A DNA stretch of 64,000 nt from an uncultured Bacteroidales bacterium (GTDB lineage: Bacteria; Bacteroidota; Bacteroidia; Bacteroidales; GWA2-32-17). Both the position numbers and the translations under genes were made by a program. Shown here piece by piece: positions 1 through 64,000 of this stretch. The notes below the pieces were generated by a model. That model ran no database searches and was not told the origin of the DNA. It worked only from the letters and a program-made list of their open reading frames with translations. Location: the NCBI GenBank assembly GCA_937960415.1, contig CALGPK010000031.1:36119-100118 (forward strand). Reading direction: 5' to 3'. Numbering within the stretch: the first letter of the stretch is position 1; every line of letters begins with the position of its first letter.

Positions 1-844
1 CCCCTTAACAGGTAAGGTACATATCCGAAAAGTCGAAAATAAAAGTAATATTCGCTATCAAGCCGAAGATATTAAAAAAGGTGAACGCATACTCAGCAGT
101 GGAACACTTATTCGTCCTCAAGAAGTTGCTACACTAGCATCTGTTGGAAGAACTACCGTGCAGGTATTTCAAAAACCCACAGTTATTATAGCCTCTACAG
201 GCAACGAATTGGTAGAACCACATCATACGCCTACCGACTATCAGATACGCAATTCAAATGCTTATCAACTACTTGCACAATGCCATCGGATGAACATCTA
301 CGCATCGTACCATGGCATCATCGCCGATAACGAAACCATTACATACCACCATTTAAAAGAAATTAGCCAACCATATGACGTAGTTATTCTTACTGGTGGT
401 GTTTCTATGGGAGATTTTGATTTCGTTCCCCAAACTATTGAAAAACTCGGATATAAAATCGTGTTCAAATCTATTGCTGTTCAACCAGGCAAGCCCACCA
501 TGATGGCCCAAAAAGACAACAAGGTAATTTTCGGATTACCTGGCAATCCAGTATCTTCTTTTATTCAATTCGAACTTGTTGTGAAGCCATTTTTATACAA
601 GCTCATGGGACATACTTATCGTGTAAGCGAAATTTTATTGCCTCTTGCACATGATTACCGATCAAAAAAAACCGATCGTACCAGATTAGTACCAATAAAA
701 ATAGAAGATAACAAAGTAGTAGCGGTTGAATATCACGGCTCAGCTCATTTGTTTGCCCTTAATGAGGCAGAAGGAATAATCCGTATCGAACCCAATGTAA
801 CTCAAATCGATGCTGGAACCTATGTTACTGTACGACTCTTTTAA
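1..844 (+). CDS. moeA: Molybdopterin molybdenumtransferase MoeA, C-terminal part (5' end outside window)
   Basis: The frame is open from the window edge (PLTGKVHIRKVENKSNIRYQAEDIKKGERILSSGTLIRPQEVATLASVGRTTVQVFQKP). MoeA-type motifs are present: IIASTGNELVEP, LTGGVSMGDFDFV, GLPGNPVSS. Confidence 0.85.
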   Translation, partial: PLTGKVHIRKVENKSNIRYQAEDIKKGERILSSGTLIRPQEVATLASVGRTTVQVFQKPTVIIASTGNELVEPHHTPTDYQIRNSNAYQLLAQCHRMNIYASYHGIIADNETITYHHLKEISQPYDVVILTGGVSMGDFDFVPQTIEKLGYKIVFKSIAVQPGKPTMMAQKDNKVIFGLPGNPVSSFIQFELVVKPFLYKLMGHTYRVSEILLPLAHDYRSKKTDRTRLVPIKIEDNKVVAVEYHGSAHLFALNEAEGIIRIEPNVTQIDAGTYVTVRLF

Positions 845-1625
845 TCGCCAAATCAATTACCTGAGAATTTCGGTTACCGACCGATGCAATTTTCGCTGCA
901 CTTATTGCATGCCTCAGGAAGGCGTACAGCACATAGCGCACGAACATATATTGCGTTACGAGGAAATTATCGAATTTGTAAGAATTGCCGTTAAATACGG
1001 AATCAATAAAATTCGTATCACCGGTGGAGAGCCTTTGGTTAGAAAAGGTATTGTACAATTTATCGAAATGCTTTCCCAAATAAAGGGAATAACCGACCTA
1101 TCACTTACTACCAATGGCTTTTTGCTCGAAGAGATGGCACCCGATATCAAAAAAGCCGGTATCCATCGCATCAATATTAGTTTAGATACACTCAACTCCG
1201 ATAATTTTAAAGCCATTACACGAGGAGGCAGTGTAGACAAAGTCGTTAATGGTATTCTTAAAGCTAAAGAATTAGGCTTTCACCCCATTAAAATTAATGT
1301 CGTAAAAGGCATACAAACAGAACAAGAAATAGAAGAACTTAAAAAATTTGCCCTGCAACACCATTTAGAATTACGTTTCATTCAACTCATGAATTTAAAA
1401 CATGGTGTATTTTCCAGAGTAGAGGGCGGCGAAGGTGGAGCATGTCATTCATGCAACCGTCTTCGTCTGACAGCCGATGGATATCTTATGCCTTGTCTTT
1501 TTAACGATATTAAATATCATATTCGCACATACGGCTACGAAGAAGCACTACTTAAAGCAGTTAATACAAAACCCTTGTCGGGAACTCACAATTTAAGTCG
1601 TTGTTTCTATAACGTTGGCGGTTAG
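810..1625 (+). CDS. moaA: GTP 3',8-cyclase MoaA (radical SAM), unusually compact at 271 aa
   Basis: N-terminal [19 protein letters not shown] radical-SAM cluster motif and GGEPLVRKG. Second cluster [21 protein letters not shown]-terminal GG tail. ATG at 810 overlaps the moeA end. Confidence 0.85.
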
Positions 1626-2353
1626 TTTTTTAACTGTTCCAGGTACATTTGTATTGTCTTCTCAAGTCCAAAATAAAGGGCATCACTTATCAAAGCATGA
1701 CCAATCGAAACCTCCAATAAATGTGGAATATTTTGTACAAAATAACGAAGATTTTGCAAGTTCAAATCGTGGCCAGCATTTAATCCAAGCCCAACCTCAT
1801 TGGCTACTTCGGCAGCTTTAATAAAAGGCTCAATGGCTTGCTCACGATTAACTTCGTACATACTAGCATACGGCTCAGTGTACAGTTCTACCCTATCGGT
1901 TCCGGTTTCCTTTGCCCAGCGAATATTTTCAAGGTCGGTTTCAACAAAAAGCGATGTTCTAATACCTACCTCGTGCATTTCGCGAATTACTTTTTTTAAA
2001 AAATATATGTTAGGCTTTATTTGCCACCCCGCATTGCTGGTTAACGCATCTGGGGGATCGGGCACAAAGGTTACCTGAGCCGGTTTAACCGTTTTTACCA
2101 GTTGCAAAAATTTTTCCGAAGGATAGCCTTCTATATTGAACTCTACGTTTATAAGTTTGCTAATTTCATACACATCACTATAACGAATATGCCGCTCATC
2201 GGGACGAGGATGAACAGTAATGCCTTGTGCACCAAATCGTTCACAATCAACGGCAGCTTTAGCAACATTAGGAATATTTCCACCTCGAGCGTTCCTAATT
2301 GTTGCAATTTTATTTATATTTACGCTCAACTTTGTCATCTTTTTTTGTGGCAA
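1622..2353 (-). CDS. pdxJ: Pyridoxine 5'-phosphate synthase
   Basis: 243 aa. [35 protein letters not shown] and ELYTEPYA motifs are typical of PdxJ. Confidence 0.9.
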
Positions 2354-2382
2354 AGTTAAAAAGTAGAATTAAAGTTTTCAAC

Positions 2383-3048
2383 ATGATAGCAAAAGAATTA
2401 ATATCCGAAGTAGTCCCTCCTGTTAAAACGTCGGATACCGGTATGCAAGCACTGCATTGGATGGAGTTTTTTCGCATATCGCATCTGCCCATTGTCAACG
2501 AAAAAGAACTGCTTGGTCTGATTTCCGATATCGATATATACGATTTAAACTCACCCGAAGAACCCATTGGCAATCACTCACTTTCTAATTCATCGCCTTT
2601 TGTTTTTGAACATCAACATATTTTTGAAGTAGCACAAAAAGTTGCCGAACATAAACTTACCATTATCCCGGTACTTAACGAAAAAAAAGAATACATCGGA
2701 CTAATTACATTACAAGAATTGCTTCAGGGATTAGCAAAAGTTACCAACATTGAAAAACACGGAGCTATCATTGTTCTCGAAATGAATATACGCGACTACT
2801 CGCTGGTTGAAATTTCTCAAATTGTTGAAAGCGAAGATGCAAAAATATTATCGTTATACATCTCTACTACCGACGACAGTACTAAGATAGACGTAACCCT
2901 TAAAATTAACCAGGACGACATTAGCCGAATCATTGCTTCATTTAACCGATATAATTACATTATCAAAAACACATTCATGAACACCTCCGATCTCGACGAA
3001 TTTTATCAAAACCGCCTCGATTCTTTTTTTCGTTTTCTTAATACCTAA
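2383..3048 (+). CDS. CBS domain pair protein
   Basis: ATG at 2383 chosen; the longer ORF from 2299 would overlap the pdxJ start. Two CBS-like units (ALHWMEFFRISHLPIVNEKELLGLISDIDI and VAEHKLTIIPVLNEKKEYIGLITLQELL). Confidence 0.75.
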   Translation: MIAKELISEVVPPVKTSDTGMQALHWMEFFRISHLPIVNEKELLGLISDIDIYDLNSPEEPIGNHSLSNSSPFVFEHQHIFEVAQKVAEHKLTIIPVLNEKKEYIGLITLQELLQGLAKVTNIEKHGAIIVLEMNIRDYSLVEISQIVESEDAKILSLYISTTDDSTKIDVTLKINQDDISRIIASFNRYNYIIKNTFMNTSDLDEFYQNRLDSFFRFLNT

Positions 3049-3050
3049 AA

Positions 3051-4406
3051 ATGAAATATTTAGTAGCCATACTATACATTGTTTTCGTATTCTCTGCACA
3101 GGCACAATTTTTAATTGTTAAAGACATAGTTTTCGAAGGAAATAAAAAAACCAAGTCCTTTATTATCGAACGCGAACTAACTTTTAAACGAGGCGACACA
3201 CTATGGTTACCATACTTAAAAAAGCATTTCGAACAATCAGAGCAAAATATACTTAAAACAGCATTATTTAATTTTGCTACCATCGATACTCTTAAAACAT
3301 TCAACCATCTGGCTTACATTAAAATATCGGTTATAGAACGATGGTATCTATGGCCTATTCCAATTTTTGAACAGGCATCAAGAAACATCAACACATGGTT
3401 TTACGAAAAAGATTACGACAAAATAAACTATGGACTTTTTGTAGCACAGGCAAATTTTAGAGGAAGAGACGAATTGCTGCGAGCCATTGCTCGTTTCGGA
3501 TTTCGCGAACAATACGGATTTGCATATACTATCCCACACTTTTTAAATAGCAATACTGTTGGCATTGAACTAAAAGCTCTTTATTACCGCCAGAAACAAC
3601 TTGCTTACAAAAACATCGATAATAAGCCTATTTACATTGCAAGTAACAAGTATCTTTATACCAATTACGATTTCACATTTGAGCTTTCTTACCGGCCCAA
3701 GCTATACGCTACTCACAGCATCGAAATTTCTTACAAACAGCATCAAATAGCCGATAGCCTTTTCCTGCTCAATCCCTACTTCATCTACGATTCGCTTCAA
3801 CAAATATCATATCCGTGTATAAGCTATTTCTTCCATTACGACAAAACCAACTCAATTGCCTATCCCACCAAAGGCTTTTTTGTCGAACAAACCTCGACAT
3901 TCGAAGGCAACTTACACTCAACCTTCAATATTCCATCCATTAGGCTTAAAGGAGCTCTATATTACCCTGTTGGCAAGCGATTATATCATGCACACGGCCT
4001 AACACTCTATTATTCGCATACAACCAAAAAGGGATATCTCGTTCAGAAAGCCTTCGGATACAAAACTTCGCCACGCGGATACGAATTATACCTTATCGAC
4101 GGAAATGGCTATCTATTATGGCAAAATAGCCTTCGGTTTATGTTAGTTAAACCTCAAATTCAAAATATATACAAACTTAAAAACGAACGATTTGCAAAAT
4201 TTCACTATGCTTTCTACTTATCACTCAATGGCGATGTAGCTTATGTTACCAACCATCACTACGAACCACTTACCAACCAATGGCTATACGGCTATGGAAT
4301 AGGTTTAGATTTTGTAACATACTACGATATAACATTGCGTACAGAATTCTCGTTTAACCACTTGGGAAAAAGCGGAATTTATTTTCATTTTTCAACATTT
4401 ATTTAA
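3051..4406 (+). CDS. Omp85/BamA-TamA family outer-membrane protein (single POTRA plus beta-barrel)
   Basis: Signal peptide MKYLVAILYIVFVFSAQAQ. POTRA-like IVKDIVFEGNKKTKSFIIERELTFKRGD. The rest is rich in aromatic/alternating barrel strands. Confidence 0.6.
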   Translation: MKYLVAILYIVFVFSAQAQFLIVKDIVFEGNKKTKSFIIERELTFKRGDTLWLPYLKKHFEQSEQNILKTALFNFATIDTLKTFNHLAYIKISVIERWYLWPIPIFEQASRNINTWFYEKDYDKINYGLFVAQANFRGRDELLRAIARFGFREQYGFAYTIPHFLNSNTVGIELKALYYRQKQLAYKNIDNKPIYIASNKYLYTNYDFTFELSYRPKLYATHSIEISYKQHQIADSLFLLNPYFIYDSLQQISYPCISYFFHYDKTNSIAYPTKGFFVEQTSTFEGNLHSTFNIPSIRLKGALYYPVGKRLYHAHGLTLYYSHTTKKGYLVQKAFGYKTSPRGYELYLIDGNGYLLWQNSLRFMLVKPQIQNIYKLKNERFAKFHYAFYLSLNGDVAYVTNHHYEPLTNQWLYGYGIGLDFVTYYDITLRTEFSFNHLGKSGIYFHFSTFI

Positions 4407-4411
4407 AAACT

Positions 4412-5302
4412 ATGACCAATATCGGAATTTATACCAATCTACAGTTTCGTGAATATCAAAACGAATTATTACTTTTAATACAATCACTAACATCTCACAA
4501 AAAAAACATTTATCTGCATAAAAGTATTGACGAAACAATACTAAAAAATTTTTCTTCAACCGATTTATTAAAAAAAATAAACTTTTACGATAACCTTCAA
4601 CTTATAGCCAAAAAACTCGATTTACTAATAACTATCGGAGGAGACGGAACTATTTTAGAAAGCATCCATCATTTGCAAGAACATATTCAAACTCCGGTGC
4701 TTGGAATTAACAGTGGACGATTAGGTTTTCTTGCCAGCATCAACATATCAGAAATCAATACAGCAATTCTGCAGCTGCTTAATCAAAATTACAGTATCGA
4801 ACACAGAAGCATGATAGAACTTTGTGGCGAAAAAATGTTCGATGGTGGTAATATGGCTTTAAACGAATTTACCATTCACAAACTTGACACATCATCGATG
4901 ATTAGTATTGAGTTGTACATCAACCAACAACATGTAAATACATACTGGGCAGATGGACTCATTATTTCTACACCTACGGGAAGTACAGCTTATTCATTAT
5001 CGGCCGGAGGACCAATAATCCATCCTCAATCCAATAGTTTGGTCATAACACCTATCGCTGCACACAACCTTAACGTCAGACCTCTGGTAGTACCAGATGA
5101 TGTTCTTTTATACCTTAAAGTTAGCGGAAGAGCTGAACATTGCATGATTTCGATGGATCATTTATCGAAAGCAGTAAACATAAATTCAACATTTACTATT
5201 AAAAAATCAAAAAAAACAGCAAAATTTCTTAACTTATATTCATCTAATTTTTACAATACATTAAAAAACAAACTCTTATGGGGCGCCGATAGACGTAATT
5301 AG
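4412..5302 (+). CDS. nadK: NAD kinase
   Basis: 296 aa. GGDGT motif (ITIGGDGTILE), STPTGSTAYSLSAGGPI motif. Confidence 0.9.
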   Translation: MTNIGIYTNLQFREYQNELLLLIQSLTSHKKNIYLHKSIDETILKNFSSTDLLKKINFYDNLQLIAKKLDLLITIGGDGTILESIHHLQEHIQTPVLGINSGRLGFLASINISEINTAILQLLNQNYSIEHRSMIELCGEKMFDGGNMALNEFTIHKLDTSSMISIELYINQQHVNTYWADGLIISTPTGSTAYSLSAGGPIIHPQSNSLVITPIAAHNLNVRPLVVPDDVLLYLKVSGRAEHCMISMDHLSKAVNINSTFTIKKSKKTAKFLNLYSSNFYNTLKNKLLWGADRRN

Positions 5303-5345
5303 TTTTTTTTAACCTTATAATTACTTATTTTTTTTCACTCAATCG

Positions 5346-5376
5346 TTTGTAATAAAATATAAAATACATATTTTTG
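5346..5376 (+). promoter_or_regulatory. Bacteroidota-type promoter (-33 TTTG / -7 TAnnTTTG) for the DUF6089-uppS-bamA gene run
   Basis: TTTG at 5346-5349 and TATTTTTG at 5369-5376, 19-nt spacer, about 31 nt upstream of ATG 5407. Confidence 0.5.
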
Positions 5377-5406
5377 AACTCAAAATTATGTAACTTTTCT
5401 ACTGTT

Positions 5407-6312
5407 ATGAGTAGAACTAAAATAATATTGTTTTTATTTATTTTAATCCCTGTGTTTGTTAATGCACAATCTCAATCGCGGTGGAAACGCATGCGATACG
5501 AAATGTTTTACGGACTTGGAGCTACTAACTTCCTCGGCGAACTTGGTGGTGCAGATCAGGAAGGGACAAACTTTTTACGCGACCTCGAAATCTCTATGAC
5601 AAGGCTTGCTACTCACATAGGACTTCGCTACCGTATTAGCGAAACTTTTTCTACCAAAGCCATGCTTTCTTACGGACTTCTTAGAGGAGATGATAAACTA
5701 ACTAATGAAACATACAGACACTATCGTAACCTTGCATTTCGTTCACCCATCATAGAACTTTCGAACCAATTTGAGTACTCCATCATTCGCGAAAAACAAG
5801 GGCACCGATACAATCTGCGTAGAGTTAGAGGATTAAAAGGATTTAAAACCAACACATACTTTTTCGTGGGATTTGGAGTTATATATTTCAATCCAAAGAA
5901 TAAATATCAAGGGAAATGGTATGCACTTCAACCTCTGGGAACCGAAGGTCAGGGACTTGTCCCTACCCGTCCGAAATATTCGCGAATAAGTGCATGCATC
6001 CCTTATGGCATTGGTTTTAAATATGGTCTCAATCGACGCACCAATATTGGCATTGAATTTGGAGCAAGAAAAACATTTACCGATTACATCGACGATGTCA
6101 GTACAACTTATTTCGATAACCAGATGATACGTGAAGCTCGCGGAGATATTGCTGCCTACTTTGCCGACCCATCCGACGGTACACATCCCAATTGGACTAC
6201 TGCTTACGAACAACGTGGCGACGCAAAAGATAAAGACTCTTATATGTTTTTAATCGTAAATCTAACCTATAAGCTTTACACAACAAGAGGAGGATTACCT
6301 AAATTCAGATAA
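5407..6312 (+). CDS. DUF6089-like outer-membrane beta-barrel protein, paralog 1
   Basis: ATG 5407 gives signal peptide MSRTKIILFLFILIPVFVNAQ. Motifs RWKRMRYE, NLAFRSPIIELSNQFEYSI. C-terminal GGLPKFR. Confidence 0.6.
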   Translation: MSRTKIILFLFILIPVFVNAQSQSRWKRMRYEMFYGLGATNFLGELGGADQEGTNFLRDLEISMTRLATHIGLRYRISETFSTKAMLSYGLLRGDDKLTNETYRHYRNLAFRSPIIELSNQFEYSIIREKQGHRYNLRRVRGLKGFKTNTYFFVGFGVIYFNPKNKYQGKWYALQPLGTEGQGLVPTRPKYSRISACIPYGIGFKYGLNRRTNIGIEFGARKTFTDYIDDVSTTYFDNQMIREARGDIAAYFADPSDGTHPNWTTAYEQRGDAKDKDSYMFLIVNLTYKLYTTRGGLPKFR

Positions 6313-7058
6313 TGGGACAACAACTAAAAATATTACTTATACTTTTTATCTTAATATCGAACATATCATACTCTCAACGATGGAAACGATGGAGATACGA
6401 AGTTCATGTTGCTGCAGGACCTACCCTTTTTTATGGAGAACTCGGAGGAGCCAACAAACCCGGCACACACTTTATGGGAGATATAGATCTTCGTAGCACA
6501 CGTTACAATTTATCTATCGGAGCACGATATAAACTTAGAGAAAAATTTGCTATCAAAGTTAATTTCATTTACGGACGCCTTCATGGTAGCGATGCATACA
6601 CCGAATATTACCCACGACGAAACAGAAACGCCAGTTTTTACTCCGGATTCTTCGAATCATCAGTATATGCCGAATATTCCATATTAAAAGAGCGTCTGGG
6701 TGTACGATATACTATTCAAAACATAAAAAGATTTAAACTTAAATACGTAAATACCTACGTATTTGTAGGTGCAGGAAGTATCGTTTTCAACCCACATACA
6801 ACAAACAAAGATTACCCAACTAATAAAAACGAAAAATATAGTAAAATAAATGCTGTAATTCCAATCGGATTTGGATTTCGTTACGGTTTCAACAGAAGAA
6901 CTACTATTGGTATTGAATTCGGACAGCGATATACATCAACAGATTATTTAGACGGATTTTCCGATAAACACTCCAAAGCCCGCGATTCATACGCATCTGT
7001 TTTCGCTATATTTACCTATAAATTATCAACTGCAAGAAGTGGATTACCAAAGTTCTAA
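6312..7058 (+). CDS. DUF6089-like outer-membrane beta-barrel protein, paralog 2
   Basis: Signal peptide. RWKRWRYE and TTIGIEFGQRYTSTDYLDG match paralog 1 (TNIGIEFGARKTFTDYIDD). C-terminal SGLPKF. The start shares one base with the upstream stop. Confidence 0.6.
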   Translation: MGQQLKILLILFILISNISYSQRWKRWRYEVHVAAGPTLFYGELGGANKPGTHFMGDIDLRSTRYNLSIGARYKLREKFAIKVNFIYGRLHGSDAYTEYYPRRNRNASFYSGFFESSVYAEYSILKERLGVRYTIQNIKRFKLKYVNTYVFVGAGSIVFNPHTTNKDYPTNKNEKYSKINAVIPIGFGFRYGFNRRTTIGIEFGQRYTSTDYLDGFSDKHSKARDSYASVFAIFTYKLSTARSGLPKF

Positions 7059-7774
7059 TGAAATACTCTACCAAACACATATCACTTTATATAATACTAT
7101 CAATTTTTAGTATTAGTGCTTACAATCAGGGTAAGCTCGAAAGAAATTTAGACTTTGGTATTTTTGGTGGTGCTTCGTATTATCAAGGCGATATAAACCA
7201 TTCACGACTGCTTTATAAACCCATGCTATCGTATGGAGGACTACTTCGCTATGCTTTTCATACTCGATGGGCATTAAGAGCCAGTATTTTCGGTGGAACA
7301 CTTAAAGGCAATGATGTTGACTTTAAAAATAATTACCAGTTATTCAGAAGTGCTACTTTCTCAACACCCATTGTAGAAGTTACAGGACAAATCGAATGCA
7401 ATTTTTTACCCTATCGTATCGGCGATAAAAAGAAAAACTGGACACCATATATTGCAACCGGTGCAACTTTTTTAGTCGCTTCCTATGCCGATCATGTATA
7501 TCAACCCGCTATTGCATTTGGAATTGGACTTAAAAAAAATTTTTCCAGCCGATTTAGTCTTGGACTTGAATGGACTTATCGTAAAACTTTTACCGACGGA
7601 CTGGACAATCTTTCCTGGTACAAAACCATACCTACCACTACCACCGAAAACGCCCATCTTATTATGAAACAAAAAGCTTATTATCATCAAAAAGATTATT
7701 ACGCTTTTATAGGAATATTTTTTACATATAAACTAAAATTTTTTGAAGAAGTTTGCAATGCGTTCGAATATTAA
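7058..7774 (+). CDS. DUF6089 family outer-membrane beta-barrel protein, paralog 3
   Basis: Signal peptide. FGIFGGASYYQGDIN, ATFSTPIVEVTGQIECNF, LGLEWTYRKTFTDGLDN. Position directly upstream of uppS. Confidence 0.6.
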   Translation: MKYSTKHISLYIILSIFSISAYNQGKLERNLDFGIFGGASYYQGDINHSRLLYKPMLSYGGLLRYAFHTRWALRASIFGGTLKGNDVDFKNNYQLFRSATFSTPIVEVTGQIECNFLPYRIGDKKKNWTPYIATGATFLVASYADHVYQPAIAFGIGLKKNFSSRFSLGLEWTYRKTFTDGLDNLSWYKTIPTTTTENAHLIMKQKAYYHQKDYYAFIGIFFTYKLKFFEEVCNAFEY

Positions 7775-8528
7775 CCTGAAAGAGCTTATTGACCCTGCTA
7801 AACTACCACAACATGTTGCCATTATTATGGATGGTAACGGTCGTTGGGCAAAAAAGCAAGGGCTTTCGCGTATCTATGGACACCAAAAGGGTGCCGATGC
7901 TGTTCGAAATGTTACCGAAGCTTGTGCCGAGTTAAGTATTCCTTACCTTACACTTTATGCTTTTTCGACCGAAAACTGGAACCGTCCAAAAGAAGAAATT
8001 GACGCATTGATGAATTTACTTGTCGAAACCATAAATAAAGAATTACCAACATTACAAAAAAACAACATTAAACTCAATGCCATTGGAAATCTTAGACAAT
8101 TACCAGAGCATGCATATCAAAAACTCCTGCAAACAATAGAATCAACCCAATATAACACCCATCTAACTTTAACCATAGCACTAAGCTACAGCTCACATTG
8201 GGAAATTACAGAAATGGTAAGATCCATTGCTCACAAAATTAAATTCGGCGAAATTTTGCCCGAAAATATAGACCAAAAACTTATCGAACAAAACTTAAAT
8301 ACTTACCCTATACCTTTTCCCGACTTACTTATTAGAACAAGCGGAGAACACCGTATAAGCAATTTTTTACTGTACCAGTTAGCTTACACAGAGCTTTACT
8401 TTACCGAAACATTGTGGCCCGATTATTCTAAAGACGACTTCTATAAAGCCATTATAGATTATCAAAAACGTGAACGACGCTTCGGAAAAATTTCCGAACA
8501 AATTCAATCAAATCAAAACGAGAAATGA
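7743..8528 (+). CDS. uppS: Undecaprenyl-diphosphate synthase (isoprenyl transferase)
   Basis: HVAIIMDGNGRWAKK, LTLYAFSTENWNRP, IRTSGEHRISNFLLYQLAYTELYF. An alternative ATG lies at 7758. Confidence 0.9.
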   Translation: MKKFAMRSNINLKELIDPAKLPQHVAIIMDGNGRWAKKQGLSRIYGHQKGADAVRNVTEACAELSIPYLTLYAFSTENWNRPKEEIDALMNLLVETINKELPTLQKNNIKLNAIGNLRQLPEHAYQKLLQTIESTQYNTHLTLTIALSYSSHWEITEMVRSIAHKIKFGEILPENIDQKLIEQNLNTYPIPFPDLLIRTSGEHRISNFLLYQLAYTELYFTETLWPDYSKDDFYKAIIDYQKRERRFGKISEQIQSNQNEK

Positions 8529-11053
8529 AAAAGAACGGTATCGTAGCTATTATTTTTTTATGGTCAAAAATTTTATTATCGCAAACCGAAATTATTCCAT
8601 ATATTGATTATCAAACACTCGAAAAGTACGAAATAGGAGGAATACAGTTCTCAGGAATCCAATACCTCGACGAAACAGTATTACTTAATATTGCTGGATT
8701 ACAAATAGGAGACAGTATACACATACCCGGTGAAAAAGTTACACAGGCTATACAAAAACTCTGGGATCAGGGACTTTTTTCTAATATCACCGTTTACCTA
8801 ACCAAAACCATTGGCAATACAGCATTTTTAACGTTCGAATTAAAAGAACGACCTCGTTTGAGTAAATTTTCATTTACCGGCATCAAAAAAGGCGAAGCAG
8901 ACGACCTTCGCGAAAAAATTCGTCTTGTTAGAGGGAATCAAGTTACCGATAATATTGTTGCAACAAGTTCATATATCATTAAAAAACATTTCTACGAAAA
9001 AGGATTTTACCATTGTAGAGTAAACGTTAAACAAACTGCCGATACCTCTTTGCCCAATCACGTAATTTTAACCTTCGAAATAGAAAAAGGTAATAAATTC
9101 AAAGTAAGCAACATTCAATTTATCGGACCAAACATATCAAATCATTATAAATTGTACGACTCCTTAAAATCTAAAGAAAAATTTCTTTTTGTTTTCAACC
9201 AGTCACCTTACATCAATCTGCGAAAAGCCATGAAAGAAACCAAGGTAAAAAAGTGGTATCGGATTTTCAAAACATCCAGAATATTTGAAGATAAATTTGC
9301 CGAAGATAAAACAAAAGTTATCGAAAAGCTTAACTCCTTCGGATACCGAGATGCACGCATTACCAAAGATACTATTTTCTTTACCAGCGAAAAAACTGTA
9401 GGAATAAAAGTCTGGTTAGAACCAGGTAATAAGTATTTTATTAGAAACATACGATGGGTAGGAAATTCAAAATATAGTACCGATACTCTTAATTATTTTT
9501 TAGGGATTAAACGAGGTGAAGTATATAACCAAAAATTACTTGATAACCGACTTTTTAACGATCCAAACAGTATTTATTCGTTGTATCAGGACAACGGATA
9601 TTTATTTTCGAACATCATACCAGTTGAAACTCAAATAGTAGACGACTCTATAGATATCGAAATTCGTATATACGAAGGAAAACAAGCTACCGTGAACAAT
9701 ATAAAAATAACAGGCAACACAAAAACAAATGAACACGTTATTCGCAGAGAAATTTATACAAAACCCGGACAACTTTATAGTCGTGCCGATATTATGCGTA
9801 CTATGCGTGAGCTTGCTGCTCTAAACTACTTCGATCCCGAAAAACTTGACGTGAAACCAAACCCCAATCCTGCCGAAGGAACTGTCGATTTAGAATACAT
9901 CGTCGAAGAAAAACCATCCGATCAAATTGAGCTTTCCGGTGGGTGGGGAGGAAGAATGGTTGTAGGTACCGTTGGCGTTGCGTTCAACAACTTTAGTGCA
10001 CGTAATTTTTTCAATAAAAAAGCATGGACTCCACTCCCTTCCGGTGATGGACAACGACTTACCTTACGTGCTCAAACCAATGGCATTTATTATCAGGCCT
10101 ATACTGCTTCGTTTATCGAACCATGGTTAGGAGGAAGAAAACCCAATTCGCTACAAATTTCTACATACTACACTGTACAATCTAATGGTATATCGAAAAA
10201 AGATAATAACCACCAATCTATGAACATACTTGGAATTTCTACAGGTATAGGAAGAAGACTTAAATGGCCCGACGATTATTTTACCTTATACAATGAATTG
10301 AGCTATCAAAACTATATTCTCAACAATTATAAATACGGATATCTTTTTAGCTTCTCCGACGGAAATAGTAACAATCTGAGTTTCAGAACAATCTTTGGTC
10401 GTAGTTCTATCGATCAACCTATTTACCCACGAAGAGGTTCAGACATTTCTGTAAGCTTACAATTAACCCCACCCTACTCTCTTTTAAATCATAAAGACTA
10501 TACAAAACTAACTGATAAAGAAAAATATAAGTGGATAGAATATCATAAATGGTCATTTCGTTCATCATTCATTACAAGATTGGCAGGAGATTTGATATTA
10601 AATTCAAGAATTGAATTTGGATTTTTAGCTATGTACAACAAAGATTACGGATTTTCACCATTCGAAGGATTCAACATGGGAGGCGACGGACTCATTACTT
10701 ATAATTTATATGGTAAAGAAACTATTGCGCTGAGAGGCTATGGCAATGGGTCGCTCACTCCACTCAAAGGAGGCAATGTTTATAATAAATACAGCTTCGA
10801 AATTCGTTATCCTTTATCGTTAAATCCTAATGCAACATTTTACGTACTTGCCTTCACCGAAGGTGGAAATTGCTTCACCAACTTCAACGAATTCAAACCC
10901 TTCAAACTCAAACGCTCGGCAGGCGTTGGTATCCGCATCTTCCTGCCCATGTTCGGACGCCTTGGTGTTGACTGGGGATATGGTTTCGACGAACCCGTTA
11001 TACCCGGCGAAAACAAAAGTCAATTCCATTTTATTATCGGACAAAATTTCTAA
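8525..11053 (+). CDS. bamA: Outer membrane protein assembly factor BamA
   Basis: 842 aa. Repeated POTRA units (e.g. VNNIKITGNTKTNEHVIRREI) followed by an Omp85 barrel ending GQNF. Start overlaps the uppS stop. Confidence 0.9.
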   Translation: MKKNGIVAIIFLWSKILLSQTEIIPYIDYQTLEKYEIGGIQFSGIQYLDETVLLNIAGLQIGDSIHIPGEKVTQAIQKLWDQGLFSNITVYLTKTIGNTAFLTFELKERPRLSKFSFTGIKKGEADDLREKIRLVRGNQVTDNIVATSSYIIKKHFYEKGFYHCRVNVKQTADTSLPNHVILTFEIEKGNKFKVSNIQFIGPNISNHYKLYDSLKSKEKFLFVFNQSPYINLRKAMKETKVKKWYRIFKTSRIFEDKFAEDKTKVIEKLNSFGYRDARITKDTIFFTSEKTVGIKVWLEPGNKYFIRNIRWVGNSKYSTDTLNYFLGIKRGEVYNQKLLDNRLFNDPNSIYSLYQDNGYLFSNIIPVETQIVDDSIDIEIRIYEGKQATVNNIKITGNTKTNEHVIRREIYTKPGQLYSRADIMRTMRELAALNYFDPEKLDVKPNPNPAEGTVDLEYIVEEKPSDQIELSGGWGGRMVVGTVGVAFNNFSARNFFNKKAWTPLPSGDGQRLTLRAQTNGIYYQAYTASFIEPWLGGRKPNSLQISTYYTVQSNGISKKDNNHQSMNILGISTGIGRRLKWPDDYFTLYNELSYQNYILNNYKYGYLFSFSDGNSNNLSFRTIFGRSSIDQPIYPRRGSDISVSLQLTPPYSLLNHKDYTKLTDKEKYKWIEYHKWSFRSSFITRLAGDLILNSRIEFGFLAMYNKDYGFSPFEGFNMGGDGLITYNLYGKETIALRGYGNGSLTPLKGGNVYNKYSFEIRYPLSLNPNATFYVLAFTEGGNCFTNFNEFKPFKLKRSAGVGIRIFLPMFGRLGVDWGYGFDEPVIPGENKSQFHFIIGQNF

Positions 11054-11062
11054 TCTTAAAAT

Positions 11063-11590
11063 ATGAGAACTATGAAAAAGAACGTATTAACCCTAATGAT
11101 GTTAAGCTTTATAGCCATCATCAGTGTAGCACAACAAAAAATTGGCTACGTCGATACCGACTACATTTTAAAAAATATTCCTTCGTATCAAGCTGCACAA
11201 GCACAATTAGACAAAATTTCGGCCGATTGGCAAAAAGAAATTGAAAATATCTACGCACAAGTAGACAAAATGTATCGCGACTTTCAGGCCGAAAAAGTGC
11301 TACTTACCGAAGAAATGAAAATTAAACGCGAAAACGAAATTATAGCCAAAGAAAAAGAAGCTAAAGACCTTCAGCGTAAGTACTTTGGTAAAGATGGTGA
11401 ACTATTTAAAAAACGTACAGAACTCATTAAACCCATTCAAGATGATGTTTTTAATGCCATTAAGGATATTGCCATTCAAGGCAATTATGCCCTAATATTT
11501 GATGTAGCAGGTAACTCCAATATGTTATATACCGATCCTAAACTCGATCGTAGCGATGATGTACTCAAAAAATTAGGATATAAAAATTAA
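11063..11590 (+). CDS. OmpH/Skp family periplasmic chaperone
   Basis: Signal peptide, IGYVDTDYILKNIPSYQAAQ, then a K/E-rich coiled region. Canonical position after bamA. Confidence 0.8.
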   Translation: MRTMKKNVLTLMMLSFIAIISVAQQKIGYVDTDYILKNIPSYQAAQAQLDKISADWQKEIENIYAQVDKMYRDFQAEKVLLTEEMKIKRENEIIAKEKEAKDLQRKYFGKDGELFKKRTELIKPIQDDVFNAIKDIAIQGNYALIFDVAGNSNMLYTDPKLDRSDDVLKKLGYKN

Positions 11591-11595
11591 ATAAC

Positions 11596-11603
11596 TATCT
11601 TTG
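11596..11603 (+). promoter_or_regulatory. Candidate -7 box TATCTTTG upstream of the second ompH
   Basis: Exact match to TAnnTTTG about 20 nt upstream of the 11623 start. No clear -33 box seen. Confidence 0.35.
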
Positions 11604-11622
11604 CATAAAATTTTAAAATTAA

Positions 11623-12138
11623 ATGTGTATGAAAAAAATTTGGTTAGTTTTAATTGTTTTGTCAATTGCATTCACCAGTAATGCACAGCAAAAGCTTAAA
11701 TTCGGTCATCTAAATTCCAATGATTTATTGGACGCTATGCCCGACAAGTCTGCTGCTCAAAAAACGCTGGTAGATTTCTCAAAACAACTCGAAGATCAAC
11801 TACTTGCCATGCAAGAAGAACTCGAAAAAAAATACAACGAATATCTCGAGAAAAAAGATAATATGACTGACTTAGTTAAGAAAAGTAAAGAGGAAGAACT
11901 AATGAGCTTACAACAACGTATTCAAACTTTTCAAACCAATGCTCAACAAGAATTACAGAAAAAAGAACAAGAACTCCTGAAGCCCATTATCGACAAAGCC
12001 AAAAAAGCTATCGAAGATGTTTGCAAAGAAAATGGTTATACCTATGTTTTCGACACTAGTACTGGAGCTTTGCTTTACTATCCAAAAGATAGTGACGACA
12101 TTCTCCCACTGGTGAAAAAGAAACTTGGTATAAAATAA
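11623..12138 (+). CDS. OmpH/Skp family periplasmic chaperone (second copy)
   Basis: Signal peptide, LKFGHLNSNDLLDAMPDKSAAQ, coiled K/E/Q-rich middle. Confidence 0.8.
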   Translation: MCMKKIWLVLIVLSIAFTSNAQQKLKFGHLNSNDLLDAMPDKSAAQKTLVDFSKQLEDQLLAMQEELEKKYNEYLEKKDNMTDLVKKSKEEELMSLQQRIQTFQTNAQQELQKKEQELLKPIIDKAKKAIEDVCKENGYTYVFDTSTGALLYYPKDSDDILPLVKKKLGIK

Positions 12139-12160
12139 GCTATTAACCTTAAATACATCA

Positions 12161-12190
12161 AAAAAATACGCTTTTGAGCGTATTTTTTTT
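12161..12190 (+). terminator. Rho-independent terminator after the ompH pair
   Basis: Stem AATACGCT (12165-12172) / AGCGTATT (12177-12184), 4-nt loop, followed by a T-run to 12190. Confidence 0.7.
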
Positions 12191-12200
12191 GTAAAAAAAT

Positions 12201-12229
12201 TTTGATAATTCATTTTTTTTGTATCTTTG
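12201..12229 (+). promoter_or_regulatory. Bacteroidota-type promoter for tRNA-Phe
   Basis: TTTG at 12201-12204 and TATCTTTG at 12222-12229 (17-nt spacer), 19 nt upstream of the tRNA 5' end. Confidence 0.5.
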
Positions 12230-12247
12230 CACTCACAAAAATTTAAT

Positions 12248-12320
<73 letters not shown>

Positions 12321-12324
12321 CAAG

Positions 12325-12346
12325 CCCCGTTAAAGCGGGGATTTTT
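12325..12346 (+). terminator. Small terminator hairpin after tRNA-Phe
   Basis: CCCCG (12325-12329) / CGGGG (12336-12340), 6-nt loop, followed by ATTTTT. Confidence 0.5.
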
Positions 12347-12370
12347 CATTAACTAACAAAAATATAAGTT

Positions 12371-12889
12371 ATGCCAGTAAAAATCAGATTAGCAAGACAT
12401 GGAAAGAAAAAACGTCCCTTCTACCACATTGTAGTTGCGGACAGCAGGGCGCCACGTGATGGCCGGTTTATAGAAAAAATTGGCACTTACAATCCTATCA
12501 CTAACCCTGCAACTATCAACATCGATTTTGATAAAGCTTTAGATTGGCTTCAAAAAGGAGCTATCCCCACCGAAACCTGTCGTGCTATACTTAGCTATAC
12601 CGGCGTATTGTACATGAAACATTTATTAGGTGGTGTTAAAAAAGGAGCCTTCGACGAAGCTACCGCTAAAGCCAAATTCGAAGAATGGAAGCAAAACAAA
12701 ATTCGCAAAATCGAAGAAAAGAAAAATCGTATTATCAAAGCTCATAACGAAGAACAACGTAAAAAATTAGAAGAAGAAGCTAAAGTTCGTGAAAAACGCG
12801 AAAAATTCATAGCCGAAAAACGAGCTAAAGCACTCGAAAAAGAACAAGAAAACAACTCCGAAGAACAAACTCACACCGAAAATGCATAG
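12371..12889 (+). CDS. rpsP: 30S ribosomal protein S16 (long form with K/E-rich C-terminal extension)
   Basis: [42 protein letters not shown]. Confidence 0.95.
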
Positions 12890-12891
12890 CC

Positions 12892-13401
12892 ATGATTTGC
12901 TTTAATAGCAAAAAAGCTGGCTATGTAAAAAAAACACATGGTACAAAAGGTGAGCTTGTTATTACATTAGATTATTTTATTACCGATGACTTCTATTTAG
13001 AAAAATGGGTATTCCTAAAACACGAAGGAATGCTCATTCCTTTTTCTATTGAACATTATAAAATTATCGATCATCAAAGTTTAATAATTGAATTTTCTCA
13101 AATAAACAATATAGACGATGCAAAAAAATTTATCGATAGCGAATTTTTTGTTGAAAAAACATTAAAGTGGCTAAAAAAAGCTGAAAAAAGAAATGTTGTT
13201 GGCTTTTCGATATTCGATAACCATCATCATCTACTGGGAATAATAACAGAAATCATTCCTATTAAAAACAATCCCATTGTACAAGTTGAAAATGAAAAAC
13301 AAAAATTTCTTGTACCATTTAACGATCAAATTATAAGTGACATTGACCATAAAAATCGACAAGTATTTCTAAAATTATCCAAAAATGAACTCATCGCTTG
13401 A
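12892..13401 (+). CDS. rimM: 16S rRNA processing protein RimM
   Basis: GYVKKTHGTKGELVI N-terminal motif, PRC-barrel-like C-terminal half. Position immediately after rpsP. Confidence 0.8.
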   Translation: MICFNSKKAGYVKKTHGTKGELVITLDYFITDDFYLEKWVFLKHEGMLIPFSIEHYKIIDHQSLIIEFSQINNIDDAKKFIDSEFFVEKTLKWLKKAEKRNVVGFSIFDNHHHLLGIITEIIPIKNNPIVQVENEKQKFLVPFNDQIISDIDHKNRQVFLKLSKNELIA

Positions 13402-13954
13402 TGAAGAAAAAAAATACTTCAGAAAATTAGTAAAACAAAACAAATCGGTTTATAGTTTTTCTGAGCTATCTAAAAAGTCTGCAATTATTCTCGCAAAATT
13501 AAGTTCCATTGAAGAAATAAAACGTGCTCAAACTATTTTATCGTATTGGTCGCTTGACGATGAAGTACATATATGCAACTGGAATATAGAACAATATCGT
13601 AAAGGGAAAACCATTTTGTTGCCAACAGTAGATGGAAACGATTTAATTATTCGACATTTTGAAGGTGAAGACTCACTTGTCGAACAACCCCCATTTGGCA
13701 TAAAAGAGCCGGTAGGAAAAATAGTTGATAACATTCAGCAAATAGAAATTGTTATTGTACCAGGTCTGGCTTTCGATATTCAGTTTAATCGACTCGGTAG
13801 AGGTAAAGGATATTACGACCGATTTCTAAAAAAAATAAAGTGCCTAAAAATAGGCACTTGCTTCGACTTTCAGTTATTTGATCGTATTCCACATAACGAA
13901 TATGATATTAAAATGGATATCATCGTTTGCGAAAGCAAAATTTTAAGTCATTAA
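13385..13954 (+). CDS. 5-formyltetrahydrofolate cyclo-ligase
   Basis: VIVPGLAFDIQFNRLGRGKGYYDRFL is the signature of the MTHFS family. Confidence 0.85.
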   Translation: MNSSLDEEKKYFRKLVKQNKSVYSFSELSKKSAIILAKLSSIEEIKRAQTILSYWSLDDEVHICNWNIEQYRKGKTILLPTVDGNDLIIRHFEGEDSLVEQPPFGIKEPVGKIVDNIQQIEIVIVPGLAFDIQFNRLGRGKGYYDRFLKKIKCLKIGTCFDFQLFDRIPHNEYDIKMDIIVCESKILSH

Positions 13955-14316
13955 GTAGGTATTACAAAAGGTTGATTGCAGCCACCTTTTGAACAAGCAC
14001 GTATAACTGTAATTTTTGCAGTTTGTCCTTTTTTAGCCGTAACTTTAACTTTTAATTTGCGTTCCCACACTCCAGGTTCTGATTCCTTCCAATCGGTTGC
14101 ACTTAAAATTTTAATCCCCTCCGCATCAAACTTCGTATTTTTAATATCAACATTACAATTGCGATGAGTTAATGTTATTTGTACTTTTATAATTAACTCT
14201 TCGTTTGTTTTGTATTTAGACTTTTCTTTGCCATCTATAGTTATTATGGGTTCGCAAGCAAACAAACGAACAAGTCCAATAGCAAACAATAATGATAGAA
14301 AAACTATTTTTTTCAT
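13951..14316 (-). CDS. Hypothetical small lipoprotein (121 aa)
   Basis: Signal peptide with a lipobox-like LFAC. Four Cys in total. No family recognised by eye. Confidence 0.5.
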   Translation of the reverse strand: MKKIVFLSLLFAIGLVRLFACEPIITIDGKEKSKYKTNEELIIKVQITLTHRNCNVDIKNTKFDAEGIKILSATDWKESEPGVWERKLKVKVTAKKGQTAKITVIRACSKGGCNQPFVIPT

Positions 14317-14414
14317 ATAAACTATACTTTTAGTTAATAATCATTTTAAATGTTTTAGCACTATTATTAATTAAGTTGTTGAATTTTCTTTTTTTCATAA
14401 AATCTTCATTAAAC

Positions 14415-14795
14415 CTAAACTGTACTGACTACCATTACATTTTGTTTGAAAAGCTTACCAATCATTTGTTTTAAATGCCATCTGCAATTTAATTCTGTAG
14501 ATAAAAGACTTTTCCAAATAATACTTACTTTGCAAACAACATTAAAGGTTTTTATTAATAGAAACTTCACTGTATTAAAAAAATTACCATTTGCTTGAAA
14601 ATTAATGTAATAACATTTGATGCATTGCCTACAATAATCTCCTACCATGCTATACTTTGTATCATCATATTTATAATAAGCAAAAGCATTTATCCACTTT
14701 TGTTCAACCAAGTATGCTAAACACGATTTATCATCAGGACATTGATCACGAAATTCAAAAGTTGTTAAGCTTCCTAACTTTCTTTTTCTTTCCAC
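14415..14795 (-). pseudogene. Decayed and truncated IS1595-family transposase remnant (N-terminal zinc-ribbon/HTH part only)
   Basis: FEFRDQCPDDKSCLAYLVEQKW...YCRQCIKC...NGNFFNTVKFLL...WHLKQMIGKLFKQ follows the IS1595 N-terminal pattern. The first Cys pair is lost, the start is GTG, and no DDE domain follows in any frame. Confidence 0.5.
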
Positions 14796-14944
14796 GAAAC
14801 AATTTTTGGCAGCTAAAATAATAATTTCATCTGTATTTATTAAATACCTGTTTCAAACAATATTATTGTTATATTTTGCAAAGTTCTCAAAAATAAAAAC
14901 ATCGAATTATACTAAGTTTACGTCAATTGTTTAAAAAATGCCAT

Positions 14945-15595
14945 TTATTGTCCAAAAACAAATTGTATGATGTTTGCCCCCATTTGAAGTGCTTCTATAT
15001 GTTTTTCGTAAGGATCGTTGTGCACATCAGGATCTTCCCAACCATCGCCTAAATCGGTTTCGTACGAAAAAAAACAAACCAAACGACCTTCGTATATCAA
15101 TCCAAAGCCCTGTGGTGGTTTCCCATCATGTTCGTGAATTTTGGGTAAACCACGCAAAAATTTGAACTTCTGATGATAAATAGGATGCGAAAAGGGTAAT
15201 TCAATAAAATCTAACTCCGGAAAAACTTTTTTCATTTCTCGAACAGCAAATTCTTTCAATCCGTAATTGTCGTCGATATGTAAAAAACCACCACCAATTA
15301 AATAATTTCGTAAATTCATAGCTTCCTGTGCAGAAAAAACAACATTTCCATGTCCTGTCATATGAACAAACGGATAATTAAAAATATCGGGACTACCTGG
15401 TTCAACCACTGCTGGTTCCGGAAAAATATTTGTTCCTAGTTCTTTATTACAAAACTTAATTAAATTGGGTAACGAAGTGGGATTTGCATACCAATCGCCT
15501 CCACCAGAATATTTTAGTAGAGCAATCTTTACAGAGCTTTGACTAAACATCGTTAGAACTATTATAGAAAATGCTATAAAAATTTTCCATCTCAT
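14945..15595 (-). CDS. DUF4159 domain-containing secreted protein
   Basis: Signal peptide. IALLKYSGGGDWYANPTSLPNL, YPFVHMTGHGNVVFS, GGFLHIDDNYG. Start overlaps the upstream M14 stop by 4 nt. Confidence 0.7.
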   Translation of the reverse strand: MRWKIFIAFSIIVLTMFSQSSVKIALLKYSGGGDWYANPTSLPNLIKFCNKELGTNIFPEPAVVEPGSPDIFNYPFVHMTGHGNVVFSAQEAMNLRNYLIGGGFLHIDDNYGLKEFAVREMKKVFPELDFIELPFSHPIYHQKFKFLRGLPKIHEHDGKPPQGFGLIYEGRLVCFFSYETDLGDGWEDPDVHNDPYEKHIEALQMGANIIQFVFGQ

Positions 15596-17982
15596 TGTTC
15601 TATAATAATTTTAATAGGGTTGCTAATTGAATTCTGACTAATTAATCTACACCAATAAACTCCAGATGGCAAATCAAGATTCAACAAAAGCTCTGATTTA
15701 TAAGCATCCAGCGGTATAAATCTTTCAATATTATTTAAAACATTTGTAATATATAACATCGTATTTTTTTCATTTTCGGGCACATAATATTGAATTAATA
15801 TATTACCATTCGATGGATTGGGAGTTAACATCAATGTCGATGGTTGATGAAATAATGCAATGTTTGAAGACAAAGGTTGTATAACTTGTATTTTCAAGTC
15901 GTCAAAATAAAAACCATCGTTTTGCATAGTATAAGAAAAAGTACTCTGCAACTTAAAACGTATTTTCAAGTTCTGCATTCCCAAATAATCATTCAAAACA
16001 ATACGTTCCTGAACCCAATGATTGCGAATGCCTTCGTATATTGGCTGCTGATAAGTGTTTGAAAGAAACGAAGGACGTGTATGTTTTCCGCATAACGGCT
16101 GCCATGTCGATCCATTGTTAGTTGATATCTGTATTTGAACATAATCGGCCAGAGGTTCTATATCCCACTTACACCAATACGATAATTCGGCATATAGAGC
16201 ATTTTGCAGCGAAAAACTATTGGTAAGAGTAATTGTTCGTGAAGTGTTTTCGGGATAATTGCCATTGGGTGAATCGGTAATGCTCTTTGGTGGAGAAAAA
16301 TATGATGACGAAGTAGTATTCCACGTTGTTGATGTCCAGTTGTTCATAGTGCTTCCGTCGTCTTCAATCAACGATATCGGTAAACCACATACCATTGAAA
16401 AAGTATCGGTATAATAATAACCCAAAGAAGTTTCTACTTTAAAACAATATCTAAGTTCCTTACCCCATGCCTGAGCATCATTAAGTAGTACAGTAAAGGA
16501 ATCTAAATGTGTTTGCAAAAATGAAATATTACTGTATGTTTGTTGAAATTGCGTGGATTGTAATTCGCTGCTTATAGGCACAAACGTAACAACAAAAGTT
16601 GAAGGATTCACCATACCTATATTTTTCATCGAAATTCTTAATTTTTGATTATTGATTATAAATCGCTGGGTTGGTTCTTGAATCATTAAATAAGGTAGAG
16701 AAAAACACATAAAATACATATTCATATCCATAAATGAACGAGCTATTTCCTCTATTCTATAAGATGCAGGATAAAATCCATCGTTAACATTACCTGCTTC
16801 GGGCGACCAAGCAAATATCTTGGGTTTGGTTGATTGTTCGCCATAATACCAATCCATCGAACCACCGTTGGCATTATATCCTATAGCTTCCATCGGTGTT
16901 CCAAAGAAAAATCCATTGGTTTCAGTAAGTATTTGGCTCCATGCTTGATACGTATTGTTATCGGGGGTTACCAAATTGGTGTAGCTCCACGGGTATAGCA
17001 AAACATTGCTATAACAATGATAATCCATTACCATAGCAAATTGCTTTTGTTCGACAAAAGCTTTTATAGCTTGTGTTTCGGGTTCGGAAAAAGGACCTGT
17101 CCCCCGATACGTCTCAGATTCAATGTCGGGCGAAGAGCCTGAATTGTCGTAACCCCACATATAGCCATAATTGCGATTCAAATCGATGCCAAAATTGGAT
17201 GCTCCAGTCTGTCGGCAATTTTTTCGATGCAAGCCTCCACCATTCGGATTTGTCTGATTATTAAACACATAGCCATCGGGATTCACACATGGAACGAAAA
17301 ATATCTCAAGATTATTAAGCAGATATTGAATGGAAGGATTGGTCGTATAATTCTCGAGCAAATAGTATATTAAAAAAAACAACTGCTGCATTCCCATTGG
17401 TTCTCTGGCATGATTTAAAGCCACAAACAAAATGCGAGGCTCATTTTCTGTAATATCTGGGTTGTCAGATATTTTTATTGCCCAAATAGTCCTGCCTTCA
17501 ATGGAAAGAGGAGACAATGCCATTTTTGTCGAAACAAGCTGAGGAAACTTTATTCTCAAGCTGTCTAATTCGTTTACTATCTCATCATACGAGAAATATC
17601 CACCTACTGAACCGAGCTTAAAATTATTGGGAGTAGAATATTTTTCTGAACAAACATTTTTTACGGCTTTTTTTTTAAGAGTATCGGATATAGCACGATT
17701 ACGATCTTCGTAAAATTTTGACATATCCATAATGAGAACCTCAATATTAAAACCTTGTTTTTTAATTTTTTCTAAATCAGTTTCCGAAAATTCACCAATT
17801 ATGTATTCATATTTCTTAACATAAACACCATCAAGCGGAATACCTATTGAACCCAATTGATGCAAATCATCCGACGAAGTAATCAATATTTTTGCTTTAT
17901 GATATTTAACCTGTTGACTTAAAACAACATCATGGCTATAAAATATCAAAAAAATAATACAAAGAAGAAATAAACTTCGCAT
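15592..17982 (-). CDS. M14 family zinc carboxypeptidase with T9SS type-A C-terminal sorting domain
   Basis: 796 aa with signal peptide. Zn-ligand region LNHAREPMG, DLNRNYGY. C-terminal LTPNPSNGNILIQYY...LPSGVYWCRLIS...IKIIIEQ. Confidence 0.8.
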   Translation of the reverse strand: MRSLFLLCIIFLIFYSHDVVLSQQVKYHKAKILITSSDDLHQLGSIGIPLDGVYVKKYEYIIGEFSETDLEKIKKQGFNIEVLIMDMSKFYEDRNRAISDTLKKKAVKNVCSEKYSTPNNFKLGSVGGYFSYDEIVNELDSLRIKFPQLVSTKMALSPLSIEGRTIWAIKISDNPDITENEPRILFVALNHAREPMGMQQLFFLIYYLLENYTTNPSIQYLLNNLEIFFVPCVNPDGYVFNNQTNPNGGGLHRKNCRQTGASNFGIDLNRNYGYMWGYDNSGSSPDIESETYRGTGPFSEPETQAIKAFVEQKQFAMVMDYHCYSNVLLYPWSYTNLVTPDNNTYQAWSQILTETNGFFFGTPMEAIGYNANGGSMDWYYGEQSTKPKIFAWSPEAGNVNDGFYPASYRIEEIARSFMDMNMYFMCFSLPYLMIQEPTQRFIINNQKLRISMKNIGMVNPSTFVVTFVPISSELQSTQFQQTYSNISFLQTHLDSFTVLLNDAQAWGKELRYCFKVETSLGYYYTDTFSMVCGLPISLIEDDGSTMNNWTSTTWNTTSSSYFSPPKSITDSPNGNYPENTSRTITLTNSFSLQNALYAELSYWCKWDIEPLADYVQIQISTNNGSTWQPLCGKHTRPSFLSNTYQQPIYEGIRNHWVQERIVLNDYLGMQNLKIRFKLQSTFSYTMQNDGFYFDDLKIQVIQPLSSNIALFHQPSTLMLTPNPSNGNILIQYYVPENEKNTMLYITNVLNNIERFIPLDAYKSELLLNLDLPSGVYWCRLISQNSISNPIKIIIEQ

Positions 17983-18060
17983 AATTGATATTTTGCATAA
18001 AAATAGAAAATGTTTCTCGCAAAACGAAGGTATTTTTTCGATAACTTTGTAAAAAATTTT

Positions 18061-19107
18061 ATGAAATTCTGTTTAATATTAACATTCATTAGTTTAATAA
18101 CATTTCTTGCAATTTCACAGGAAGATGATTTTAAAGCATATACAGAAGATACTACGATTGTACAAAGCAATGAATTCAAAACTTTTGAAGAATCAACCGA
18201 TAACATAAGTGTTTGTTCTCATTATCAAAAAGGTTGTCCTTATGCACAAAACAATTTAATAGATTGGTCATGGGGCAGTACTTTAACTATCACAGCAATA
18301 GCTCTTGCATTAACTATAATTGCTGGTATAATGGTTCGTTATAAGACAACCAGAAATTTTCGTAACATTATGTTAATCATAGGATTAGTTTTTTTTGGTT
18401 TTTACAATGGTGCTTGTCCATGTATGATAAGTAGTTTTCAGAATACAATACTTTACGTAGCCGGATATGATATAGATTGGACATCACTTTTGTGGTTTTT
18501 GGGACTTATACCCATTACTTATGTTTTTGGTAAAGTTTGGTGTGGTTGGGTTTGTCATTTGGGAGCACTGCAGGAGTTTTTGTATCGCCCAAAACTTCAT
18601 AGTTGGTTAACTAATGAAAAAACAGGAAAAATTTTAAAAATTATCCGCTACATTTTAATCATCGCCCTCATCATACAATTGCTTATCATGGGCAATATAT
18701 TCTGGTGCAAAATAGATCCATTTAAAGCCATCTTCAACATTCAACTAAATGTTCATTACGAGGTTGTGGCTTCAATATTGCTGGTTTTACTCCTTATATC
18801 ATCTCTGTTTTCTTTTCGCCCTTTTTGCCGTACTATTTGTCCGGTAGGTATTATTTTAGGCTGGATTAGCCACATTCCCGGTGCAAGCATTGTTGGTCTT
18901 AAATCGAAGCAATGTATTTCGTGCAAATTATGCTCCGAAACCTGCGATATACATGCTATAACCAGACGAAAAAACATTAGTTACATCGACAACAAGGAAT
19001 GTATTGCTTGTGGCGATTGCATTGACGAATGTAATAAATGTAGTTTAGAATTTTTACGAAAAAGTAGCAAAAATAAACCTGTACAAATCTTCAAAAAGTG
19101 GTATTAA
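18061..19107 (+). CDS. Membrane-bound 4Fe-4S polyferredoxin (NapH/MauN-like)
   Basis: ATG 18061. Several TM helices with GACPCM, WCGWVCHLGALQEF, FCRTICPVG. C-terminal ferredoxin motifs CISCKLCSETC and CIACGDCIDEC. Confidence 0.75.
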   Translation: MKFCLILTFISLITFLAISQEDDFKAYTEDTTIVQSNEFKTFEESTDNISVCSHYQKGCPYAQNNLIDWSWGSTLTITAIALALTIIAGIMVRYKTTRNFRNIMLIIGLVFFGFYNGACPCMISSFQNTILYVAGYDIDWTSLLWFLGLIPITYVFGKVWCGWVCHLGALQEFLYRPKLHSWLTNEKTGKILKIIRYILIIALIIQLLIMGNIFWCKIDPFKAIFNIQLNVHYEVVASILLVLLLISSLFSFRPFCRTICPVGIILGWISHIPGASIVGLKSKQCISCKLCSETCDIHAITRRKNISYIDNKECIACGDCIDECNKCSLEFLRKSSKNKPVQIFKKWY

Positions 19108-19172
19108 CATCCTTAAAAATAAGCAACTAAATTCATTACTTTTCGTCTTAATAAAAAATAGAAAAAACAAAA

Positions 19173-19583
19173 ATGAAAAAAATCGTAATCTTATTCATTT
19201 TATCGAAATTATATTCGTTTAGTCAAATTCATAACAACGACTATAAGTTAATCGAAGCACTTGGTGTGGAGCGTTATTCGTATTTAATGGAAAAATATCC
19301 CGACTCTTTAGAATATTACCATTTCATTCTTACCGATGGCTTTGATATAATGCTAAAACAACATGTCGATATTGAAAAATTATCAGGCGTAACAAGTATT
19401 ACCATTCCTTCCGATTGGCTTCAGAATGGCATTCCTCAGAAATCTAGCATCATTGTTTTTAAGCTTCCTGTGAAATTTGCTTCAAATCACTACCAATATT
19501 ATTTGATTGAAGGAACTGAATATGTTTTAAAAATAAAACCTTTAGATTACATTAATCGAAAATTTCAGGCAAAACCAAAATAA
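19173..19583 (+). CDS. Hypothetical small secreted protein (136 aa)
   Basis: Signal peptide MKKIVILFILSKLYSFSQ. Ends 2 nt before the adhesin start. No family recognised. Confidence 0.45.
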   Translation: MKKIVILFILSKLYSFSQIHNNDYKLIEALGVERYSYLMEKYPDSLEYYHFILTDGFDIMLKQHVDIEKLSGVTSITIPSDWLQNGIPQKSSIIVFKLPVKFASNHYQYYLIEGTEYVLKIKPLDYINRKFQAKPK

Positions 19584-19585
19584 AA

Positions 19586-22500
19586 ATGCCTATGAAAACA
19601 ATTGTTTCAAGCCTAATTGGCCTGTTTTTAATAATTATTTCGTTTGGACAAAATCAGGTAGTCATTTTAAACAACACAACTCACAACACTTCGGGTACAT
19701 ATTGCGGCTTTTGGTTTTACGACAATGGAGGTGCAAATGGAAATTATACCAACAACCAGGATTTTTGGATAACCCTAATGGGCAATCCTGCACCAAACAC
19801 TCATGTACGCATCAATTTTGCCAGTTTTGATATAAAACCCGATGACACGCTATACATTTACAACGGACCAGATATTACATCGCCGTTGTTAAGCAAACAT
19901 AATAATAACTACAACCCGCTGAATGGCTCCAATACCATGGTAATGGCCACATTAAGCAATCCTTCAGGAGCCCTAACTGTTCGATTAAAAACCAACGGAT
20001 CTAACACAGGAAGCGGATGGAATGCAACTATTATTTGTGGACAGGCTTGTCAGGCAATAGTTCCTCAAATTGATTTAACCAATACATCACCTCAACCTCA
20101 TTTTGAAAATGGATTCTGGTATATTGATATATGTGAAGGTGAAACTATAAATTTTGCTGCCTTAGCCGATAATACTGTTTTTCCGGAAAACGATATTCTG
20201 TATCACCAAGATGCTTCTAATTGTACTTTTAATTGGACATTTGGCGATCAAACCACAAGCACAGGACAAAATGTTTCTCATGCATACGCTCAACCGGGTG
20301 GATATAATGTTTATTTATCTATGACCGATCAAAATGGCTGTAATAGTTCACAACAAGCTTATGTAAGGGTAAGAATTGCTGGCAACCATATTGTTACGGT
20401 AAATCCTCCTTCGCCTATCTGTACAGGTGATACACTATTTATTGATGCTACCTATTCTCCATCATCGATTATAGTAACTACTGGAAACATTGGAATTACT
20501 CAAACTCAAATGTATAATACTGTTACCTATATTCCCGACGGTCCCAACTGTCCCCAACAATGTTATGGAACACCGGTTACCTTTACCAATTTTCCTCCCG
20601 GTGCTACCATTCAATCATCGGGCGATATAGAATCTATTTGCATCAACATGGAACACTCTTTTGCCGGCGATTTATCATTTCGCATCATCTGTCCAAACGG
20701 ACAAAGCGTAGTTCTTGATAGTTACGACAATTCTGGTGGATCGTATCTAGGACAAGCCAACGAAGAAGACTGTGGTTCATGTATTTCCAACCCACCTAAC
20801 TGCGGACAAGGAACACCCTGGACCTATTGTTGGTCTGAAATTTTTCCACAACAAGGCTTATTAAATAATCTTGATGCTGGAACGAGCCCTATTCCAGCAA
20901 CAGATATTGTTAATCATACCAATTATATCACTCCACAAAATCCCTTATCGGGACTTATTGGCTGCCCGCTCAATGGGACATGGAGTATAGAAATATGCGA
21001 CAATTGGGCTATTGATGACGGATGGGTTTTTTGGTGGTCGCTTACCCTCCAAAATCAAGCACAACTTAGTGGATGGTCTTATAGTGTTCCTGTTGATTAT
21101 GTCGATTTTCAAGGGTATAATTTTACCCAATTGACCGATACAACCGGATATATGATAGCCGATGCTATTGGTACTTTCCCCTATAACGTTATTGTTCATG
21201 ACATTTTTGGTTGTACTTATACAGCTAGTTTTAATGTACAGGTAGGCGGAGTCGTTCCTCCTATTCTTGGCAACGACACAACTATCTGTCAGGGCAATGC
21301 TGTTACCATCACTGCAAGTGGTGGGCAATCGTACACATGGAGCACGAATCAATCAGGAAATAGCATCATAGTTTCCCCTACTCAAACAACTACTTACACT
21401 GTAACTGCAACGGCAGGAAATGGTTGTACATTAACCGATCAAATTACAGTAAATGTAATTATTCCACCTCAAGCAAATGCTGGACAGGATGCAAATGTAT
21501 GTACACATACTTATACATTACAGGCAACTCCTACTGTTGGTACAGGTACATGGTCTTACAATGGTCCTGGAAATGCTACGTTCTCCAATATCAATAACCC
21601 CAACGCTACCGTTACCGTTAGTGCTGATGGTTTATACGAATTTATATGGACAGAAATAAATAATGATTGCTTTTCAAGTGATACAGTTTACATTCGTTTC
21701 ACAACACAACCCAATGCCAATGCTGGAAACGACATTACACTGTGTCAGCTTAACACTGTACTACAAGCAATCCCATCTGTTGGAATTGGCACATGGTTAC
21801 AAATATCAGGTCCTGGTACTATAAACTTTGCTAACATTCATGATCCTAATACAGAAATAACAACTACAACACAAGGTTCATATATTTTACAATGGACAGA
21901 AGATAATGGTTTTGGCTGTATCAGCCAGGATATATTAACCGTTACTTTATGGGAACAACCCGTTGCTAATGCAGGAACACTGGACTCTATTTGTTCCTTA
22001 ACATATCCAAACATGAATGCAATACCTTCTGTTGGTCAGGGAACATGGAGCCAATATTCAGGACCCGGAAATGCTCAATTTAACAATATCCATAGCCCTA
22101 CATCGTCGGTAACTGTGAGTACTTATGGTATATATCAATTTATATGGACCGAAAACAATAATGGTTGTATAAGCAAAGATACTGTTACCAAGATTTTCAA
22201 CTACATTCCTACTTCTACCTTTTCTGTTAATCCTATTAACTGTTTTCAAGATGTTACTACTGTTACATTTACCGGAATGGTCGATAGTGCCGTAGTTTAC
22301 AACTGGAATTTTGGAAATGCAACTATATTAAGTGGTAGTAATGGAGGTCCCTATCAAATAAGCTATTCAAATTCTGGAGTGTTTTCAATTACATTAACGG
22401 TTAGCCAACACGGTTGTACTTCTATTCCAACCACTATCAATATTTACAATCCTCCTTTATTAGAAGTTGAACTACATAAACAAGACATTTCATGCTTTGG

Positions 22501-23923
22501 TGCTATGGATGGTAAAATATTTACTACTGTAACAGGTGGAACTCCCCCCTACTTTTATCACTGGTCAAATGGCTCTCCCTCATCATTTATTGCTAATGCT
22601 AGTCAAGGTTATTATTATATCACGGTAACCGATTCAAAAGGTTGCAAAACTTATGATACTACTTACATATACGAACCCAATAAACTGTTTATCGATATTC
22701 CAGACACTATCTTTTTATGTAAAGATTCTTCTGTTAGCATTACAGCATCTGTTACAGGTGGAACTTACCCTTATTCGCTTTTATGGAACACCGGACAAGT
22801 TCAATCAACCATTTACGTATCGCCTCAGCAAAGTACATATTACTACCTGACTGTTACTGATGCCAATAACTGTAACGCTTTCGATCAAGTATTAGTATCT
22901 ATTTATCCTCCCTTAATTCTTAATTACTATACAACTAAAGATTCTATCTGTCCTGGTGAATTATTTTCAATTTTCCCATCGGTTTATGGTGGCAATGGCG
23001 GTCCTTATCAATACTACATAAATCAACAAGCAGTGAATGTACCCATTCATCTATATCCAAATTATTCTCAAGCATACCAACTCCTTGTTAAAGACGGATG
23101 CAACTATGAAGCAATAGCTAACATACCGGTTCATGTTTATCCATTGCCTCCTTTAAATCCGAGTTCTGATGTAATAGCAGGTTGTGAACCTTTAACTGTA
23201 ACATTTAACGACGGAAGTCCAGACGAAGGACAAACATATATTTGGGACTTTGGCGATGGAGAATCTGCTTACATAAAAAATCCTGTTCATATTTTCGAAA
23301 ATGAAGGAAATTACACCATTACCATTACCGTACAAAACGTTTATGGCTGTAAGGTTATCAATGTATATCCAAACTGGATAACAGTATATCCAGCTCCAAT
23401 TGCAAGATTTGAAAGAAATCCTATAAGAGCAAATATTTTAAAACCTGTATTCGAATTTACAAACCTTTCTATACTTGCCGATAGCGTTCTTTGGTATTTC
23501 GGCGATGGCGACTCTTCTAATATAAATAATCCCGTTCATATTTATCCCTCTCAGCCAGGAAGTTATTTGGTAACTCTTATAGCTTATACTCAAAAAGGTT
23601 GCGTCGATACAGCTTTTGTTTATGTATATGTCGATGATATTTATACCTTCTATGCTCCTACTGCTTTTAGCCCCGACGGAGATGGTATAAACGAATATTT
23701 CCGAGTATTCGGGCACGGTATAGATTCAAATGCATTTAGTTTAGTCATTTACGATCGTTGGGGCGAAATTATCTGGGAAAGCAACAACATTGAAACAAGA
23801 TGGGACGGAAAAGTTAAAAATGGTAAAATTGCACCTGTCGGTTCTTACACATGGTTAGCTAAATTCAGAGACATAAACGGTATATTACACGAACAAAGTG
23901 GAGTTGTAAACATTATAAGATAA
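19586..23923 (+). CDS. Giant secreted adhesin-like protein: CUB-like, PKD, proprotein-convertase P-domain, repeat modules, SprB repeats, PKD, T9SS type-B (gliding-motility) C-terminal domain
   Basis: 1445 aa with signal peptide. P-domain-like INMEHSFAGDLSFRIICPNGQSVVLDS...GTWSIEICDNWAIDDG. PKD units (WDFGDGESAYIKNPVHIF). SprB repeat ISCFGAMDGKIFTTVTGGTPPYFYHWSNG. C-terminal FYAPTAFSPDGDGINEYFRVFG...WDGK...GSYTW. Confidence 0.8.
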   Translation: MPMKTIVSSLIGLFLIIISFGQNQVVILNNTTHNTSGTYCGFWFYDNGGANGNYTNNQDFWITLMGNPAPNTHVRINFASFDIKPDDTLYIYNGPDITSPLLSKHNNNYNPLNGSNTMVMATLSNPSGALTVRLKTNGSNTGSGWNATIICGQACQAIVPQIDLTNTSPQPHFENGFWYIDICEGETINFAALADNTVFPENDILYHQDASNCTFNWTFGDQTTSTGQNVSHAYAQPGGYNVYLSMTDQNGCNSSQQAYVRVRIAGNHIVTVNPPSPICTGDTLFIDATYSPSSIIVTTGNIGITQTQMYNTVTYIPDGPNCPQQCYGTPVTFTNFPPGATIQSSGDIESICINMEHSFAGDLSFRIICPNGQSVVLDSYDNSGGSYLGQANEEDCGSCISNPPNCGQGTPWTYCWSEIFPQQGLLNNLDAGTSPIPATDIVNHTNYITPQNPLSGLIGCPLNGTWSIEICDNWAIDDGWVFWWSLTLQNQAQLSGWSYSVPVDYVDFQGYNFTQLTDTTGYMIADAIGTFPYNVIVHDIFGCTYTASFNVQVGGVVPPILGNDTTICQGNAVTITASGGQSYTWSTNQSGNSIIVSPTQTTTYTVTATAGNGCTLTDQITVNVIIPPQANAGQDANVCTHTYTLQATPTVGTGTWSYNGPGNATFSNINNPNATVTVSADGLYEFIWTEINNDCFSSDTVYIRFTTQPNANAGNDITLCQLNTVLQAIPSVGIGTWLQISGPGTINFANIHDPNTEITTTTQGSYILQWTEDNGFGCISQDILTVTLWEQPVANAGTLDSICSLTYPNMNAIPSVGQGTWSQYSGPGNAQFNNIHSPTSSVTVSTYGIYQFIWTENNNGCISKDTVTKIFNYIPTSTFSVNPINCFQDVTTVTFTGMVDSAVVYNWNFGNATILSGSNGGPYQISYSNSGVFSITLTVSQHGCTSIPTTINIYNPPLLEVELHKQDISCFGAMDGKIFTTVTGGTPPYFYHWSNGSPSSFIANASQGYYYITVTDSKGCKTYDTTYIYEPNKLFIDIPDTIFLCKDSSVSITASVTGGTYPYSLLWNTGQVQSTIYVSPQQSTYYYLTVTDANNCNAFDQVLVSIYPPLILNYYTTKDSICPGELFSIFPSVYGGNGGPYQYYINQQAVNVPIHLYPNYSQAYQLLVKDGCNYEAIANIPVHVYPLPPLNPSSDVIAGCEPLTVTFNDGSPDEGQTYIWDFGDGESAYIKNPVHIFENEGNYTITITVQNVYGCKVINVYPNWITVYPAPIARFERNPIRANILKPVFEFTNLSILADSVLWYFGDGDSSNINNPVHIYPSQPGSYLVTLIAYTQKGCVDTAFVYVYVDDIYTFYAPTAFSPDGDGINEYFRVFGHGIDSNAFSLVIYDRWGEIIWESNNIETRWDGKVKNGKIAPVGSYTWLAKFRDINGILHEQSGVVNIIR
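21467..22210 (+). repeat. Three tandem, diverged ~81-83-codon repeat modules inside the adhesin gene
   Basis: Each unit starts P-x-ANAG and contains P(T/S)VG-GTW...GPG...F-N(I)...P...W(T)E-N. Unit starts are at 21467, 21710 and 21959. Confidence 0.75.
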
Positions 23924-23950
23924 AAAAGGGCAACTCATAACTGCCCTTTT
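23924..23950. terminator. Hairpin terminator between the convergent adhesin gene and rplS
   Basis: AAAAGGGCA (23924-23932) / TGCCCTTTT (23942-23950), 9-nt loop, A/T runs on both sides. Confidence 0.65.
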
Positions 23951-23987
23951 CATTTTCTAAACAGAACCAAAAACTATGAAAACTATT

Positions 23988-24350
23988 TTATTCTGCTACA
24001 AGATTAAGTCTCTTTTCTTTAATCCGAGCTTTTTTACCAGTAAGTCCTCTTAAATAGAATAATTTAGCACGGCGAACTTTGCCTCGTTTATTAATTTCTA
24101 TACTTTCGATGTATGGTGAGTTTAATGGAAAAATACGCTCTACTCCAATTCCGTTGGAAATTTTGCGAACAGTAAAACTTGCTCCCGCACCTACTCCTCT
24201 TTTTTGAATTACTACACCTTTAAAACTCTGAATACGCTCTTTGTTTCCTTCTATAATTTTATAATTTACCGTTATGGTATCGCCGCTTTTGAATTCGGGA
24301 AAATCTTTTGCCGGCACAAGCTCATTTTCTACAAATTTAATCAGATCCAT
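23988..24350 (-). CDS. rplS: 50S ribosomal protein L19
   Basis: [54 protein letters not shown]. Confidence 0.95.
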
Positions 24351-24429
24351 GACAATAGGTTTTTACTTCTGAAATTCGAACTGCAAATTTACAAATTTTT
24401 TTAATACAAACTAATTTTATGATTTTTTT

Positions 24430-25656
24430 TTAAACTGCCGATTTCAAACGATTCATTACCTGACTATTAAGCTTATCCTGACAATAAACATCATCAACAA
24501 CGATTGTTTTTTGCTTTAACGTGGGAGCATCAAACATCAGATCTCTCATAACGGCTTCGCAAATAGAACGCAATCCACGAGCACCTAATTTGTATTCTAT
24601 GGCCTTATCAACTATAAAATCAAGTGCTTCGTTGGTAAACACAAGCTTAACACCATCCATTGCAAGCAAATGTTGGTATTGTTTAATAAGTGCATTCTTA
24701 GGTTCTGTTAAAATTTGTCGTAAAGCATTTCTATCGAGGGGCGTTAAATAAGTCAAAACTGGCAAACGTCCTATAAGTTCAGGAATCAGCCCGTATGCCT
24801 TTAAATCTTGTGGTGCAACGTATTGCAATAAATTGTTCCTATTAATTTTTTCATTTTCTTTGCTAGCCTTAAATCCAACCGTAGTAGTATTGAGTCGTTG
24901 TGCAATTTTCTTTTCAATACCATCGAATGCACCACCACATATAAACAATATGTCTTGAGTGTCGACCTCAATAAATCGTTGTTCGGGATGTTTACGCCCA
25001 CCCTGAGGAGGCACATTAACCTTCGAACCTTCGAGCAATTTTAGAAGCCCTTGCTGAACACCTTCGCCCGACACATCGCGCGTTATACTTGGATTGTCGC
25101 CTTTGCGAGCAATTTTATCTATTTCGTCAATAAATACTATTCCCTTTTCGGCTCTTTTAACATCGTAATCGGCAACTTGAAGCAATCGCGTCAAAATACT
25201 TTCTACATCTTCGCCTACATAACCAGCTTCGGTAAAAACAGTGGCATCGACAATGGTAAAAGGTACGTCTAACATCTTGGCAATGGTACGAGCCATAAGC
25301 GTTTTTCCTGTACCTGTTTCACCTACCATTATGATGTTCGACTTTTCGACTTCTACTTCATTTGACGCTTTTTTAGCTTTAAATACTCGTTTATAATGAT
25401 TGTAAACCGCAACGGCTAGTGTCTTTTTGGCCTCATCCTGGCCTATAACATATTGATTCAAAAATTCATATATTTGATTAGGCTTTAATAATTTAGGGAT
25501 AGCATCGGTGCTTTTAACTGAGCGATGGTCATTTAATGTTCCGGTAATAATATCGTGAGCTGATTCTATACAGTCGTCGCAAATGTAGGCAGATAAACCT
25601 TTAACCAACAAATTTACATTTTTTTCTGTCCTACCACAGAAAGAACAACGATTCAT
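24430..25656 (-). CDS. clpX: ATP-dependent Clp protease ATP-binding subunit ClpX
   Basis: N-terminal zinc ribbon CSFCGR...CDDC, Walker [19 protein letters not shown]. Confidence 0.95.
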
Positions 25657-25681
25657 AATAATTATTGTAGCTTAGTAAAAA

Positions 25682-26353
25682 TTATTTTTTCTTTTCTCTA
25701 AAAAGAACTTCGTCTATTAAACCATACTCTTTAGCTTCTGCTGCTGTCATCCAGTAATCGCGGTCGCTATCGGCAGCAACTTTTTCGTATGGTTGTCCAG
25801 AATGATGTGCTATAATTTCGTATAATTCTTTTCTTAATTTTAAAATTTCTTTGGCAGTAATTTCTATATCAGAAGCCTGACCTTCAGCAGCACCCATAGG
25901 TTGATGTAACATTACGCGACTATGAGTAAGAGCCGAACGTTTGCCTTTGGCGCCAGCTGTTAGTAATACTGCCCCCATCGAAGCTGCTATGCCTGTGCAA
26001 ATCGTAGCCACGTCGGCATTGATATACTGCATTGTATCGTAAATTCCTAAACCTGCATAAACCGAACCGCCCGGAGTATTGAAGTAAATTTGAATATCTT
26101 TGCTGGGATCGGTACTTTCCAAAAATAGCAACTGTGCCTGAATGATATTCGAAACATCGTCGTTTATTACAGTACCAAGAAAGATAATTCGGTCCATCAT
26201 TAAACGCGAAAACACGTCCATTGTAGCAATATTGAGCTGACGCTCTTCGATAATAGTTGGACTAATATAGCTACTGGTTACAGAAATATAGTGATGCAAT
26301 GTATTGCTGCTAATACCTTTGCCTTTTACAGCATATTTAAAAAATTCTTTCAT
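25682..26353 (-). CDS. clpP: ATP-dependent Clp protease proteolytic subunit
   Basis: IIFLGTVINDDVSNIIQAQLLFLES, catalytic region GIAASMGAVLL, MLHQPMG. Confidence 0.95.
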   Translation of the reverse strand: MKEFFKYAVKGKGISSNTLHHYISVTSSYISPTIIEERQLNIATMDVFSRLMMDRIIFLGTVINDDVSNIIQAQLLFLESTDPSKDIQIYFNTPGGSVYAGLGIYDTMQYINADVATICTGIAASMGAVLLTAGAKGKRSALTHSRVMLHQPMGAAEGQASDIEITAKEILKLRKELYEIIAHHSGQPYEKVAADSDRDYWMTAAEAKEYGLIDEVLFREKKK

Positions 26354-26365
26354 AGGTTATTGGTA

Positions 26366-27709
26366 TTATTTTTCTTCTTTAAGCTTTTTAATAAAATCTT
26401 CGTAACTTATTTCTTTTTCTTCCAAAGTTACTAAATTTTTTACAACATCTAAAATTTTCTCTTCTAGCTTTGCTTGATATATTCTATCTGCCTCTTTTTC
26501 ATTTTTTAGCACCTTTGATGCAAGATTGTTAACATATTCTTCGGGTAAGCTATAAATCCCATATTGTTTGAACTGATTTTTAACAACTTCCTTAGCTCCT
26601 TCGAGCATATCTTGTTCTGTTACCTGTATATTGTGTTCTCTTTGAATAGCTGCGTAAATAAGTTGTTCTTTTACGGCTTCGAGGTAAATGGGAAATTCCG
26701 ACTCGATGACTTCATCGCTAAGTTCTTTTCTGGAATTTTCTTTCAGTTGGCGTTTCAGGAACAATTCGGGCAAATCGACCTGTATTTTCGATAAAAGTTT
26801 TTTTCGCACATCGCTCTTCAATTTATATTGACTTTCTTCGTCTCTATAAGCCTTAATTTCCTGCTTAATTTTGTCGACAAATTCTTCGTAAGAGTTTACA
26901 ACGTTTTCGCCATAAATCTTATTCCATAGTTCTTGATTTAATTCAGCCTCTTTAAACTCATTGATCGATTTAATAATATAACGTAATGTTAATGATTCGG
27001 GTAGTTCTTCTTCCTTCTTGTTTATCAGCAGTGATAAATCTTTTTTATTTGGGAAAGCTTTGAATGCATCAAAAATTACTTCGTTGCCAACTTTTTTGCC
27101 TATAAATTGTTTTTTTATTTTCTTGTCCTGTACAACTGAAAGAAGAATTACACCGTCGGTATTGAGCATAGTGCTCGGGTCATTGTTGTCGTAAACTTCG
27201 CCTTTCAGTATTGAATTTTCAGTACTTTCTTCAACATCAATGTTTTGACCGTAAATTTTTTTGTAGTAATCCAAATATTTGTTAACACTATCTTCGTCAA
27301 CTTGTATCTTATATACGGGCACTTTATCTTTTTTGGATAGCTTAATTTCGACCTGAGGCCTAATACCCAGCTCAAAAGTTAATTTAAATGTCGGCTCATC
27401 TTCAACATCAACGGCATTAAAATTATTTTCGGATAAAATAGGGGTACCAAGAGTATCAATATTTTGCTCTTTTATATAATCCATTATTCGTTGTTGAATA
27501 ATTTTTTCAACTTCATCTAATATAACGGCTTTCTTGTATAACTTTGAAATTAAAGCCATGGGAGCCTTTCCGGGTCTAAACCCATTTATTTGAGCATGCT
27601 GACGAATTTTTCTTAACGATTTTTCTACTTGCTCCATGTAATCACTTCTTTCGAGTGTGATGTTGATAGCTTCATGTAAATTGCCAATTTCGTTTCTTTG
27701 AATTTCCAT
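26366..27709 (-). CDS. tig: Trigger factor
   Basis: Start moved to ATG 27709 (MEIQRNEIGNL) because the longer ORF runs into tRNA-Leu. GFRPGKAP motif. tig-clpP-clpX order. Confidence 0.9.
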   Translation of the reverse strand: MEIQRNEIGNLHEAINITLERSDYMEQVEKSLRKIRQHAQINGFRPGKAPMALISKLYKKAVILDEVEKIIQQRIMDYIKEQNIDTLGTPILSENNFNAVDVEDEPTFKLTFELGIRPQVEIKLSKKDKVPVYKIQVDEDSVNKYLDYYKKIYGQNIDVEESTENSILKGEVYDNNDPSTMLNTDGVILLSVVQDKKIKKQFIGKKVGNEVIFDAFKAFPNKKDLSLLINKKEEELPESLTLRYIIKSINEFKEAELNQELWNKIYGENVVNSYEEFVDKIKQEIKAYRDEESQYKLKSDVRKKLLSKIQVDLPELFLKRQLKENSRKELSDEVIESEFPIYLEAVKEQLIYAAIQREHNIQVTEQDMLEGAKEVVKNQFKQYGIYSLPEEYVNNLASKVLKNEKEADRIYQAKLEEKILDVVKNLVTLEEKEISYEDFIKKLKEEK

Positions 27710-27739
27710 AATGTAACAATACTTCTTATTAAAAACAAG

Positions 27740-27821
27740 TGCGGGTGAAGGGACTCGAACCCCCACGCCTTGCGGCACCAGATCCTAAGTCTGGCGCGTC
27801 TGCCAGTTCCGCCACACCCGC
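27740..27821 (-). tRNA. tRNA-Leu (anticodon UAG), class II with long variable arm
   Basis: The reverse complement GCGGGTGTGGCGGAACTGGCAGACGCGCCAGACTTAGGATCTGGTGCCGCAAGGCGTGGGGGTTCGAGTCCCTTCACCCGCA folds as a cloverleaf. Anticodon loop CTTAGGA. Confidence 0.9.
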
Positions 27822-27941
27822 AAAAATTAGATTGCAAAGTTACGAATATTTATTCACTTACAAAAAAATATTTTAGACTTGACTTTAAATAATAATTTTT
27901 TTTAACTTTGTGAGTAATTAAGTACCTAAATTTATTCAATT

Positions 27942-28214
27942 ATGAACTCAAGAATAACCATAGAACGATTATCACAAGATGCACTAAATGTGATGGGAGT
28001 TTTCGACTGGCCCATCTGGGAAAAAGAAGTTTCGGTATTTGATTGGTTTTACGATACCGATGAACAATGCTACTTTATTGAAGGCGAAGTGGAAATAGAA
28101 ACAAACGAAGGTATTGTAAAAATTAAAAAAGGCGATTTTGTAACATTTAAAAAAGGATTGACATGCAAATGGCATGTTAAATCGAAAGTTTCCAAGCACT
28201 ATCATTTTCTATAA
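27942..28214 (+). CDS. Small cupin domain protein (cupin_3 / DUF861-like)
   Basis: 90 aa. WPIWEKEVSVFDWFYDTDEQCYFIEGEVEIE...GDFVTFKKGLTCKWHV. TAACTTTG -7-like box at 27903-27910. Confidence 0.7.
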   Translation: MNSRITIERLSQDALNVMGVFDWPIWEKEVSVFDWFYDTDEQCYFIEGEVEIETNEGIVKIKKGDFVTFKKGLTCKWHVKSKVSKHYHFL

Positions 28215-28217
28215 ACT

Positions 28218-29474
28218 TCATTTTTCTGCATAAATCAAACTTCTGAATATATTTAATGCGTTTTTGGTGTTGTTTATATCATAATTTTTTTCTAATAAAC
28301 ATAACATTTGTTTTGCTGCTTCAAGAACATATAATTTTGTATAAGTTTGTTGGTGAGCATAATTTAAAAACTTAATAACCTGAAACATATTAAACCATCG
28401 AAAAAATCGCTTACGAAATGATCGAATATTTGAGGTATGATGATATATTTGATACAAGTGGTGTTTACATTCATCATAAGTAAGAAAAGTTCGAATTGTT
28501 TCGGGCAAATTATTCCACATCAAATCTAATTGCTGGTGTTCGTACCAATTTAAAACATTTTCAAACCAAATTTTTAAATCGACATAAGCTTGCGGGTGAT
28601 ATACTAACCATTTTTTAGTTTCGCTATTTAAAATTTTTTTTATGCTCATACCTGTTCCAAAAGGCACTCGTTCGGATACTCTTGGCGAAGGGTAAATACA
28701 CGTTGTAGTCAACTCATAGAACTTGTCTAGTGGTATCACCTTTTGCAAAAAATAAAAATCTTCGCCTGCTTGACGTTGACTCATTCCACCTTGCATAGCA
28801 TAAACATCAGCACGTACAGCCATAGCCGAACCGATGGTGTGATATGCAAAAGGGTGTCTTGTAAAACGCGAAGCCAATAAATGATAGTGCAGATATAACT
28901 CGTATTGAGCTATTGCATCGTAAATTTCGTTAGAAAAATCATGACCCTCCAATGGGTGTTCAAAACGAATAGTACAGGCTTTTGCATTTTTACGTTTAAA
29001 TAATTTTTCTATCTCTACTAAATAATTTTGTTCTACTATGCAATCTACATCCAAGCTACATATTATCCCCCTTTCTTGCCGTACTAGTAAAAATCTTCGA
29101 ACACACTCGTCCATACCAATTTTTCGTGCATAACCAACTCCTGCAACTTTCTGTGGAATGTTTAATTGCTTTATCAAATGAAATGTTAAATGATTGGTTT
29201 TATATTCATGCGAAAAATACCTAAACTCCTCTTCTATGTTACAATGTTTTTGAAATATTTCTTTGGTATCATTTTCTCTTCCATTCAAAACTACTATTAC
29301 TTCAACATCAGACTGCGGTTTTTGACAATTTGCTAATGAACGCAAAACGGGTAATATCGTATCTTCGTTGTAACAAGGTATTACAACACATAAAGCTAAT
29401 GCATCTGATGGCTTTAAATATATCTGTTGCTCAAGAATGTTATGTTTTTGCAAATACCTTTCAAGTATAGACAT
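28218..29474 (-). CDS. Glycosyltransferase family 2 protein (418 aa)
   Basis: LCVVIPCYNEDT N-terminal GT-A motif, SLDVDC DxD-like motif. Confidence 0.7.
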   Translation of the reverse strand: MSILERYLQKHNILEQQIYLKPSDALALCVVIPCYNEDTILPVLRSLANCQKPQSDVEVIVVLNGRENDTKEIFQKHCNIEEEFRYFSHEYKTNHLTFHLIKQLNIPQKVAGVGYARKIGMDECVRRFLLVRQERGIICSLDVDCIVEQNYLVEIEKLFKRKNAKACTIRFEHPLEGHDFSNEIYDAIAQYELYLHYHLLASRFTRHPFAYHTIGSAMAVRADVYAMQGGMSQRQAGEDFYFLQKVIPLDKFYELTTTCIYPSPRVSERVPFGTGMSIKKILNSETKKWLVYHPQAYVDLKIWFENVLNWYEHQQLDLMWNNLPETIRTFLTYDECKHHLYQIYHHTSNIRSFRKRFFRWFNMFQVIKFLNYAHQQTYTKLYVLEAAKQMLCLLEKNYDINNTKNALNIFRSLIYAEK

Positions 29475-29477
29475 GCA

Positions 29478-30095
29478 TTATTTTTTCGACTTTATGGCTT
29501 CGTAACGTTTGTTCAATAAGTATATCAACGTATCGGTTATATCCAGACCATTATTTCCGTACAACAAAGCTGCTTTATTGAAAATAAAGTCGTAGGTTTC
29601 GTTGGCGTTGTACTCTTTTAAAAAGTTCATTACCGTATCGAGTAATTGTTTTTCTAAATCTTGTGTTTCTTTGGCAAGTTGCATTGACAAATCTTCACGA
29701 AGCTTATACAATTCTTGTTCTTTCATCATCAAATCTTGCTGCTGACGACGAGCACTTTCTTCGCTTAAAAAGCTATTCATTTGCACTTTTTTCTGAAAAT
29801 CTTGCACATCTTTTTCAAATGCCGCCATCTTTCTATTCAAATCATTTTCCATTCGTTTTTGCTTATCTAAAAGTTTACTTTCCAAGTCCTGATAAAATTT
29901 ATAATTTTTTAGCAATGAGTCTACATTTACAAAAGCTATCTTATGCCCACTCAGAACAATGCTTGTATCGGACTTTCTGTTGACATTTGTTGATGATTGA
30001 GACGGTCTATTTAAAACAAGAACAAATAAAATTACAATAGACACAGCCATTACAGCTATTAAAATTTGATACAGTCGTTGCATATTTTTTTTCAC
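29478..30095 (-). CDS. OmpH/Skp-like protein with N-terminal membrane anchor
   Basis: IAFVNVDSLLKNYKFYQDLESKL followed by a K/E/Q-rich coiled region. Hydrophobic N-terminal segment ILIAVMAVSIVILFVLVL. Confidence 0.65.
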   Translation of the reverse strand: MKKNMQRLYQILIAVMAVSIVILFVLVLNRPSQSSTNVNRKSDTSIVLSGHKIAFVNVDSLLKNYKFYQDLESKLLDKQKRMENDLNRKMAAFEKDVQDFQKKVQMNSFLSEESARRQQQDLMMKEQELYKLREDLSMQLAKETQDLEKQLLDTVMNFLKEYNANETYDFIFNKAALLYGNNGLDITDTLIYLLNKRYEAIKSKK

Positions 30096-30140
30096 AAAAT
30101 TAGTTTAATTTTGAATAAAGAAAAAAATAAATGATAATCG

Positions 30141-31538
30141 ATGCATAACAACCGAAAAGCTATATTTTGCGGAAAATTTTATGATGCAGACCCTAAAATT
30201 TTGCAGCATACTTTAGACAAATACTTTAAACTAGCCAAACCACCAAGTATATCGAATTCGTTGGCAATTATATCGCCACATGCAGGATATGTTTTTAGCG
30301 GACAAACTGCAGCTTCGGCATTTAATCAAATCGATAACGATAAAACCTACAAAAATATTTTTGTTATTGCTCCCAGTCATCATTTTTATGGGAATGGAAT
30401 TGCATTGTTTAACGAAGGAAATTACGAAACTCCTTTGGGCGAACTTTCTGTAAATTTTGAACTTCAAGCAAACTTCTTGCAAAAATATCCTGAATTGTTT
30501 TACGAACACAACGAAGCACACTATAAAGAACATTCACTCGAAGTACAATTGCCCTTTATACAACACAAAATAAAACATTACGAACACATTGTACCGCTAA
30601 TAATTACAACGCACAATACGGATAAGCTAAGAAATATAGCTCAAGTTTTACAGCCATATTTCAACGAACAAAATTTATTTGTTATAAGTACCGATTGGTC
30701 GCACTATCCCTGTCACAAAGATGCAGTAATAGTTGATAAAGAAACTATTAATGCAGTTATAACTAAAAACTTAGATAATCTTATATCGCTTCTTGACGTT
30801 ACCGATGATATCGACAACCTTCATACTCGTATGTGTGGCAGTAATGCAGTGATATTACTTATGCTTTTAGCTCAATCGAACGAATATCAATTCCATTTTA
30901 TTGAATATTCAAACAGTTCGTACAGTACTTATGGCGAAACCGATAAGGTTGTTGGCTATGCAGCTATTGCAGTAAACCTAATAAGCGAACCAATACTTTA
31001 TTTAAACAATGACGAACAAAATGAACTGCTTAAAATTGCACGTTCAACGCTCGAAAGTTATCTAATTAACGGCAATATTCCATCATTTAAAACTGAATTT
31101 GAAAAGCTGAAAAAAAGTTATGGAGCATTTGTTTCGCTTTATTACAACGATCAGTTGCGAGGCTGCCTGGGTAAATTTACAAGCAACAAACCTCTTTATC
31201 AAACTGTTCAGGAGTTGACCATTGCTGCGGCAACCCGCGACAATAGATTCGAACCTATAAAGGTACAGGAACTTAGCGAAATAAAAATTGAAATTTCGGT
31301 ACTTTCCGAACTAAAAAAAATTTCTAACATAAGCGAAATCATTCCCGGCAAACATGGAATATACATAACTAAAGGCTATCACAGTGGCACTTTTCTACCT
31401 CAAGTTGCTATTAAAACAGGATGGAGTGTTGAAGAGATGCTCGGATACTGCGCTCGTGATAAAGCCGGTATTGGCTGGAATGGATGGAAAGATGCTGAAA
31501 TTTTTATTTACGAGGCTTTGATTATCAAAGAGGCTTAA
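30141..31538 (+). CDS. Fusion protein: Memo-like (AmmeMemoRadiSam system protein B) N-terminal half plus AMMECR1 (system protein A) C-terminal half
   Basis: ISPHAGYVFSGQTAASAF and a WSHYP-containing Memo fold, then GAFVSLYYNDQLRGCLGKF...GTFLPQVA AMMECR1 motifs in one 465-aa ORF. Confidence 0.8.
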   Translation: MHNNRKAIFCGKFYDADPKILQHTLDKYFKLAKPPSISNSLAIISPHAGYVFSGQTAASAFNQIDNDKTYKNIFVIAPSHHFYGNGIALFNEGNYETPLGELSVNFELQANFLQKYPELFYEHNEAHYKEHSLEVQLPFIQHKIKHYEHIVPLIITTHNTDKLRNIAQVLQPYFNEQNLFVISTDWSHYPCHKDAVIVDKETINAVITKNLDNLISLLDVTDDIDNLHTRMCGSNAVILLMLLAQSNEYQFHFIEYSNSSYSTYGETDKVVGYAAIAVNLISEPILYLNNDEQNELLKIARSTLESYLINGNIPSFKTEFEKLKKSYGAFVSLYYNDQLRGCLGKFTSNKPLYQTVQELTIAAATRDNRFEPIKVQELSEIKIEISVLSELKKISNISEIIPGKHGIYITKGYHSGTFLPQVAIKTGWSVEEMLGYCARDKAGIGWNGWKDAEIFIYEALIIKEA

Positions 31539-31540
31539 CT

Positions 31541-31939
31541 TTAAATATACATATCAAGCGTTTGACTTTGCAAATATGCTTTAAAATTTTTGGTCATTTG
31601 CATAGTTACATTGTTCATAATACAACGTTCGAAATTGCAAATAGGTTTATCGAGCGGACACGAAGTAATTTCAAGCGTACCTTCTATGGCTTCGTACAAT
31701 TCTAAAAAAGTTATTTCTTCGGGTTTTTTTCGCAGAATAAAACCGCCGGTTGGTCCACGATGCGAATAAAGATAACCCGCTTTTACCAATCGCTGAAAAA
31801 TCTTAGCCACATGATGCTTTGATGTACCTGTCATTTCAGCAATTTCCTGCACATTCACCATATGCTTGCTTCGAGCTATGATAATCATTCCATGCAATGC
31901 TATAGAGGCCGCTTCGGTTAATGTTACTACTTTCCCCAT
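31541..31939 (-). CDS. Rrf2 family transcriptional regulator with a three-Cys cluster
   Basis: Winged-HTH VQEIAEMTGTSKHHVAKIFQRLVKAGYLYSHRGPTGGFIL. Cys cluster CPLDKPICNFERC. Confidence 0.85.
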   Translation of the reverse strand: MGKVVTLTEAASIALHGMIIIARSKHMVNVQEIAEMTGTSKHHVAKIFQRLVKAGYLYSHRGPTGGFILRKKPEEITFLELYEAIEGTLEITSCPLDKPICNFERCIMNNVTMQMTKNFKAYLQSQTLDMYI

Positions 31940-31951
31940 AAAATATTTTTA

Positions 31952-31963
31952 GTAATTGATTAC
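31952..31963. promoter_or_regulatory. Candidate operator: inverted repeat GTAAT-TG-ATTAC in the Rrf2/mntP divergent region
   Basis: The palindrome is read directly from the sequence and lies 13 nt from the Rrf2 start codon. It is short and AT-rich, so chance occurrence is possible. Confidence 0.25.
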
Positions 31964-32006
31964 GCAAATGTACAAAAGTTTTTTAATTAAATCATTATTT
32001 TTGCAC

Positions 32007-32564
32007 ATGGATTTTTTAATTGTTTTATTTGTTGCCATTAGTCTCAGCATCGATACTTTTGCCATTTCGGTTGCCAGTGGACTTTCGTATCAGCAAATTA
32101 CCTTCATTGAAGCATGCAAAATAGCCATTATCTTAGCTTTTTTTCAAACCATGATGCCTATTGCCGGATGGGCATTTGGCGAACAGATAAAATCCTATAT
32201 CGAACATATTGATCACTGGATAGCCTTTGGATTATTGCTATTTCTAGGACTAAAAATGATACGCGAATCATTTAAAGTTCAAGAACAAAAAACGTTCAAT
32301 CCGTTACATCCATTCACTATGTTGACTATGGCTATTGCTACTAGTGTAGATGCGCTAGCAGTAGGCTTCACCTTTTCTATTATCTATATTCCCATCATTA
32401 TCTCGGCTGCTATCATTGGTATTGTTACCTTTCTGGCTTCGATGCTCGGCATTCTTGTAGGTAAAAAAATCGTCCTTAAAAACACTGTTTGGATAGACAT
32501 ATTGGGTGGTATAATTCTGATAGCTTTAGGAAGTAAAATTTTACTTGAACATTTGAATATTTAA
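32007..32564 (+). CDS. mntP: Manganese efflux pump MntP family protein
   Basis: ATG 32007 (MDFLIVLFVAISLSIDTFAISV). Second half-repeat MAIATSVDALAVGF. Six predicted TM segments. Confidence 0.8.
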   Translation: MDFLIVLFVAISLSIDTFAISVASGLSYQQITFIEACKIAIILAFFQTMMPIAGWAFGEQIKSYIEHIDHWIAFGLLLFLGLKMIRESFKVQEQKTFNPLHPFTMLTMAIATSVDALAVGFTFSIIYIPIIISAAIIGIVTFLASMLGILVGKKIVLKNTVWIDILGGIILIALGSKILLEHLNI

Positions 32565-32575
32565 ATTAAGGAAAG

Positions 32576-33058
32576 ATGATGCGAAAAATTAAAAATCCTT
32601 TTCTGCAATTAAAAAACTATCATTGTTTTGGTTGTAGTCCTAACAATCCAATAGGCTTAAAACTCAATTTTACGTTAGACGACAATACAGTTATTGCCAC
32701 ATGGCAACCTTCGCACAACTATGAAGGCTGGCAAAATATTCTACACGGAGGTATACAGGCTACCCTAATGGACGAAATAGCTAGTTGGGTTGTTTTTTCG
32801 GTTTTAAAAACAGCCGGATTTACTGTAAAGATGAATATTTCGCTTTATAAAAATGTTTTGATAACAGACGGCACCATTACCTTAAAAGCGAAGTTAAAAT
32901 CGCAGAAATTAAGAGTAGCCGACATAGAAGTTCAACTGTTTAACAGAAAGAATGAATTGTGTTCCGAAGGCAATTTTGTTTACTACATTTATCCTAAAAA
33001 TATTGCTATAGAACGTTTCCACATACCCAAAAACGACGAAGAATTGTTCGAAATTTAG
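32576..33058 (+). CDS. PaaI-type hotdog-fold thioesterase
   Basis: 160 aa. CFGCSPNNPIGLKLNF, ILHGGIQATLMDE. Confidence 0.7.
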   Translation: MMRKIKNPFLQLKNYHCFGCSPNNPIGLKLNFTLDDNTVIATWQPSHNYEGWQNILHGGIQATLMDEIASWVVFSVLKTAGFTVKMNISLYKNVLITDGTITLKAKLKSQKLRVADIEVQLFNRKNELCSEGNFVYYIYPKNIAIERFHIPKNDEELFEI

Positions 33059-33060
33059 AA

Positions 33061-33981
33061 TTAATCTTTATACTGCACACCTATAATCATACCTATTACT
33101 GCCGGAATAGCAATATTGATAAGCCACAAAGCAGAAAAAGAAGCAATAATAGTTTCTTCGTAAACAACCATGTTTTCGAAAAGCATTAGCCCAACTTGAT
33201 TGCGTACAAACAACTCGGTGAAAGAAGTAGTGGGTATTATTGTTGTTAATAAAAAACTTACCGAAGCATTTAAGCAAAAATTATAAAAATTTAAGGTTGT
33301 ACCAAAAAAAACAAATAACAAATAAAGCTGAACAATAAAAACAACATACCTAACAAGCGAATAAAATATCAAAAGCTTCAGGTCGTAAAAACGATAGTTT
33401 TTTAAAAAAGTGAAAAAAATGGCAAATTTATCAGGTAAAAAATGTAACCATTTCCGAAACAACACAGGAAAAAATAAATAGAATAATATGCTTACTAACA
33501 ATAAAATACTTGAAATAAGAAGATATTTTTCCATCAAATTTTTTTGAAAAAGCAACATACCCAATAGTCCAAAAATCAGCGTTATCAATAATTGCGATAC
33601 ACTGGCTAACATAGAAGCCAGCACACCTTTTAACCTATTTTTTTTTTCGAGTACTAGTATTTTGCCTACAAATTCTCCAGTTCTATTAGGCATAATAAGC
33701 GAAACACTAATGCCCATCATTACACCTTTAAAAGCGTTCCAAATGGTAATTAATTGTAAATATTTCGTTACCAACTTCCACTTAATTGCTTCAATTGTCC
33801 AGTTTACAAACATTAACAATAAAACCAATGCAACGAACCAATAATGCTTAACATTAAATAATACCGATAAATCAAAGTGCTTTTTTATATGAATAAAACG
33901 ATGCATCAGTGCCAATATCGATGCTACAAGAATAATCCATATCAATACCTTTAAACCGTATTTTTTAAGAAAGTTCATCAA
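33061..33981 (-). CDS. Flippase-like (lysyl-PG synthase TM region / UPF0104) integral membrane protein
   Basis: 306 aa with about 8 TM helices. IEAIKWKL and MPNRTGEFVGK motifs are typical of UPF0104. Confidence 0.6.
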   Translation of the reverse strand: MMNFLKKYGLKVLIWIILVASILALMHRFIHIKKHFDLSVLFNVKHYWFVALVLLLMFVNWTIEAIKWKLVTKYLQLITIWNAFKGVMMGISVSLIMPNRTGEFVGKILVLEKKNRLKGVLASMLASVSQLLITLIFGLLGMLLFQKNLMEKYLLISSILLLVSILFYLFFPVLFRKWLHFLPDKFAIFFTFLKNYRFYDLKLLIFYSLVRYVVFIVQLYLLFVFFGTTLNFYNFCLNASVSFLLTTIIPTTSFTELFVRNQVGLMLFENMVVYEETIIASFSALWLINIAIPAVIGMIIGVQYKD

Positions 33982-34709
33982 TGCATCAGGTATAACTTTC
34001 CCGTACCATTTTTTTCCTGATAAACAGTATCGGGATTCCCGTACAAATAAATGTTTCCCGATTTAAAAATATATGCACCTGCTTCGTGTTGTGCATAAAC
34101 ATAACAATCGCCAGTACTTTTATTGGTCACATAATTGTATTGGGCAATTAGATTTCTGGCGTGTAAATATCCCATACCCGAAATCCACAAAAAACTAATA
34201 CCTGTTTGTCCGGAAATATAGGTATCGCCAGTACCTGCATTTTGAGAATAGGCAAACCATCGACAACGCACTCTGGCATCTATTTTTGAAATATCAGCCC
34301 AATTACTTATTTTGAAAGAATCGCTTACCAGGGTATCAACAAAAAAATAGTCGCCACTACCTACAATAATCAAAGCAGTTAATGTTGGTGAATAAATATG
34401 AATAGATATTCGTTCATATTTTCGCAACCAATTACACTTGTTTTGATTTTCAATAATTAAATACTCCCTGGCATTACGTGTTTCAATATACGGAAGCAAA
34501 TTTTTTCCGCAAACAACTTTTACCTTATAAATCGTATCGAAATGCCAATACACATCAAACAAACTATTTACTTTAACATGAGTAAATGGTTCCAAATAAC
34601 GCACTTCACTATGTATAGAACCTGCTGAATGGAAGCATTTAGAAGGCTTTTGGCAAGAAAATAACAGCAACATCAAATAAAAAAAACAAGTGAGTGTTGA
34701 TATTTTCAT
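33978..34709 (-). CDS. DUF2807 / head-GIN domain lipoprotein
   Basis: Start set at ATG 34709 (MKISTLTCFFYLMLLLFSCQ, lipobox). The longer ORF would overlap mltG. Repetitive beta-helix-like GxGD... pattern. Confidence 0.6.
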   Translation of the reverse strand: MKISTLTCFFYLMLLLFSCQKPSKCFHSAGSIHSEVRYLEPFTHVKVNSLFDVYWHFDTIYKVKVVCGKNLLPYIETRNAREYLIIENQNKCNWLRKYERISIHIYSPTLTALIIVGSGDYFFVDTLVSDSFKISNWADISKIDARVRCRWFAYSQNAGTGDTYISGQTGISFLWISGMGYLHARNLIAQYNYVTNKSTGDCYVYAQHEAGAYIFKSGNIYLYGNPDTVYQEKNGTGKLYLMH

Positions 34710-34770
34710 GTAGTTAGTCATATATATTAAGACAAATAAAGCATAATTTTGTTTCCTAAAATAAAAGCGT

Positions 34771-35829
34771 GTGCCTAAGGCAAAGAAACATAAAAAAAGA
34801 CTATTTTCAAAAGTAATCGTTATACTTTTTATTCTTTTTGTGCTGGTACTGGCATATACTTCATACACTTATTACAACAAGATATTTAAACCGAATATTA
34901 ACATTAATATAAACGACGAATACATATATATACCAACAGGCTCTACATTCGACGATGTTATTGAAATTCTTAAAAAAGAAGAATTGCTTATAGACTTAGC
35001 CTCTTTTGAATGGTTAGCCGAAATAAAAAATTACAAGAATAACATTAAACCCGGTCGTTATCGCATCAAAAAAAACATGAACAACAACGAACTTATCAAT
35101 CTTTTGCGAAGCGGCAAACAAGAACCTGTTAAAGTTGTTATTCGTGGTTTTCGCAATCTCGAATATTTAGCTGGAAGTGTTGCTCGCAAAATAGAAGCCG
35201 ATTCGGCTACCCTGGCCTCTATATTAAGCGACGAAATGGTAGCAAGAAAATATGGCTTTAATGCCAACACATTTATTACCATGATTATACCCAATACATA
35301 CGAATTTTACTGGAACACCTCGGCCGAACAATTTATCGACCGCATGAGCAAAGAATATAAATCATTTTGGACCGACGACAGAAAAACAAAAGCCAACGAA
35401 ATAGGATTGAGTCAATCGCAAATTGCTATACTAGCATCAATTATCCAATGCGAAACCAATAAAACAGACGAAATGCCTACTATTGCAGGAGTATATATTA
35501 ACCGGCTCAAAAAAGGCATGCTTCTACAAGCCGACCCTACTGTAATTTATGCCATCGGCGACTTTTCTATACAACGAGTAACCAAAAAACATCTTGAGTT
35601 TGATTCGCCCTACAATACGTATATTTACGCAGGTCTTCCACCCGGGCCTATTTGTATTCCCTACCCTCATACTATCGATGCTGTTTTAAATTACAAAAAG
35701 CATAATTTTTTGTATTTTTGTGCCAAAGATGATTTCTCGGGTTATCATGTTTTTGCAAAAACTCACGAAGAGCACCTTATCAATGCTCGAAAATATCAAC
35801 AAGCTTTGAATAAGTTAAATATTAAATAG
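34771..35829 (+). CDS. mltG: Endolytic murein transglycosylase MltG (YceG-like)
   Basis: GTG start, N-terminal TM anchor. ILASIIQCETNKTDEMPTIAGVYINRL, YNTYIYAGLPPGPICIP. Confidence 0.85.
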   Translation: MPKAKKHKKRLFSKVIVILFILFVLVLAYTSYTYYNKIFKPNINININDEYIYIPTGSTFDDVIEILKKEELLIDLASFEWLAEIKNYKNNIKPGRYRIKKNMNNNELINLLRSGKQEPVKVVIRGFRNLEYLAGSVARKIEADSATLASILSDEMVARKYGFNANTFITMIIPNTYEFYWNTSAEQFIDRMSKEYKSFWTDDRKTKANEIGLSQSQIAILASIIQCETNKTDEMPTIAGVYINRLKKGMLLQADPTVIYAIGDFSIQRVTKKHLEFDSPYNTYIYAGLPPGPICIPYPHTIDAVLNYKKHNFLYFCAKDDFSGYHVFAKTHEEHLINARKYQQALNKLNIK

Positions 35830-35836
35830 AAATAAT

Positions 35837-37255
35837 ATGACACGTATTAAATTCGGAACAGATGGATGGAGAGCTATCATTGCTAAAGAATTTACAGTTG
35901 ATAATGTTATCAGAGTTACATTAGGCTTTGTCCGCTGGCTAAAAAGCAGATATCAACACCCCAGTGTAGTAGTAGCTTACGACTTCAGATTTAATGGAAA
36001 ATTATTTGCCGAAACTGTTACCAAAGTGTTGGCAAATAACCAAGTTAAAGTTTTTTACTGCCCAATACCTACTTCTACACCGGCACTATCGCTTGCTATA
36101 ACTAAGTTTAATGCTAATGCAGGTGTTATGATTACTGCCAGCCACAACCCGCCCGAATATAACGGATATAAACTCAAAGGACGCCATGGCGGACCGTTAT
36201 TAGAAGAAGATACGAAAGAAATTGAAAATTTAATCCCCGACGAACACGAACTTATCATTGATTCTATAAAATGGAGTGACCTGGTAAAAAAAGAGAAAAT
36301 TATTGAAATCAACCTCGAAGATGTGTATATCGAACATGTTCATGCTCATTTCGATATTGAACGCATAAAAAAATCGGGGTATCGTTTTGCATTCGATGCT
36401 ATGTACGGTTCCGGTCAAAATATTATGCGGCGTTTGTTCCCCGAAATACCCCTCTTGCATTGCGAATCAAATCCTTCATTTAAAGGAATACCGCCCGAGC
36501 CTTTGCACAAAAACCTTCAAGAATTTTCCGAATTCATTAAAAACAATGGTAACATAGACGTAGGTTTAGCTGTTGATGGTGATGCCGATCGCATAGCACT
36601 TTACGATTCTAAGGGAAACTATATTGATTCTCATCATATTATATTATTGCTCATCTATTATTTGGCTCATTACAAAAAACTCAGTGGCAAAGTGGTTACT
36701 GGATTTTCGAGTACAGTAAAAGTAGAAAAATTGTGCGAACATTATCATTTACCTGTTCAACGAGTTCGAATTGGTTTTAAAGATATTTCTAAAGTAATGT
36801 TATCAGAAGATGTTTTAGTTGGTGGCGAAGAATCGGGCGGCATCACTATCAAAGGTCACATCCCCGAACGCGATGGCATCTGGATGGGACTCACCATCTG
36901 GAATGCCATGACCGAATGTGGAAAATCTCTTGAACAACTCATTGACGAGATATACCAAATAACCGGCAAATTTTATTATTTGCGTTTCGATCTCAAAGTA
37001 GATGATACATTTAAAAAAACGGTAATCAATGCTTGCAAAAACGAACAGTTTATTCGCTTTGATGGCAAAGCAGTGGTTCGTACCGACACGCTTGATGGAT
37101 ACAAATACTTTCTTAACGAACAGGAATGGGTTATGATTCGCGCATCAGGAACCGAACCACTTATACGTATTTATGCAGAAGCAGGTCAACCCGATCAAGT
37201 AGATAAATATATTCAATCGACATTAGAACAAATTCAAAATTTGAAAAATAAGTAA
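35837..37255 (+). CDS. Phosphoglucomutase/phosphomannomutase family protein
   Basis: FGTDGWRA, active-site loop TASHNPPEYNGYK, metal loop AVDGDADR, GGEESGG. Confidence 0.85.
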   Translation: MTRIKFGTDGWRAIIAKEFTVDNVIRVTLGFVRWLKSRYQHPSVVVAYDFRFNGKLFAETVTKVLANNQVKVFYCPIPTSTPALSLAITKFNANAGVMITASHNPPEYNGYKLKGRHGGPLLEEDTKEIENLIPDEHELIIDSIKWSDLVKKEKIIEINLEDVYIEHVHAHFDIERIKKSGYRFAFDAMYGSGQNIMRRLFPEIPLLHCESNPSFKGIPPEPLHKNLQEFSEFIKNNGNIDVGLAVDGDADRIALYDSKGNYIDSHHIILLLIYYLAHYKKLSGKVVTGFSSTVKVEKLCEHYHLPVQRVRIGFKDISKVMLSEDVLVGGEESGGITIKGHIPERDGIWMGLTIWNAMTECGKSLEQLIDEIYQITGKFYYLRFDLKVDDTFKKTVINACKNEQFIRFDGKAVVRTDTLDGYKYFLNEQEWVMIRASGTEPLIRIYAEAGQPDQVDKYIQSTLEQIQNLKNK

Positions 37256-37282
37256 AAAAACATTATTTTTGTAAAGTTTTTT

Positions 37283-37369
37283 GGAGAGATGGCAGAGTGG
37301 TCGAATGCGGCGGTCTTGAAAACCGTTGTACCCGCGAGGGTACCGGGGGTTCGAATCCCTCTCTCTCCG
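37283..37369 (+). tRNA. tRNA-Ser (anticodon UGA), class II
   Basis: Acceptor GGAGAGA/TCTCTCC, anticodon loop CTTGAAA, long variable arm, T-loop TTCGAAT. A T-run follows. Confidence 0.9.
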
Positions 37370-37379
37370 CTTTTTTTTA

Positions 37380-37685
37380 TTACTTAGATGTTAAAGACAC
37401 AAATTTTTTATAATCGCTCATTGCTTCTTTTTCCATATTGAGCGAATACTTTACTAATGCACGATTTTTATAAGCTAACGCATGCGAAGAATCTATCTGT
37501 ATCAATTTATCTAAAACCTCTAAAGCTTTATCGAACATGGATAAATCCATGTAAGCGATAGACAAATAAAATAATGCTCTGGTATGGTTAGGATCTGATT
37601 CCAGAATTTTTTTAAAACACTCTATTGCTTTGTTCAAATTCCCCTTTAAGTATTGTCGGGAGCCTTCTTCAAGCAATTTTTCCAA
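37380..37685 (-). CDS. Small TPR repeat protein (101 aa)
   Basis: Three TPR-like units (YLKGNLNKAIECFKKILESDPNH, ALFYLSIAYMDLSMFDKALEVLDKLIQIDSSH, LAYKNRALV). Confidence 0.6.
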   Translation of the reverse strand: MEKLLEEGSRQYLKGNLNKAIECFKKILESDPNHTRALFYLSIAYMDLSMFDKALEVLDKLIQIDSSHALAYKNRALVKYSLNMEKEAMSDYKKFVSLTSK

Positions 37686-37803
37686 TGGATATTATTTTTA
37701 TATTAATTAAAGTTACTACAAAGAAACAGTTAAATGCTAAAAAAAATGACGAATCGATTATAACAATATACAGAATACCAATATTACTTTATAGTTATTA
37801 ATA

Positions 37804-38544
37804 CTACAATGTTGACATCAAATTAAAGAATTCATCTTTCCTTTTTCGGGATAAAGGAACAACTTTATTGTCGGACATTACAATCATTAAATCTTTTGTA
37901 AATATCGATTTCACGTAATTCAGGTTAATCAAATATGAGTGATGAACTCTAAAAAAGTCGTAATGCTCAAGCATAAGGTGGTAATCTTTCAATTTTTTTG
38001 CAACAAAAAAACTTTCTCCCGTAGTAGTAATAATTCTAACATAATTTCCTTCTGCCTCAAATCGTATAATATCGGACAATTTAATATAAACAATCCTATC
38101 GCTATTAACAATTTCTATTTTTTTATTTTGCAAACCTATTTTTTTCAATAATTCGTAACCATTATTTGTTTGATCACCTTTTGCATTCTTTTTATCCTCT
38201 ACTTTTTGAATCGCTTTTTTTAATTCATTTATATCTAATGGCTTTAATATATAATCTAAAGCATTTCGTTTAATAGCCTGTAATGCATATTGATGATGAG
38301 CTGTTACAAAAATAATTTCAAAGCTAATTGAGTTTAATCCATTTAACATCTCAAAGACATCGCCATCGGGCATTTGAATATCGAGCAACAAACAATCAAA
38401 ATCGTGCGATAGTATTGCTGCTTTGGTTTCTTCAACTGAATAACACTTTGCAATTACTTGAACTTGAGGGCAGCACAATTTTAACGCACTTTCTAACAAA
38501 TTGTTTGCATCTTTTTCGTCGTCGGCAATGATTGCTTTTAGCAT
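37804..38544 (-). CDS. LytTR-family (LytR/AlgR) response regulator
   Basis: ATG 38544 (MLKAIIADDE). Receiver with the phospho-acceptor in LLLDIQMPDG. C-terminal LytTR domain (FFRVHHSYLINLNYV). Confidence 0.85.
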   Translation of the reverse strand: MLKAIIADDEKDANNLLESALKLCCPQVQVIAKCYSVEETKAAILSHDFDCLLLDIQMPDGDVFEMLNGLNSISFEIIFVTAHHQYALQAIKRNALDYILKPLDINELKKAIQKVEDKKNAKGDQTNNGYELLKKIGLQNKKIEIVNSDRIVYIKLSDIIRFEAEGNYVRIITTTGESFFVAKKLKDYHLMLEHYDFFRVHHSYLINLNYVKSIFTKDLMIVMSDNKVVPLSRKRKDEFFNLMSTL

Positions 38545-38568
38545 ATTTTTTCTGGCAATATACAAAAT

Positions 38569-39747
38569 TTATTTGAAATCTGGATAAAGATATGTATCAA
38601 AAGGGTATTTTCGGGCATGAATTTGCTTAACTACTTCGTAAATATGCTTACGCAAATGATCGATATTAATTTTATTTGTAGCAGAAATAACAAGCATTTT
38701 ATGCATATTCATCTGAAATTGCTCTAAAAACACTCGGGCTTCATTTAAACGCACATTCAACTCTTTATCGTTAAGTAAATCCATTTTGTTAAAAACATGT
38801 ATAAAAGTTTGTTCCGTAATATTTAGCTCGTACAAGGTTTGATTAACAACTTTTATCTGTTCTATAAAAGAAGGGTGGCTAATATCGATAACATGTAAAA
38901 TAACTTCTGCCTCACGAATTTCATCGAGCGTCGACTTAAACGACTCTACCAGTGTATGAGGCAACTTTCTTATAAATCCAACGGTATCGGATAATAGAAA
39001 TGGAACATTATCTATAACAACTCGCCTTACTGTTGTATCTAATGTTGCAAATAATTTATTTTCGGCAAATACACTCGATTTACTGAGTATGTTCATCAAG
39101 GTAGATTTTCCAACATTGGTATAACCTACCATTGCCACACGAACCAATTTAGAGCGATTCTGACGTTGCGTTTGTTTTTGAGTATCAATTTTTTTTAATT
39201 CATCTTTCAAAATCGATATTCGTTTCTTAATAACACGCTTATCGGTTTCGAGTTCCTTTTCGCCGGGTCCTCTCATTCCTATACCTCCTTGCTGACGTTC
39301 GAGGTGTGTCCACATACGCGTCAGACGGGGCAACATATATTCATATTGTGCCAATTCGACTTGTACTTTTGCATAAGCAGTTTTAGCCCGCATAGCAAAA
39401 ATATCGAGTATAAGATTGGTTCTGTCTAAAATTGGAATATTAAGTATTTGATTAATATTTCTGAGTTGAGTACCTGTAAGTTCATCGTCAAATATTGCAA
39501 TATCGATCTGATTTTCTTTGATAAATTCCTTTATCATCAATAATTTGCCTTCTCCTATAAATGTTTTAGGATTGGGCTTTTCGATTTTTTGCACAAAACG
39601 CCCCAACGTTTTTAAATCGGCAGTTAACGCCAAAAATTCCAATTCGTCAAGATATTCGTTAACTTTTGTTTCGTCAACTTCTGGTGTAATAACACCTATT
39701 AAAACGCACTTACGTATATCTTGAATAGTTGATAAGCCCAATCCCAT
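38569..39747 (-). CDS. hflX: GTPase HflX
   Basis: G1 motif GYTNVGKST, DTVGFI, NKMD. N-terminal HflX domain with ELETDKR. Confidence 0.9.
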   Translation of the reverse strand: MGLGLSTIQDIRKCVLIGVITPEVDETKVNEYLDELEFLALTADLKTLGRFVQKIEKPNPKTFIGEGKLLMIKEFIKENQIDIAIFDDELTGTQLRNINQILNIPILDRTNLILDIFAMRAKTAYAKVQVELAQYEYMLPRLTRMWTHLERQQGGIGMRGPGEKELETDKRVIKKRISILKDELKKIDTQKQTQRQNRSKLVRVAMVGYTNVGKSTLMNILSKSSVFAENKLFATLDTTVRRVVIDNVPFLLSDTVGFIRKLPHTLVESFKSTLDEIREAEVILHVIDISHPSFIEQIKVVNQTLYELNITEQTFIHVFNKMDLLNDKELNVRLNEARVFLEQFQMNMHKMLVISATNKINIDHLRKHIYEVVKQIHARKYPFDTYLYPDFK

Positions 39748-39748
39748 A

Positions 39749-40912
39749 TTATTTCAGCAGATAATTATTATCTCTGAGTAAATCGTAAAATACATTTTTA
39801 AATATCTGCATCGTACCCGAAATCATTTCTAAATCATTTGGAAATGGCAAAGGAGGTTTACCAAGCTGTTTTCTAATATCATCGTCTAAAGCACGTAAAT
39901 CACCATAAGCGATATAACTAATATTTTCGAAAAAGAAATCGGATGCAATCGGTTTAGTTAGTACATTTCTTTGCTCATCGACATCAAAATAGATAACATC
40001 TCCTTCGATATGGGCTGCTTTTTGCTGTATGGTTTCTATCAAGTGGCACGAAACTTCAATCATACGGGGAATACGAATAGGATTGCCCAACGAATCTTTT
40101 ACAACATTATTCTGACTATCTAACAATACTTCGGTACCATCCTGAACTTTTTTTGTTTTTATAGACTCGCGATGCAAGACTTTTTCGGGCAAAATTTGAA
40201 TGTTTTTTAAATTGAGTTTGATGATATAATGATAGGTTTCGTAATCGTATATTGTTGAATAGTAACGTTTCCACTTCTGTTCGAGTTTTTCAAATCCTAT
40301 ATTAAATAATTCATCTTTAAAACCGGGAGGCAATTTGTAAAACGTACTATTTTCGAACATCAGACCTACTTTAGTTATCCCTTTTTGTTCTGCAAGGGCA
40401 ATTAAATCATCAACATCCTGATAGGTTTCGAAATAATATTTTACGTTTTTAAAATATTGAAATGCTTTGCGTGCATTAAAACGATTATTGGTGCTTAAAA
40501 GTTGCTTGCCTTTTGTGTACCAGTATTCGGCAGCATTTTGCTTGGCAACAATAATATCCTTATCATAATCGATATAATCAAATTCAATAAGTCTATTTTT
40601 ATACTTTAAAGGCAAAATAGGCATTACCAGAGATTGGCGTTTTTTTAGTTTTTGGTATATCTCCAGTATATCGCCCCAATTTTCGGGTTTACCTTCTAAT
40701 TTAAGTAATCGTAAATTTTCGTTATCGCGATGATTGGCTGCTGTATATGATTTTTCTAAGTAATATACTTCTTTTTCGTTCGATGGTTCTTTTTTAATCT
40801 TTTTTACAGCTCTTGCAATAGCTCTATCGTATTCTCCTCGAATATAATATCTTTTAGTAACATTGCAAGCTATTAAAAAAATAACTAAAAAAAATATAAG
40901 AAATCTTATCAT
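39749..40912 (-). CDS. Hypothetical lipoprotein (387 aa)
   Basis: Signal/lipobox FLVIFLIACN. No catalytic motif recognised. Its stop is 1 nt upstream of the hflX start codon. Confidence 0.5.
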   Translation of the reverse strand: MIRFLIFFLVIFLIACNVTKRYYIRGEYDRAIARAVKKIKKEPSNEKEVYYLEKSYTAANHRDNENLRLLKLEGKPENWGDILEIYQKLKKRQSLVMPILPLKYKNRLIEFDYIDYDKDIIVAKQNAAEYWYTKGKQLLSTNNRFNARKAFQYFKNVKYYFETYQDVDDLIALAEQKGITKVGLMFENSTFYKLPPGFKDELFNIGFEKLEQKWKRYYSTIYDYETYHYIIKLNLKNIQILPEKVLHRESIKTKKVQDGTEVLLDSQNNVVKDSLGNPIRIPRMIEVSCHLIETIQQKAAHIEGDVIYFDVDEQRNVLTKPIASDFFFENISYIAYGDLRALDDDIRKQLGKPPLPFPNDLEMISGTMQIFKNVFYDLLRDNNYLLK

Positions 40913-40927
40913 GCAATAAAATTTAAT

Positions 40928-40948
40928 AAAGCCCTTTAAAAGGGCTTT
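40928..40948 (-). terminator. Hairpin after the tonB-like gene
   Basis: AAAGCCC (40928-40934) / GGGCTTT (40942-40948), 7-nt loop. The T-tract is weak. Confidence 0.45.
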
Positions 40949-40951
40949 ATC

Positions 40952-41632
40952 TTAATTCAGTTTGAAGTTTATTGGCAACTGGAACGACACTCTAACCGGT
41001 TTACCTCTCTGTTTTCCGGGCTTCCATGCTGGCATACTTAAAATAACTCTAACGGCTTCTTTGTCAAGAGAGGGATCAACACCACGAACTACTTGAACAT
41101 CAGTAACCTTGCCATCTTTTCCAATAACAAATTGCACAAAAACTTTACCTTGAATACCGTTTTCCTTGGCTATTTCAGGATATTTTATATTTTTACTAAT
41201 CCATTGAAACATGGCAGCTTCGCCACCCGGGAACTCAGGTTTTTCTTCAATTACGTAAAAGTTTATTACTTCTTCGGTCTCTTCTTCTTGTTGAACTTCA
41301 ACTGGTGCCTGTATTTGAGTATTTGCATCGGCCTCGGTACTTTCAATCTTTACTTCATTCTGTATTTCCTGATTGTTTTCGACTATTTCTAAAACGTCCG
41401 TTACTGGTGGTGGAGGTGGTGGAGGAGTCTTTATTTCTTCTTGTTTGGTAATGGGAATAATTTCTTCTTCAATTGGTCCTGAATTTTCAACAACAAAACC
41501 ACTACCATCACCCGGTACAATTTTCAACTCAAAAGCAAAAAGTACCAAAACTAAAGTTATAAAAAGACCTACCTGAAAAAACAAACTACGTTTTTTTTCG
41601 AGGTCAACCTTAGGACTTTTCTTAATTTCCAT
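40952..41632 (-). CDS. Energy transducer TonB
   Basis: N-terminal TM anchor, Pro-rich spacer TPPPPPPPVT, C-terminal TonB domain (PEFPGGEAAMFQWISKNIKYPEIAKENGIQGKVFVQFVI). Confidence 0.8.
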   Translation of the reverse strand: MEIKKSPKVDLEKKRSLFFQVGLFITLVLVLFAFELKIVPGDGSGFVVENSGPIEEEIIPITKQEEIKTPPPPPPPVTDVLEIVENNQEIQNEVKIESTEADANTQIQAPVEVQQEEETEEVINFYVIEEKPEFPGGEAAMFQWISKNIKYPEIAKENGIQGKVFVQFVIGKDGKVTDVQVVRGVDPSLDKEAVRVILSMPAWKPGKQRGKPVRVSFQLPINFKLN

Positions 41633-41716
41633 AATCGAATATCGTTAAATTTTAGTTTAATTTTCAACGAACAAATTTAATACCATTTTTTTAAATATAC
41701 TCATTAAAGCCAACTT

Positions 41717-42592
41717 TTATTGAATTTTTTCTTTCGGCTCTACGTGTATTGTTAATTCAAGATTGGTAAGCCTTTTTTTTAAATCTTCTTCTATTTTATC
41801 GCAAATATCATGAACTTGTTGAAGAGAAAAACCGGGCGGCAATTCTAAATGAAACTCTGCAAAAATAAAATTTCCAGACTTACGAGTTTTTAAATCATGA
41901 TAGGTATATTGATGCGAAATAAGATAATTACGAATTAATTCAATATCCTGAATATTGGCAGCTTCATCCATCAAAGGATGAAATGCTTTTTTAAATAAAG
42001 AAACTCCCTCAATGAACATATAAATAGCAACCAAAATAGCTAAAATGGAGTCGACTATGAACCATTGAAACCAGGCTATTAGACAAAAGCCTAATATCAT
42101 ACCCAGCGATGCAAACATATCGGCACGCAAATGAAGCGCATCGCCCTCGAGTGCTAACGATTGAGTTTGCTTTACTACTCGGTATAAATAAGACGACACA
42201 ATTAAATTAACAATAAACGATACCAATAACACCAAAACAGCCAGATAAGGCATTTCAATTGGCACAGGTTCTATTATACGTTGAATGGATTCATAAAAAA
42301 TGTAAACAGCAGCTAATAAAATTAATAGTGCTTCGATACTTGCCGTAACATTTTCTATTTTTTTATGTCCAAAAGGATGTTTTTCATCGGCTGGTTGTTC
42401 GGAATATCGAACAGAGAGCCATGTAATAATCGATGCCAACCAATCGCTTAACGAGTGCAGCGCTTCCGACAATATGCTAACTGAACCTGTTAAAAAGCTT
42501 ACTACTATTTTGAGTATAATTAACAAAGAGTTGGAGATAATGGATAATAATGCTGCATGCGATGCCTTATATGACAAACTTAAAAAATGCAT
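41717..42592 (-). CDS. Cation diffusion facilitator (CDF) family metal efflux transporter
   Basis: Six TM segments. SEALHSLSDWLAS and HLRADMFAS metal-site motifs. C-terminal cytoplasmic domain. Confidence 0.85.
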   Translation of the reverse strand: MHFLSLSYKASHAALLSIISNSLLIILKIVVSFLTGSVSILSEALHSLSDWLASIITWLSVRYSEQPADEKHPFGHKKIENVTASIEALLILLAAVYIFYESIQRIIEPVPIEMPYLAVLVLLVSFIVNLIVSSYLYRVVKQTQSLALEGDALHLRADMFASLGMILGFCLIAWFQWFIVDSILAILVAIYMFIEGVSLFKKAFHPLMDEAANIQDIELIRNYLISHQYTYHDLKTRKSGNFIFAEFHLELPPGFSLQQVHDICDKIEEDLKKRLTNLELTIHVEPKEKIQ

Positions 42593-42634
42593 TATAAAAG
42601 TTATTCCTTAAACAGCTTTAAAATATAAAAAACG

Positions 42635-45433
42635 CTATTTTTTTTCTGGTTTAAGATATAGTTTGACGTAATTATTTGAACTGAAGTATTTATTAGCCAG
42701 TTGCTGAATTTCCTGTGGTGTTACCTTGTTGACTTTTATATTGTAATCGTCAATAGATGATTTAGGATCGTCATAATAATAAACATTTTCGAGTTTTCGA
42801 ACCCACCAATTGTTTCGCTTTATATCTGTTTCGCGTTCTCGTATCATTTGTTCCTTGACTTTGTTAAGATTTTCTACACTGGGACCTTTCTTTTTCAAGA
42901 TGTCCATTTGTTTCAGAACCACGGCAGATAGCTTATCCTGTCTCTTAGGATCACAGCCAAACATAATGGTAATCATAAGCTCAGGTTTGGGATATTTGTC
43001 AATATCGAGGCGTGCTTGAACACCATAGGTGCCGCTTTCTTTTTCGCGAACATTTTCGCGCAACATAATATCCAGTATCTTAATAAGTTGTTGAGTTTTT
43101 ATATTATTTTCGGGCGACCATTCATATTCGCTATGCCATGCCATGCCTACCAGGCCTTTTTCTTCCTTACCTTTATACACAATGTCGGTAATTATTCCAG
43201 AAGGGAATTTAGGACTTACATCTTTCCACATATCTTGATGTTTCGATGAAGGCAATGCACCAATATACTTTTGAATTAATGGAATAGCTTCTTCTTCATT
43301 GATGTTTCCTACAAAGAAAAACTTAAAGCCATTGGCATTGCTAAAACGATCTTTAAAATAGTTGATCGATTTTTCGAGATTTAACGTAGCCATTTGTTCT
43401 TCGGTGGGTATGAGTATTGTACGTGGGTCATTTTGTGTTACAATTTTTGTAAATTTTTCTATAAATGTAAACTGAGGGTTGTTCATAATAAACATAAACT
43501 GACTTTTCAATTTTGAGACAAATGCTTTAAATGCTTCTTCATCGGAGCGAATATCAGTAAAATACATATAGATAAGTTGTAAAAATGTCTCCATATCTTT
43601 GGGAGAAAACTTACCACTAAAACCTTGTTTAACATCAGTAATATACGGTGTAATGTTAATATCTTTTCCTGCAAGTTTTTTCTTTAAATCCGATTTGCTA
43701 AAACTACCCAAACCACTCTCCTCTACAATAGCAGAGGCATACATTGCATTCAATACATCGTTGTCAGAAGCAAGCGATGTACCACCTAATCCATAGGCAG
43801 AAAATTGTATTTCGTTATTCTTAAAATCGGTAGTTTTAATAATAACCTGAGCACCATTAGCAAAAGTAAATTCAATGTATCCCAATTCTTTATTTTCAAC
43901 TCTACTAATTATCTCTGAACCACTGGGCAACTGGGCAATAAGTGGTGCATCTAACTGTTTGTCTTCGTACGGCTTAAGTTCTACTGTCTTTACTTTCTCA
44001 ATAATTTTTATTATCTCACTTTGATCGGGCACTTTTATACCTTCTTTTTTAGGTGCCTGAACCATCAGCACAAAGTTATGATCAGTAATCCATTGCTTAG
44101 CAAGTGCATTCACTTCTTCTAAAGTTATGTCGGGCAAAAATTTCTTTGCATATTCATATTCGTTTTGAGCACCTGGAATAGGGTTTTTAGACAAATAATG
44201 ATACACATATTCCATTGCTAAATTACCCGATTCCATTTTATCGTATTCTTTTGCATTTTTTTCGTATTGATTCAATAAATCTTTTTTCTGTCGTTCGAGT
44301 TCGGTTTGGGTAAAGCCAAAACGTTTTACCCGTTCATTTTCAAGCATCAACGTTTCAAATGATTGGTCAATCTTATTTTCTTTTGATAAAGCATAACCCA
44401 GATAAGCATCTTTAGTACGTGCCAGGAAGCTTCCATATTGTGTACCAGCATAAATAAAAGGCGACTCAGGCTTTTGAGTAATTTCTTCCAGACGATTATT
44501 TATCATACCGGTAAATAAATCCTGTAGCAATTGCCAGCGAAAATCTTCAACGGTTTCAATATATTTTTTGGGATGTTTATAGAAGAACATTACGATATTT
44601 TGGGTTGCTTCTTCGTCGGTTTCTATACTAATAAGAGGCTCTTTGTTATCGGGTAAATCAAAAACTTCGCGTTTTTTCTCACTTTGCGGATTTTGTATAT
44701 GAGCAAAGTGCTTAATGATATATTTTTCGGCTTGTTCGATATCCATATCACCAACTACTACAACAGCCATGAGGCTTGGACGATACCAATCTCTGTAAAA
44801 CTGACGTAAGGTTTCGTGCTTAAATGTTTTCAGTATTTCGGGTTTTCCAATAGGTAAGCGTTCGGCATATTTCGAACCTTTAAAAATAACGGGGAATGCT
44901 TTTTTACGCATACGATCTTCGGCACCAAGACCAAGTCGCCATTCTTCGAGCACTACCCCACGCTCCTTATCTATCTCTTTTCCGTCGAGGGTTACTTGAT
45001 GTGCCCAATCCTCCAAAATTTGAAAACCCTTTTCAATAAGGTCGGGCTGATCGGTTGGTACTTTGAGCATATATACGGTTTCGTCGAAACTGGTATATGC
45101 GTTCAAATCGGCTCCAAAACGAATTCCCATACGCTCTATGGTGTTTACCAGCTCTTGCTTGGGAAAATTTTTGGTACCATTAAAACACATGTGCTCCAGT
45201 AAATGAGCCAAACCTTGTTGCTCGTCGGTTTCGAGTATTGAGCCTGCATTAACAGCCAGACGTAATTCTATGCGTTTTTCAGGTTTTGCATTTTTACGAA
45301 TGTAGTACGTTAAACCATTGTCAAGTTTTCCTACTTTAACATTAGGATCAATAGGGAGTTTCTCTTGCGAAAACGCATTTACCCAAGATAAAAATAAAAC
45401 TCCCCCGAGTAAAAATAACATGTTTACCTTCAT
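42635..45433 (-). CDS. M16 (insulinase/pitrilysin) family zinc peptidase, double-length form
   Basis: 932 aa with signal peptide. Inverted zinc motif HLLEHMCFNG. Confidence 0.85.
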   Translation of the reverse strand: MKVNMLFLLGGVLFLSWVNAFSQEKLPIDPNVKVGKLDNGLTYYIRKNAKPEKRIELRLAVNAGSILETDEQQGLAHLLEHMCFNGTKNFPKQELVNTIERMGIRFGADLNAYTSFDETVYMLKVPTDQPDLIEKGFQILEDWAHQVTLDGKEIDKERGVVLEEWRLGLGAEDRMRKKAFPVIFKGSKYAERLPIGKPEILKTFKHETLRQFYRDWYRPSLMAVVVVGDMDIEQAEKYIIKHFAHIQNPQSEKKREVFDLPDNKEPLISIETDEEATQNIVMFFYKHPKKYIETVEDFRWQLLQDLFTGMINNRLEEITQKPESPFIYAGTQYGSFLARTKDAYLGYALSKENKIDQSFETLMLENERVKRFGFTQTELERQKKDLLNQYEKNAKEYDKMESGNLAMEYVYHYLSKNPIPGAQNEYEYAKKFLPDITLEEVNALAKQWITDHNFVLMVQAPKKEGIKVPDQSEIIKIIEKVKTVELKPYEDKQLDAPLIAQLPSGSEIISRVENKELGYIEFTFANGAQVIIKTTDFKNNEIQFSAYGLGGTSLASDNDVLNAMYASAIVEESGLGSFSKSDLKKKLAGKDINITPYITDVKQGFSGKFSPKDMETFLQLIYMYFTDIRSDEEAFKAFVSKLKSQFMFIMNNPQFTFIEKFTKIVTQNDPRTILIPTEEQMATLNLEKSINYFKDRFSNANGFKFFFVGNINEEEAIPLIQKYIGALPSSKHQDMWKDVSPKFPSGIITDIVYKGKEEKGLVGMAWHSEYEWSPENNIKTQQLIKILDIMLRENVREKESGTYGVQARLDIDKYPKPELMITIMFGCDPKRQDKLSAVVLKQMDILKKKGPSVENLNKVKEQMIRERETDIKRNNWWVRKLENVYYYDDPKSSIDDYNIKVNKVTPQEIQQLANKYFSSNNYVKLYLKPEKK

Positions 45434-45514
45434 AGAATAAAATTTTTATATGCTTTAAGACGTTTTTTTGAACATAAAGTTACACGAAAAAGTGAAAATA
45501 AAATAATGCCATTA

Positions 45515-46102
45515 CTAATAGTTAAAAAAATTCTCGTAACCGATACCCACATCAAAACGACCGTTGTATATCGATACAGGTTCGTTATTCACAAAAGTTT
45601 TTAATCGAAAGGTTCCACACAAAATGGTTTTATATAATTCGTTATCGACAAAAAGCTTTTGGGCTTTTCTAAAATGTAGTTCGCCTTCAATAATGTTGAG
45701 TATATATATAGCTCCTCCGATGCGCATACTAACCTTGCTTGAAGTATCTTTAAGATTAATGACTACATTGTTTAACATCGTAAGTTCATATTCGTTTTGT
45801 GGCGAATAACCTTTGAAAGAAAATTTTAAAGACATGTTGCCATACTGGTAGCTACCTTGCAGAAGAAAATGTAAGGTGTCATTATTTACAAAAACTTTTG
45901 CTGGCACTATATCATTATTTGACCGAAAAGGGGCACGATCGTAGTATGCTCCAAAAGTATTATAGCCCCATTCGGAGTATATGGGCAAACCCGGATTGTA
46001 TGGGTCTTCGATAAAAACACTTTGCGACAATATGTATTCATCTTGTTTTTTACAAGCACTTAAAACAATTAGTATAAGTGATAAATATAAAATGTTCTTC
46101 AT
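45515..46102 (-). CDS. Hypothetical lipoprotein (195 aa)
   Basis: Lipobox LIVLSACKK. No family recognised. Starts 6 nt after the stop of the upstream barrel-like gene. Confidence 0.45.
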   Translation of the reverse strand: MKNILYLSLILIVLSACKKQDEYILSQSVFIEDPYNPGLPIYSEWGYNTFGAYYDRAPFRSNNDIVPAKVFVNNDTLHFLLQGSYQYGNMSLKFSFKGYSPQNEYELTMLNNVVINLKDTSSKVSMRIGGAIYILNIIEGELHFRKAQKLFVDNELYKTILCGTFRLKTFVNNEPVSIYNGRFDVGIGYENFFNY

Positions 46103-46108
46103 AACCCA

Positions 46109-46906
46109 CTACTTTAATATTAAATGAAACGGAATTTGAACACTGGCTTTAATAGCAGAATAACGTTCTGCATCAGTTAAAATGAAGTAATTGCCTCCCA
46201 AATACTTCGATAGAATATTAAACTCAACATTCAACGAAATTTTTTCGATATAGTAATATCGAAAACCCAACGATGCCGATGCTGAATAGTAAACTTTATC
46301 TAATGTTTGCTGAATTATACTTAGTACTTCTGTCTTATTTAAATTCATTTCGGGATTGAAAAACGTAACATCGAGTTTATGATGTACATTAAATCCCACA
46401 TCGGCACTCATTCTGACAAATAAGCCTAATCTTTTACGATTGAGAAAGTAATAGCGAACATCAACTGGGACAGTAAGGTAATGTTGGTTTTCTGTAATAT
46501 TTTTTAAACGAGCATATTTCGATTCTTGCTGATTCGAAGCGTATCGGAAATAAAAATATTCGGCATTTTCGGACATTCTTCCCTTAATAGTTGTAAAATA
46601 TAACCAATATTTTACTCCTAACGAAAAGCCAAAATTCAACTGATTGTTGTATAGTTCTAATTTAGCTGCATACGTTAGTCCATTGGTTTGTGCCACAATT
46701 TTGGCAACGTTATGGTTATAATAACTATTACTACTCACGTTCTGACGTATGGGGATATTTTCTTTCAGAGTGGTATTTGGCAATAAACCGCTTATTTCGA
46801 TGTGAACATATTTTTGCCAGGTTTGCGACGATTCACTTTCGTTTTGTGAATCCGAACGCGATGAAAAAAATAAAATTGCCAATAGCAAACAATAAATATT
46901 TTTCAT
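46109..46906 (-). CDS. Hypothetical outer-membrane beta-barrel-like protein (265 aa)
   Basis: Signal peptide. Alternating aromatic strands (FGFSLGVKYWLYF, LGLFVRMSADVGFNV, ASASLGFRYYY). Confidence 0.45.
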   Translation of the reverse strand: MKNIYCLLLAILFFSSRSDSQNESESSQTWQKYVHIEISGLLPNTTLKENIPIRQNVSSNSYYNHNVAKIVAQTNGLTYAAKLELYNNQLNFGFSLGVKYWLYFTTIKGRMSENAEYFYFRYASNQQESKYARLKNITENQHYLTVPVDVRYYFLNRKRLGLFVRMSADVGFNVHHKLDVTFFNPEMNLNKTEVLSIIQQTLDKVYYSASASLGFRYYYIEKISLNVEFNILSKYLGGNYFILTDAERYSAIKASVQIPFHLILK

Positions 46907-46990
46907 GTTTTTTAACTTTTACAAAAACAAAGTTAATATCATCTGTTGTAATTTAAAATTTTTCAGATAGTAACTTTTAGATAAAAAAAT

Positions 46991-47944
46991 CTATATTTTC
47001 TTCTCAATTTGATATTTGTTTCTATCGACAGCATTTCGTGTAATAAGCTCTGCCAGAAATCCTGCCAAAAAAAGTTGTACTCCAAGTATAACTGCCAACA
47101 AAGCTAGATAAAATAAAGGCTGGTCTGTAACATTCCGTGTAGGAATATTATTCAGCGACTTATAAACTTTTTCAGCAAGGAGGTAAAACGAAACTCCCCC
47201 ACCCAGTAGGAACATGATAGTACCCCAAACACCAAAAAAGTGCATGGGTCTTCGTCCAAAACGTGTAATAAAGCTCACCGAAAGCAAATCGAGTGGACCA
47301 CGAATAAAACGCTCCAGCCCAAACTTACTCTTGCCATATTTTCGCTCCTGATGCTTAACGACCTTTTCGCCAATGCGTTTAAATCCTGCCCACTTAGCAA
47401 GAACAGGAATGTAGCGGTGCATATCGCCATATACTTCAATGCTCTTTACAACCTGTTGGCGATATGCTTTTAAACCACAATTCATGTCGTGCAACTTGAT
47501 ACCACTGATTTTTTTCACTGTCCAGTTGTACAACTTGCTTGGTAATCGTTTTGAAAACAATGGATCGTGCCGAACTTTTTTCCAGCCCGAAATCAAATCG
47601 TATTTTTCTTCAACAATCATTCGATACAACTCTGGTATCTCTTCAGGATTGTCTTGCAAGTCAGCATCCATCGTTATTACTACCTGCCCTCGTGCTTCAT
47701 TAAAGCCCACCTGCAAAGCAGCAGCCTTACCATAATTACGCAGAAACTTTATAGCTTTGATGCACGAATATTTCTCTTTAAGCAATTCTATTACATTCCA
47801 CGAATTATCAGTACTTCCATCATCAATAAGTATTAACTCGTAAGTAAAATTATTTTCGTTCATCACCCGTGTAATCCATTCAACTAGTTCGGGCAAAGAT
47901 TCTTCTTCATTCAATAAAGGTATTACTATGGATAATTGCAACAT
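46991..47944 (-). CDS. GT2 polyprenyl-phosphate glycosyltransferase (GtrB/ArnC-like) with C-terminal TM helices
   Basis: LSIVIPLLNEEESLPEL, ILIDDGSTDNS, MDADLQD. Two C-terminal TM segments. Confidence 0.8.
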   Translation of the reverse strand: MLQLSIVIPLLNEEESLPELVEWITRVMNENNFTYELILIDDGSTDNSWNVIELLKEKYSCIKAIKFLRNYGKAAALQVGFNEARGQVVITMDADLQDNPEEIPELYRMIVEEKYDLISGWKKVRHDPLFSKRLPSKLYNWTVKKISGIKLHDMNCGLKAYRQQVVKSIEVYGDMHRYIPVLAKWAGFKRIGEKVVKHQERKYGKSKFGLERFIRGPLDLLSVSFITRFGRRPMHFFGVWGTIMFLLGGGVSFYLLAEKVYKSLNNIPTRNVTDQPLFYLALLAVILGVQLFLAGFLAELITRNAVDRNKYQIEKKI

Positions 47945-47953
47945 AATAATTTG

Positions 47954-48508
47954 TTAATTTTCGTTTATTAAATCTTTTTCAATTTCTTCCATCATTTGCT
48001 GCTGTGATTTGCCCGATTTCTTAACAAAAGCGGCAATAATTAATGAAAAAGTAGTACCCCAAAATGTATATGAAAAAATAGTTCCTAATGCCATTGTTGT
48101 AGGATTAGTTAACCTTTTAGCTAATTCTATAGCCATTTCTATTTGCTCTTCGCTCATGCCCTTATCGGACAATTGTTTTCCTTGTAGTTCGATCATTTTG
48201 TCCAATTCGTCGGGCGCTATAAATTTAAAAAACATAAAAATGTAAAAAGCTACAACAATTGACATAAAAAGACTTATGAGTACCCCCGAACCAACCGAAC
48301 GACCATAAGATATAATACCATTGGAATATTGATCACGATAATACTTTGTTCCAATAAAAATAAAAAAAATAAGCACCAAAAACAAGACTATCGAATTGAA
48401 CCAGGTCGATGTTAAACTCAACAAATAAAGCAGCAATGAAAGAATAATAATAACCAGACCACATAAAGCACCAAAATTCATTGAATTTTTCAAAAAACTG
48501 TTTTTCAT
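47954..48508 (-). CDS. DUF4199 family membrane protein
   Basis: Start set at ATG 48508 (MKNSFLKNSMNFGALCGL). Four TM segments. Typical partner of the adjacent GT2 gene in Bacteroidota. Confidence 0.6.
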   Translation of the reverse strand: MKNSFLKNSMNFGALCGLVIIILSLLLYLLSLTSTWFNSIVLFLVLIFFIFIGTKYYRDQYSNGIISYGRSVGSGVLISLFMSIVVAFYIFMFFKFIAPDELDKMIELQGKQLSDKGMSEEQIEMAIELAKRLTNPTTMALGTIFSYTFWGTTFSLIIAAFVKKSGKSQQQMMEEIEKDLINEN

Positions 48509-48564
48509 ACCGGTGATATTTTTGCAAATATAATGGTTTTGAAGGAAATATGTAACTTCGAATG

Positions 48565-49314
48565 TCAATAAGTTGAATTTTTAATGAAATAACGAATAAT
48601 AGCCATAACTATATAAAGCCAAATAACCAAAGGAATGCTATAATATTTTAGCACAAGTATAATCATTATCGACAATATTAAGAACACATAACGCCATTTA
48701 TTCTCTTTCCATGACAAGTTTTTAAATTTTAATGAAAAAAAAGGCAAAGGCAAAACCAGCAAAAAAGAATGAATCAAAGTAACCATTAAAAGATTTCTCA
48801 AATTTAAAATTATAAAAAAAGCTGCCAAACTATATTGACTTAACATAATGGGCAACCATGCAAAAAACAACGCATTAGCAGGAGTAGGCAGTCCAATAAA
48901 GTCGGTAGTTTGCCGTTCGTCGATGTTGAACTTTGCCAATCTTATGGCCGAAAAAATTACCAACATCAATGGTACAACTAGAATAATAATATTTCCTATT
49001 GTTATATCATCTGCCTCAATATGCGTAATGAGGAGTACTGATTTAAAAAAAGAAAAAACAATAAATGCTGGTGCCACTCCAAAACTAATTAAATCGGCTA
49101 ACGAATCGAGTTGCTTACCTATATCGGAATAGGCTTTTAACAAACGAGCCATTAAACCATCTAAAAAATCAAAACATGCTGCTATAAAAATAAAAACTCC
49201 AGCCCACACCGGATAACCTTCGAACATAGCAATAATAGAACATAACCCACTCAATAAATTGCCTATAGTTAAAAGATTGGGTATATTTTTTTGTAACAGG
49301 TAAACAAATCTCAT
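48565..49314 (-). CDS. pssA: CDP-diacylglycerol--serine O-phosphatidyltransferase
   Basis: CDP-alcohol phosphatidyltransferase motif DFLDGLMARLLKAYSDIGKQLDSLADLISFGVAP. Confidence 0.85.
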   Translation of the reverse strand: MRFVYLLQKNIPNLLTIGNLLSGLCSIIAMFEGYPVWAGVFIFIAACFDFLDGLMARLLKAYSDIGKQLDSLADLISFGVAPAFIVFSFFKSVLLITHIEADDITIGNIIILVVPLMLVIFSAIRLAKFNIDERQTTDFIGLPTPANALFFAWLPIMLSQYSLAAFFIILNLRNLLMVTLIHSFLLVLPLPFFSLKFKNLSWKENKWRYVFLILSIMIILVLKYYSIPLVIWLYIVMAIIRYFIKNSTY

Positions 49315-49400
49315 GCAATAATTTTTGCAAAAATATGTTTTTATATGGTATTATATGAAAAAATGTTCAACTTTATTTAACTTTGAATAATTTTTAGAGT

Positions 49401-50468
49401 ATGACTGTAAAGTTTATTTTCATAACTGGTTATTTGATGGCAATCAATATTTTACTAATTGCACAAAAATACAGCAACGAGTTTTTGCAAATTGGTGTAG
49501 GCGGACGTGCTTTATCGATGGGAAATGCTGTGGTTGCAAGTTCCGATGACATTTATTCTACTTACTGGAATCCCTCGGGATTACTCGGCTTGCAACACAA
49601 TGTTTCGCTAGGTCTCATGCATTCTTCGTATTTCGGTGGATTGGCTGCATACGATTTTGGTGCTGCTGTCATTAAAAACTCCGACTCATCGGCATTTGCT
49701 ATTAGCGTGTTGCGGTTTGGCGTCGATGACATACCCAACACACTTGATCTGGTAGATGCCAATGGCAATTTCGACTTTTCTAAACTTCGGTCTTTTTCGG
49801 TTGCCGATTATGCTATTTTGTTTAGTTATGCCCGTAAATTCAACAAATATCCAAATATTGACTGGGGAGCCAACTTAAAAATCATCCGCCGAATTGTTGG
49901 CGAGTTTGCATCGGCCTGGGGGTTCGGGTTCGACTTATCGGTACGTTATACCTATCAAGCGTTTATTTTGGGAGCTACACTCCGCGATGCTACATCAACG
50001 TTTAATGCATGGACTTACAACACCGAAACCTTCGAAGAAGCATTTATTAAAACCGGAAACGAAATACCTCAAAATGGCTTAGAAATAAACCGCCCCAGAT
50101 TGATTACCGGTATAGCATACGATTATCCCATTAAAGAAAAGTTTTCGATTTTAGGAGAAGTCAATGCTGATTTTACATTCGATGGAAAACGTAACACCTT
50201 AATTAAAAGTTCATTTGCTAGCATAGACCCACATGTCGGAGTAGAATTATCGTACTTAAAAAAATTTTTTATCAGAACCGGTATCTTCAATATCCAACAT
50301 GTCGTCAATGCTTCTGGTAAAAATGTGTTAAATATACAGCCTTCGATAGGTGCAGGAATAAGGCATAAATCATTTGCCATTGACTATGCCTTTACCGATA
50401 TTGGCAACGCATCGGCAGCCCTTTATTCGCATGTTATCAGCATACGTTTTGGTCTAGAACGGAAGTAG
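49401..50468 (+). CDS. PorV/PorQ-family (FadL-like) outer-membrane beta-barrel protein
   Basis: N-terminal IGVGGRALSMGNAVVASSDDIYSTYWNPSGL motif typical of PorV/PorQ-like barrels. TAACTTTG box at 49377-49384. Confidence 0.5.
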   Translation: MTVKFIFITGYLMAINILLIAQKYSNEFLQIGVGGRALSMGNAVVASSDDIYSTYWNPSGLLGLQHNVSLGLMHSSYFGGLAAYDFGAAVIKNSDSSAFAISVLRFGVDDIPNTLDLVDANGNFDFSKLRSFSVADYAILFSYARKFNKYPNIDWGANLKIIRRIVGEFASAWGFGFDLSVRYTYQAFILGATLRDATSTFNAWTYNTETFEEAFIKTGNEIPQNGLEINRPRLITGIAYDYPIKEKFSILGEVNADFTFDGKRNTLIKSSFASIDPHVGVELSYLKKFFIRTGIFNIQHVVNASGKNVLNIQPSIGAGIRHKSFAIDYAFTDIGNASAALYSHVISIRFGLERK

Positions 50469-51665
50469 ATGAATAACGTTAGCAATGTTGCATTTGTTTT
50501 TGTTGTTTGCGGAAGTAAGGAACATATCACAACATTAAATTTTTCATTACAAGCGTTAAAAAAATTTACCCAACACGAAATTATTGTAGTTACAGATTCA
50601 CAAAGAAACGAATCTGAAATACAGCACCATCAGATAATTGATGTACACACACCTGCACACTATACTCACCATCAGGCAAGTATTTGGCTCAAAACCTCGC
50701 TTCATCGAATATTACCTGCCAACAAACTTTATGCTTATCTCGATAGCGACGTTATAGCTCTTAACAATAATTGCAACCGAATTTTCGAATTTTACAGGCC
50801 TCCCATTACGTTTGCAAAAGATCATACAAGCATTCAATACTTCAGTCCTTATGCTCTTAATTGTAAGTGTTATGATAATTTTCTCGACGATAAAAACCAT
50901 TTGGAAACAGCTTTAAGAAGAGCATTGAAACATTCAAACTACCCCGGACAATATTCTAATAGACATTACAGAGAATTACTTAAATATCTTCACGAACTAA
51001 CTTATAATAAATTATCACTTTTAAAACTTGTTATTTCAATCCCATTATCCTTTCTATTCCCATTTCATCTTAAAAAAAATATTGTTTTAGACAGCAAACA
51101 CAAACGATGGATTATAAACAAGCAGTTTGATTATCCAGTATTACTTTTATATAGAAAAAAAATAAAAAAAGAAGGTTATGTATTCTCATTTAAACAACAA
51201 AACTGGTTTAGCATTGCTGGTAATCACTTTGTAAAAAAGAACCGATGCAACCACCTAATTCAAGCCATACAAGAAACTTTTTTTATTGGTGTGGCCAATA
51301 ATTTTCAGCACTGGAATGGCGGTGTCTTTCTTTTCGACCATAACTCTCATGCTTTTCTTGAGCAATGGCACCAAAACACTCTTACAATTTTTTCCAATCC
51401 ATACTGGAAGATACGCGATCAAGCCACGTTAATTGTAACTGCCCATCAGTTTGGTTTACAAAATCATATTACTCTTCCCGAAGAATTTAACTTTATTGCC
51501 GACTTTTACAAACCATACATATATCCACATTCTCAAAAAGTTAATAGTTTTTTTAAGAGTAATAAAATTATTAGCCCCTCCTTTATACATATCTATCACC
51601 ATTTTGGCGATAAAGAATGGGATGTATGGCAACGAATCGAGCAAATTCTCGGAATCACTACTTAA
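50469..51665 (+). CDS. Hypothetical protein, possible GT-A fold (GT8-like) glycosyltransferase
   Basis: VAFVFVVCGSKEH, YLDSDVIAL (DxD-like), WNGGVFLF (resembles the NSGV motif of GT8). Starts immediately after the upstream stop. Confidence 0.4.
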   Translation: MNNVSNVAFVFVVCGSKEHITTLNFSLQALKKFTQHEIIVVTDSQRNESEIQHHQIIDVHTPAHYTHHQASIWLKTSLHRILPANKLYAYLDSDVIALNNNCNRIFEFYRPPITFAKDHTSIQYFSPYALNCKCYDNFLDDKNHLETALRRALKHSNYPGQYSNRHYRELLKYLHELTYNKLSLLKLVISIPLSFLFPFHLKKNIVLDSKHKRWIINKQFDYPVLLLYRKKIKKEGYVFSFKQQNWFSIAGNHFVKKNRCNHLIQAIQETFFIGVANNFQHWNGGVFLFDHNSHAFLEQWHQNTLTIFSNPYWKIRDQATLIVTAHQFGLQNHITLPEEFNFIADFYKPYIYPHSQKVNSFFKSNKIISPSFIHIYHHFGDKEWDVWQRIEQILGITT

Positions 51666-54600
51666 ATGCTATTTCAGGTAGCCCATCACCGGATAATTTT
51701 AGGCGATCAAAGTAAGATGGTACAGCTTTGCCAGAAATTTTATCGACATACAATTTGGCCAGATACTGACTAAGCATAAATCCGTGTCCACGTAATCCTA
51801 CGAATAAACCCAGTTCGGGATCTATAATATAACGTGGTTCGACATAATAACCCGACCAAACAGCCTGAAATCCAACCGAAGACAATTGAGGTATCCAGTT
51901 GACAAATATTTCAGCAACAATCTCAATAAAGTCTTTCGAATTTATTTTAAGATTCTTATCGGTTTCGATAAAATCGTTTGCTGGCGAGGCACAGCCAATA
52001 ATTTGTCCTGTTTCGGCAAGTTGCTGACCATACACAGCCGAAAAGCCTTTGTATTTTCTACGATCAATTAGCATATCAAGTGGTTTGCCATTATATCCAA
52101 GCATAGGCAATCGTCGAGTAATAAAAGCCTGATGTTTTACAGGATATAAACCTGTTTCGATACCTAATTTACGAGCAAATTCGTCTGCTCTGGGACCCAA
52201 GGCATTAACAAACAGTTCAGCTTCGATTTGATAATAATCTCCATCATGATGCTTGACCAGAGCTATATAATATCCGTTTTTTTCGACATCGAGTAATTGA
52301 CTATCTTCCCAAATAGTACCACCATGATCTGTACCAATGGCTCTCAACAGGTCGATAACAATACCCGGCGTTGCTTGCCAGCAATTGTTTGTTATAAGTG
52401 CAGCATGATAAGTATCGAGATTAGGATTAAAGTTGGGTGAAATATACTTAACAAAGTCGCCACGTTCGATTAAAAATGCATCGCTCCACTCGGTCGATTT
52501 TTTAAGTGCTTGATATGTTGCATCGTCGTGGGCAAAAGTAACATAACGTGTTTGTCTGAAATGAATATCTTTTATATTTTGTAATTCTTTAAAAATTTCA
52601 AGGTTATGCGATGCAATATCCGAAATCTCTGGCACTGTAAAAGCCGGACGACCTCCTGCTATATTTCGCCACGATGCTCCCCTATCGTAATTTAATAATA
52701 AAGGTTTGTAGCCTGCTTCAGCAAAATAACGATACAAAGCACTACCTGCAATACCACCTCCAGCAATAAGTACTGTGGTTTTAATTTTTTTTGGTTCTTT
52801 TTGTACTATAATTTTCTCTTTTTGACTTCGTGGATATAACTCACCCATTGTAAGTTGGTTCGATAAAGGACCACGGGGAGTTGCGTCACCAATTACCTGA
52901 ATATTGTATTTGAAGATAGATTGTTTCAATCGCTTAATACAACGCTTACCCCGACATGCACCCATTCCTAAACGCGTAATATGCTTAATCTCATCAACGG
53001 AAATATATTTGCGATTTCCAATTTCTTCTAATATTTCATCCATCGTAACATCGTCGCAGTGGCAAACGTACATCTTTTCGTTTATGCTCCCATCGTAATT
53101 TTTTATGCGTAATGGCTCTGGATAATCTTCCTTAACGATAAAACCTCTAACTGCTGTTAAAGCTTCGCCTTCGACGGTTAAAGATCGTACACGGGCTATA
53201 TTGGTTTTATTAGGTTTATACAAAATTTTTTCGATTATACCCTCACCGAGAATCTCTCCCTGATTATTGACCAAATAAACCTCTTTACCTTCTTCGGCAA
53301 AATACTCAATAGGTAAAAAGAGCCATTGTTTGTTTAAGTTATATCCAAAGATGGCTAATCCTGGACATTGATATACACAATCCATGCAGCCCACACATTT
53401 GTCGAAATCGATATGAGGCACGGTACTGGTCGAAGATTTCGAAATAGCTTTGTGTGGACATACAAAAGCACAGGGATTACATGCAAAGCCATATAAACAA
53501 TCAATTAACACAAAAGGTTTATTCATACGATTTTGATCAGGGAAAAAAGGAGCCTCCATGACTTTAACAGGATGCTGCTGCGAGTCGATATATTCTTTTG
53601 AGATTTCGAGATAATGCTGATAATTGTATCGTACCGACAAAGCTTCGAGGACTTCGTAAGCAGCTTGTTTACCTCGTAAAACGGCACTGGTACCTTCGCC
53701 AATTCTGATGGCATCGCCAACGCCATAGCATAATCGCCCAAATATTTCGTTGCCTTTAATGAGCAGCTGATCATCGGGAACTAAACCAGTACAAATGTTA
53801 ATAGCATCGATACCTTCAATAATTTTTTCTGTCCCTGGTATAGGTTCAAAGTTTTGGCATTGAGCTATGACTGCACCTACAATGCCAGTATATTTGCTAT
53901 TAGGAATAGCTTTAAGCAATATATGCGATGTAAGAATAGGAATACCCAAACGTCGCACACGATTTGCCTGCACGGGAAAACCTCCCTCACGAGGCTGAGC
54001 TTCGATAATCGCTACCACCTTTGCTCCGGCTTGCATAAGCTGATAAGAGGTTAAGTATCCAATATTTCCCGCACCTACCGTTAAAACACGTTTACCCAAT
54101 AGCGTAAACTCGTTGTTCATCATTTTTTGTACAACAGCTGCTGTATAAACTCCCGGCACATCGTCATTTTCAAAAGCTGGCATAAAAGGCACAGCTCCCG
54201 TAGCTACAATGAGTGCATCGGCTTCGACATAATAAATCTCCTCGGTTTGTATGTTTTTTACGGCTAATCGTTTCCCTTCAAGAATATCCCATACTGTTGA
54301 ATGTAGGAATATACCACTGCGATCGTTTCCTGCCAGTGTTTCGGCAATCTCAAAACCACGCATTCCACCAAATTTCTTTTCCTTTTCGAAAAAGAAAAAC
54401 TGGTGTGTTTGCATAATAAATTGACCTCCTATACGAGCATTATTGTCGATAACGATATTACTCACGCCATGTTGATTCAAAATTTCGCGAGCAGCTAATC
54501 CGGCAGGACCTGCTCCTATAATGGCAACCTGTGTTTTGTAAACATTGGTTGGCTTATCGGTTTTTAATGGAATAACCGATGGTTGATAATTGCGAGGAAT

Positions 54601-54876
54601 TTCGGAAACTTCTTTTACATCATCAACTTTGGTAATACAAATTCGACGAATGACACCATCTACAAGCATTTCGCATGCCCCACATTTTCCAATACCACAT
54701 TCAAGGCTGCGGTTTCGATTATCGAGACTATGCGAATGAACAGGGTACCCGGCCTGATGAAGAGCTGCAGCTATAGTATAACCTTTTTCGGTTTCAATAA
54801 CCTTACCATTGTATGTAAAGCTTGTTTTATCATTTTTTGGAACTTCTAAAATAGGGTGCTTCTGAATTTTTAACAT
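51658..54876 (-). CDS. Multidomain flavo-iron-sulfur oxidoreductase (2Fe-2S, FAD/NAD(P) reductase, 2x4Fe-4S ferredoxin, BFD-like 2Fe-2S, DAO-type FAD dehydrogenase)
   Basis: CGIGKCGACEMLVDG; IIGAGPAGLAA and VGAGNIGYL; CNPCAFVCP and CVGCMDCVYQCP; CHCDDV...GACRGKRC; VLIAGGGIAGSALY. All in one 1072-aa ORF. Confidence 0.8.
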   Translation of the reverse strand: MLKIQKHPILEVPKNDKTSFTYNGKVIETEKGYTIAAALHQAGYPVHSHSLDNRNRSLECGIGKCGACEMLVDGVIRRICITKVDDVKEVSEIPRNYQPSVIPLKTDKPTNVYKTQVAIIGAGPAGLAAREILNQHGVSNIVIDNNARIGGQFIMQTHQFFFFEKEKKFGGMRGFEIAETLAGNDRSGIFLHSTVWDILEGKRLAVKNIQTEEIYYVEADALIVATGAVPFMPAFENDDVPGVYTAAVVQKMMNNEFTLLGKRVLTVGAGNIGYLTSYQLMQAGAKVVAIIEAQPREGGFPVQANRVRRLGIPILTSHILLKAIPNSKYTGIVGAVIAQCQNFEPIPGTEKIIEGIDAINICTGLVPDDQLLIKGNEIFGRLCYGVGDAIRIGEGTSAVLRGKQAAYEVLEALSVRYNYQHYLEISKEYIDSQQHPVKVMEAPFFPDQNRMNKPFVLIDCLYGFACNPCAFVCPHKAISKSSTSTVPHIDFDKCVGCMDCVYQCPGLAIFGYNLNKQWLFLPIEYFAEEGKEVYLVNNQGEILGEGIIEKILYKPNKTNIARVRSLTVEGEALTAVRGFIVKEDYPEPLRIKNYDGSINEKMYVCHCDDVTMDEILEEIGNRKYISVDEIKHITRLGMGACRGKRCIKRLKQSIFKYNIQVIGDATPRGPLSNQLTMGELYPRSQKEKIIVQKEPKKIKTTVLIAGGGIAGSALYRYFAEAGYKPLLLNYDRGASWRNIAGGRPAFTVPEISDIASHNLEIFKELQNIKDIHFRQTRYVTFAHDDATYQALKKSTEWSDAFLIERGDFVKYISPNFNPNLDTYHAALITNNCWQATPGIVIDLLRAIGTDHGGTIWEDSQLLDVEKNGYYIALVKHHDGDYYQIEAELFVNALGPRADEFARKLGIETGLYPVKHQAFITRRLPMLGYNGKPLDMLIDRRKYKGFSAVYGQQLAETGQIIGCASPANDFIETDKNLKINSKDFIEIVAEIFVNWIPQLSSVGFQAVWSGYYVEPRYIIDPELGLFVGLRGHGFMLSQYLAKLYVDKISGKAVPSYFDRLKLSGDGLPEIAFK

Positions 54877-55034
54877 AACCGAAAATTTAATTATTGCAAA
54901 TTTTTCTACTTACACGTAAAAATACTATGATGTTTATCAGGTAACTAAAAAAGTTTAATGTTGATATATTATTCTTTGAATTGATGAAGTGAAAAATTAA
55001 ACGATTTGTATATTTGTTTCTAAAAAAAAATTTT

Positions 55035-55541
55035 ATGAAAGCATTTTTGTTGACCATTTTTTTTGCCATTAGACTATGTATATTTAGTCAGCAAATATTG
55101 GTAGAACCGGGTGCTTATTTTGCCATAAGCTTACAACCGAGCTCACAAGATATAATAACTTTTGCTATTGTTGAAATGAACGAAAAAGGCGAAATATATA
55201 ACCGTATTTTTTTAAATAGAACCAACTGGCTACGACAAATAGTAGGAATTCAGGAATCAATTGCCAACCCCGAGGGCAAGAATCTTATGAAGGAAGCAGG
55301 TATTGAAAGCCCCGACGTGGTAAAAGACTTGTGGAAGCTTCGATATGCCGAATTCCCTTACAGCACGAGCAACGAAAAAGGGTGGGCATCGAATCCTCGA
55401 AATCCTGGTAATGAGCAGATGAAGATGCTTAATCAATTCGGCATATACACGCTAAACGATTTCGTTGTAGGAGAAAAAGTCATACAACTACTGAAAGCCA
55501 TGGAAGATCCTCGCTGGGTTTCGGAATATCAGAGTCGTTAA
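55035..55541 (+). CDS. Hypothetical secreted protein (168 aa)
   Basis: ATG 55035 gives signal peptide MKAFLLTIFFAIRLCIFSQQ. TATATTTG box at 55009-55016. No family recognised. Confidence 0.45.
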   Translation: MKAFLLTIFFAIRLCIFSQQILVEPGAYFAISLQPSSQDIITFAIVEMNEKGEIYNRIFLNRTNWLRQIVGIQESIANPEGKNLMKEAGIESPDVVKDLWKLRYAEFPYSTSNEKGWASNPRNPGNEQMKMLNQFGIYTLNDFVVGEKVIQLLKAMEDPRWVSEYQSR

Positions 55542-56452
55542 TCTATTGGCTTTCGATAATCCATAAAATTATTTAAATAACGTTCACCTGTATCACAAAT
55601 AAATGTAACGATTCGTTTATCTTTATTTTCTGGTCGTTTGGCTACTTGTAAAGCCGCATGTACATTAGCTCCGGATGAGATGCCGCACAAAATGCCTTTA
55701 CGAGCAAGCATCATAGCCATTTCGAAGGCATCATTAGCCTGCATCGTAATTATCTCGTTGTATATTGTTGTATCTAAAATCTCGGGTATAAAGCCTGCTC
55801 CAATTCCCTGAATTTTATGTGGCGATGGGTTCCCGCCCGACAAAACCGGTGAATCGGAAGGTTCTACAGCAACAATGTAAATATTGGGGTTTTGCTCTCG
55901 CAAAAATCTACCTGCTCCGGTAATACTTCCGCCCGTACCTACTCCTGCAACTAAAATATCAACCTTCTGATGCATCTGCTGCCATATTTCAGGACCCGTC
56001 GTACGATAATGAACTAAAGGATTAGCCTTATTTTTAAACTGATAAGGAATGAATGCATAGGGCATTTGCGATGCAATTTCCTCAGCTTTTTCAATTGCTC
56101 CACGCATACCTTTCTCGGCTGGAGTTAGTATAAGTTTTGCACCATACATTTCGAGAATTTTTCGACGTTCGACACTCATACTTTCGGGCATGGTAAGCAA
56201 CAATTCGTACCCTTTAACAGCACAAACCATAGCCAATCCTATACCTGTATTGCCACTGGTTGGCTCTATAATGGTTGTACCATCTTTTACTAATCCTTTC
56301 TGCTCTGCATCTTCGATCATAGCCAGAGCTATGCGATCTTTTACTGAACCACCCGGATTGAACGATTCTAGTTTTAGAAAAAGGTTAAAACCTTCTATTT
56401 CCACTTCAATCAAAGGTGTATTGCCTATAAAAGATAAAAGATTGTATTTCAT
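55538..56452 (-). CDS. cysK: Cysteine synthase A (O-acetylserine sulfhydrylase)
   Basis: ATG 56452 (MKYNLLSFIGNTPLIEV). PLP lysine region NPGGSVKDR, TSGNTGIGLA, GVGTGGSITG. Confidence 0.9.
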   Translation of the reverse strand: MKYNLLSFIGNTPLIEVEIEGFNLFLKLESFNPGGSVKDRIALAMIEDAEQKGLVKDGTTIIEPTSGNTGIGLAMVCAVKGYELLLTMPESMSVERRKILEMYGAKLILTPAEKGMRGAIEKAEEIASQMPYAFIPYQFKNKANPLVHYRTTGPEIWQQMHQKVDILVAGVGTGGSITGAGRFLREQNPNIYIVAVEPSDSPVLSGGNPSPHKIQGIGAGFIPEILDTTIYNEIITMQANDAFEMAMMLARKGILCGISSGANVHAALQVAKRPENKDKRIVTFICDTGERYLNNFMDYRKPID

Positions 56453-56495
56453 AAAATTTTTTTTTGATTTTAATTGCAATTATAAACAATTTTTG

Positions 56496-56533
56496 GAAAA
56501 AAAAATCAGACATCGTTTTTTGATGTCTGATTT
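56496..56533 (-). terminator. Strong rho-independent terminator after the LTxxQ protein gene
   Basis: 10-bp stem ATCAGACATC (56505-56514) / GATGTCTGAT (56522-56531). On the minus strand it is followed by a run of 9 T (plus-strand A-run 56496-56504). Confidence 0.8.
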
Positions 56534-56556
56534 AATTTATTATTAAATACTAAATG

Positions 56557-57090
56557 TTAGTTTCTATGACAACAGCCCCTACCTTTCAATTCTTGATTGT
56601 CAGAAATTTTTCCTTTGCAGTTATCGCCACATTTTCCTTGACACCCCGTACCGCTTTGTTTCGAACAACAACCTCTGGCATCGAATACAACTTTTTGATT
56701 ATCGGTAAGCAGCGAACGAACAGCCTGACGATAAGCTTCGTGCTTTTTCATCATATCGTTTCTTAAAGCGGTAATTTCGTCGATGGTCTTATTGATAGCA
56801 GCATTGTCGGGTTTATCGGCAAGTTGTAATGTACGCAAATGAGCTTGCTTTTCGTTCAACAAAGCTTTTGTTTGATTCACTTCTTTCAAATGATTCTTTT
56901 GTAAATTGTTTATTTTCTTTTTTTGATCGTCGGTTAAATCGGGGATGTTGAAGTGCATTTTTTCATTACAGCACAAAATGTTATTAACCGGATCATCCAT
57001 TTTAGCAGTGGTTTGAGACCACAAAATACTGGCATTTGAAAAAGCCAAGACAAAAACTAGCAATAAAACACTCATCTTTTTCATATTCAT
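56557..57090 (-). CDS. Spy/CpxP/ZraP-type LTxxQ periplasmic protein with Cys-rich termini
   Basis: Signal peptide. Two LTxxQ motifs (LTDDQKKKI, LTDNQKVVF). Cys clusters LCCNEK and GCCSKQSGTGCQGKCGDNCKGK...GRGCCHRN. Confidence 0.65.
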   Translation of the reverse strand: MNMKKMSVLLLVFVLAFSNASILWSQTTAKMDDPVNNILCCNEKMHFNIPDLTDDQKKKINNLQKNHLKEVNQTKALLNEKQAHLRTLQLADKPDNAAINKTIDEITALRNDMMKKHEAYRQAVRSLLTDNQKVVFDARGCCSKQSGTGCQGKCGDNCKGKISDNQELKGRGCCHRN

Positions 57091-57195
57091 TTAATTTTTG
57101 AGTTAATCTACTAATTAGATATAATAAACGATAATAAGTTTAATTGAGCATAAATTTTTTTTTACAAAAAGTTCTACATACTGAAATATAAGCAT

Positions 57196-57897
57196 TTACT
57201 TAATGGAAAAAGTTATGCCATAAGTAATGGGAATAAATCTGGGTCCTTTATTTTTTTCAAAGATAGGTAATGGAAAATAGTTTGCTGTTAATCCCAATCG
57301 TGCATAACTAACTCTGACATAAAATCCGTATCGATACCACATCACATTTTCGAGGCGATATTCTTTAAACTTAACTTCTTTGCCGGAGTTATTTCTAAAA
57401 TCTTTACCAACATACTTTAAGTAATTATTGATCATAATACCACCTTTGGTGCCTATGGCAAAACGAAAATTACGATTGCGTTTGTCGGTTTTTGATACAA
57501 TATTTAATTCGAGTGGGACATCCATGTAGTTAATAGTCAGTTTATTTTTAGTGTATTCTACACCCGGTGGTATCAATTTAAAATAAGTAATAGTCAAACT
57601 ATCGAAGGGCAATGCATTATGATGAACATTATGTGAGCTAAATCCAATTCCCAGCGAAATATTAAACGTTCTATCATTTTTCAATAATGTTTCAAAGGTA
57701 TATATTTCAATTCCCAGCGATATAGGCATCTGTTTCATAGGCAACTCTACGTTTTGCCAGTAATTATTAAGCAAATTAACCACAATTGCATCATTCTTTT
57801 TGGTTATAGTAAATTTTGTATCTTCATCATCATTTTGAGCAAAAATTGTATAAGTGTAAACATTTAGCAAAAAAAACATAAAAAGCATTTTTTTCAT
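57196..57897 (-). CDS. Hypothetical outer-membrane beta-barrel (porin-family-like) protein
   Basis: ATG 57897 gives MKKMLFMFFLLNVYTYTIFAQ. Alternating strand pattern. C-terminal YGITFSIK. Confidence 0.5.
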   Translation of the reverse strand: MKKMLFMFFLLNVYTYTIFAQNDDEDTKFTITKKNDAIVVNLLNNYWQNVELPMKQMPISLGIEIYTFETLLKNDRTFNISLGIGFSSHNVHHNALPFDSLTITYFKLIPPGVEYTKNKLTINYMDVPLELNIVSKTDKRNRNFRFAIGTKGGIMINNYLKYVGKDFRNNSGKEVKFKEYRLENVMWYRYGFYVRVSYARLGLTANYFPLPIFEKNKGPRFIPITYGITFSIK

Positions 57898-58024
57898 AAA
57901 CAAAATTTTAAGTTTAAACGATAAAATTAAGTCTTTTGGAATAAAAAAGCAACCTTTAATCAAAAAAAATGGTCTTTTTTTATATTCAATTTAAGACTTT
58001 GGTAATTTTGAAAAAAGTTCGGAT

Positions 58025-61000
58025 ATGAAATCTGTTGCAGTAATAGTTTTATTTTTATTCGTTTGTTCAACCACCAGCATATACTCTCAAAATAAAAAAG
58101 AAATAAATAAAGCGTTGAACTACTTAAACAAAAAAGGTGAAGTTTATTTTAATTTTCAAATCAATCAAGTATTAGATTTACAAAGACTAAGCCAAATTAT
58201 TTCAATTGATAATGTTAAAGAAAAAACCGTGTGGGCCTATGCCAATAAAAAAGAATTTGAATTATTTCTCGAACAATCGATACCGTTTCAGGTATTACCA
58301 CATCCTGGCGATGCTCCTGCAAAAATGTATGATGGAAAAGGAATTTGGGATTTTGACACGTACCCTACTTATTCTCAGTATGAAACCATGATGCAAACCT
58401 TTGCTAGCACATATCCCAATATTTGCAAACTCGACACTATAGCTATTTTGGCAAGCGGGCGCAAGCTACTGGCTATAAAAATTTCCGATAACGTTCAACA
58501 AGACGAAGCTGAACCTGAATTTTTATTTTCTGGTACCATGCATGGCGATGAAACCACCGGATATGTATTATTGCTTCGTTTGATAAACTACCTTGCCACC
58601 AATTATGGAACAGACACAAGAGTAACCAATATTGTAAACAACACGGAGCTTTTTATTTGCCCTCTTGCTAATCCCGATGGAACATACGCTGGGGGCAATA
58701 ATACAGTAAGTGGTGCCACTCGCTACAATGCCAATAATATAGACCTTAATCGTAATTATCCCGATCCACGTGCTGGACAACATCCCGACGGTAACGCATG
58801 GCAACCCGAAACCATTGCCTTTATGAACTATGCCAATGCTCACCACTTTGTAATGGGAGCCAACACACACGGTGGTGCCGAAGTAGTTAATTATCCTTGG
58901 GACACATGGACATCAAGTCAAAACACCCATGCCGACAACAACTGGTGGATATACGTTTCGCGCGAATTTGCCGATACTGCACAATATTATGGCCCCGCGG
59001 GATATTTTAACGATATAAATAATGGAATTACCGCTGGTGGAGACTGGTATGTTATTACCGGTGGACGACAGGACTATATGAATTATTTTAAACAATGTAG
59101 AGAAGTAACTCTCGAACTCTCAACAACCAAGTTACTGTCGGCCAGTCAGTTACCTGCTTATTGGAATTATTTGTATCGCTCATTCTTACATTATATTGAG
59201 CATGTAATGTATGGAATTCATGGCACCATTACAGACGCATGCACCAATCAACCAATAAAAGCCAAAATATGGATCGAAAACCACGACCAAACAAACGACA
59301 GTTCGCATGTATACAGTGCATTACCACATGGCAACTATCATCGTCCAATCTACGCCGGAACATATAGCATGACCGTGTCGGCTCCGGGGTATCAAAGTCA
59401 AACCATTAGCAACATAACAGTAAACAATCATCAAAAAGTAATACAAAATGTATCCTTAACTCCCTTGCCGCCAGTAGCCGATTTTATTGCAGTTAGTACT
59501 ACTAGCTGTACAGGTACTATTGAGTTCTTAAATCAATCGCTATATCCAAACGGTTCTTCATTTTTATGGGATTTTGGCGATGGACATACCTCCACCGATG
59601 TAAACCCTATACACACTTATGCACAAAGCGGGACTTACACCGTATCGCTGACGGTTATAAACTCTTGCACCGGAAACAGTACCAAAACTCGTACAGCGTA
59701 CATTACCATTAACCTACCTCCCAATCCTACTGCTAACGATGTACATACCTGTACAACAGGCAGTGTTACTCTTAATGCCAATGCCACGGGAAGCATTTAT
59801 TGGTACGACTCTCCTCAAAGTACTACACCAATATCCACCGGCAATACTTATCAAGCCAGTATAAGCCAAACCACTACCTATTACATCGAAAACCATGTTG
59901 AATCGTCCAGTATCTATGGTGGCGATTTACGCAGCAATAGTAGTGGTGGCTTTTTATCATCTACTACCAAGCATTATTTGATTTTTAACTGCAGCCAACC
60001 CTGTAAAATAATTTCGGTAGAAGTTAATGCACAAACTGCCGGTAACAGAACCATTGAATTGCAAAACTCCACTGGACAGGTTCTGCAAACTACTACTATC
60101 AATATACCTGCTGGTATTAGCCGCATCACGTTAAACTTTAACGTACCTGCTGGCAATGGATACCGTTTGGTTGGACCAATAAATGCTGCTTTATATCGCA
60201 ACAATTCAGGATCAACGTATCCATATAATATCGGTAATTTAATTAGTATTGTAGGCAATTCTGCCGGTGATTTGAACTATTACTATTATTTCTACAATTG
60301 GGAAATAAAAGGACCTGACTGTGTCAGTTCAAGAATTCCGGTTACGGTGCATGTTTATTCGTCACCTCAAGCAAATGCCGGAACCGATGATACCATTGCT
60401 TATGGAACTTCAACAACTTTAAACGGACAAGTTACCGGAGGATCGGGAAACTATTCATACGAATGGCAACCTGCAAGTATGGTAATGAATCCCACAAGCT
60501 TAATAACACAGACTGTAAATTTAACTTCAAATCAAACTTTTGTACTTAGTGTAACTGATAACTTAACTGGTTGTAGCCACTCCGATAGCGTAGTTATTTA
60601 TATCAACAATTCATCATTTAGTGTAGATATTCATGCAAGTCAAAACAATATATGTTCGGGAACACCGGTACAACTTACAACTACTGTTAACGGTGGTTCG
60701 GGAAATTATACCTATACATGGAGTTCAACTCCTATGGGTTTCAGTAGCAACGATTCTAATCCTATGGTACATCCATTTGAAACCACTACGTATTTTGTTA
60801 CGGTTAACGATGGGAATAATCAAACAGTAAGTTCTATTACCATTTATGTTTTACCTTTACCTATAGCAAATTATACTTACCAAATCAATGAATTAACCGT
60901 ATCATTTGTTAACACATCCTCTAATGCAGAGAGTTATCAGTGGTTTTTCGGTGATGGGAATACCTCAACCGACGAAAATCCCACATACACATATATCACA

Positions 61001-61336
61001 AATGGTGATTTTGAAGTTATACTTGTTGCATACAATTCATGCGGGACAGACACTCTTACAACAAATATACATTTAGACAACAGTATTATTGAAGAAAATA
61101 ATAATAATTATATTTTTGTATATCCCAATCCGTTCGATTTGTCTCTTCAAATACAACTTACTGATAATTTACCCATAAATATTAGAATCTTATCCATTGA
61201 TGGTAGAATTGTTTTAAATGAATGGTTAAATAACAATATAAGTATTATCAATACAAGTCTATTGGCAAAAGGAACTTATATTATCGAATTTAATAACCAA
61301 ATTTATTCAGAAAGACGTGTTATGATTAAGCACTAA
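58025..61336 (+). CDS. M14B-type zinc carboxypeptidase with transthyretin-like, PKD and Ig-like repeats and T9SS type-A C-terminal domain
   Basis: 1103 aa. HGDETTGY zinc motif, DLNRNYPD, CarboxypepD_reg-like IHGTITDACTNQPIKAKIWIE. PKD units (WDFGDGHTSTDVNPIHTY, WFFGDGNTSTDENPTYTY). C-terminal VYPNPFD...GTYIIEF. Confidence 0.85.
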   Translation: MKSVAVIVLFLFVCSTTSIYSQNKKEINKALNYLNKKGEVYFNFQINQVLDLQRLSQIISIDNVKEKTVWAYANKKEFELFLEQSIPFQVLPHPGDAPAKMYDGKGIWDFDTYPTYSQYETMMQTFASTYPNICKLDTIAILASGRKLLAIKISDNVQQDEAEPEFLFSGTMHGDETTGYVLLLRLINYLATNYGTDTRVTNIVNNTELFICPLANPDGTYAGGNNTVSGATRYNANNIDLNRNYPDPRAGQHPDGNAWQPETIAFMNYANAHHFVMGANTHGGAEVVNYPWDTWTSSQNTHADNNWWIYVSREFADTAQYYGPAGYFNDINNGITAGGDWYVITGGRQDYMNYFKQCREVTLELSTTKLLSASQLPAYWNYLYRSFLHYIEHVMYGIHGTITDACTNQPIKAKIWIENHDQTNDSSHVYSALPHGNYHRPIYAGTYSMTVSAPGYQSQTISNITVNNHQKVIQNVSLTPLPPVADFIAVSTTSCTGTIEFLNQSLYPNGSSFLWDFGDGHTSTDVNPIHTYAQSGTYTVSLTVINSCTGNSTKTRTAYITINLPPNPTANDVHTCTTGSVTLNANATGSIYWYDSPQSTTPISTGNTYQASISQTTTYYIENHVESSSIYGGDLRSNSSGGFLSSTTKHYLIFNCSQPCKIISVEVNAQTAGNRTIELQNSTGQVLQTTTINIPAGISRITLNFNVPAGNGYRLVGPINAALYRNNSGSTYPYNIGNLISIVGNSAGDLNYYYYFYNWEIKGPDCVSSRIPVTVHVYSSPQANAGTDDTIAYGTSTTLNGQVTGGSGNYSYEWQPASMVMNPTSLITQTVNLTSNQTFVLSVTDNLTGCSHSDSVVIYINNSSFSVDIHASQNNICSGTPVQLTTTVNGGSGNYTYTWSSTPMGFSSNDSNPMVHPFETTTYFVTVNDGNNQTVSSITIYVLPLPIANYTYQINELTVSFVNTSSNAESYQWFFGDGNTSTDENPTYTYITNGDFEVILVAYNSCGTDTLTTNIHLDNSIIEENNNNYIFVYPNPFDLSLQIQLTDNLPINIRILSIDGRIVLNEWLNNNISIINTSLLAKGTYIIEFNNQIYSERRVMIKH

Positions 61337-61531
61337 CTATCTTTTCCCAATCATTCTTAGGTAGTTCTCTATGCTTCTATCGTAAGTTCGTTCATACGTA
61401 GCATTAAAATAACAGGCAGGTAACTCACCATTGCTACGATGATAAGCTAAACAATCGCAACATTTTCCTTTTTTTGAGCAAGGATACGAGCAGTTGCACA
61501 TCTTTTTATTTTTATCTAAAGTACATTCCAT
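61337..61531 (-). CDS. Small Cys-rich cytosolic protein (64 aa; I believe DUF6485-like)
   Basis: 8 Cys with pattern C-x9-C-x-C-x3-C-x6-CC-x-C-x13-C, no signal peptide. Its stop abuts the M14 stop with no intergenic base. Confidence 0.55.
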
Positions 61532-61548
61532 AGAAAAAATGTTTTTAA

Positions 61549-61556
61549 TACCTTTG
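61549..61556 (+). promoter_or_regulatory. Candidate -7 box TACCTTTG upstream of the S41 peptidase gene
   Basis: Exact TAnnTTTG match 21 nt upstream of ATG 61577. No clear -33 box. Confidence 0.35.
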
Positions 61557-61576
61557 CAAAATTATTAAATTTTATT

Positions 61577-63166
61577 ATGAAAACTTTGTTGTTATCGATT
61601 GTCTTTTTGTGTGTAATTACTACGTCTGTGTCTGCACAAGTCAATTCTCAGGCTTCGGCAAAACTCTTGCGTGCATTAGACATTATCAATCTGTTTTACG
61701 TAGATAGTGTAAATAACGACAAAATTGTAGAAGCAGCTATTATTGAAATGCTAAAAACACTCGATCCGCATTCTACGTATATCAGTAAAGATGAAGTGCG
61801 AGAAATGAACGAACCACTTGAAGGAAACTTCGAAGGCATTGGAGTTCAATTCAATATTTTCAACGATACTATACTGGTAGTAAATCCTATTCCTGGTGGT
61901 CCGAGTGAAAAATTAGGAATTCGAGCCGGCGACCGAATTATCAAAATTGATGGTCAGGTTGTAGCAGGAGTAGGTATTAAAAACAATGATGTATTTAAAA
62001 AACTACGTGGAAAAAAAGGGACACAGGTTAACGTTTCTATTTTACGACGTGGAGAAAAAAATTTACTCGATTTTACAATTACACGCGACAAAATACCCAT
62101 TTACAGCCTCGATGCATCGTACATGATTGATAAAGAAATAGGCTACATCAAACTCAATCGTTTTTCGGCAACTACCATTGAAGAATTTAAAAAAGCCATT
62201 GCCGACCTCAAATCTAAGGGCATGAAAGATCTGATTTTAGACCTTGCCGGCAATGGTGGTGGATACCTAAATGCCGCTGTTGATTTGGCCGATGAATTTC
62301 TGGATAACCGTAAAATGATTGTTTATACACAGGGGTTAACCAGTCCACGCACCGATTATCGTGCTACCGATAAAGGCGAATGGCACAACGGGCGTTTGGT
62401 AATCATTGTCGATGAAGGCTCTGCTTCGGCTAGTGAAATTGTATCGGGAGCTGTTCAAGACTGGGATCGCGGGCTTATCGTTGGTCGTCGCACCTTTGGA
62501 AAGGGACTCGTACAACGTCCATTCAACCTCAACGATGGCTCAATGATACGACTTACTGTTGCACGCTACTATACGCCTTCAGGACGCCTAATTCAAAAAC
62601 CATACGAAAAAGGCTTTGCCGAATATTCCAAAGAAATTATCAACCGATACAACAACGGAGAACTTACCAACGAAGATAGTATTCACTTCCCCGATAGCCT
62701 TAAATATCAGACGCTACTATCAAAACGTACAGTATATGGTGGTGGGGGTATCATGCCCGATATTTTCGTTCCGCTCGACACCAATGCTTATACCAAATTT
62801 TATCGAACACTGATGCAAAAAGGCATTATTTATCGTTATGTTTTGCAATATATGGACAAAGAACGCGAAAATCTCAAAAACGAATATCCCAATTTCGAAA
62901 AATTTAAAAACACATTTCAGGTCAACCAAAGTATTATCGATAGCCTTTGCTCGCTTGCAAAAAAAGAAAAAATAGAATTTACCGAAGAAGAAAAAAATAA
63001 ATCGGCAAACGACATTAAACTAATGATTAAAGCTTTATTAGCTCGTGATTTATGGGATAATAGCCAGTATTTCGAAATTATCAATCCACGACGCGACGAA
63101 TACAACAAAGCTATTGAAGCACTTCGTGATAAAAAATTATACAACCGCAAACTTGGCAAATTATAA
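61577..63166 (+). CDS. S41 family C-terminal processing peptidase
   Basis: Signal peptide, PDZ region GVQFNIFNDTILVVNPIPGGPSEKLGIRAGDRIIKIDG, catalytic GSASASEI and GKGLVQ. Confidence 0.85.
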   Translation: MKTLLLSIVFLCVITTSVSAQVNSQASAKLLRALDIINLFYVDSVNNDKIVEAAIIEMLKTLDPHSTYISKDEVREMNEPLEGNFEGIGVQFNIFNDTILVVNPIPGGPSEKLGIRAGDRIIKIDGQVVAGVGIKNNDVFKKLRGKKGTQVNVSILRRGEKNLLDFTITRDKIPIYSLDASYMIDKEIGYIKLNRFSATTIEEFKKAIADLKSKGMKDLILDLAGNGGGYLNAAVDLADEFLDNRKMIVYTQGLTSPRTDYRATDKGEWHNGRLVIIVDEGSASASEIVSGAVQDWDRGLIVGRRTFGKGLVQRPFNLNDGSMIRLTVARYYTPSGRLIQKPYEKGFAEYSKEIINRYNNGELTNEDSIHFPDSLKYQTLLSKRTVYGGGGIMPDIFVPLDTNAYTKFYRTLMQKGIIYRYVLQYMDKERENLKNEYPNFEKFKNTFQVNQSIIDSLCSLAKKEKIEFTEEEKNKSANDIKLMIKALLARDLWDNSQYFEIINPRRDEYNKAIEALRDKKLYNRKLGKL

Positions 63167-63744
63167 TGTTCTCGCCATCAGAATTAAGTTTTGTTGAGCT
63201 CTTTGCTGCTTTAACAGGCTTTATTGCTATCTATTTTCAAATAAAGGCAAAGCCCATGTATTGGCCAGTAAGTATTATCAATGTCTTGCTTTACATAATT
63301 GTTTTTTTTGAGTCTAAATTGTATGCCGAAATAACGTTGCAGATGTATTATTTAGCCATAAGCATTTATGGTTGGATATTTTGGACAAAAACCAATAATT
63401 CACCGCAAGCCGCTATTAGTAGTAGCTCGATAAAGCTACTGGTTATCCTTTTTATTGTTTTTTTAATACTATGGTCTGGCATGGCATACCTTTTAAAGAA
63501 TTACACCAATACCGACGTACCTTATATCGATTCGTTTATTACTTCGCTAAGTTTTATTGCCACATACTTGCTGGCACGAAAAAAAATTGAAAATTGGCTT
63601 ATCTGGATTTTTGTCGATGCTATATCCATAGGCTTATACTACTATAAAGGATTGTATTTAACCATACTGCTTTTTGGTACATTGACCATTTTAGCCGTTG
63701 TAGGCTATTTAAGCTGGAAAAAAAAACTGTATGCTACCACCTAA
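63166..63744 (+). CDS. pnuC: Nicotinamide riboside transporter PnuC
   Basis: About seven TM segments. W-rich motifs (YWPVSIIN, NWLIWIFVD). The ATG shares one base with the upstream stop. Confidence 0.85.
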   Translation: MFSPSELSFVELFAALTGFIAIYFQIKAKPMYWPVSIINVLLYIIVFFESKLYAEITLQMYYLAISIYGWIFWTKTNNSPQAAISSSSIKLLVILFIVFLILWSGMAYLLKNYTNTDVPYIDSFITSLSFIATYLLARKKIENWLIWIFVDAISIGLYYYKGLYLTILLFGTLTILAVVGYLSWKKKLYATT

Positions 63745-64000
63745 TACATTTGTCGTCATAGGTCCGGAATCGACCGGTAAAACCACCTTATGCCAACAAC
63801 TTGCCTCACGATACCAATCGGACTGGATACCCGAGTATGCTCGAACGTATCTCGAAGAACTTCAAAAACCTTATACATTCGACGATGTAATACATATAGC
63901 TCAAAAACAAATTGAAATTGAACAAAACTTTTCGGGGCAAAGCAACTTTTTGTTTATCGACACCGACCTAATTATTACCAAAGTGTGGCTCCTGCACGTA
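63731..64000 (+). CDS. NadR-type P-loop ATPase / ribosylnicotinamide kinase-like protein (3' end outside window)
   Basis: Walker A VIGPESTGKTTL, then SDWIPEYARTYLE. Overlaps the pnuC end by 14 nt. Partial, so domain content is uncertain. Confidence 0.7.
   Translation, partial: MLPPNTFVVIGPESTGKTTLCQQLASRYQSDWIPEYARTYLEELQKPYTFDDVIHIAQKQIEIEQNFSGQSNFLFIDTDLIITKVWLLHV

Follow-up and report, generated by a model that had tools for sequence, protein, structure and literature searches.

Which reaction is catalyzed by a protein that carries five predicted cofactor modules in one polypeptide, and which known enzyme is its closest counterpart? The gene is located in a stretch of 64,000 nucleotides from an uncultured Bacteroidales bacterium, here called the window. 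A first-pass annotation had suggested that it encodes a self-contained amine or amino-acid dehydrogenase with an internal Fe-S wire. This suggestion is supported by our profile searches, by structure matches to 1y56_A, 1y56_B and SoxA, and by the fold search, in which 1y56_B ranked first.

Gene structure and modular organization

The single uninterrupted reading frame was present as had been claimed, with an ATG start and 1072 codons followed by a stop codon, and is located on the minus strand, which had been left unstated (Table 1). The ORF list also bears out the described orientation of the neighbors. On one side, the gene at 50469..51665 (+) converges on the fusion gene, with an 8-nt overlap at the 3' end of the latter, while the gene at 55014..55541 (+) is divergent, with a spacing of 137 nt. 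Neither flanking gene had a confident Pfam match, and neither a transmembrane segment nor a signal peptide was detected in the fused protein.

Table 1. Positions in the window of the fusion gene and its modules.
Feature	Residues	Position	Strand	Remarks
Whole gene		51658..54876	-	Predicted fused alpha-gamma-delta-beta flavo-iron-sulfur dehydrogenase, 1072 aa; coordinates include the stop codon
Fer2_4 [2Fe-2S] module	17-90	54607..54828	-	Pfam PF13510, E 7.5e-10
Two-dinucleotide-binding flavoprotein (alpha core)	116-372	53761..54531	-	Pfam Pyr_redox_2, E 6e-24
Ferredoxin-type 2x[4Fe-4S] module	456-510	53347..53511	-	Pfam Fer4/Fer4_7; start of gamma equivalent
Small beta-rich domain	511-600	53077..53346	-	Rest of gamma equivalent, behind the ferredoxin module
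BFD-like [2Fe-2S] module (delta equivalent)	603-652	52921..53070	-	Pfam PF04324 Fer2_BFD, E 2.8e-8
DAO-type (GR2) FAD domain, catalytic beta equivalent	702-1045	51742..52773	-	Pfam DAO, E 2.1e-31

Each of the five modules in the proposed N-to-C order (Fer2_4, two-dinucleotide flavoprotein, 2x[4Fe-4S] ferredoxin, BFD and DAO-type FAD domain) was recovered by Pfam profile searches, and all of the quoted motifs (CGIGKCGACEMLVDG, IIGAGPAGLAA, VGAGNIGYL, CNPCAFVCP, CVGCMDCVYQCP, CHCDDV...GACRGKRC and VLIAGGGIAGSALY) are present in the translation. The putative Fer2_4 ligands, C60-x4-C65-x2-C68-x11-C80, are located within CGIGKCGACEMLVDG and fit the published pattern C-x4-C-x2-C-x11~12-C (PMC4575208). 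Counterparts of this module are HcnA/OdhC, which is gamma in the bacterial enzymes, and the N-terminus of the archaeal alpha subunit; a free-standing Fer2_4 protein of 115 aa in Natranaerofaba shows 38% identity to it. In the alpha core, for which PH1363 (1y56_A) and SoxA are the solved relatives, the first Rossmann fold (GAGPAG, in IIGAGPAGLAA at aa 119-129) is predicted to bind FAD, and the second (GAGNIG...E292, starting in VGAGNIGYL at aa 267-275) is a likely NAD(H) site, with the GxGNxG...E motif kept across the whole family.

The ferredoxin motifs are C460-x5-C466-x2-C469-x3-C473-P and C494-x2-C497-x2-C500-x3-C504-P; with 22.9 bits, Fer4 passed its cutoff of 21.1, and Fer4_7 (aa 465-505, E 1.6e-5) was slightly below its own. 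The beta-rich domain that follows gave no Pfam match when scanned alone, but it contains strands in the predicted structure (pLDDT about 80-90), and the alignment to the archaeal gamma subunit extends into it as far as aa 564. The BFD ligands, C605-x-C607 and C641-x4-C646, belong to a module that pairs with the BFD-like C-terminal part of PH1363 in the profile alignment. The DAO domain has a GGGIAG motif at its N-terminus and GHGFM close to its C-terminus, but is diverged, with AVW in place of the Arg-X-Trp motif and no TPD loop in the alignment. When scanned alone, it matched no NCBIfam family at 1e-5, and its best match in both the profile search (E 9e-59) and the fold search (TM 0.79, E 4e-23) was 1y56_B. 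The full-length structure model is of moderate confidence only (pLDDT 73, pTM 0.54).

Distribution and conservation of the fusion

The gene had been singled out as the most unusual in the window, and a survey of the full fusion had been proposed. The survey revealed a common gene rather than a rare one: full-length copies were found at no fewer than 574 loci, i.e., in at least 574 species-representative GTDB genomes, nearly all of them Bacteroidales. The best 120 database matches are all 1072-1103 aa long, with 71-90% identity and generic names. No characterised full-length protein of this architecture, the presence of which would have altered the first interpretation, was found in the databases and literature searched.

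In a set of 76 full-length homologs, each from a different GTDB species, every one of the 16 cysteines predicted to bind the clusters is 100% conserved; the eight of Fer4 and the four of BFD do not vary even among distant relatives with 25-30% identity. There is virtually no chance that the gene is an assembly or frameshift artefact joining two or more separate genes, a concern already raised in the first-pass annotation. A single indel could fuse such genes, since the two-, three- and four-gene versions found elsewhere have overlapping stop and start codons. However, the same 1072-1103-aa reading frame occurs in thousands of independent assemblies as well as in the species genomes counted above, which include complete chromosomes and the cultured Parabacteroides distasonis with its ortholog WP_347511366.1, and the linkers between the modules are themselves 42-58% conserved in the 76-homolog set. 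The comparative data thus refute an artefact.

Collinearity with an archaeal four-gene cluster

The fused protein is collinear with four overlapping genes of a cluster (L092) in a Thermococci MAG. Identities to the fused protein are 37% for the alpha subunit (475 aa, E 1e-68, aa 2-444), 34% for gamma (Fer4, 156 aa, E 1e-26, aa 445-564), 39% for delta (BFD/SO_alpha_A3, 87 aa, E 8e-14) and 24% for beta (DAO, 380 aa, E 2e-16). Homology, module order and conservation of the predicted ligands are demonstrated at the sequence level. PH1364, the beta subunit of a solved L-proline dehydrogenase, shares 44% identity with the Thermococci beta, while the Bacteroidales DAO module shows only 22-24% identity to PH1364 and the archaeal beta. 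Kawakami and colleagues reportedly described, in 2004 and 2005, a heterotetrameric (alpha-beta-gamma-delta) dye-linked L-proline dehydrogenase/NADH dehydrogenase complex from Thermococcales; its cofactors, the sizes of its subunits and its activity as an NADH dehydrogenase are taken as given here. The papers on this complex (Kawakami et al., 2004, 2005) are cited in PMC8704557 and PMC4364671. From the gene sizes and the 44% identity of beta to PH1364, we infer that the L092 cluster is orthologous to the purified Thermococcales enzymes. Judging from the alignments, the ferredoxin module is the gamma subunit of the archaeal alpha-gamma-delta-beta cluster and not an add-on to an HcnABC-like plan.

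Split and fused relatives and their gene context

Related modules are encoded by three genes in Natranaerofaba carboxydovora, by two genes in Aminicenantes (Ca. Saccharicenans) and others, with the DAO gene always overlapping downstream, and by one gene in Carpediemonas, Chilomastix and Kipferlia. The fusion arose more than once, with several independent one-gene versions, including those of metamonad protists. These uncharacterised relatives have the same modules and invariant cysteines as the Bacteroidales proteins, and the DAO module is last throughout. They show 25-32% identity to the Bacteroidales clade and 36-57% among themselves, and differ from it in that their DAO module is canonical: it has the RxW and TPD motifs and scores strongly with the ThiO, SoxB and DadA profiles (ThiO 5e-41 for a split-type beta in NCBIfam, versus no family for the Bacteroidales module). 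All hosts are anaerobes or fermenters, metamonads among them.

That the gene context gives no hint, as had been stated, is true of the window but not of the relatives. A gene for P5C dehydrogenase (TIGR01236, E 2.5e-88) directly precedes one relative in the same operon. At locus L086, a NuoE-NuoF fusion gene is followed by an MvhD/FlpD-polyferredoxin fused to an alpha-like module and then by the DAO gene, and at L090 a separate Fer4+FlpD gene overlaps the alpha-like gene. In P0171 and P0292, a GltD/NfnB-like module is inserted at the place of the ferredoxin module, and a flavodoxin fusion was also found among the relatives. Such a context points to an anaerobic amine dehydrogenase, probably of the proline type, that is linked to NAD(H) and/or ferredoxin. 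Neither the window nor any of 79 related Bacteroidales loci has a gene for a NuoEF, MvhD, Etf or Nfn partner close by. A gene for a PutA-type PRODH lies next to the fusion at 13 of the 79, and P5CDH is located within 8 kb in 3; such adjacency is seen in only two or three clades and is co-directional in none. A PutA-type PRODH next door argues against a second proline dehydrogenase as much as for one.

Proposed function and alternative explanations

We consider it probable that the gene encodes a soluble cytoplasmic enzyme, a single-chain counterpart of the dye-linked L-proline dehydrogenase/NADH dehydrogenase type of complex that archaea build from alpha, gamma, delta and beta subunits. Its substrate would be an imino or amino acid, with L-proline or a related compound as the most likely choice; the DAO domain would oxidise the C-N bond, and the product would be the cyclic imine. 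Two electrons would leave singly via the BFD [2Fe-2S] cluster and the two [4Fe-4S] clusters and arrive at the N-terminal flavoprotein, the FAD of which would exchange hydride with NAD(H) at the second Rossmann site. Electrons could also enter or leave through the Fer2_4 cluster, with ferredoxin or flavodoxin as the probable partner. Fusion of the four parts would fix both stoichiometry and electron wire in one polypeptide. For the Bacteroidales fusion, we infer both the substrate and the electron partner; substrate and FMN presence may differ from those of the archaeal enzyme, because the DAO module is diverged, lacks the RxW Arg and the TPD loop and has no NCBIfam match. Proline oxidation has an E0' of about -120 mV and cannot reduce NAD+ by itself, so that the proline:NAD+ reaction would be unfavorable without a second partner.

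Such coupling is at the center of a rather unlikely alternative, in which the fused protein is a flavin-based electron-bifurcating or confurcating enzyme and the FAD of the N-terminal flavoprotein splits or merges electron pairs. Oxidation of an amine (proline) and of reduced ferredoxin would together drive NAD+ reduction or, in reverse, NADH would reduce both imine and ferredoxin, with Ldh-Etf, Nfn and Hdr as analogues. The predicted two FAD, two [2Fe-2S] and two [4Fe-4S], with two possible one-electron branches, resemble Nfn-type enzymes, and the lifestyle of the hosts, the thermodynamic need for coupling and the partners at L086, L090 and P0171/P0292 are consistent with this. However, such partners are absent from the Bacteroidales neighborhoods, the alpha-like module is nearest to SoxA/PH1363 and thioredoxin reductases rather than to HdrA or NfnB, the multi-domain fold matches to NfnABC/StnABC are weak, with TM-scores of about 0.2, and the literature searched describes no bifurcating member of this family.

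It is improbable that the physiological direction is reductive, i.e., that the protein is an NAD(P)H-dependent imine reductase that forms, for example, proline from P5C or P2C, either to dispose of electrons or for proline/osmolyte synthesis. NAD(P)H has a much more negative potential than the imine/amine couple, the conserved NAD-type site feeds a wire ending at the DAO flavin, and fermenting hosts need electron sinks. Against this, the characterised DAO/GR2 enzymes, including PH1364 and the opine and D-hydroxyproline dehydrogenases, are oxidases or dehydrogenases (PMC4575208), a catabolic P5C dehydrogenase shares an operon with one relative, and simple ProC-type reductases already perform this reaction with no need for an elaborate Fe-S wire. 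Very improbable, too, is a fused ortholog of HCN synthase, opine/D-hydroxyproline dehydrogenase, heterotetrameric sarcosine oxidase or anaerobic GlpA-type glycerol-3-phosphate dehydrogenase, in spite of the hcnA-hcnB-hcnC module order, the gamma- and alpha-type Cys motifs of OpnDH and D-HypDH, the TIGR01372 soxA model as top NCBIfam match to the N-terminal part, GlpA matches to the BFD region and the opine dehydrogenase 7fgp_B among the fold matches. The NCBIfam scores are all far under the family cut-offs (soxA 80 versus 1164 bits), and PH1364 is a better match than SoxB, ThiO or opine dehydrogenase in profile and fold searches alike. Moreover, no SoxA-like GcvT folate domain was found with Pfam, the order in GlpA is DAO then BFD rather than BFD then DAO, and the published description of the Hcn, Odh, Lhp and Sox systems includes no ferredoxin module (PMC4575208), for which the archaeal cluster has a separate gene.

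Comparison with known systems

With the archaeal cluster, the fused protein shares four modules in matching order, the GxGNxG...E site and a first ferredoxin motif of unusual spacing, C-x5-C-x2-C-x3-CP. It differs in being one polypeptide from a mesophilic bacterium, in a DAO module that has diverged much further (24%) than the electron-transfer modules (34-39%), and in the missing Arg of the Arg-X-Trp motif. The best solved relative of both halves is PH1363/PH1364, the alpha4beta4 complex of P. horikoshii (PDB 1Y56). The match to its chain A covers the Fer2_4-like N-terminus and the BFD-like C-terminal region as well as the first Rossmann fold, and PH1364 shares a W-[AS]-G-Y-Y motif with the DAO module. 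This complex is made of two separate subunits, and PH1363 is without the ferredoxin insert. The profile alignment ends ahead of the second Rossmann fold of PH1363, and its N-terminal ~120 residues, which correspond to the gamma subunit (PMC4575208), lack the cluster cysteines as read off the profile alignment.

Opine dehydrogenase, D-hydroxyproline dehydrogenase (alpha4beta4gamma4) and HcnABC likewise combine a [2Fe-2S] gamma/HcnA with an identical C-x4-C-x2-C-x11-C motif, an alpha/HcnB with BFD cysteines and a DAO-type beta/HcnC. They consist of separate subunits, with odh genes ordered beta-gamma-alpha (PMC4575208), have no 2x[4Fe-4S] module, occur in aerobic proteobacteria and contain FMN with the Arg-X-Trp motif that is not conserved here. 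In SoxABGD (PDB 2GAG, 1VRQ), the N-terminal half of SoxA ranks first or second among the sequence relatives of the alpha-like part, and the fold of SoxB is clearly related to that of the DAO module. Sarcosine oxidase is, however, an oxidase from aerobes, with a GcvT-like tetrahydrofolate domain, and SoxA has no Fe-S clusters and lacks GxGxxG at the second site in the alignment. The parallel to HcnABC drawn in the first-pass annotation thus holds for the module order, but the closest system is the archaeal four-subunit type, which is the better comparator because it is collinear with the fused protein and includes the ferredoxin module as gamma.

Modules, cofactor ligands and surroundings of the fused gene

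The fused gene is an uninterrupted ORF with an ATG start, located where the first-pass annotation had placed it; its strand, missing there, is included in the table. All motifs quoted in that annotation were found in the translation, and each of the five modules was matched by Pfam in the order described. The [2Fe-2S] motif classified as gamma-type, C-x4-C-x2-C-x11~12-C (Watanabe et al., PMC4575208), is present as C60-x4-C65-x2-C68-x11-C80 and was 100% conserved in an alignment of 76 species-level homologs. The alpha-type BFD-like motif is present as C605-x-C607-x33-C641-x4-C646, with a spacer that is longer than the 15–20 residues quoted in the same paper (PMC4575208), yet typical of Pfam BFD. 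All putative cluster cysteines (16 of 16) were 100% conserved in this alignment, and the inter-module linkers were conserved at 42–58%. The second Rossmann site (GxGNxG...Glu, with the glutamate at the end of beta-2) was retained in the window protein, the archaeal alpha subunit and all relatives, and is predicted to be a conserved NAD-type site. In PH1363, the alpha subunit of P. horikoshii L-proline dehydrogenase, the equivalent site binds ATP. Neither a signal peptide nor a transmembrane stretch was predicted from the full sequence.

The flanking genes are oriented as first described. A Pfam scan of the neighbours recovered a GT2 glycosyltransferase, DUF4199, a CDP-alcohol phosphatidyltransferase, two unknown ORFs, a PALP enzyme, an LTXXQ protein, an OMP and an M14 peptidase, none of which is informative, and the statement that context gives no hint thus holds for the window. 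No genes for proline dehydrogenase (PRODH) or P5C dehydrogenase (P5CDH) were found anywhere in the 64-kb window, and an Rfam search of the window revealed no riboswitch or other RNA leader near the fused gene; tRNA genes were the only Rfam matches, all of them distant from it. The window has a G+C content of 35% and contains the Bacteroidota markers DUF4199, a weak PorV-like match and a T9SS sorting domain.

Coordinates of the fused gene, its modules, other features of the window and selected loci of relatives
Feature	Position	Strand	Length	Match or remark
Fused gene	51658..54876	-	1072 aa	
Fer2_4 module	aa 17-90			Pfam E 7.5e-10
Pyr_redox_2 module	aa 116-372			Pfam E 6e-24
4Fe-4S dicluster region	aa 465-509			Pfam Fer4 22.9 bits vs cut-off 21.1
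Fer2_BFD module	aa 603-652			Pfam E 2.8e-8
DAO module	aa 702-1045			Pfam E 2.1e-31
Adjacent ORF, convergent	50469..51665	+	398 aa	8-nt overlap with 3' end of fused gene; no confident Pfam family
Flanking gene, divergent	55014..55541	+		
Adjacent ORF	49401..50468	+	355 aa	no confident Pfam family; weak PorV-like match, E 1.6e-4, under cut-off
Secreted M14 zinc carboxypeptidase	58025..61336	+	1103 aa	CarboxypepD_reg, two PKD, Ig_7, T9SS C-terminal sorting domain
Very long ORF	19586..23923	+	1445 aa	
tRNA gene	12248-12320	+		Rfam
tRNA gene	27740-27821	-		Rfam
tRNA gene	37283-37369	+		Rfam
L086, soda-lake sediment metagenome contig	5603-12526			apparent three-gene operon
L087, ENA k141_1504376	1-5313			P5CDH, alpha-like gene, DAO
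L095, P0131	157-1554		465 aa	free-standing DAO

Abundance and distribution

The best 120 matches in a collection of 5.8 billion proteins were all 1072–1103 aa long, covered 100% of the query at 71–90% identity, and carried only the database names "FAD-dependent oxidoreductase" and "ferredoxin". The closest homolog among the matches listed came from a Bacteroidales MAG (90% identity). As to how common the full fusion is, which the first-pass annotation had asked, it was found at at least 574 loci in a collection with one genome per species. The best 80 of these loci belong to Bacteroidales MAGs, several of them on complete chromosomes, and represent the Lentimicrobiaceae, Prolixibacteraceae, Salinivirgaceae, Tenuifilaceae, Rikenellaceae and other families, across which the fused protein is highly conserved, at about 70% identity. 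A protein from the cultured gut bacterium Parabacteroides distasonis (WP_347511366.1) falls inside the 65%-identity cluster of the fused protein. Among 50%-identity representatives, the Bacteroidales fused proteins collapse to essentially one cluster, and around it lie distant relatives whose genes are organised differently. A frameshift or an assembly fusion joining separate genes was ruled out, because full-length homologs occur in thousands of assemblies; the cysteines and linkers are conserved in the 76 aligned homologs.

A full-text literature search found no characterised member with this architecture, and neither the literature nor the database annotations provided a paper or a name for the fused or the bacterial Fe-S-inserted forms; the names of relatives are generic ("FAD-dependent oxidoreductase", "ferredoxin", "sulfurtransferase"). 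NCBIfam contained no family that reached its cut-off for the fused protein.

Homology to the archaeal L-proline dehydrogenase complex

We compared the fused protein to the products of a locus from a Thermococci MAG (L092), in which four overlapping genes encode Fer2_4 plus Pyr_redox_2 (alpha, 475 aa), a Fer4 dicluster protein (gamma, 156 aa), a BFD/SO_alpha_A3 protein (delta, 87 aa) and a DAO protein (beta, 380 aa). In blastp searches, alpha aligned to residues 2-444 of the window protein (37% identity, E 1e-68), gamma to residues 445-564 (34%, E 1e-26), delta to residues 604-671 (39%, E 8e-14) and beta to residues 699-1061 (24%, E 2e-16). The modules are collinear with the four archaeal genes in the order alpha-gamma-delta-beta, from which it follows that the window protein is an alpha-gamma-delta-beta fusion. 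The unusual first ferredoxin motif, C-x5-C-x2-C-x3-CP, is common to L092 gamma and the window protein, and L092 beta is 44% identical to PH1364, the beta subunit of the P. horikoshii enzyme. The 4Fe-4S module is not an addition to an HcnABC plan; it belongs to the archaeal plan, where it is encoded by the separate gamma gene. Subunits of about 54, 19, 8 and 43 kDa have been reported for the heterotetrameric dye-linked L-proline dehydrogenase of Thermococcus and Pyrococcus, with NADH dehydrogenase activity reported for alpha, and the L092 gene sizes fit these masses. A heterotetrameric dye-linked L-proline dehydrogenase is a recognised complex type (PMC8704557).

Searches of solved structures gave the same relatives. 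With the single sequence, matches among PDB sequences were obtained to 1y56_A (PH1363, E 3e-13), SoxA (2gag_A, E 4e-10) and 1y56_B (PH1364, E 6e-8). With family profiles, the DAO part matched 1y56_B (E 9e-59) far better than glycine oxidase (4e-27), dimethylglycine dehydrogenase (8e-26) or SoxB (7e-23), and the alpha part matched 1y56_A (E 4e-35) and 2gag_A (E 5e-29); 1y56_A is matched in two stretches, one spanning the Fer2_4-like N-terminus with the first Rossmann fold and the other the BFD region. An AlphaFold2 model of the fused protein had a mean pLDDT of 73 and a pTM of 0.54, with values mostly of 80–95 in the DAO domain. Its best PDB fold match in Foldseek was 1y56_B (TM 0.79, E 4e-23), followed by glycine oxidase, DMGDH, SoxB, D-arginine dehydrogenase, NikD and the flavin-containing opine dehydrogenase 7fgp_B. 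PH1364 is thus the best solved relative of the beta part, at only 22–24% identity. The architecture of the fused protein is explained by known parts. Its five putative cofactor modules, conserved and in fixed order, have one-to-one counterparts in the subunits of an amino-acid dehydrogenase complex whose type has been characterised.

Gene fission and fusion among relatives

The gene structures of relatives, taken from loci that were retrieved individually, extend this correspondence to three-, two- and one-gene forms. In Natranaerofaba carboxydovora (L094), three genes encode Fer2_4 (115 aa), Pyr_redox_2-Fer4-BFD (619 aa) and DAO (420 aa), while in Ca. Saccharicenans (Aminicenantes) and many others, a Fer2_4-Pyr_redox_2-Fer4-BFD protein of about 700 aa is encoded by a gene that overlaps the gene for a DAO protein of about 385 aa. 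One-gene forms, besides those of the Bacteroidales clade, are P0155, P0146 from a bacterial metagenome, and the proteins of Carpediemonas membranifera, Chilomastix cuspidata and Kipferlia bialata. In an all-against-all comparison, the Bacteroidales clade was 25–32% identical to every other member, as compared to 36–57% among the split forms, the protist fusions and P0155, and the fused P0155 was 53% identical to the split P0139. Fusion or fission has thus occurred several times, and of all branches the Bacteroidales one diverges most. The series of four-, three-, two- and one-gene forms spans enzymes from bacteria, archaea and metamonads.

The divergence of the Bacteroidales form is concentrated in the catalytic DAO module. 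A split-type beta alone matched ThiO in NCBIfam (5e-41), with further matches to DadA and SoxB, as compared to no match at 1e-5 for the DAO module of the window protein, in which the usual TPD loop is also replaced. The family-wide DAO invariants are kept: GxGxxG, G741/R743, H915 in K-H-Q-A, W-x-G-Y-Y as in PH1364, and GHGFM.

The metamonad versions (P0137, C. membranifera KAG9389563.1; P0168, C. cuspidata; P0198, K. bialata GIQ83247.1) are about 40–46% identical to bacterial split forms, closer than to the Bacteroidales fusion, and one of them is annotated as "sulfurtransferase". They likely originated by lateral transfer and independent fusion. The free-standing P0131 is 47% identical to the DAO module of the window protein and may represent a beta of the Bacteroidales type that has split off. 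Its N-terminal extension of 94 aa matched nothing in Pfam, an enolase gene follows, and the contig edge is 156 nt upstream.

Gene neighbourhoods of relatives

No constant operon partner was found in 79 Bacteroidales loci, where the surroundings mostly reflect housekeeping synteny (starch-synthase-like, GlmS, YceD, PlsX, FabH). A PutA-type proline dehydrogenase (Pfam Pro_dh, E 1.6e-37) adjoins the fused gene in 13 of the 79 loci, and a P5C-dehydrogenase-like gene lies at most 8 kb away in three. All of these cases come from two or three clades, and in none of them do the genes run in the same direction. Their nearness is suggestive of proline, and since the PRODH adjacency collapses to two clades we keep it as a hint only. 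A gene resembling Fe/Mn superoxide dismutase (cluster 7; called by eye from the sequence) is located near or adjoining the fused gene, just downstream, in L035, L070, L076 and other Bacteroidales loci.

In the wider family, context does give hints, as P5CDH, NuoEF, MvhD/FlpD and GltD-like modules accompany the DAO core, and these hints are stronger than the nearness of PRODH or P5CDH in the Bacteroidales. The clearest link to proline catabolism is L087, in which a gene for P5CDH (L-glutamate gamma-semialdehyde dehydrogenase; TIGR01236, E 2.5e-88 over the available C-terminal 205 aa) overlaps the start of the alpha-like gene, whose product has a complete GltD/NfnB-like module (Fer4_20 + Pyr_redox_2) in place of the ferredoxin module. 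The apparent operon of L086 opens with a NuoE-NuoF fusion (793 aa) and closes with DAO; the middle gene product (1310 aa) joins Fer2, a polyferredoxin and FlpD/MvhD to Fer2_4-Pyr_redox_2-Fer4-BFD, a layout that looks like an electron-bifurcating complex around a DAO-type dehydrogenase. In L090, Fer4 + FlpD are encoded by a gene of their own, which overlaps the alpha-like gene, and P0143 has an N-terminal flavodoxin. By context, these relatives link the DAO core to proline catabolism in one lineage or more, and repeatedly to NAD(P)H-input and low-potential electron-transfer modules.

Proposed function

The fused protein is probably a single-chain amine dehydrogenase of the archaeal L-proline dehydrogenase type, in which an Fe-S wire inside the protein connects to NAD(H), to ferredoxin or to both. 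The DAO FAD would oxidise an imino or amino acid at its C-N bond. Electrons would then pass through the BFD [2Fe-2S] cluster and both [4Fe-4S] clusters, and the alpha FAD that receives them would exchange hydride with NAD(H); the Fer2_4 cluster could serve as a further one-electron port. Proline itself is a tentative assignment for the Bacteroidales clade, and we lean somewhat against it.

Because the potential of the proline/P5C couple lies some 200 mV above that of NAD+/NADH, a plain reaction of proline with NAD+ would run uphill. This leaves three options: a low-potential donor such as ferredoxin could be co-oxidised with proline in a confurcating reaction, the physiological acceptor could be something other than NAD+, or the fused enzyme could run in the reductive direction. 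Under confurcation, proline or a related imino or amino acid together with reduced ferredoxin would reduce NAD+; in the reverse, bifurcating direction, NADH oxidation would drive the reduction of both the imine and ferredoxin. The modules that commonly serve bifurcation or low-potential transfer (NuoEF/HydBC, MvhD, NfnB/GltD, EtfAB) were absent from the window and the 79 Bacteroidales loci, and are present in the distant relatives L086, L087 and L090. We consider it unlikely that the fused enzyme itself is truly bifurcating or confurcating, and the broader proposal that the Bacteroidales single-chain enzyme, the split forms and the protist relatives make up an unrecognised class of flavin-based confurcating or bifurcating amine dehydrogenases is a speculative one that we doubt.

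If a coupling to NAD(H) and ferredoxin were true, it would explain how anaerobes oxidise proline-type substrates and could add a new electron-bifurcating enzyme family; amino-acid oxidation coupled to NAD/ferredoxin in a new way may lie concealed in this family. Under the confurcating reading, one polypeptide would contain the whole bifurcation machinery and would let fermentative anaerobes use amino acids whose redox potentials are too high to reduce NAD+. The relationship to the archaeal enzyme provides candidate substrates and partners for a large orphan family whose hosts include gut and environmental Bacteroidales as well as anaerobic protists, and the one-gene form is a convenient expression target.

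Comparison with known systems

The family of heteromeric enzymes to which the archaeal complex belongs includes L-proline dehydrogenase, D-hydroxyproline dehydrogenase, opine dehydrogenase, HCN synthase and sarcosine oxidase (PMC4575208). The window protein has the DAO/GR2-fold FAD module of these amine dehydrogenases and oxidases, and a two-dinucleotide alpha flavoprotein homologous to SoxA and PH1363, which are also the top matches for the split-type profile. The Arg-X-Trp motif in beta, proposed to be the FMN binding site at the alpha/beta interface (PMC4575208), reads R-T-W in PH1364 and R-Q-W or R-T-W in archaeal and split betas; it is absent from the window protein, which has A-V-W, and P0121 has A-T-W, so that the tryptophan alone is kept. 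An HdrA-like alpha module was rejected, as SoxA, PH1363 and TrxR ranked far above HdrA.

HcnABC, the comparator in the first-pass annotation, is collinear with the window protein in a comparison that concerns module order alone. HcnABC is membrane-associated, oxygen-regulated and found in pseudomonads, whereas the window protein comes from an anaerobic Bacteroidales host and has no transmembrane segment; nothing supports an identity as HCN synthase or opine oxidase specifically. Sarcosine oxidase shares the alpha flavoprotein, but SoxA continues into a C-terminal GcvT-like tetrahydrofolate-binding domain, whereas the window protein continues into Fer4, BFD and DAO; an identity as sarcosine oxidase was rejected, since no GcvT-like (GCV_T) folate domain was found with Pfam and the NCBIfam scores were far under the cut-off.

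The archaeal L-proline dehydrogenase is the system that the window protein resembles in its modules, their order and the cluster ligands, and from which it differs in Arg-X-Trp and in its single ORF, shared by at least 574 species, as compared to four separate subunits. By sequence homology it would also be expected to work like the archaeal alpha-beta-gamma-delta complex. The archaeal four-subunit type was already known; new here is a widespread, uncharacterised one-gene version of it with a diverged catalytic domain.
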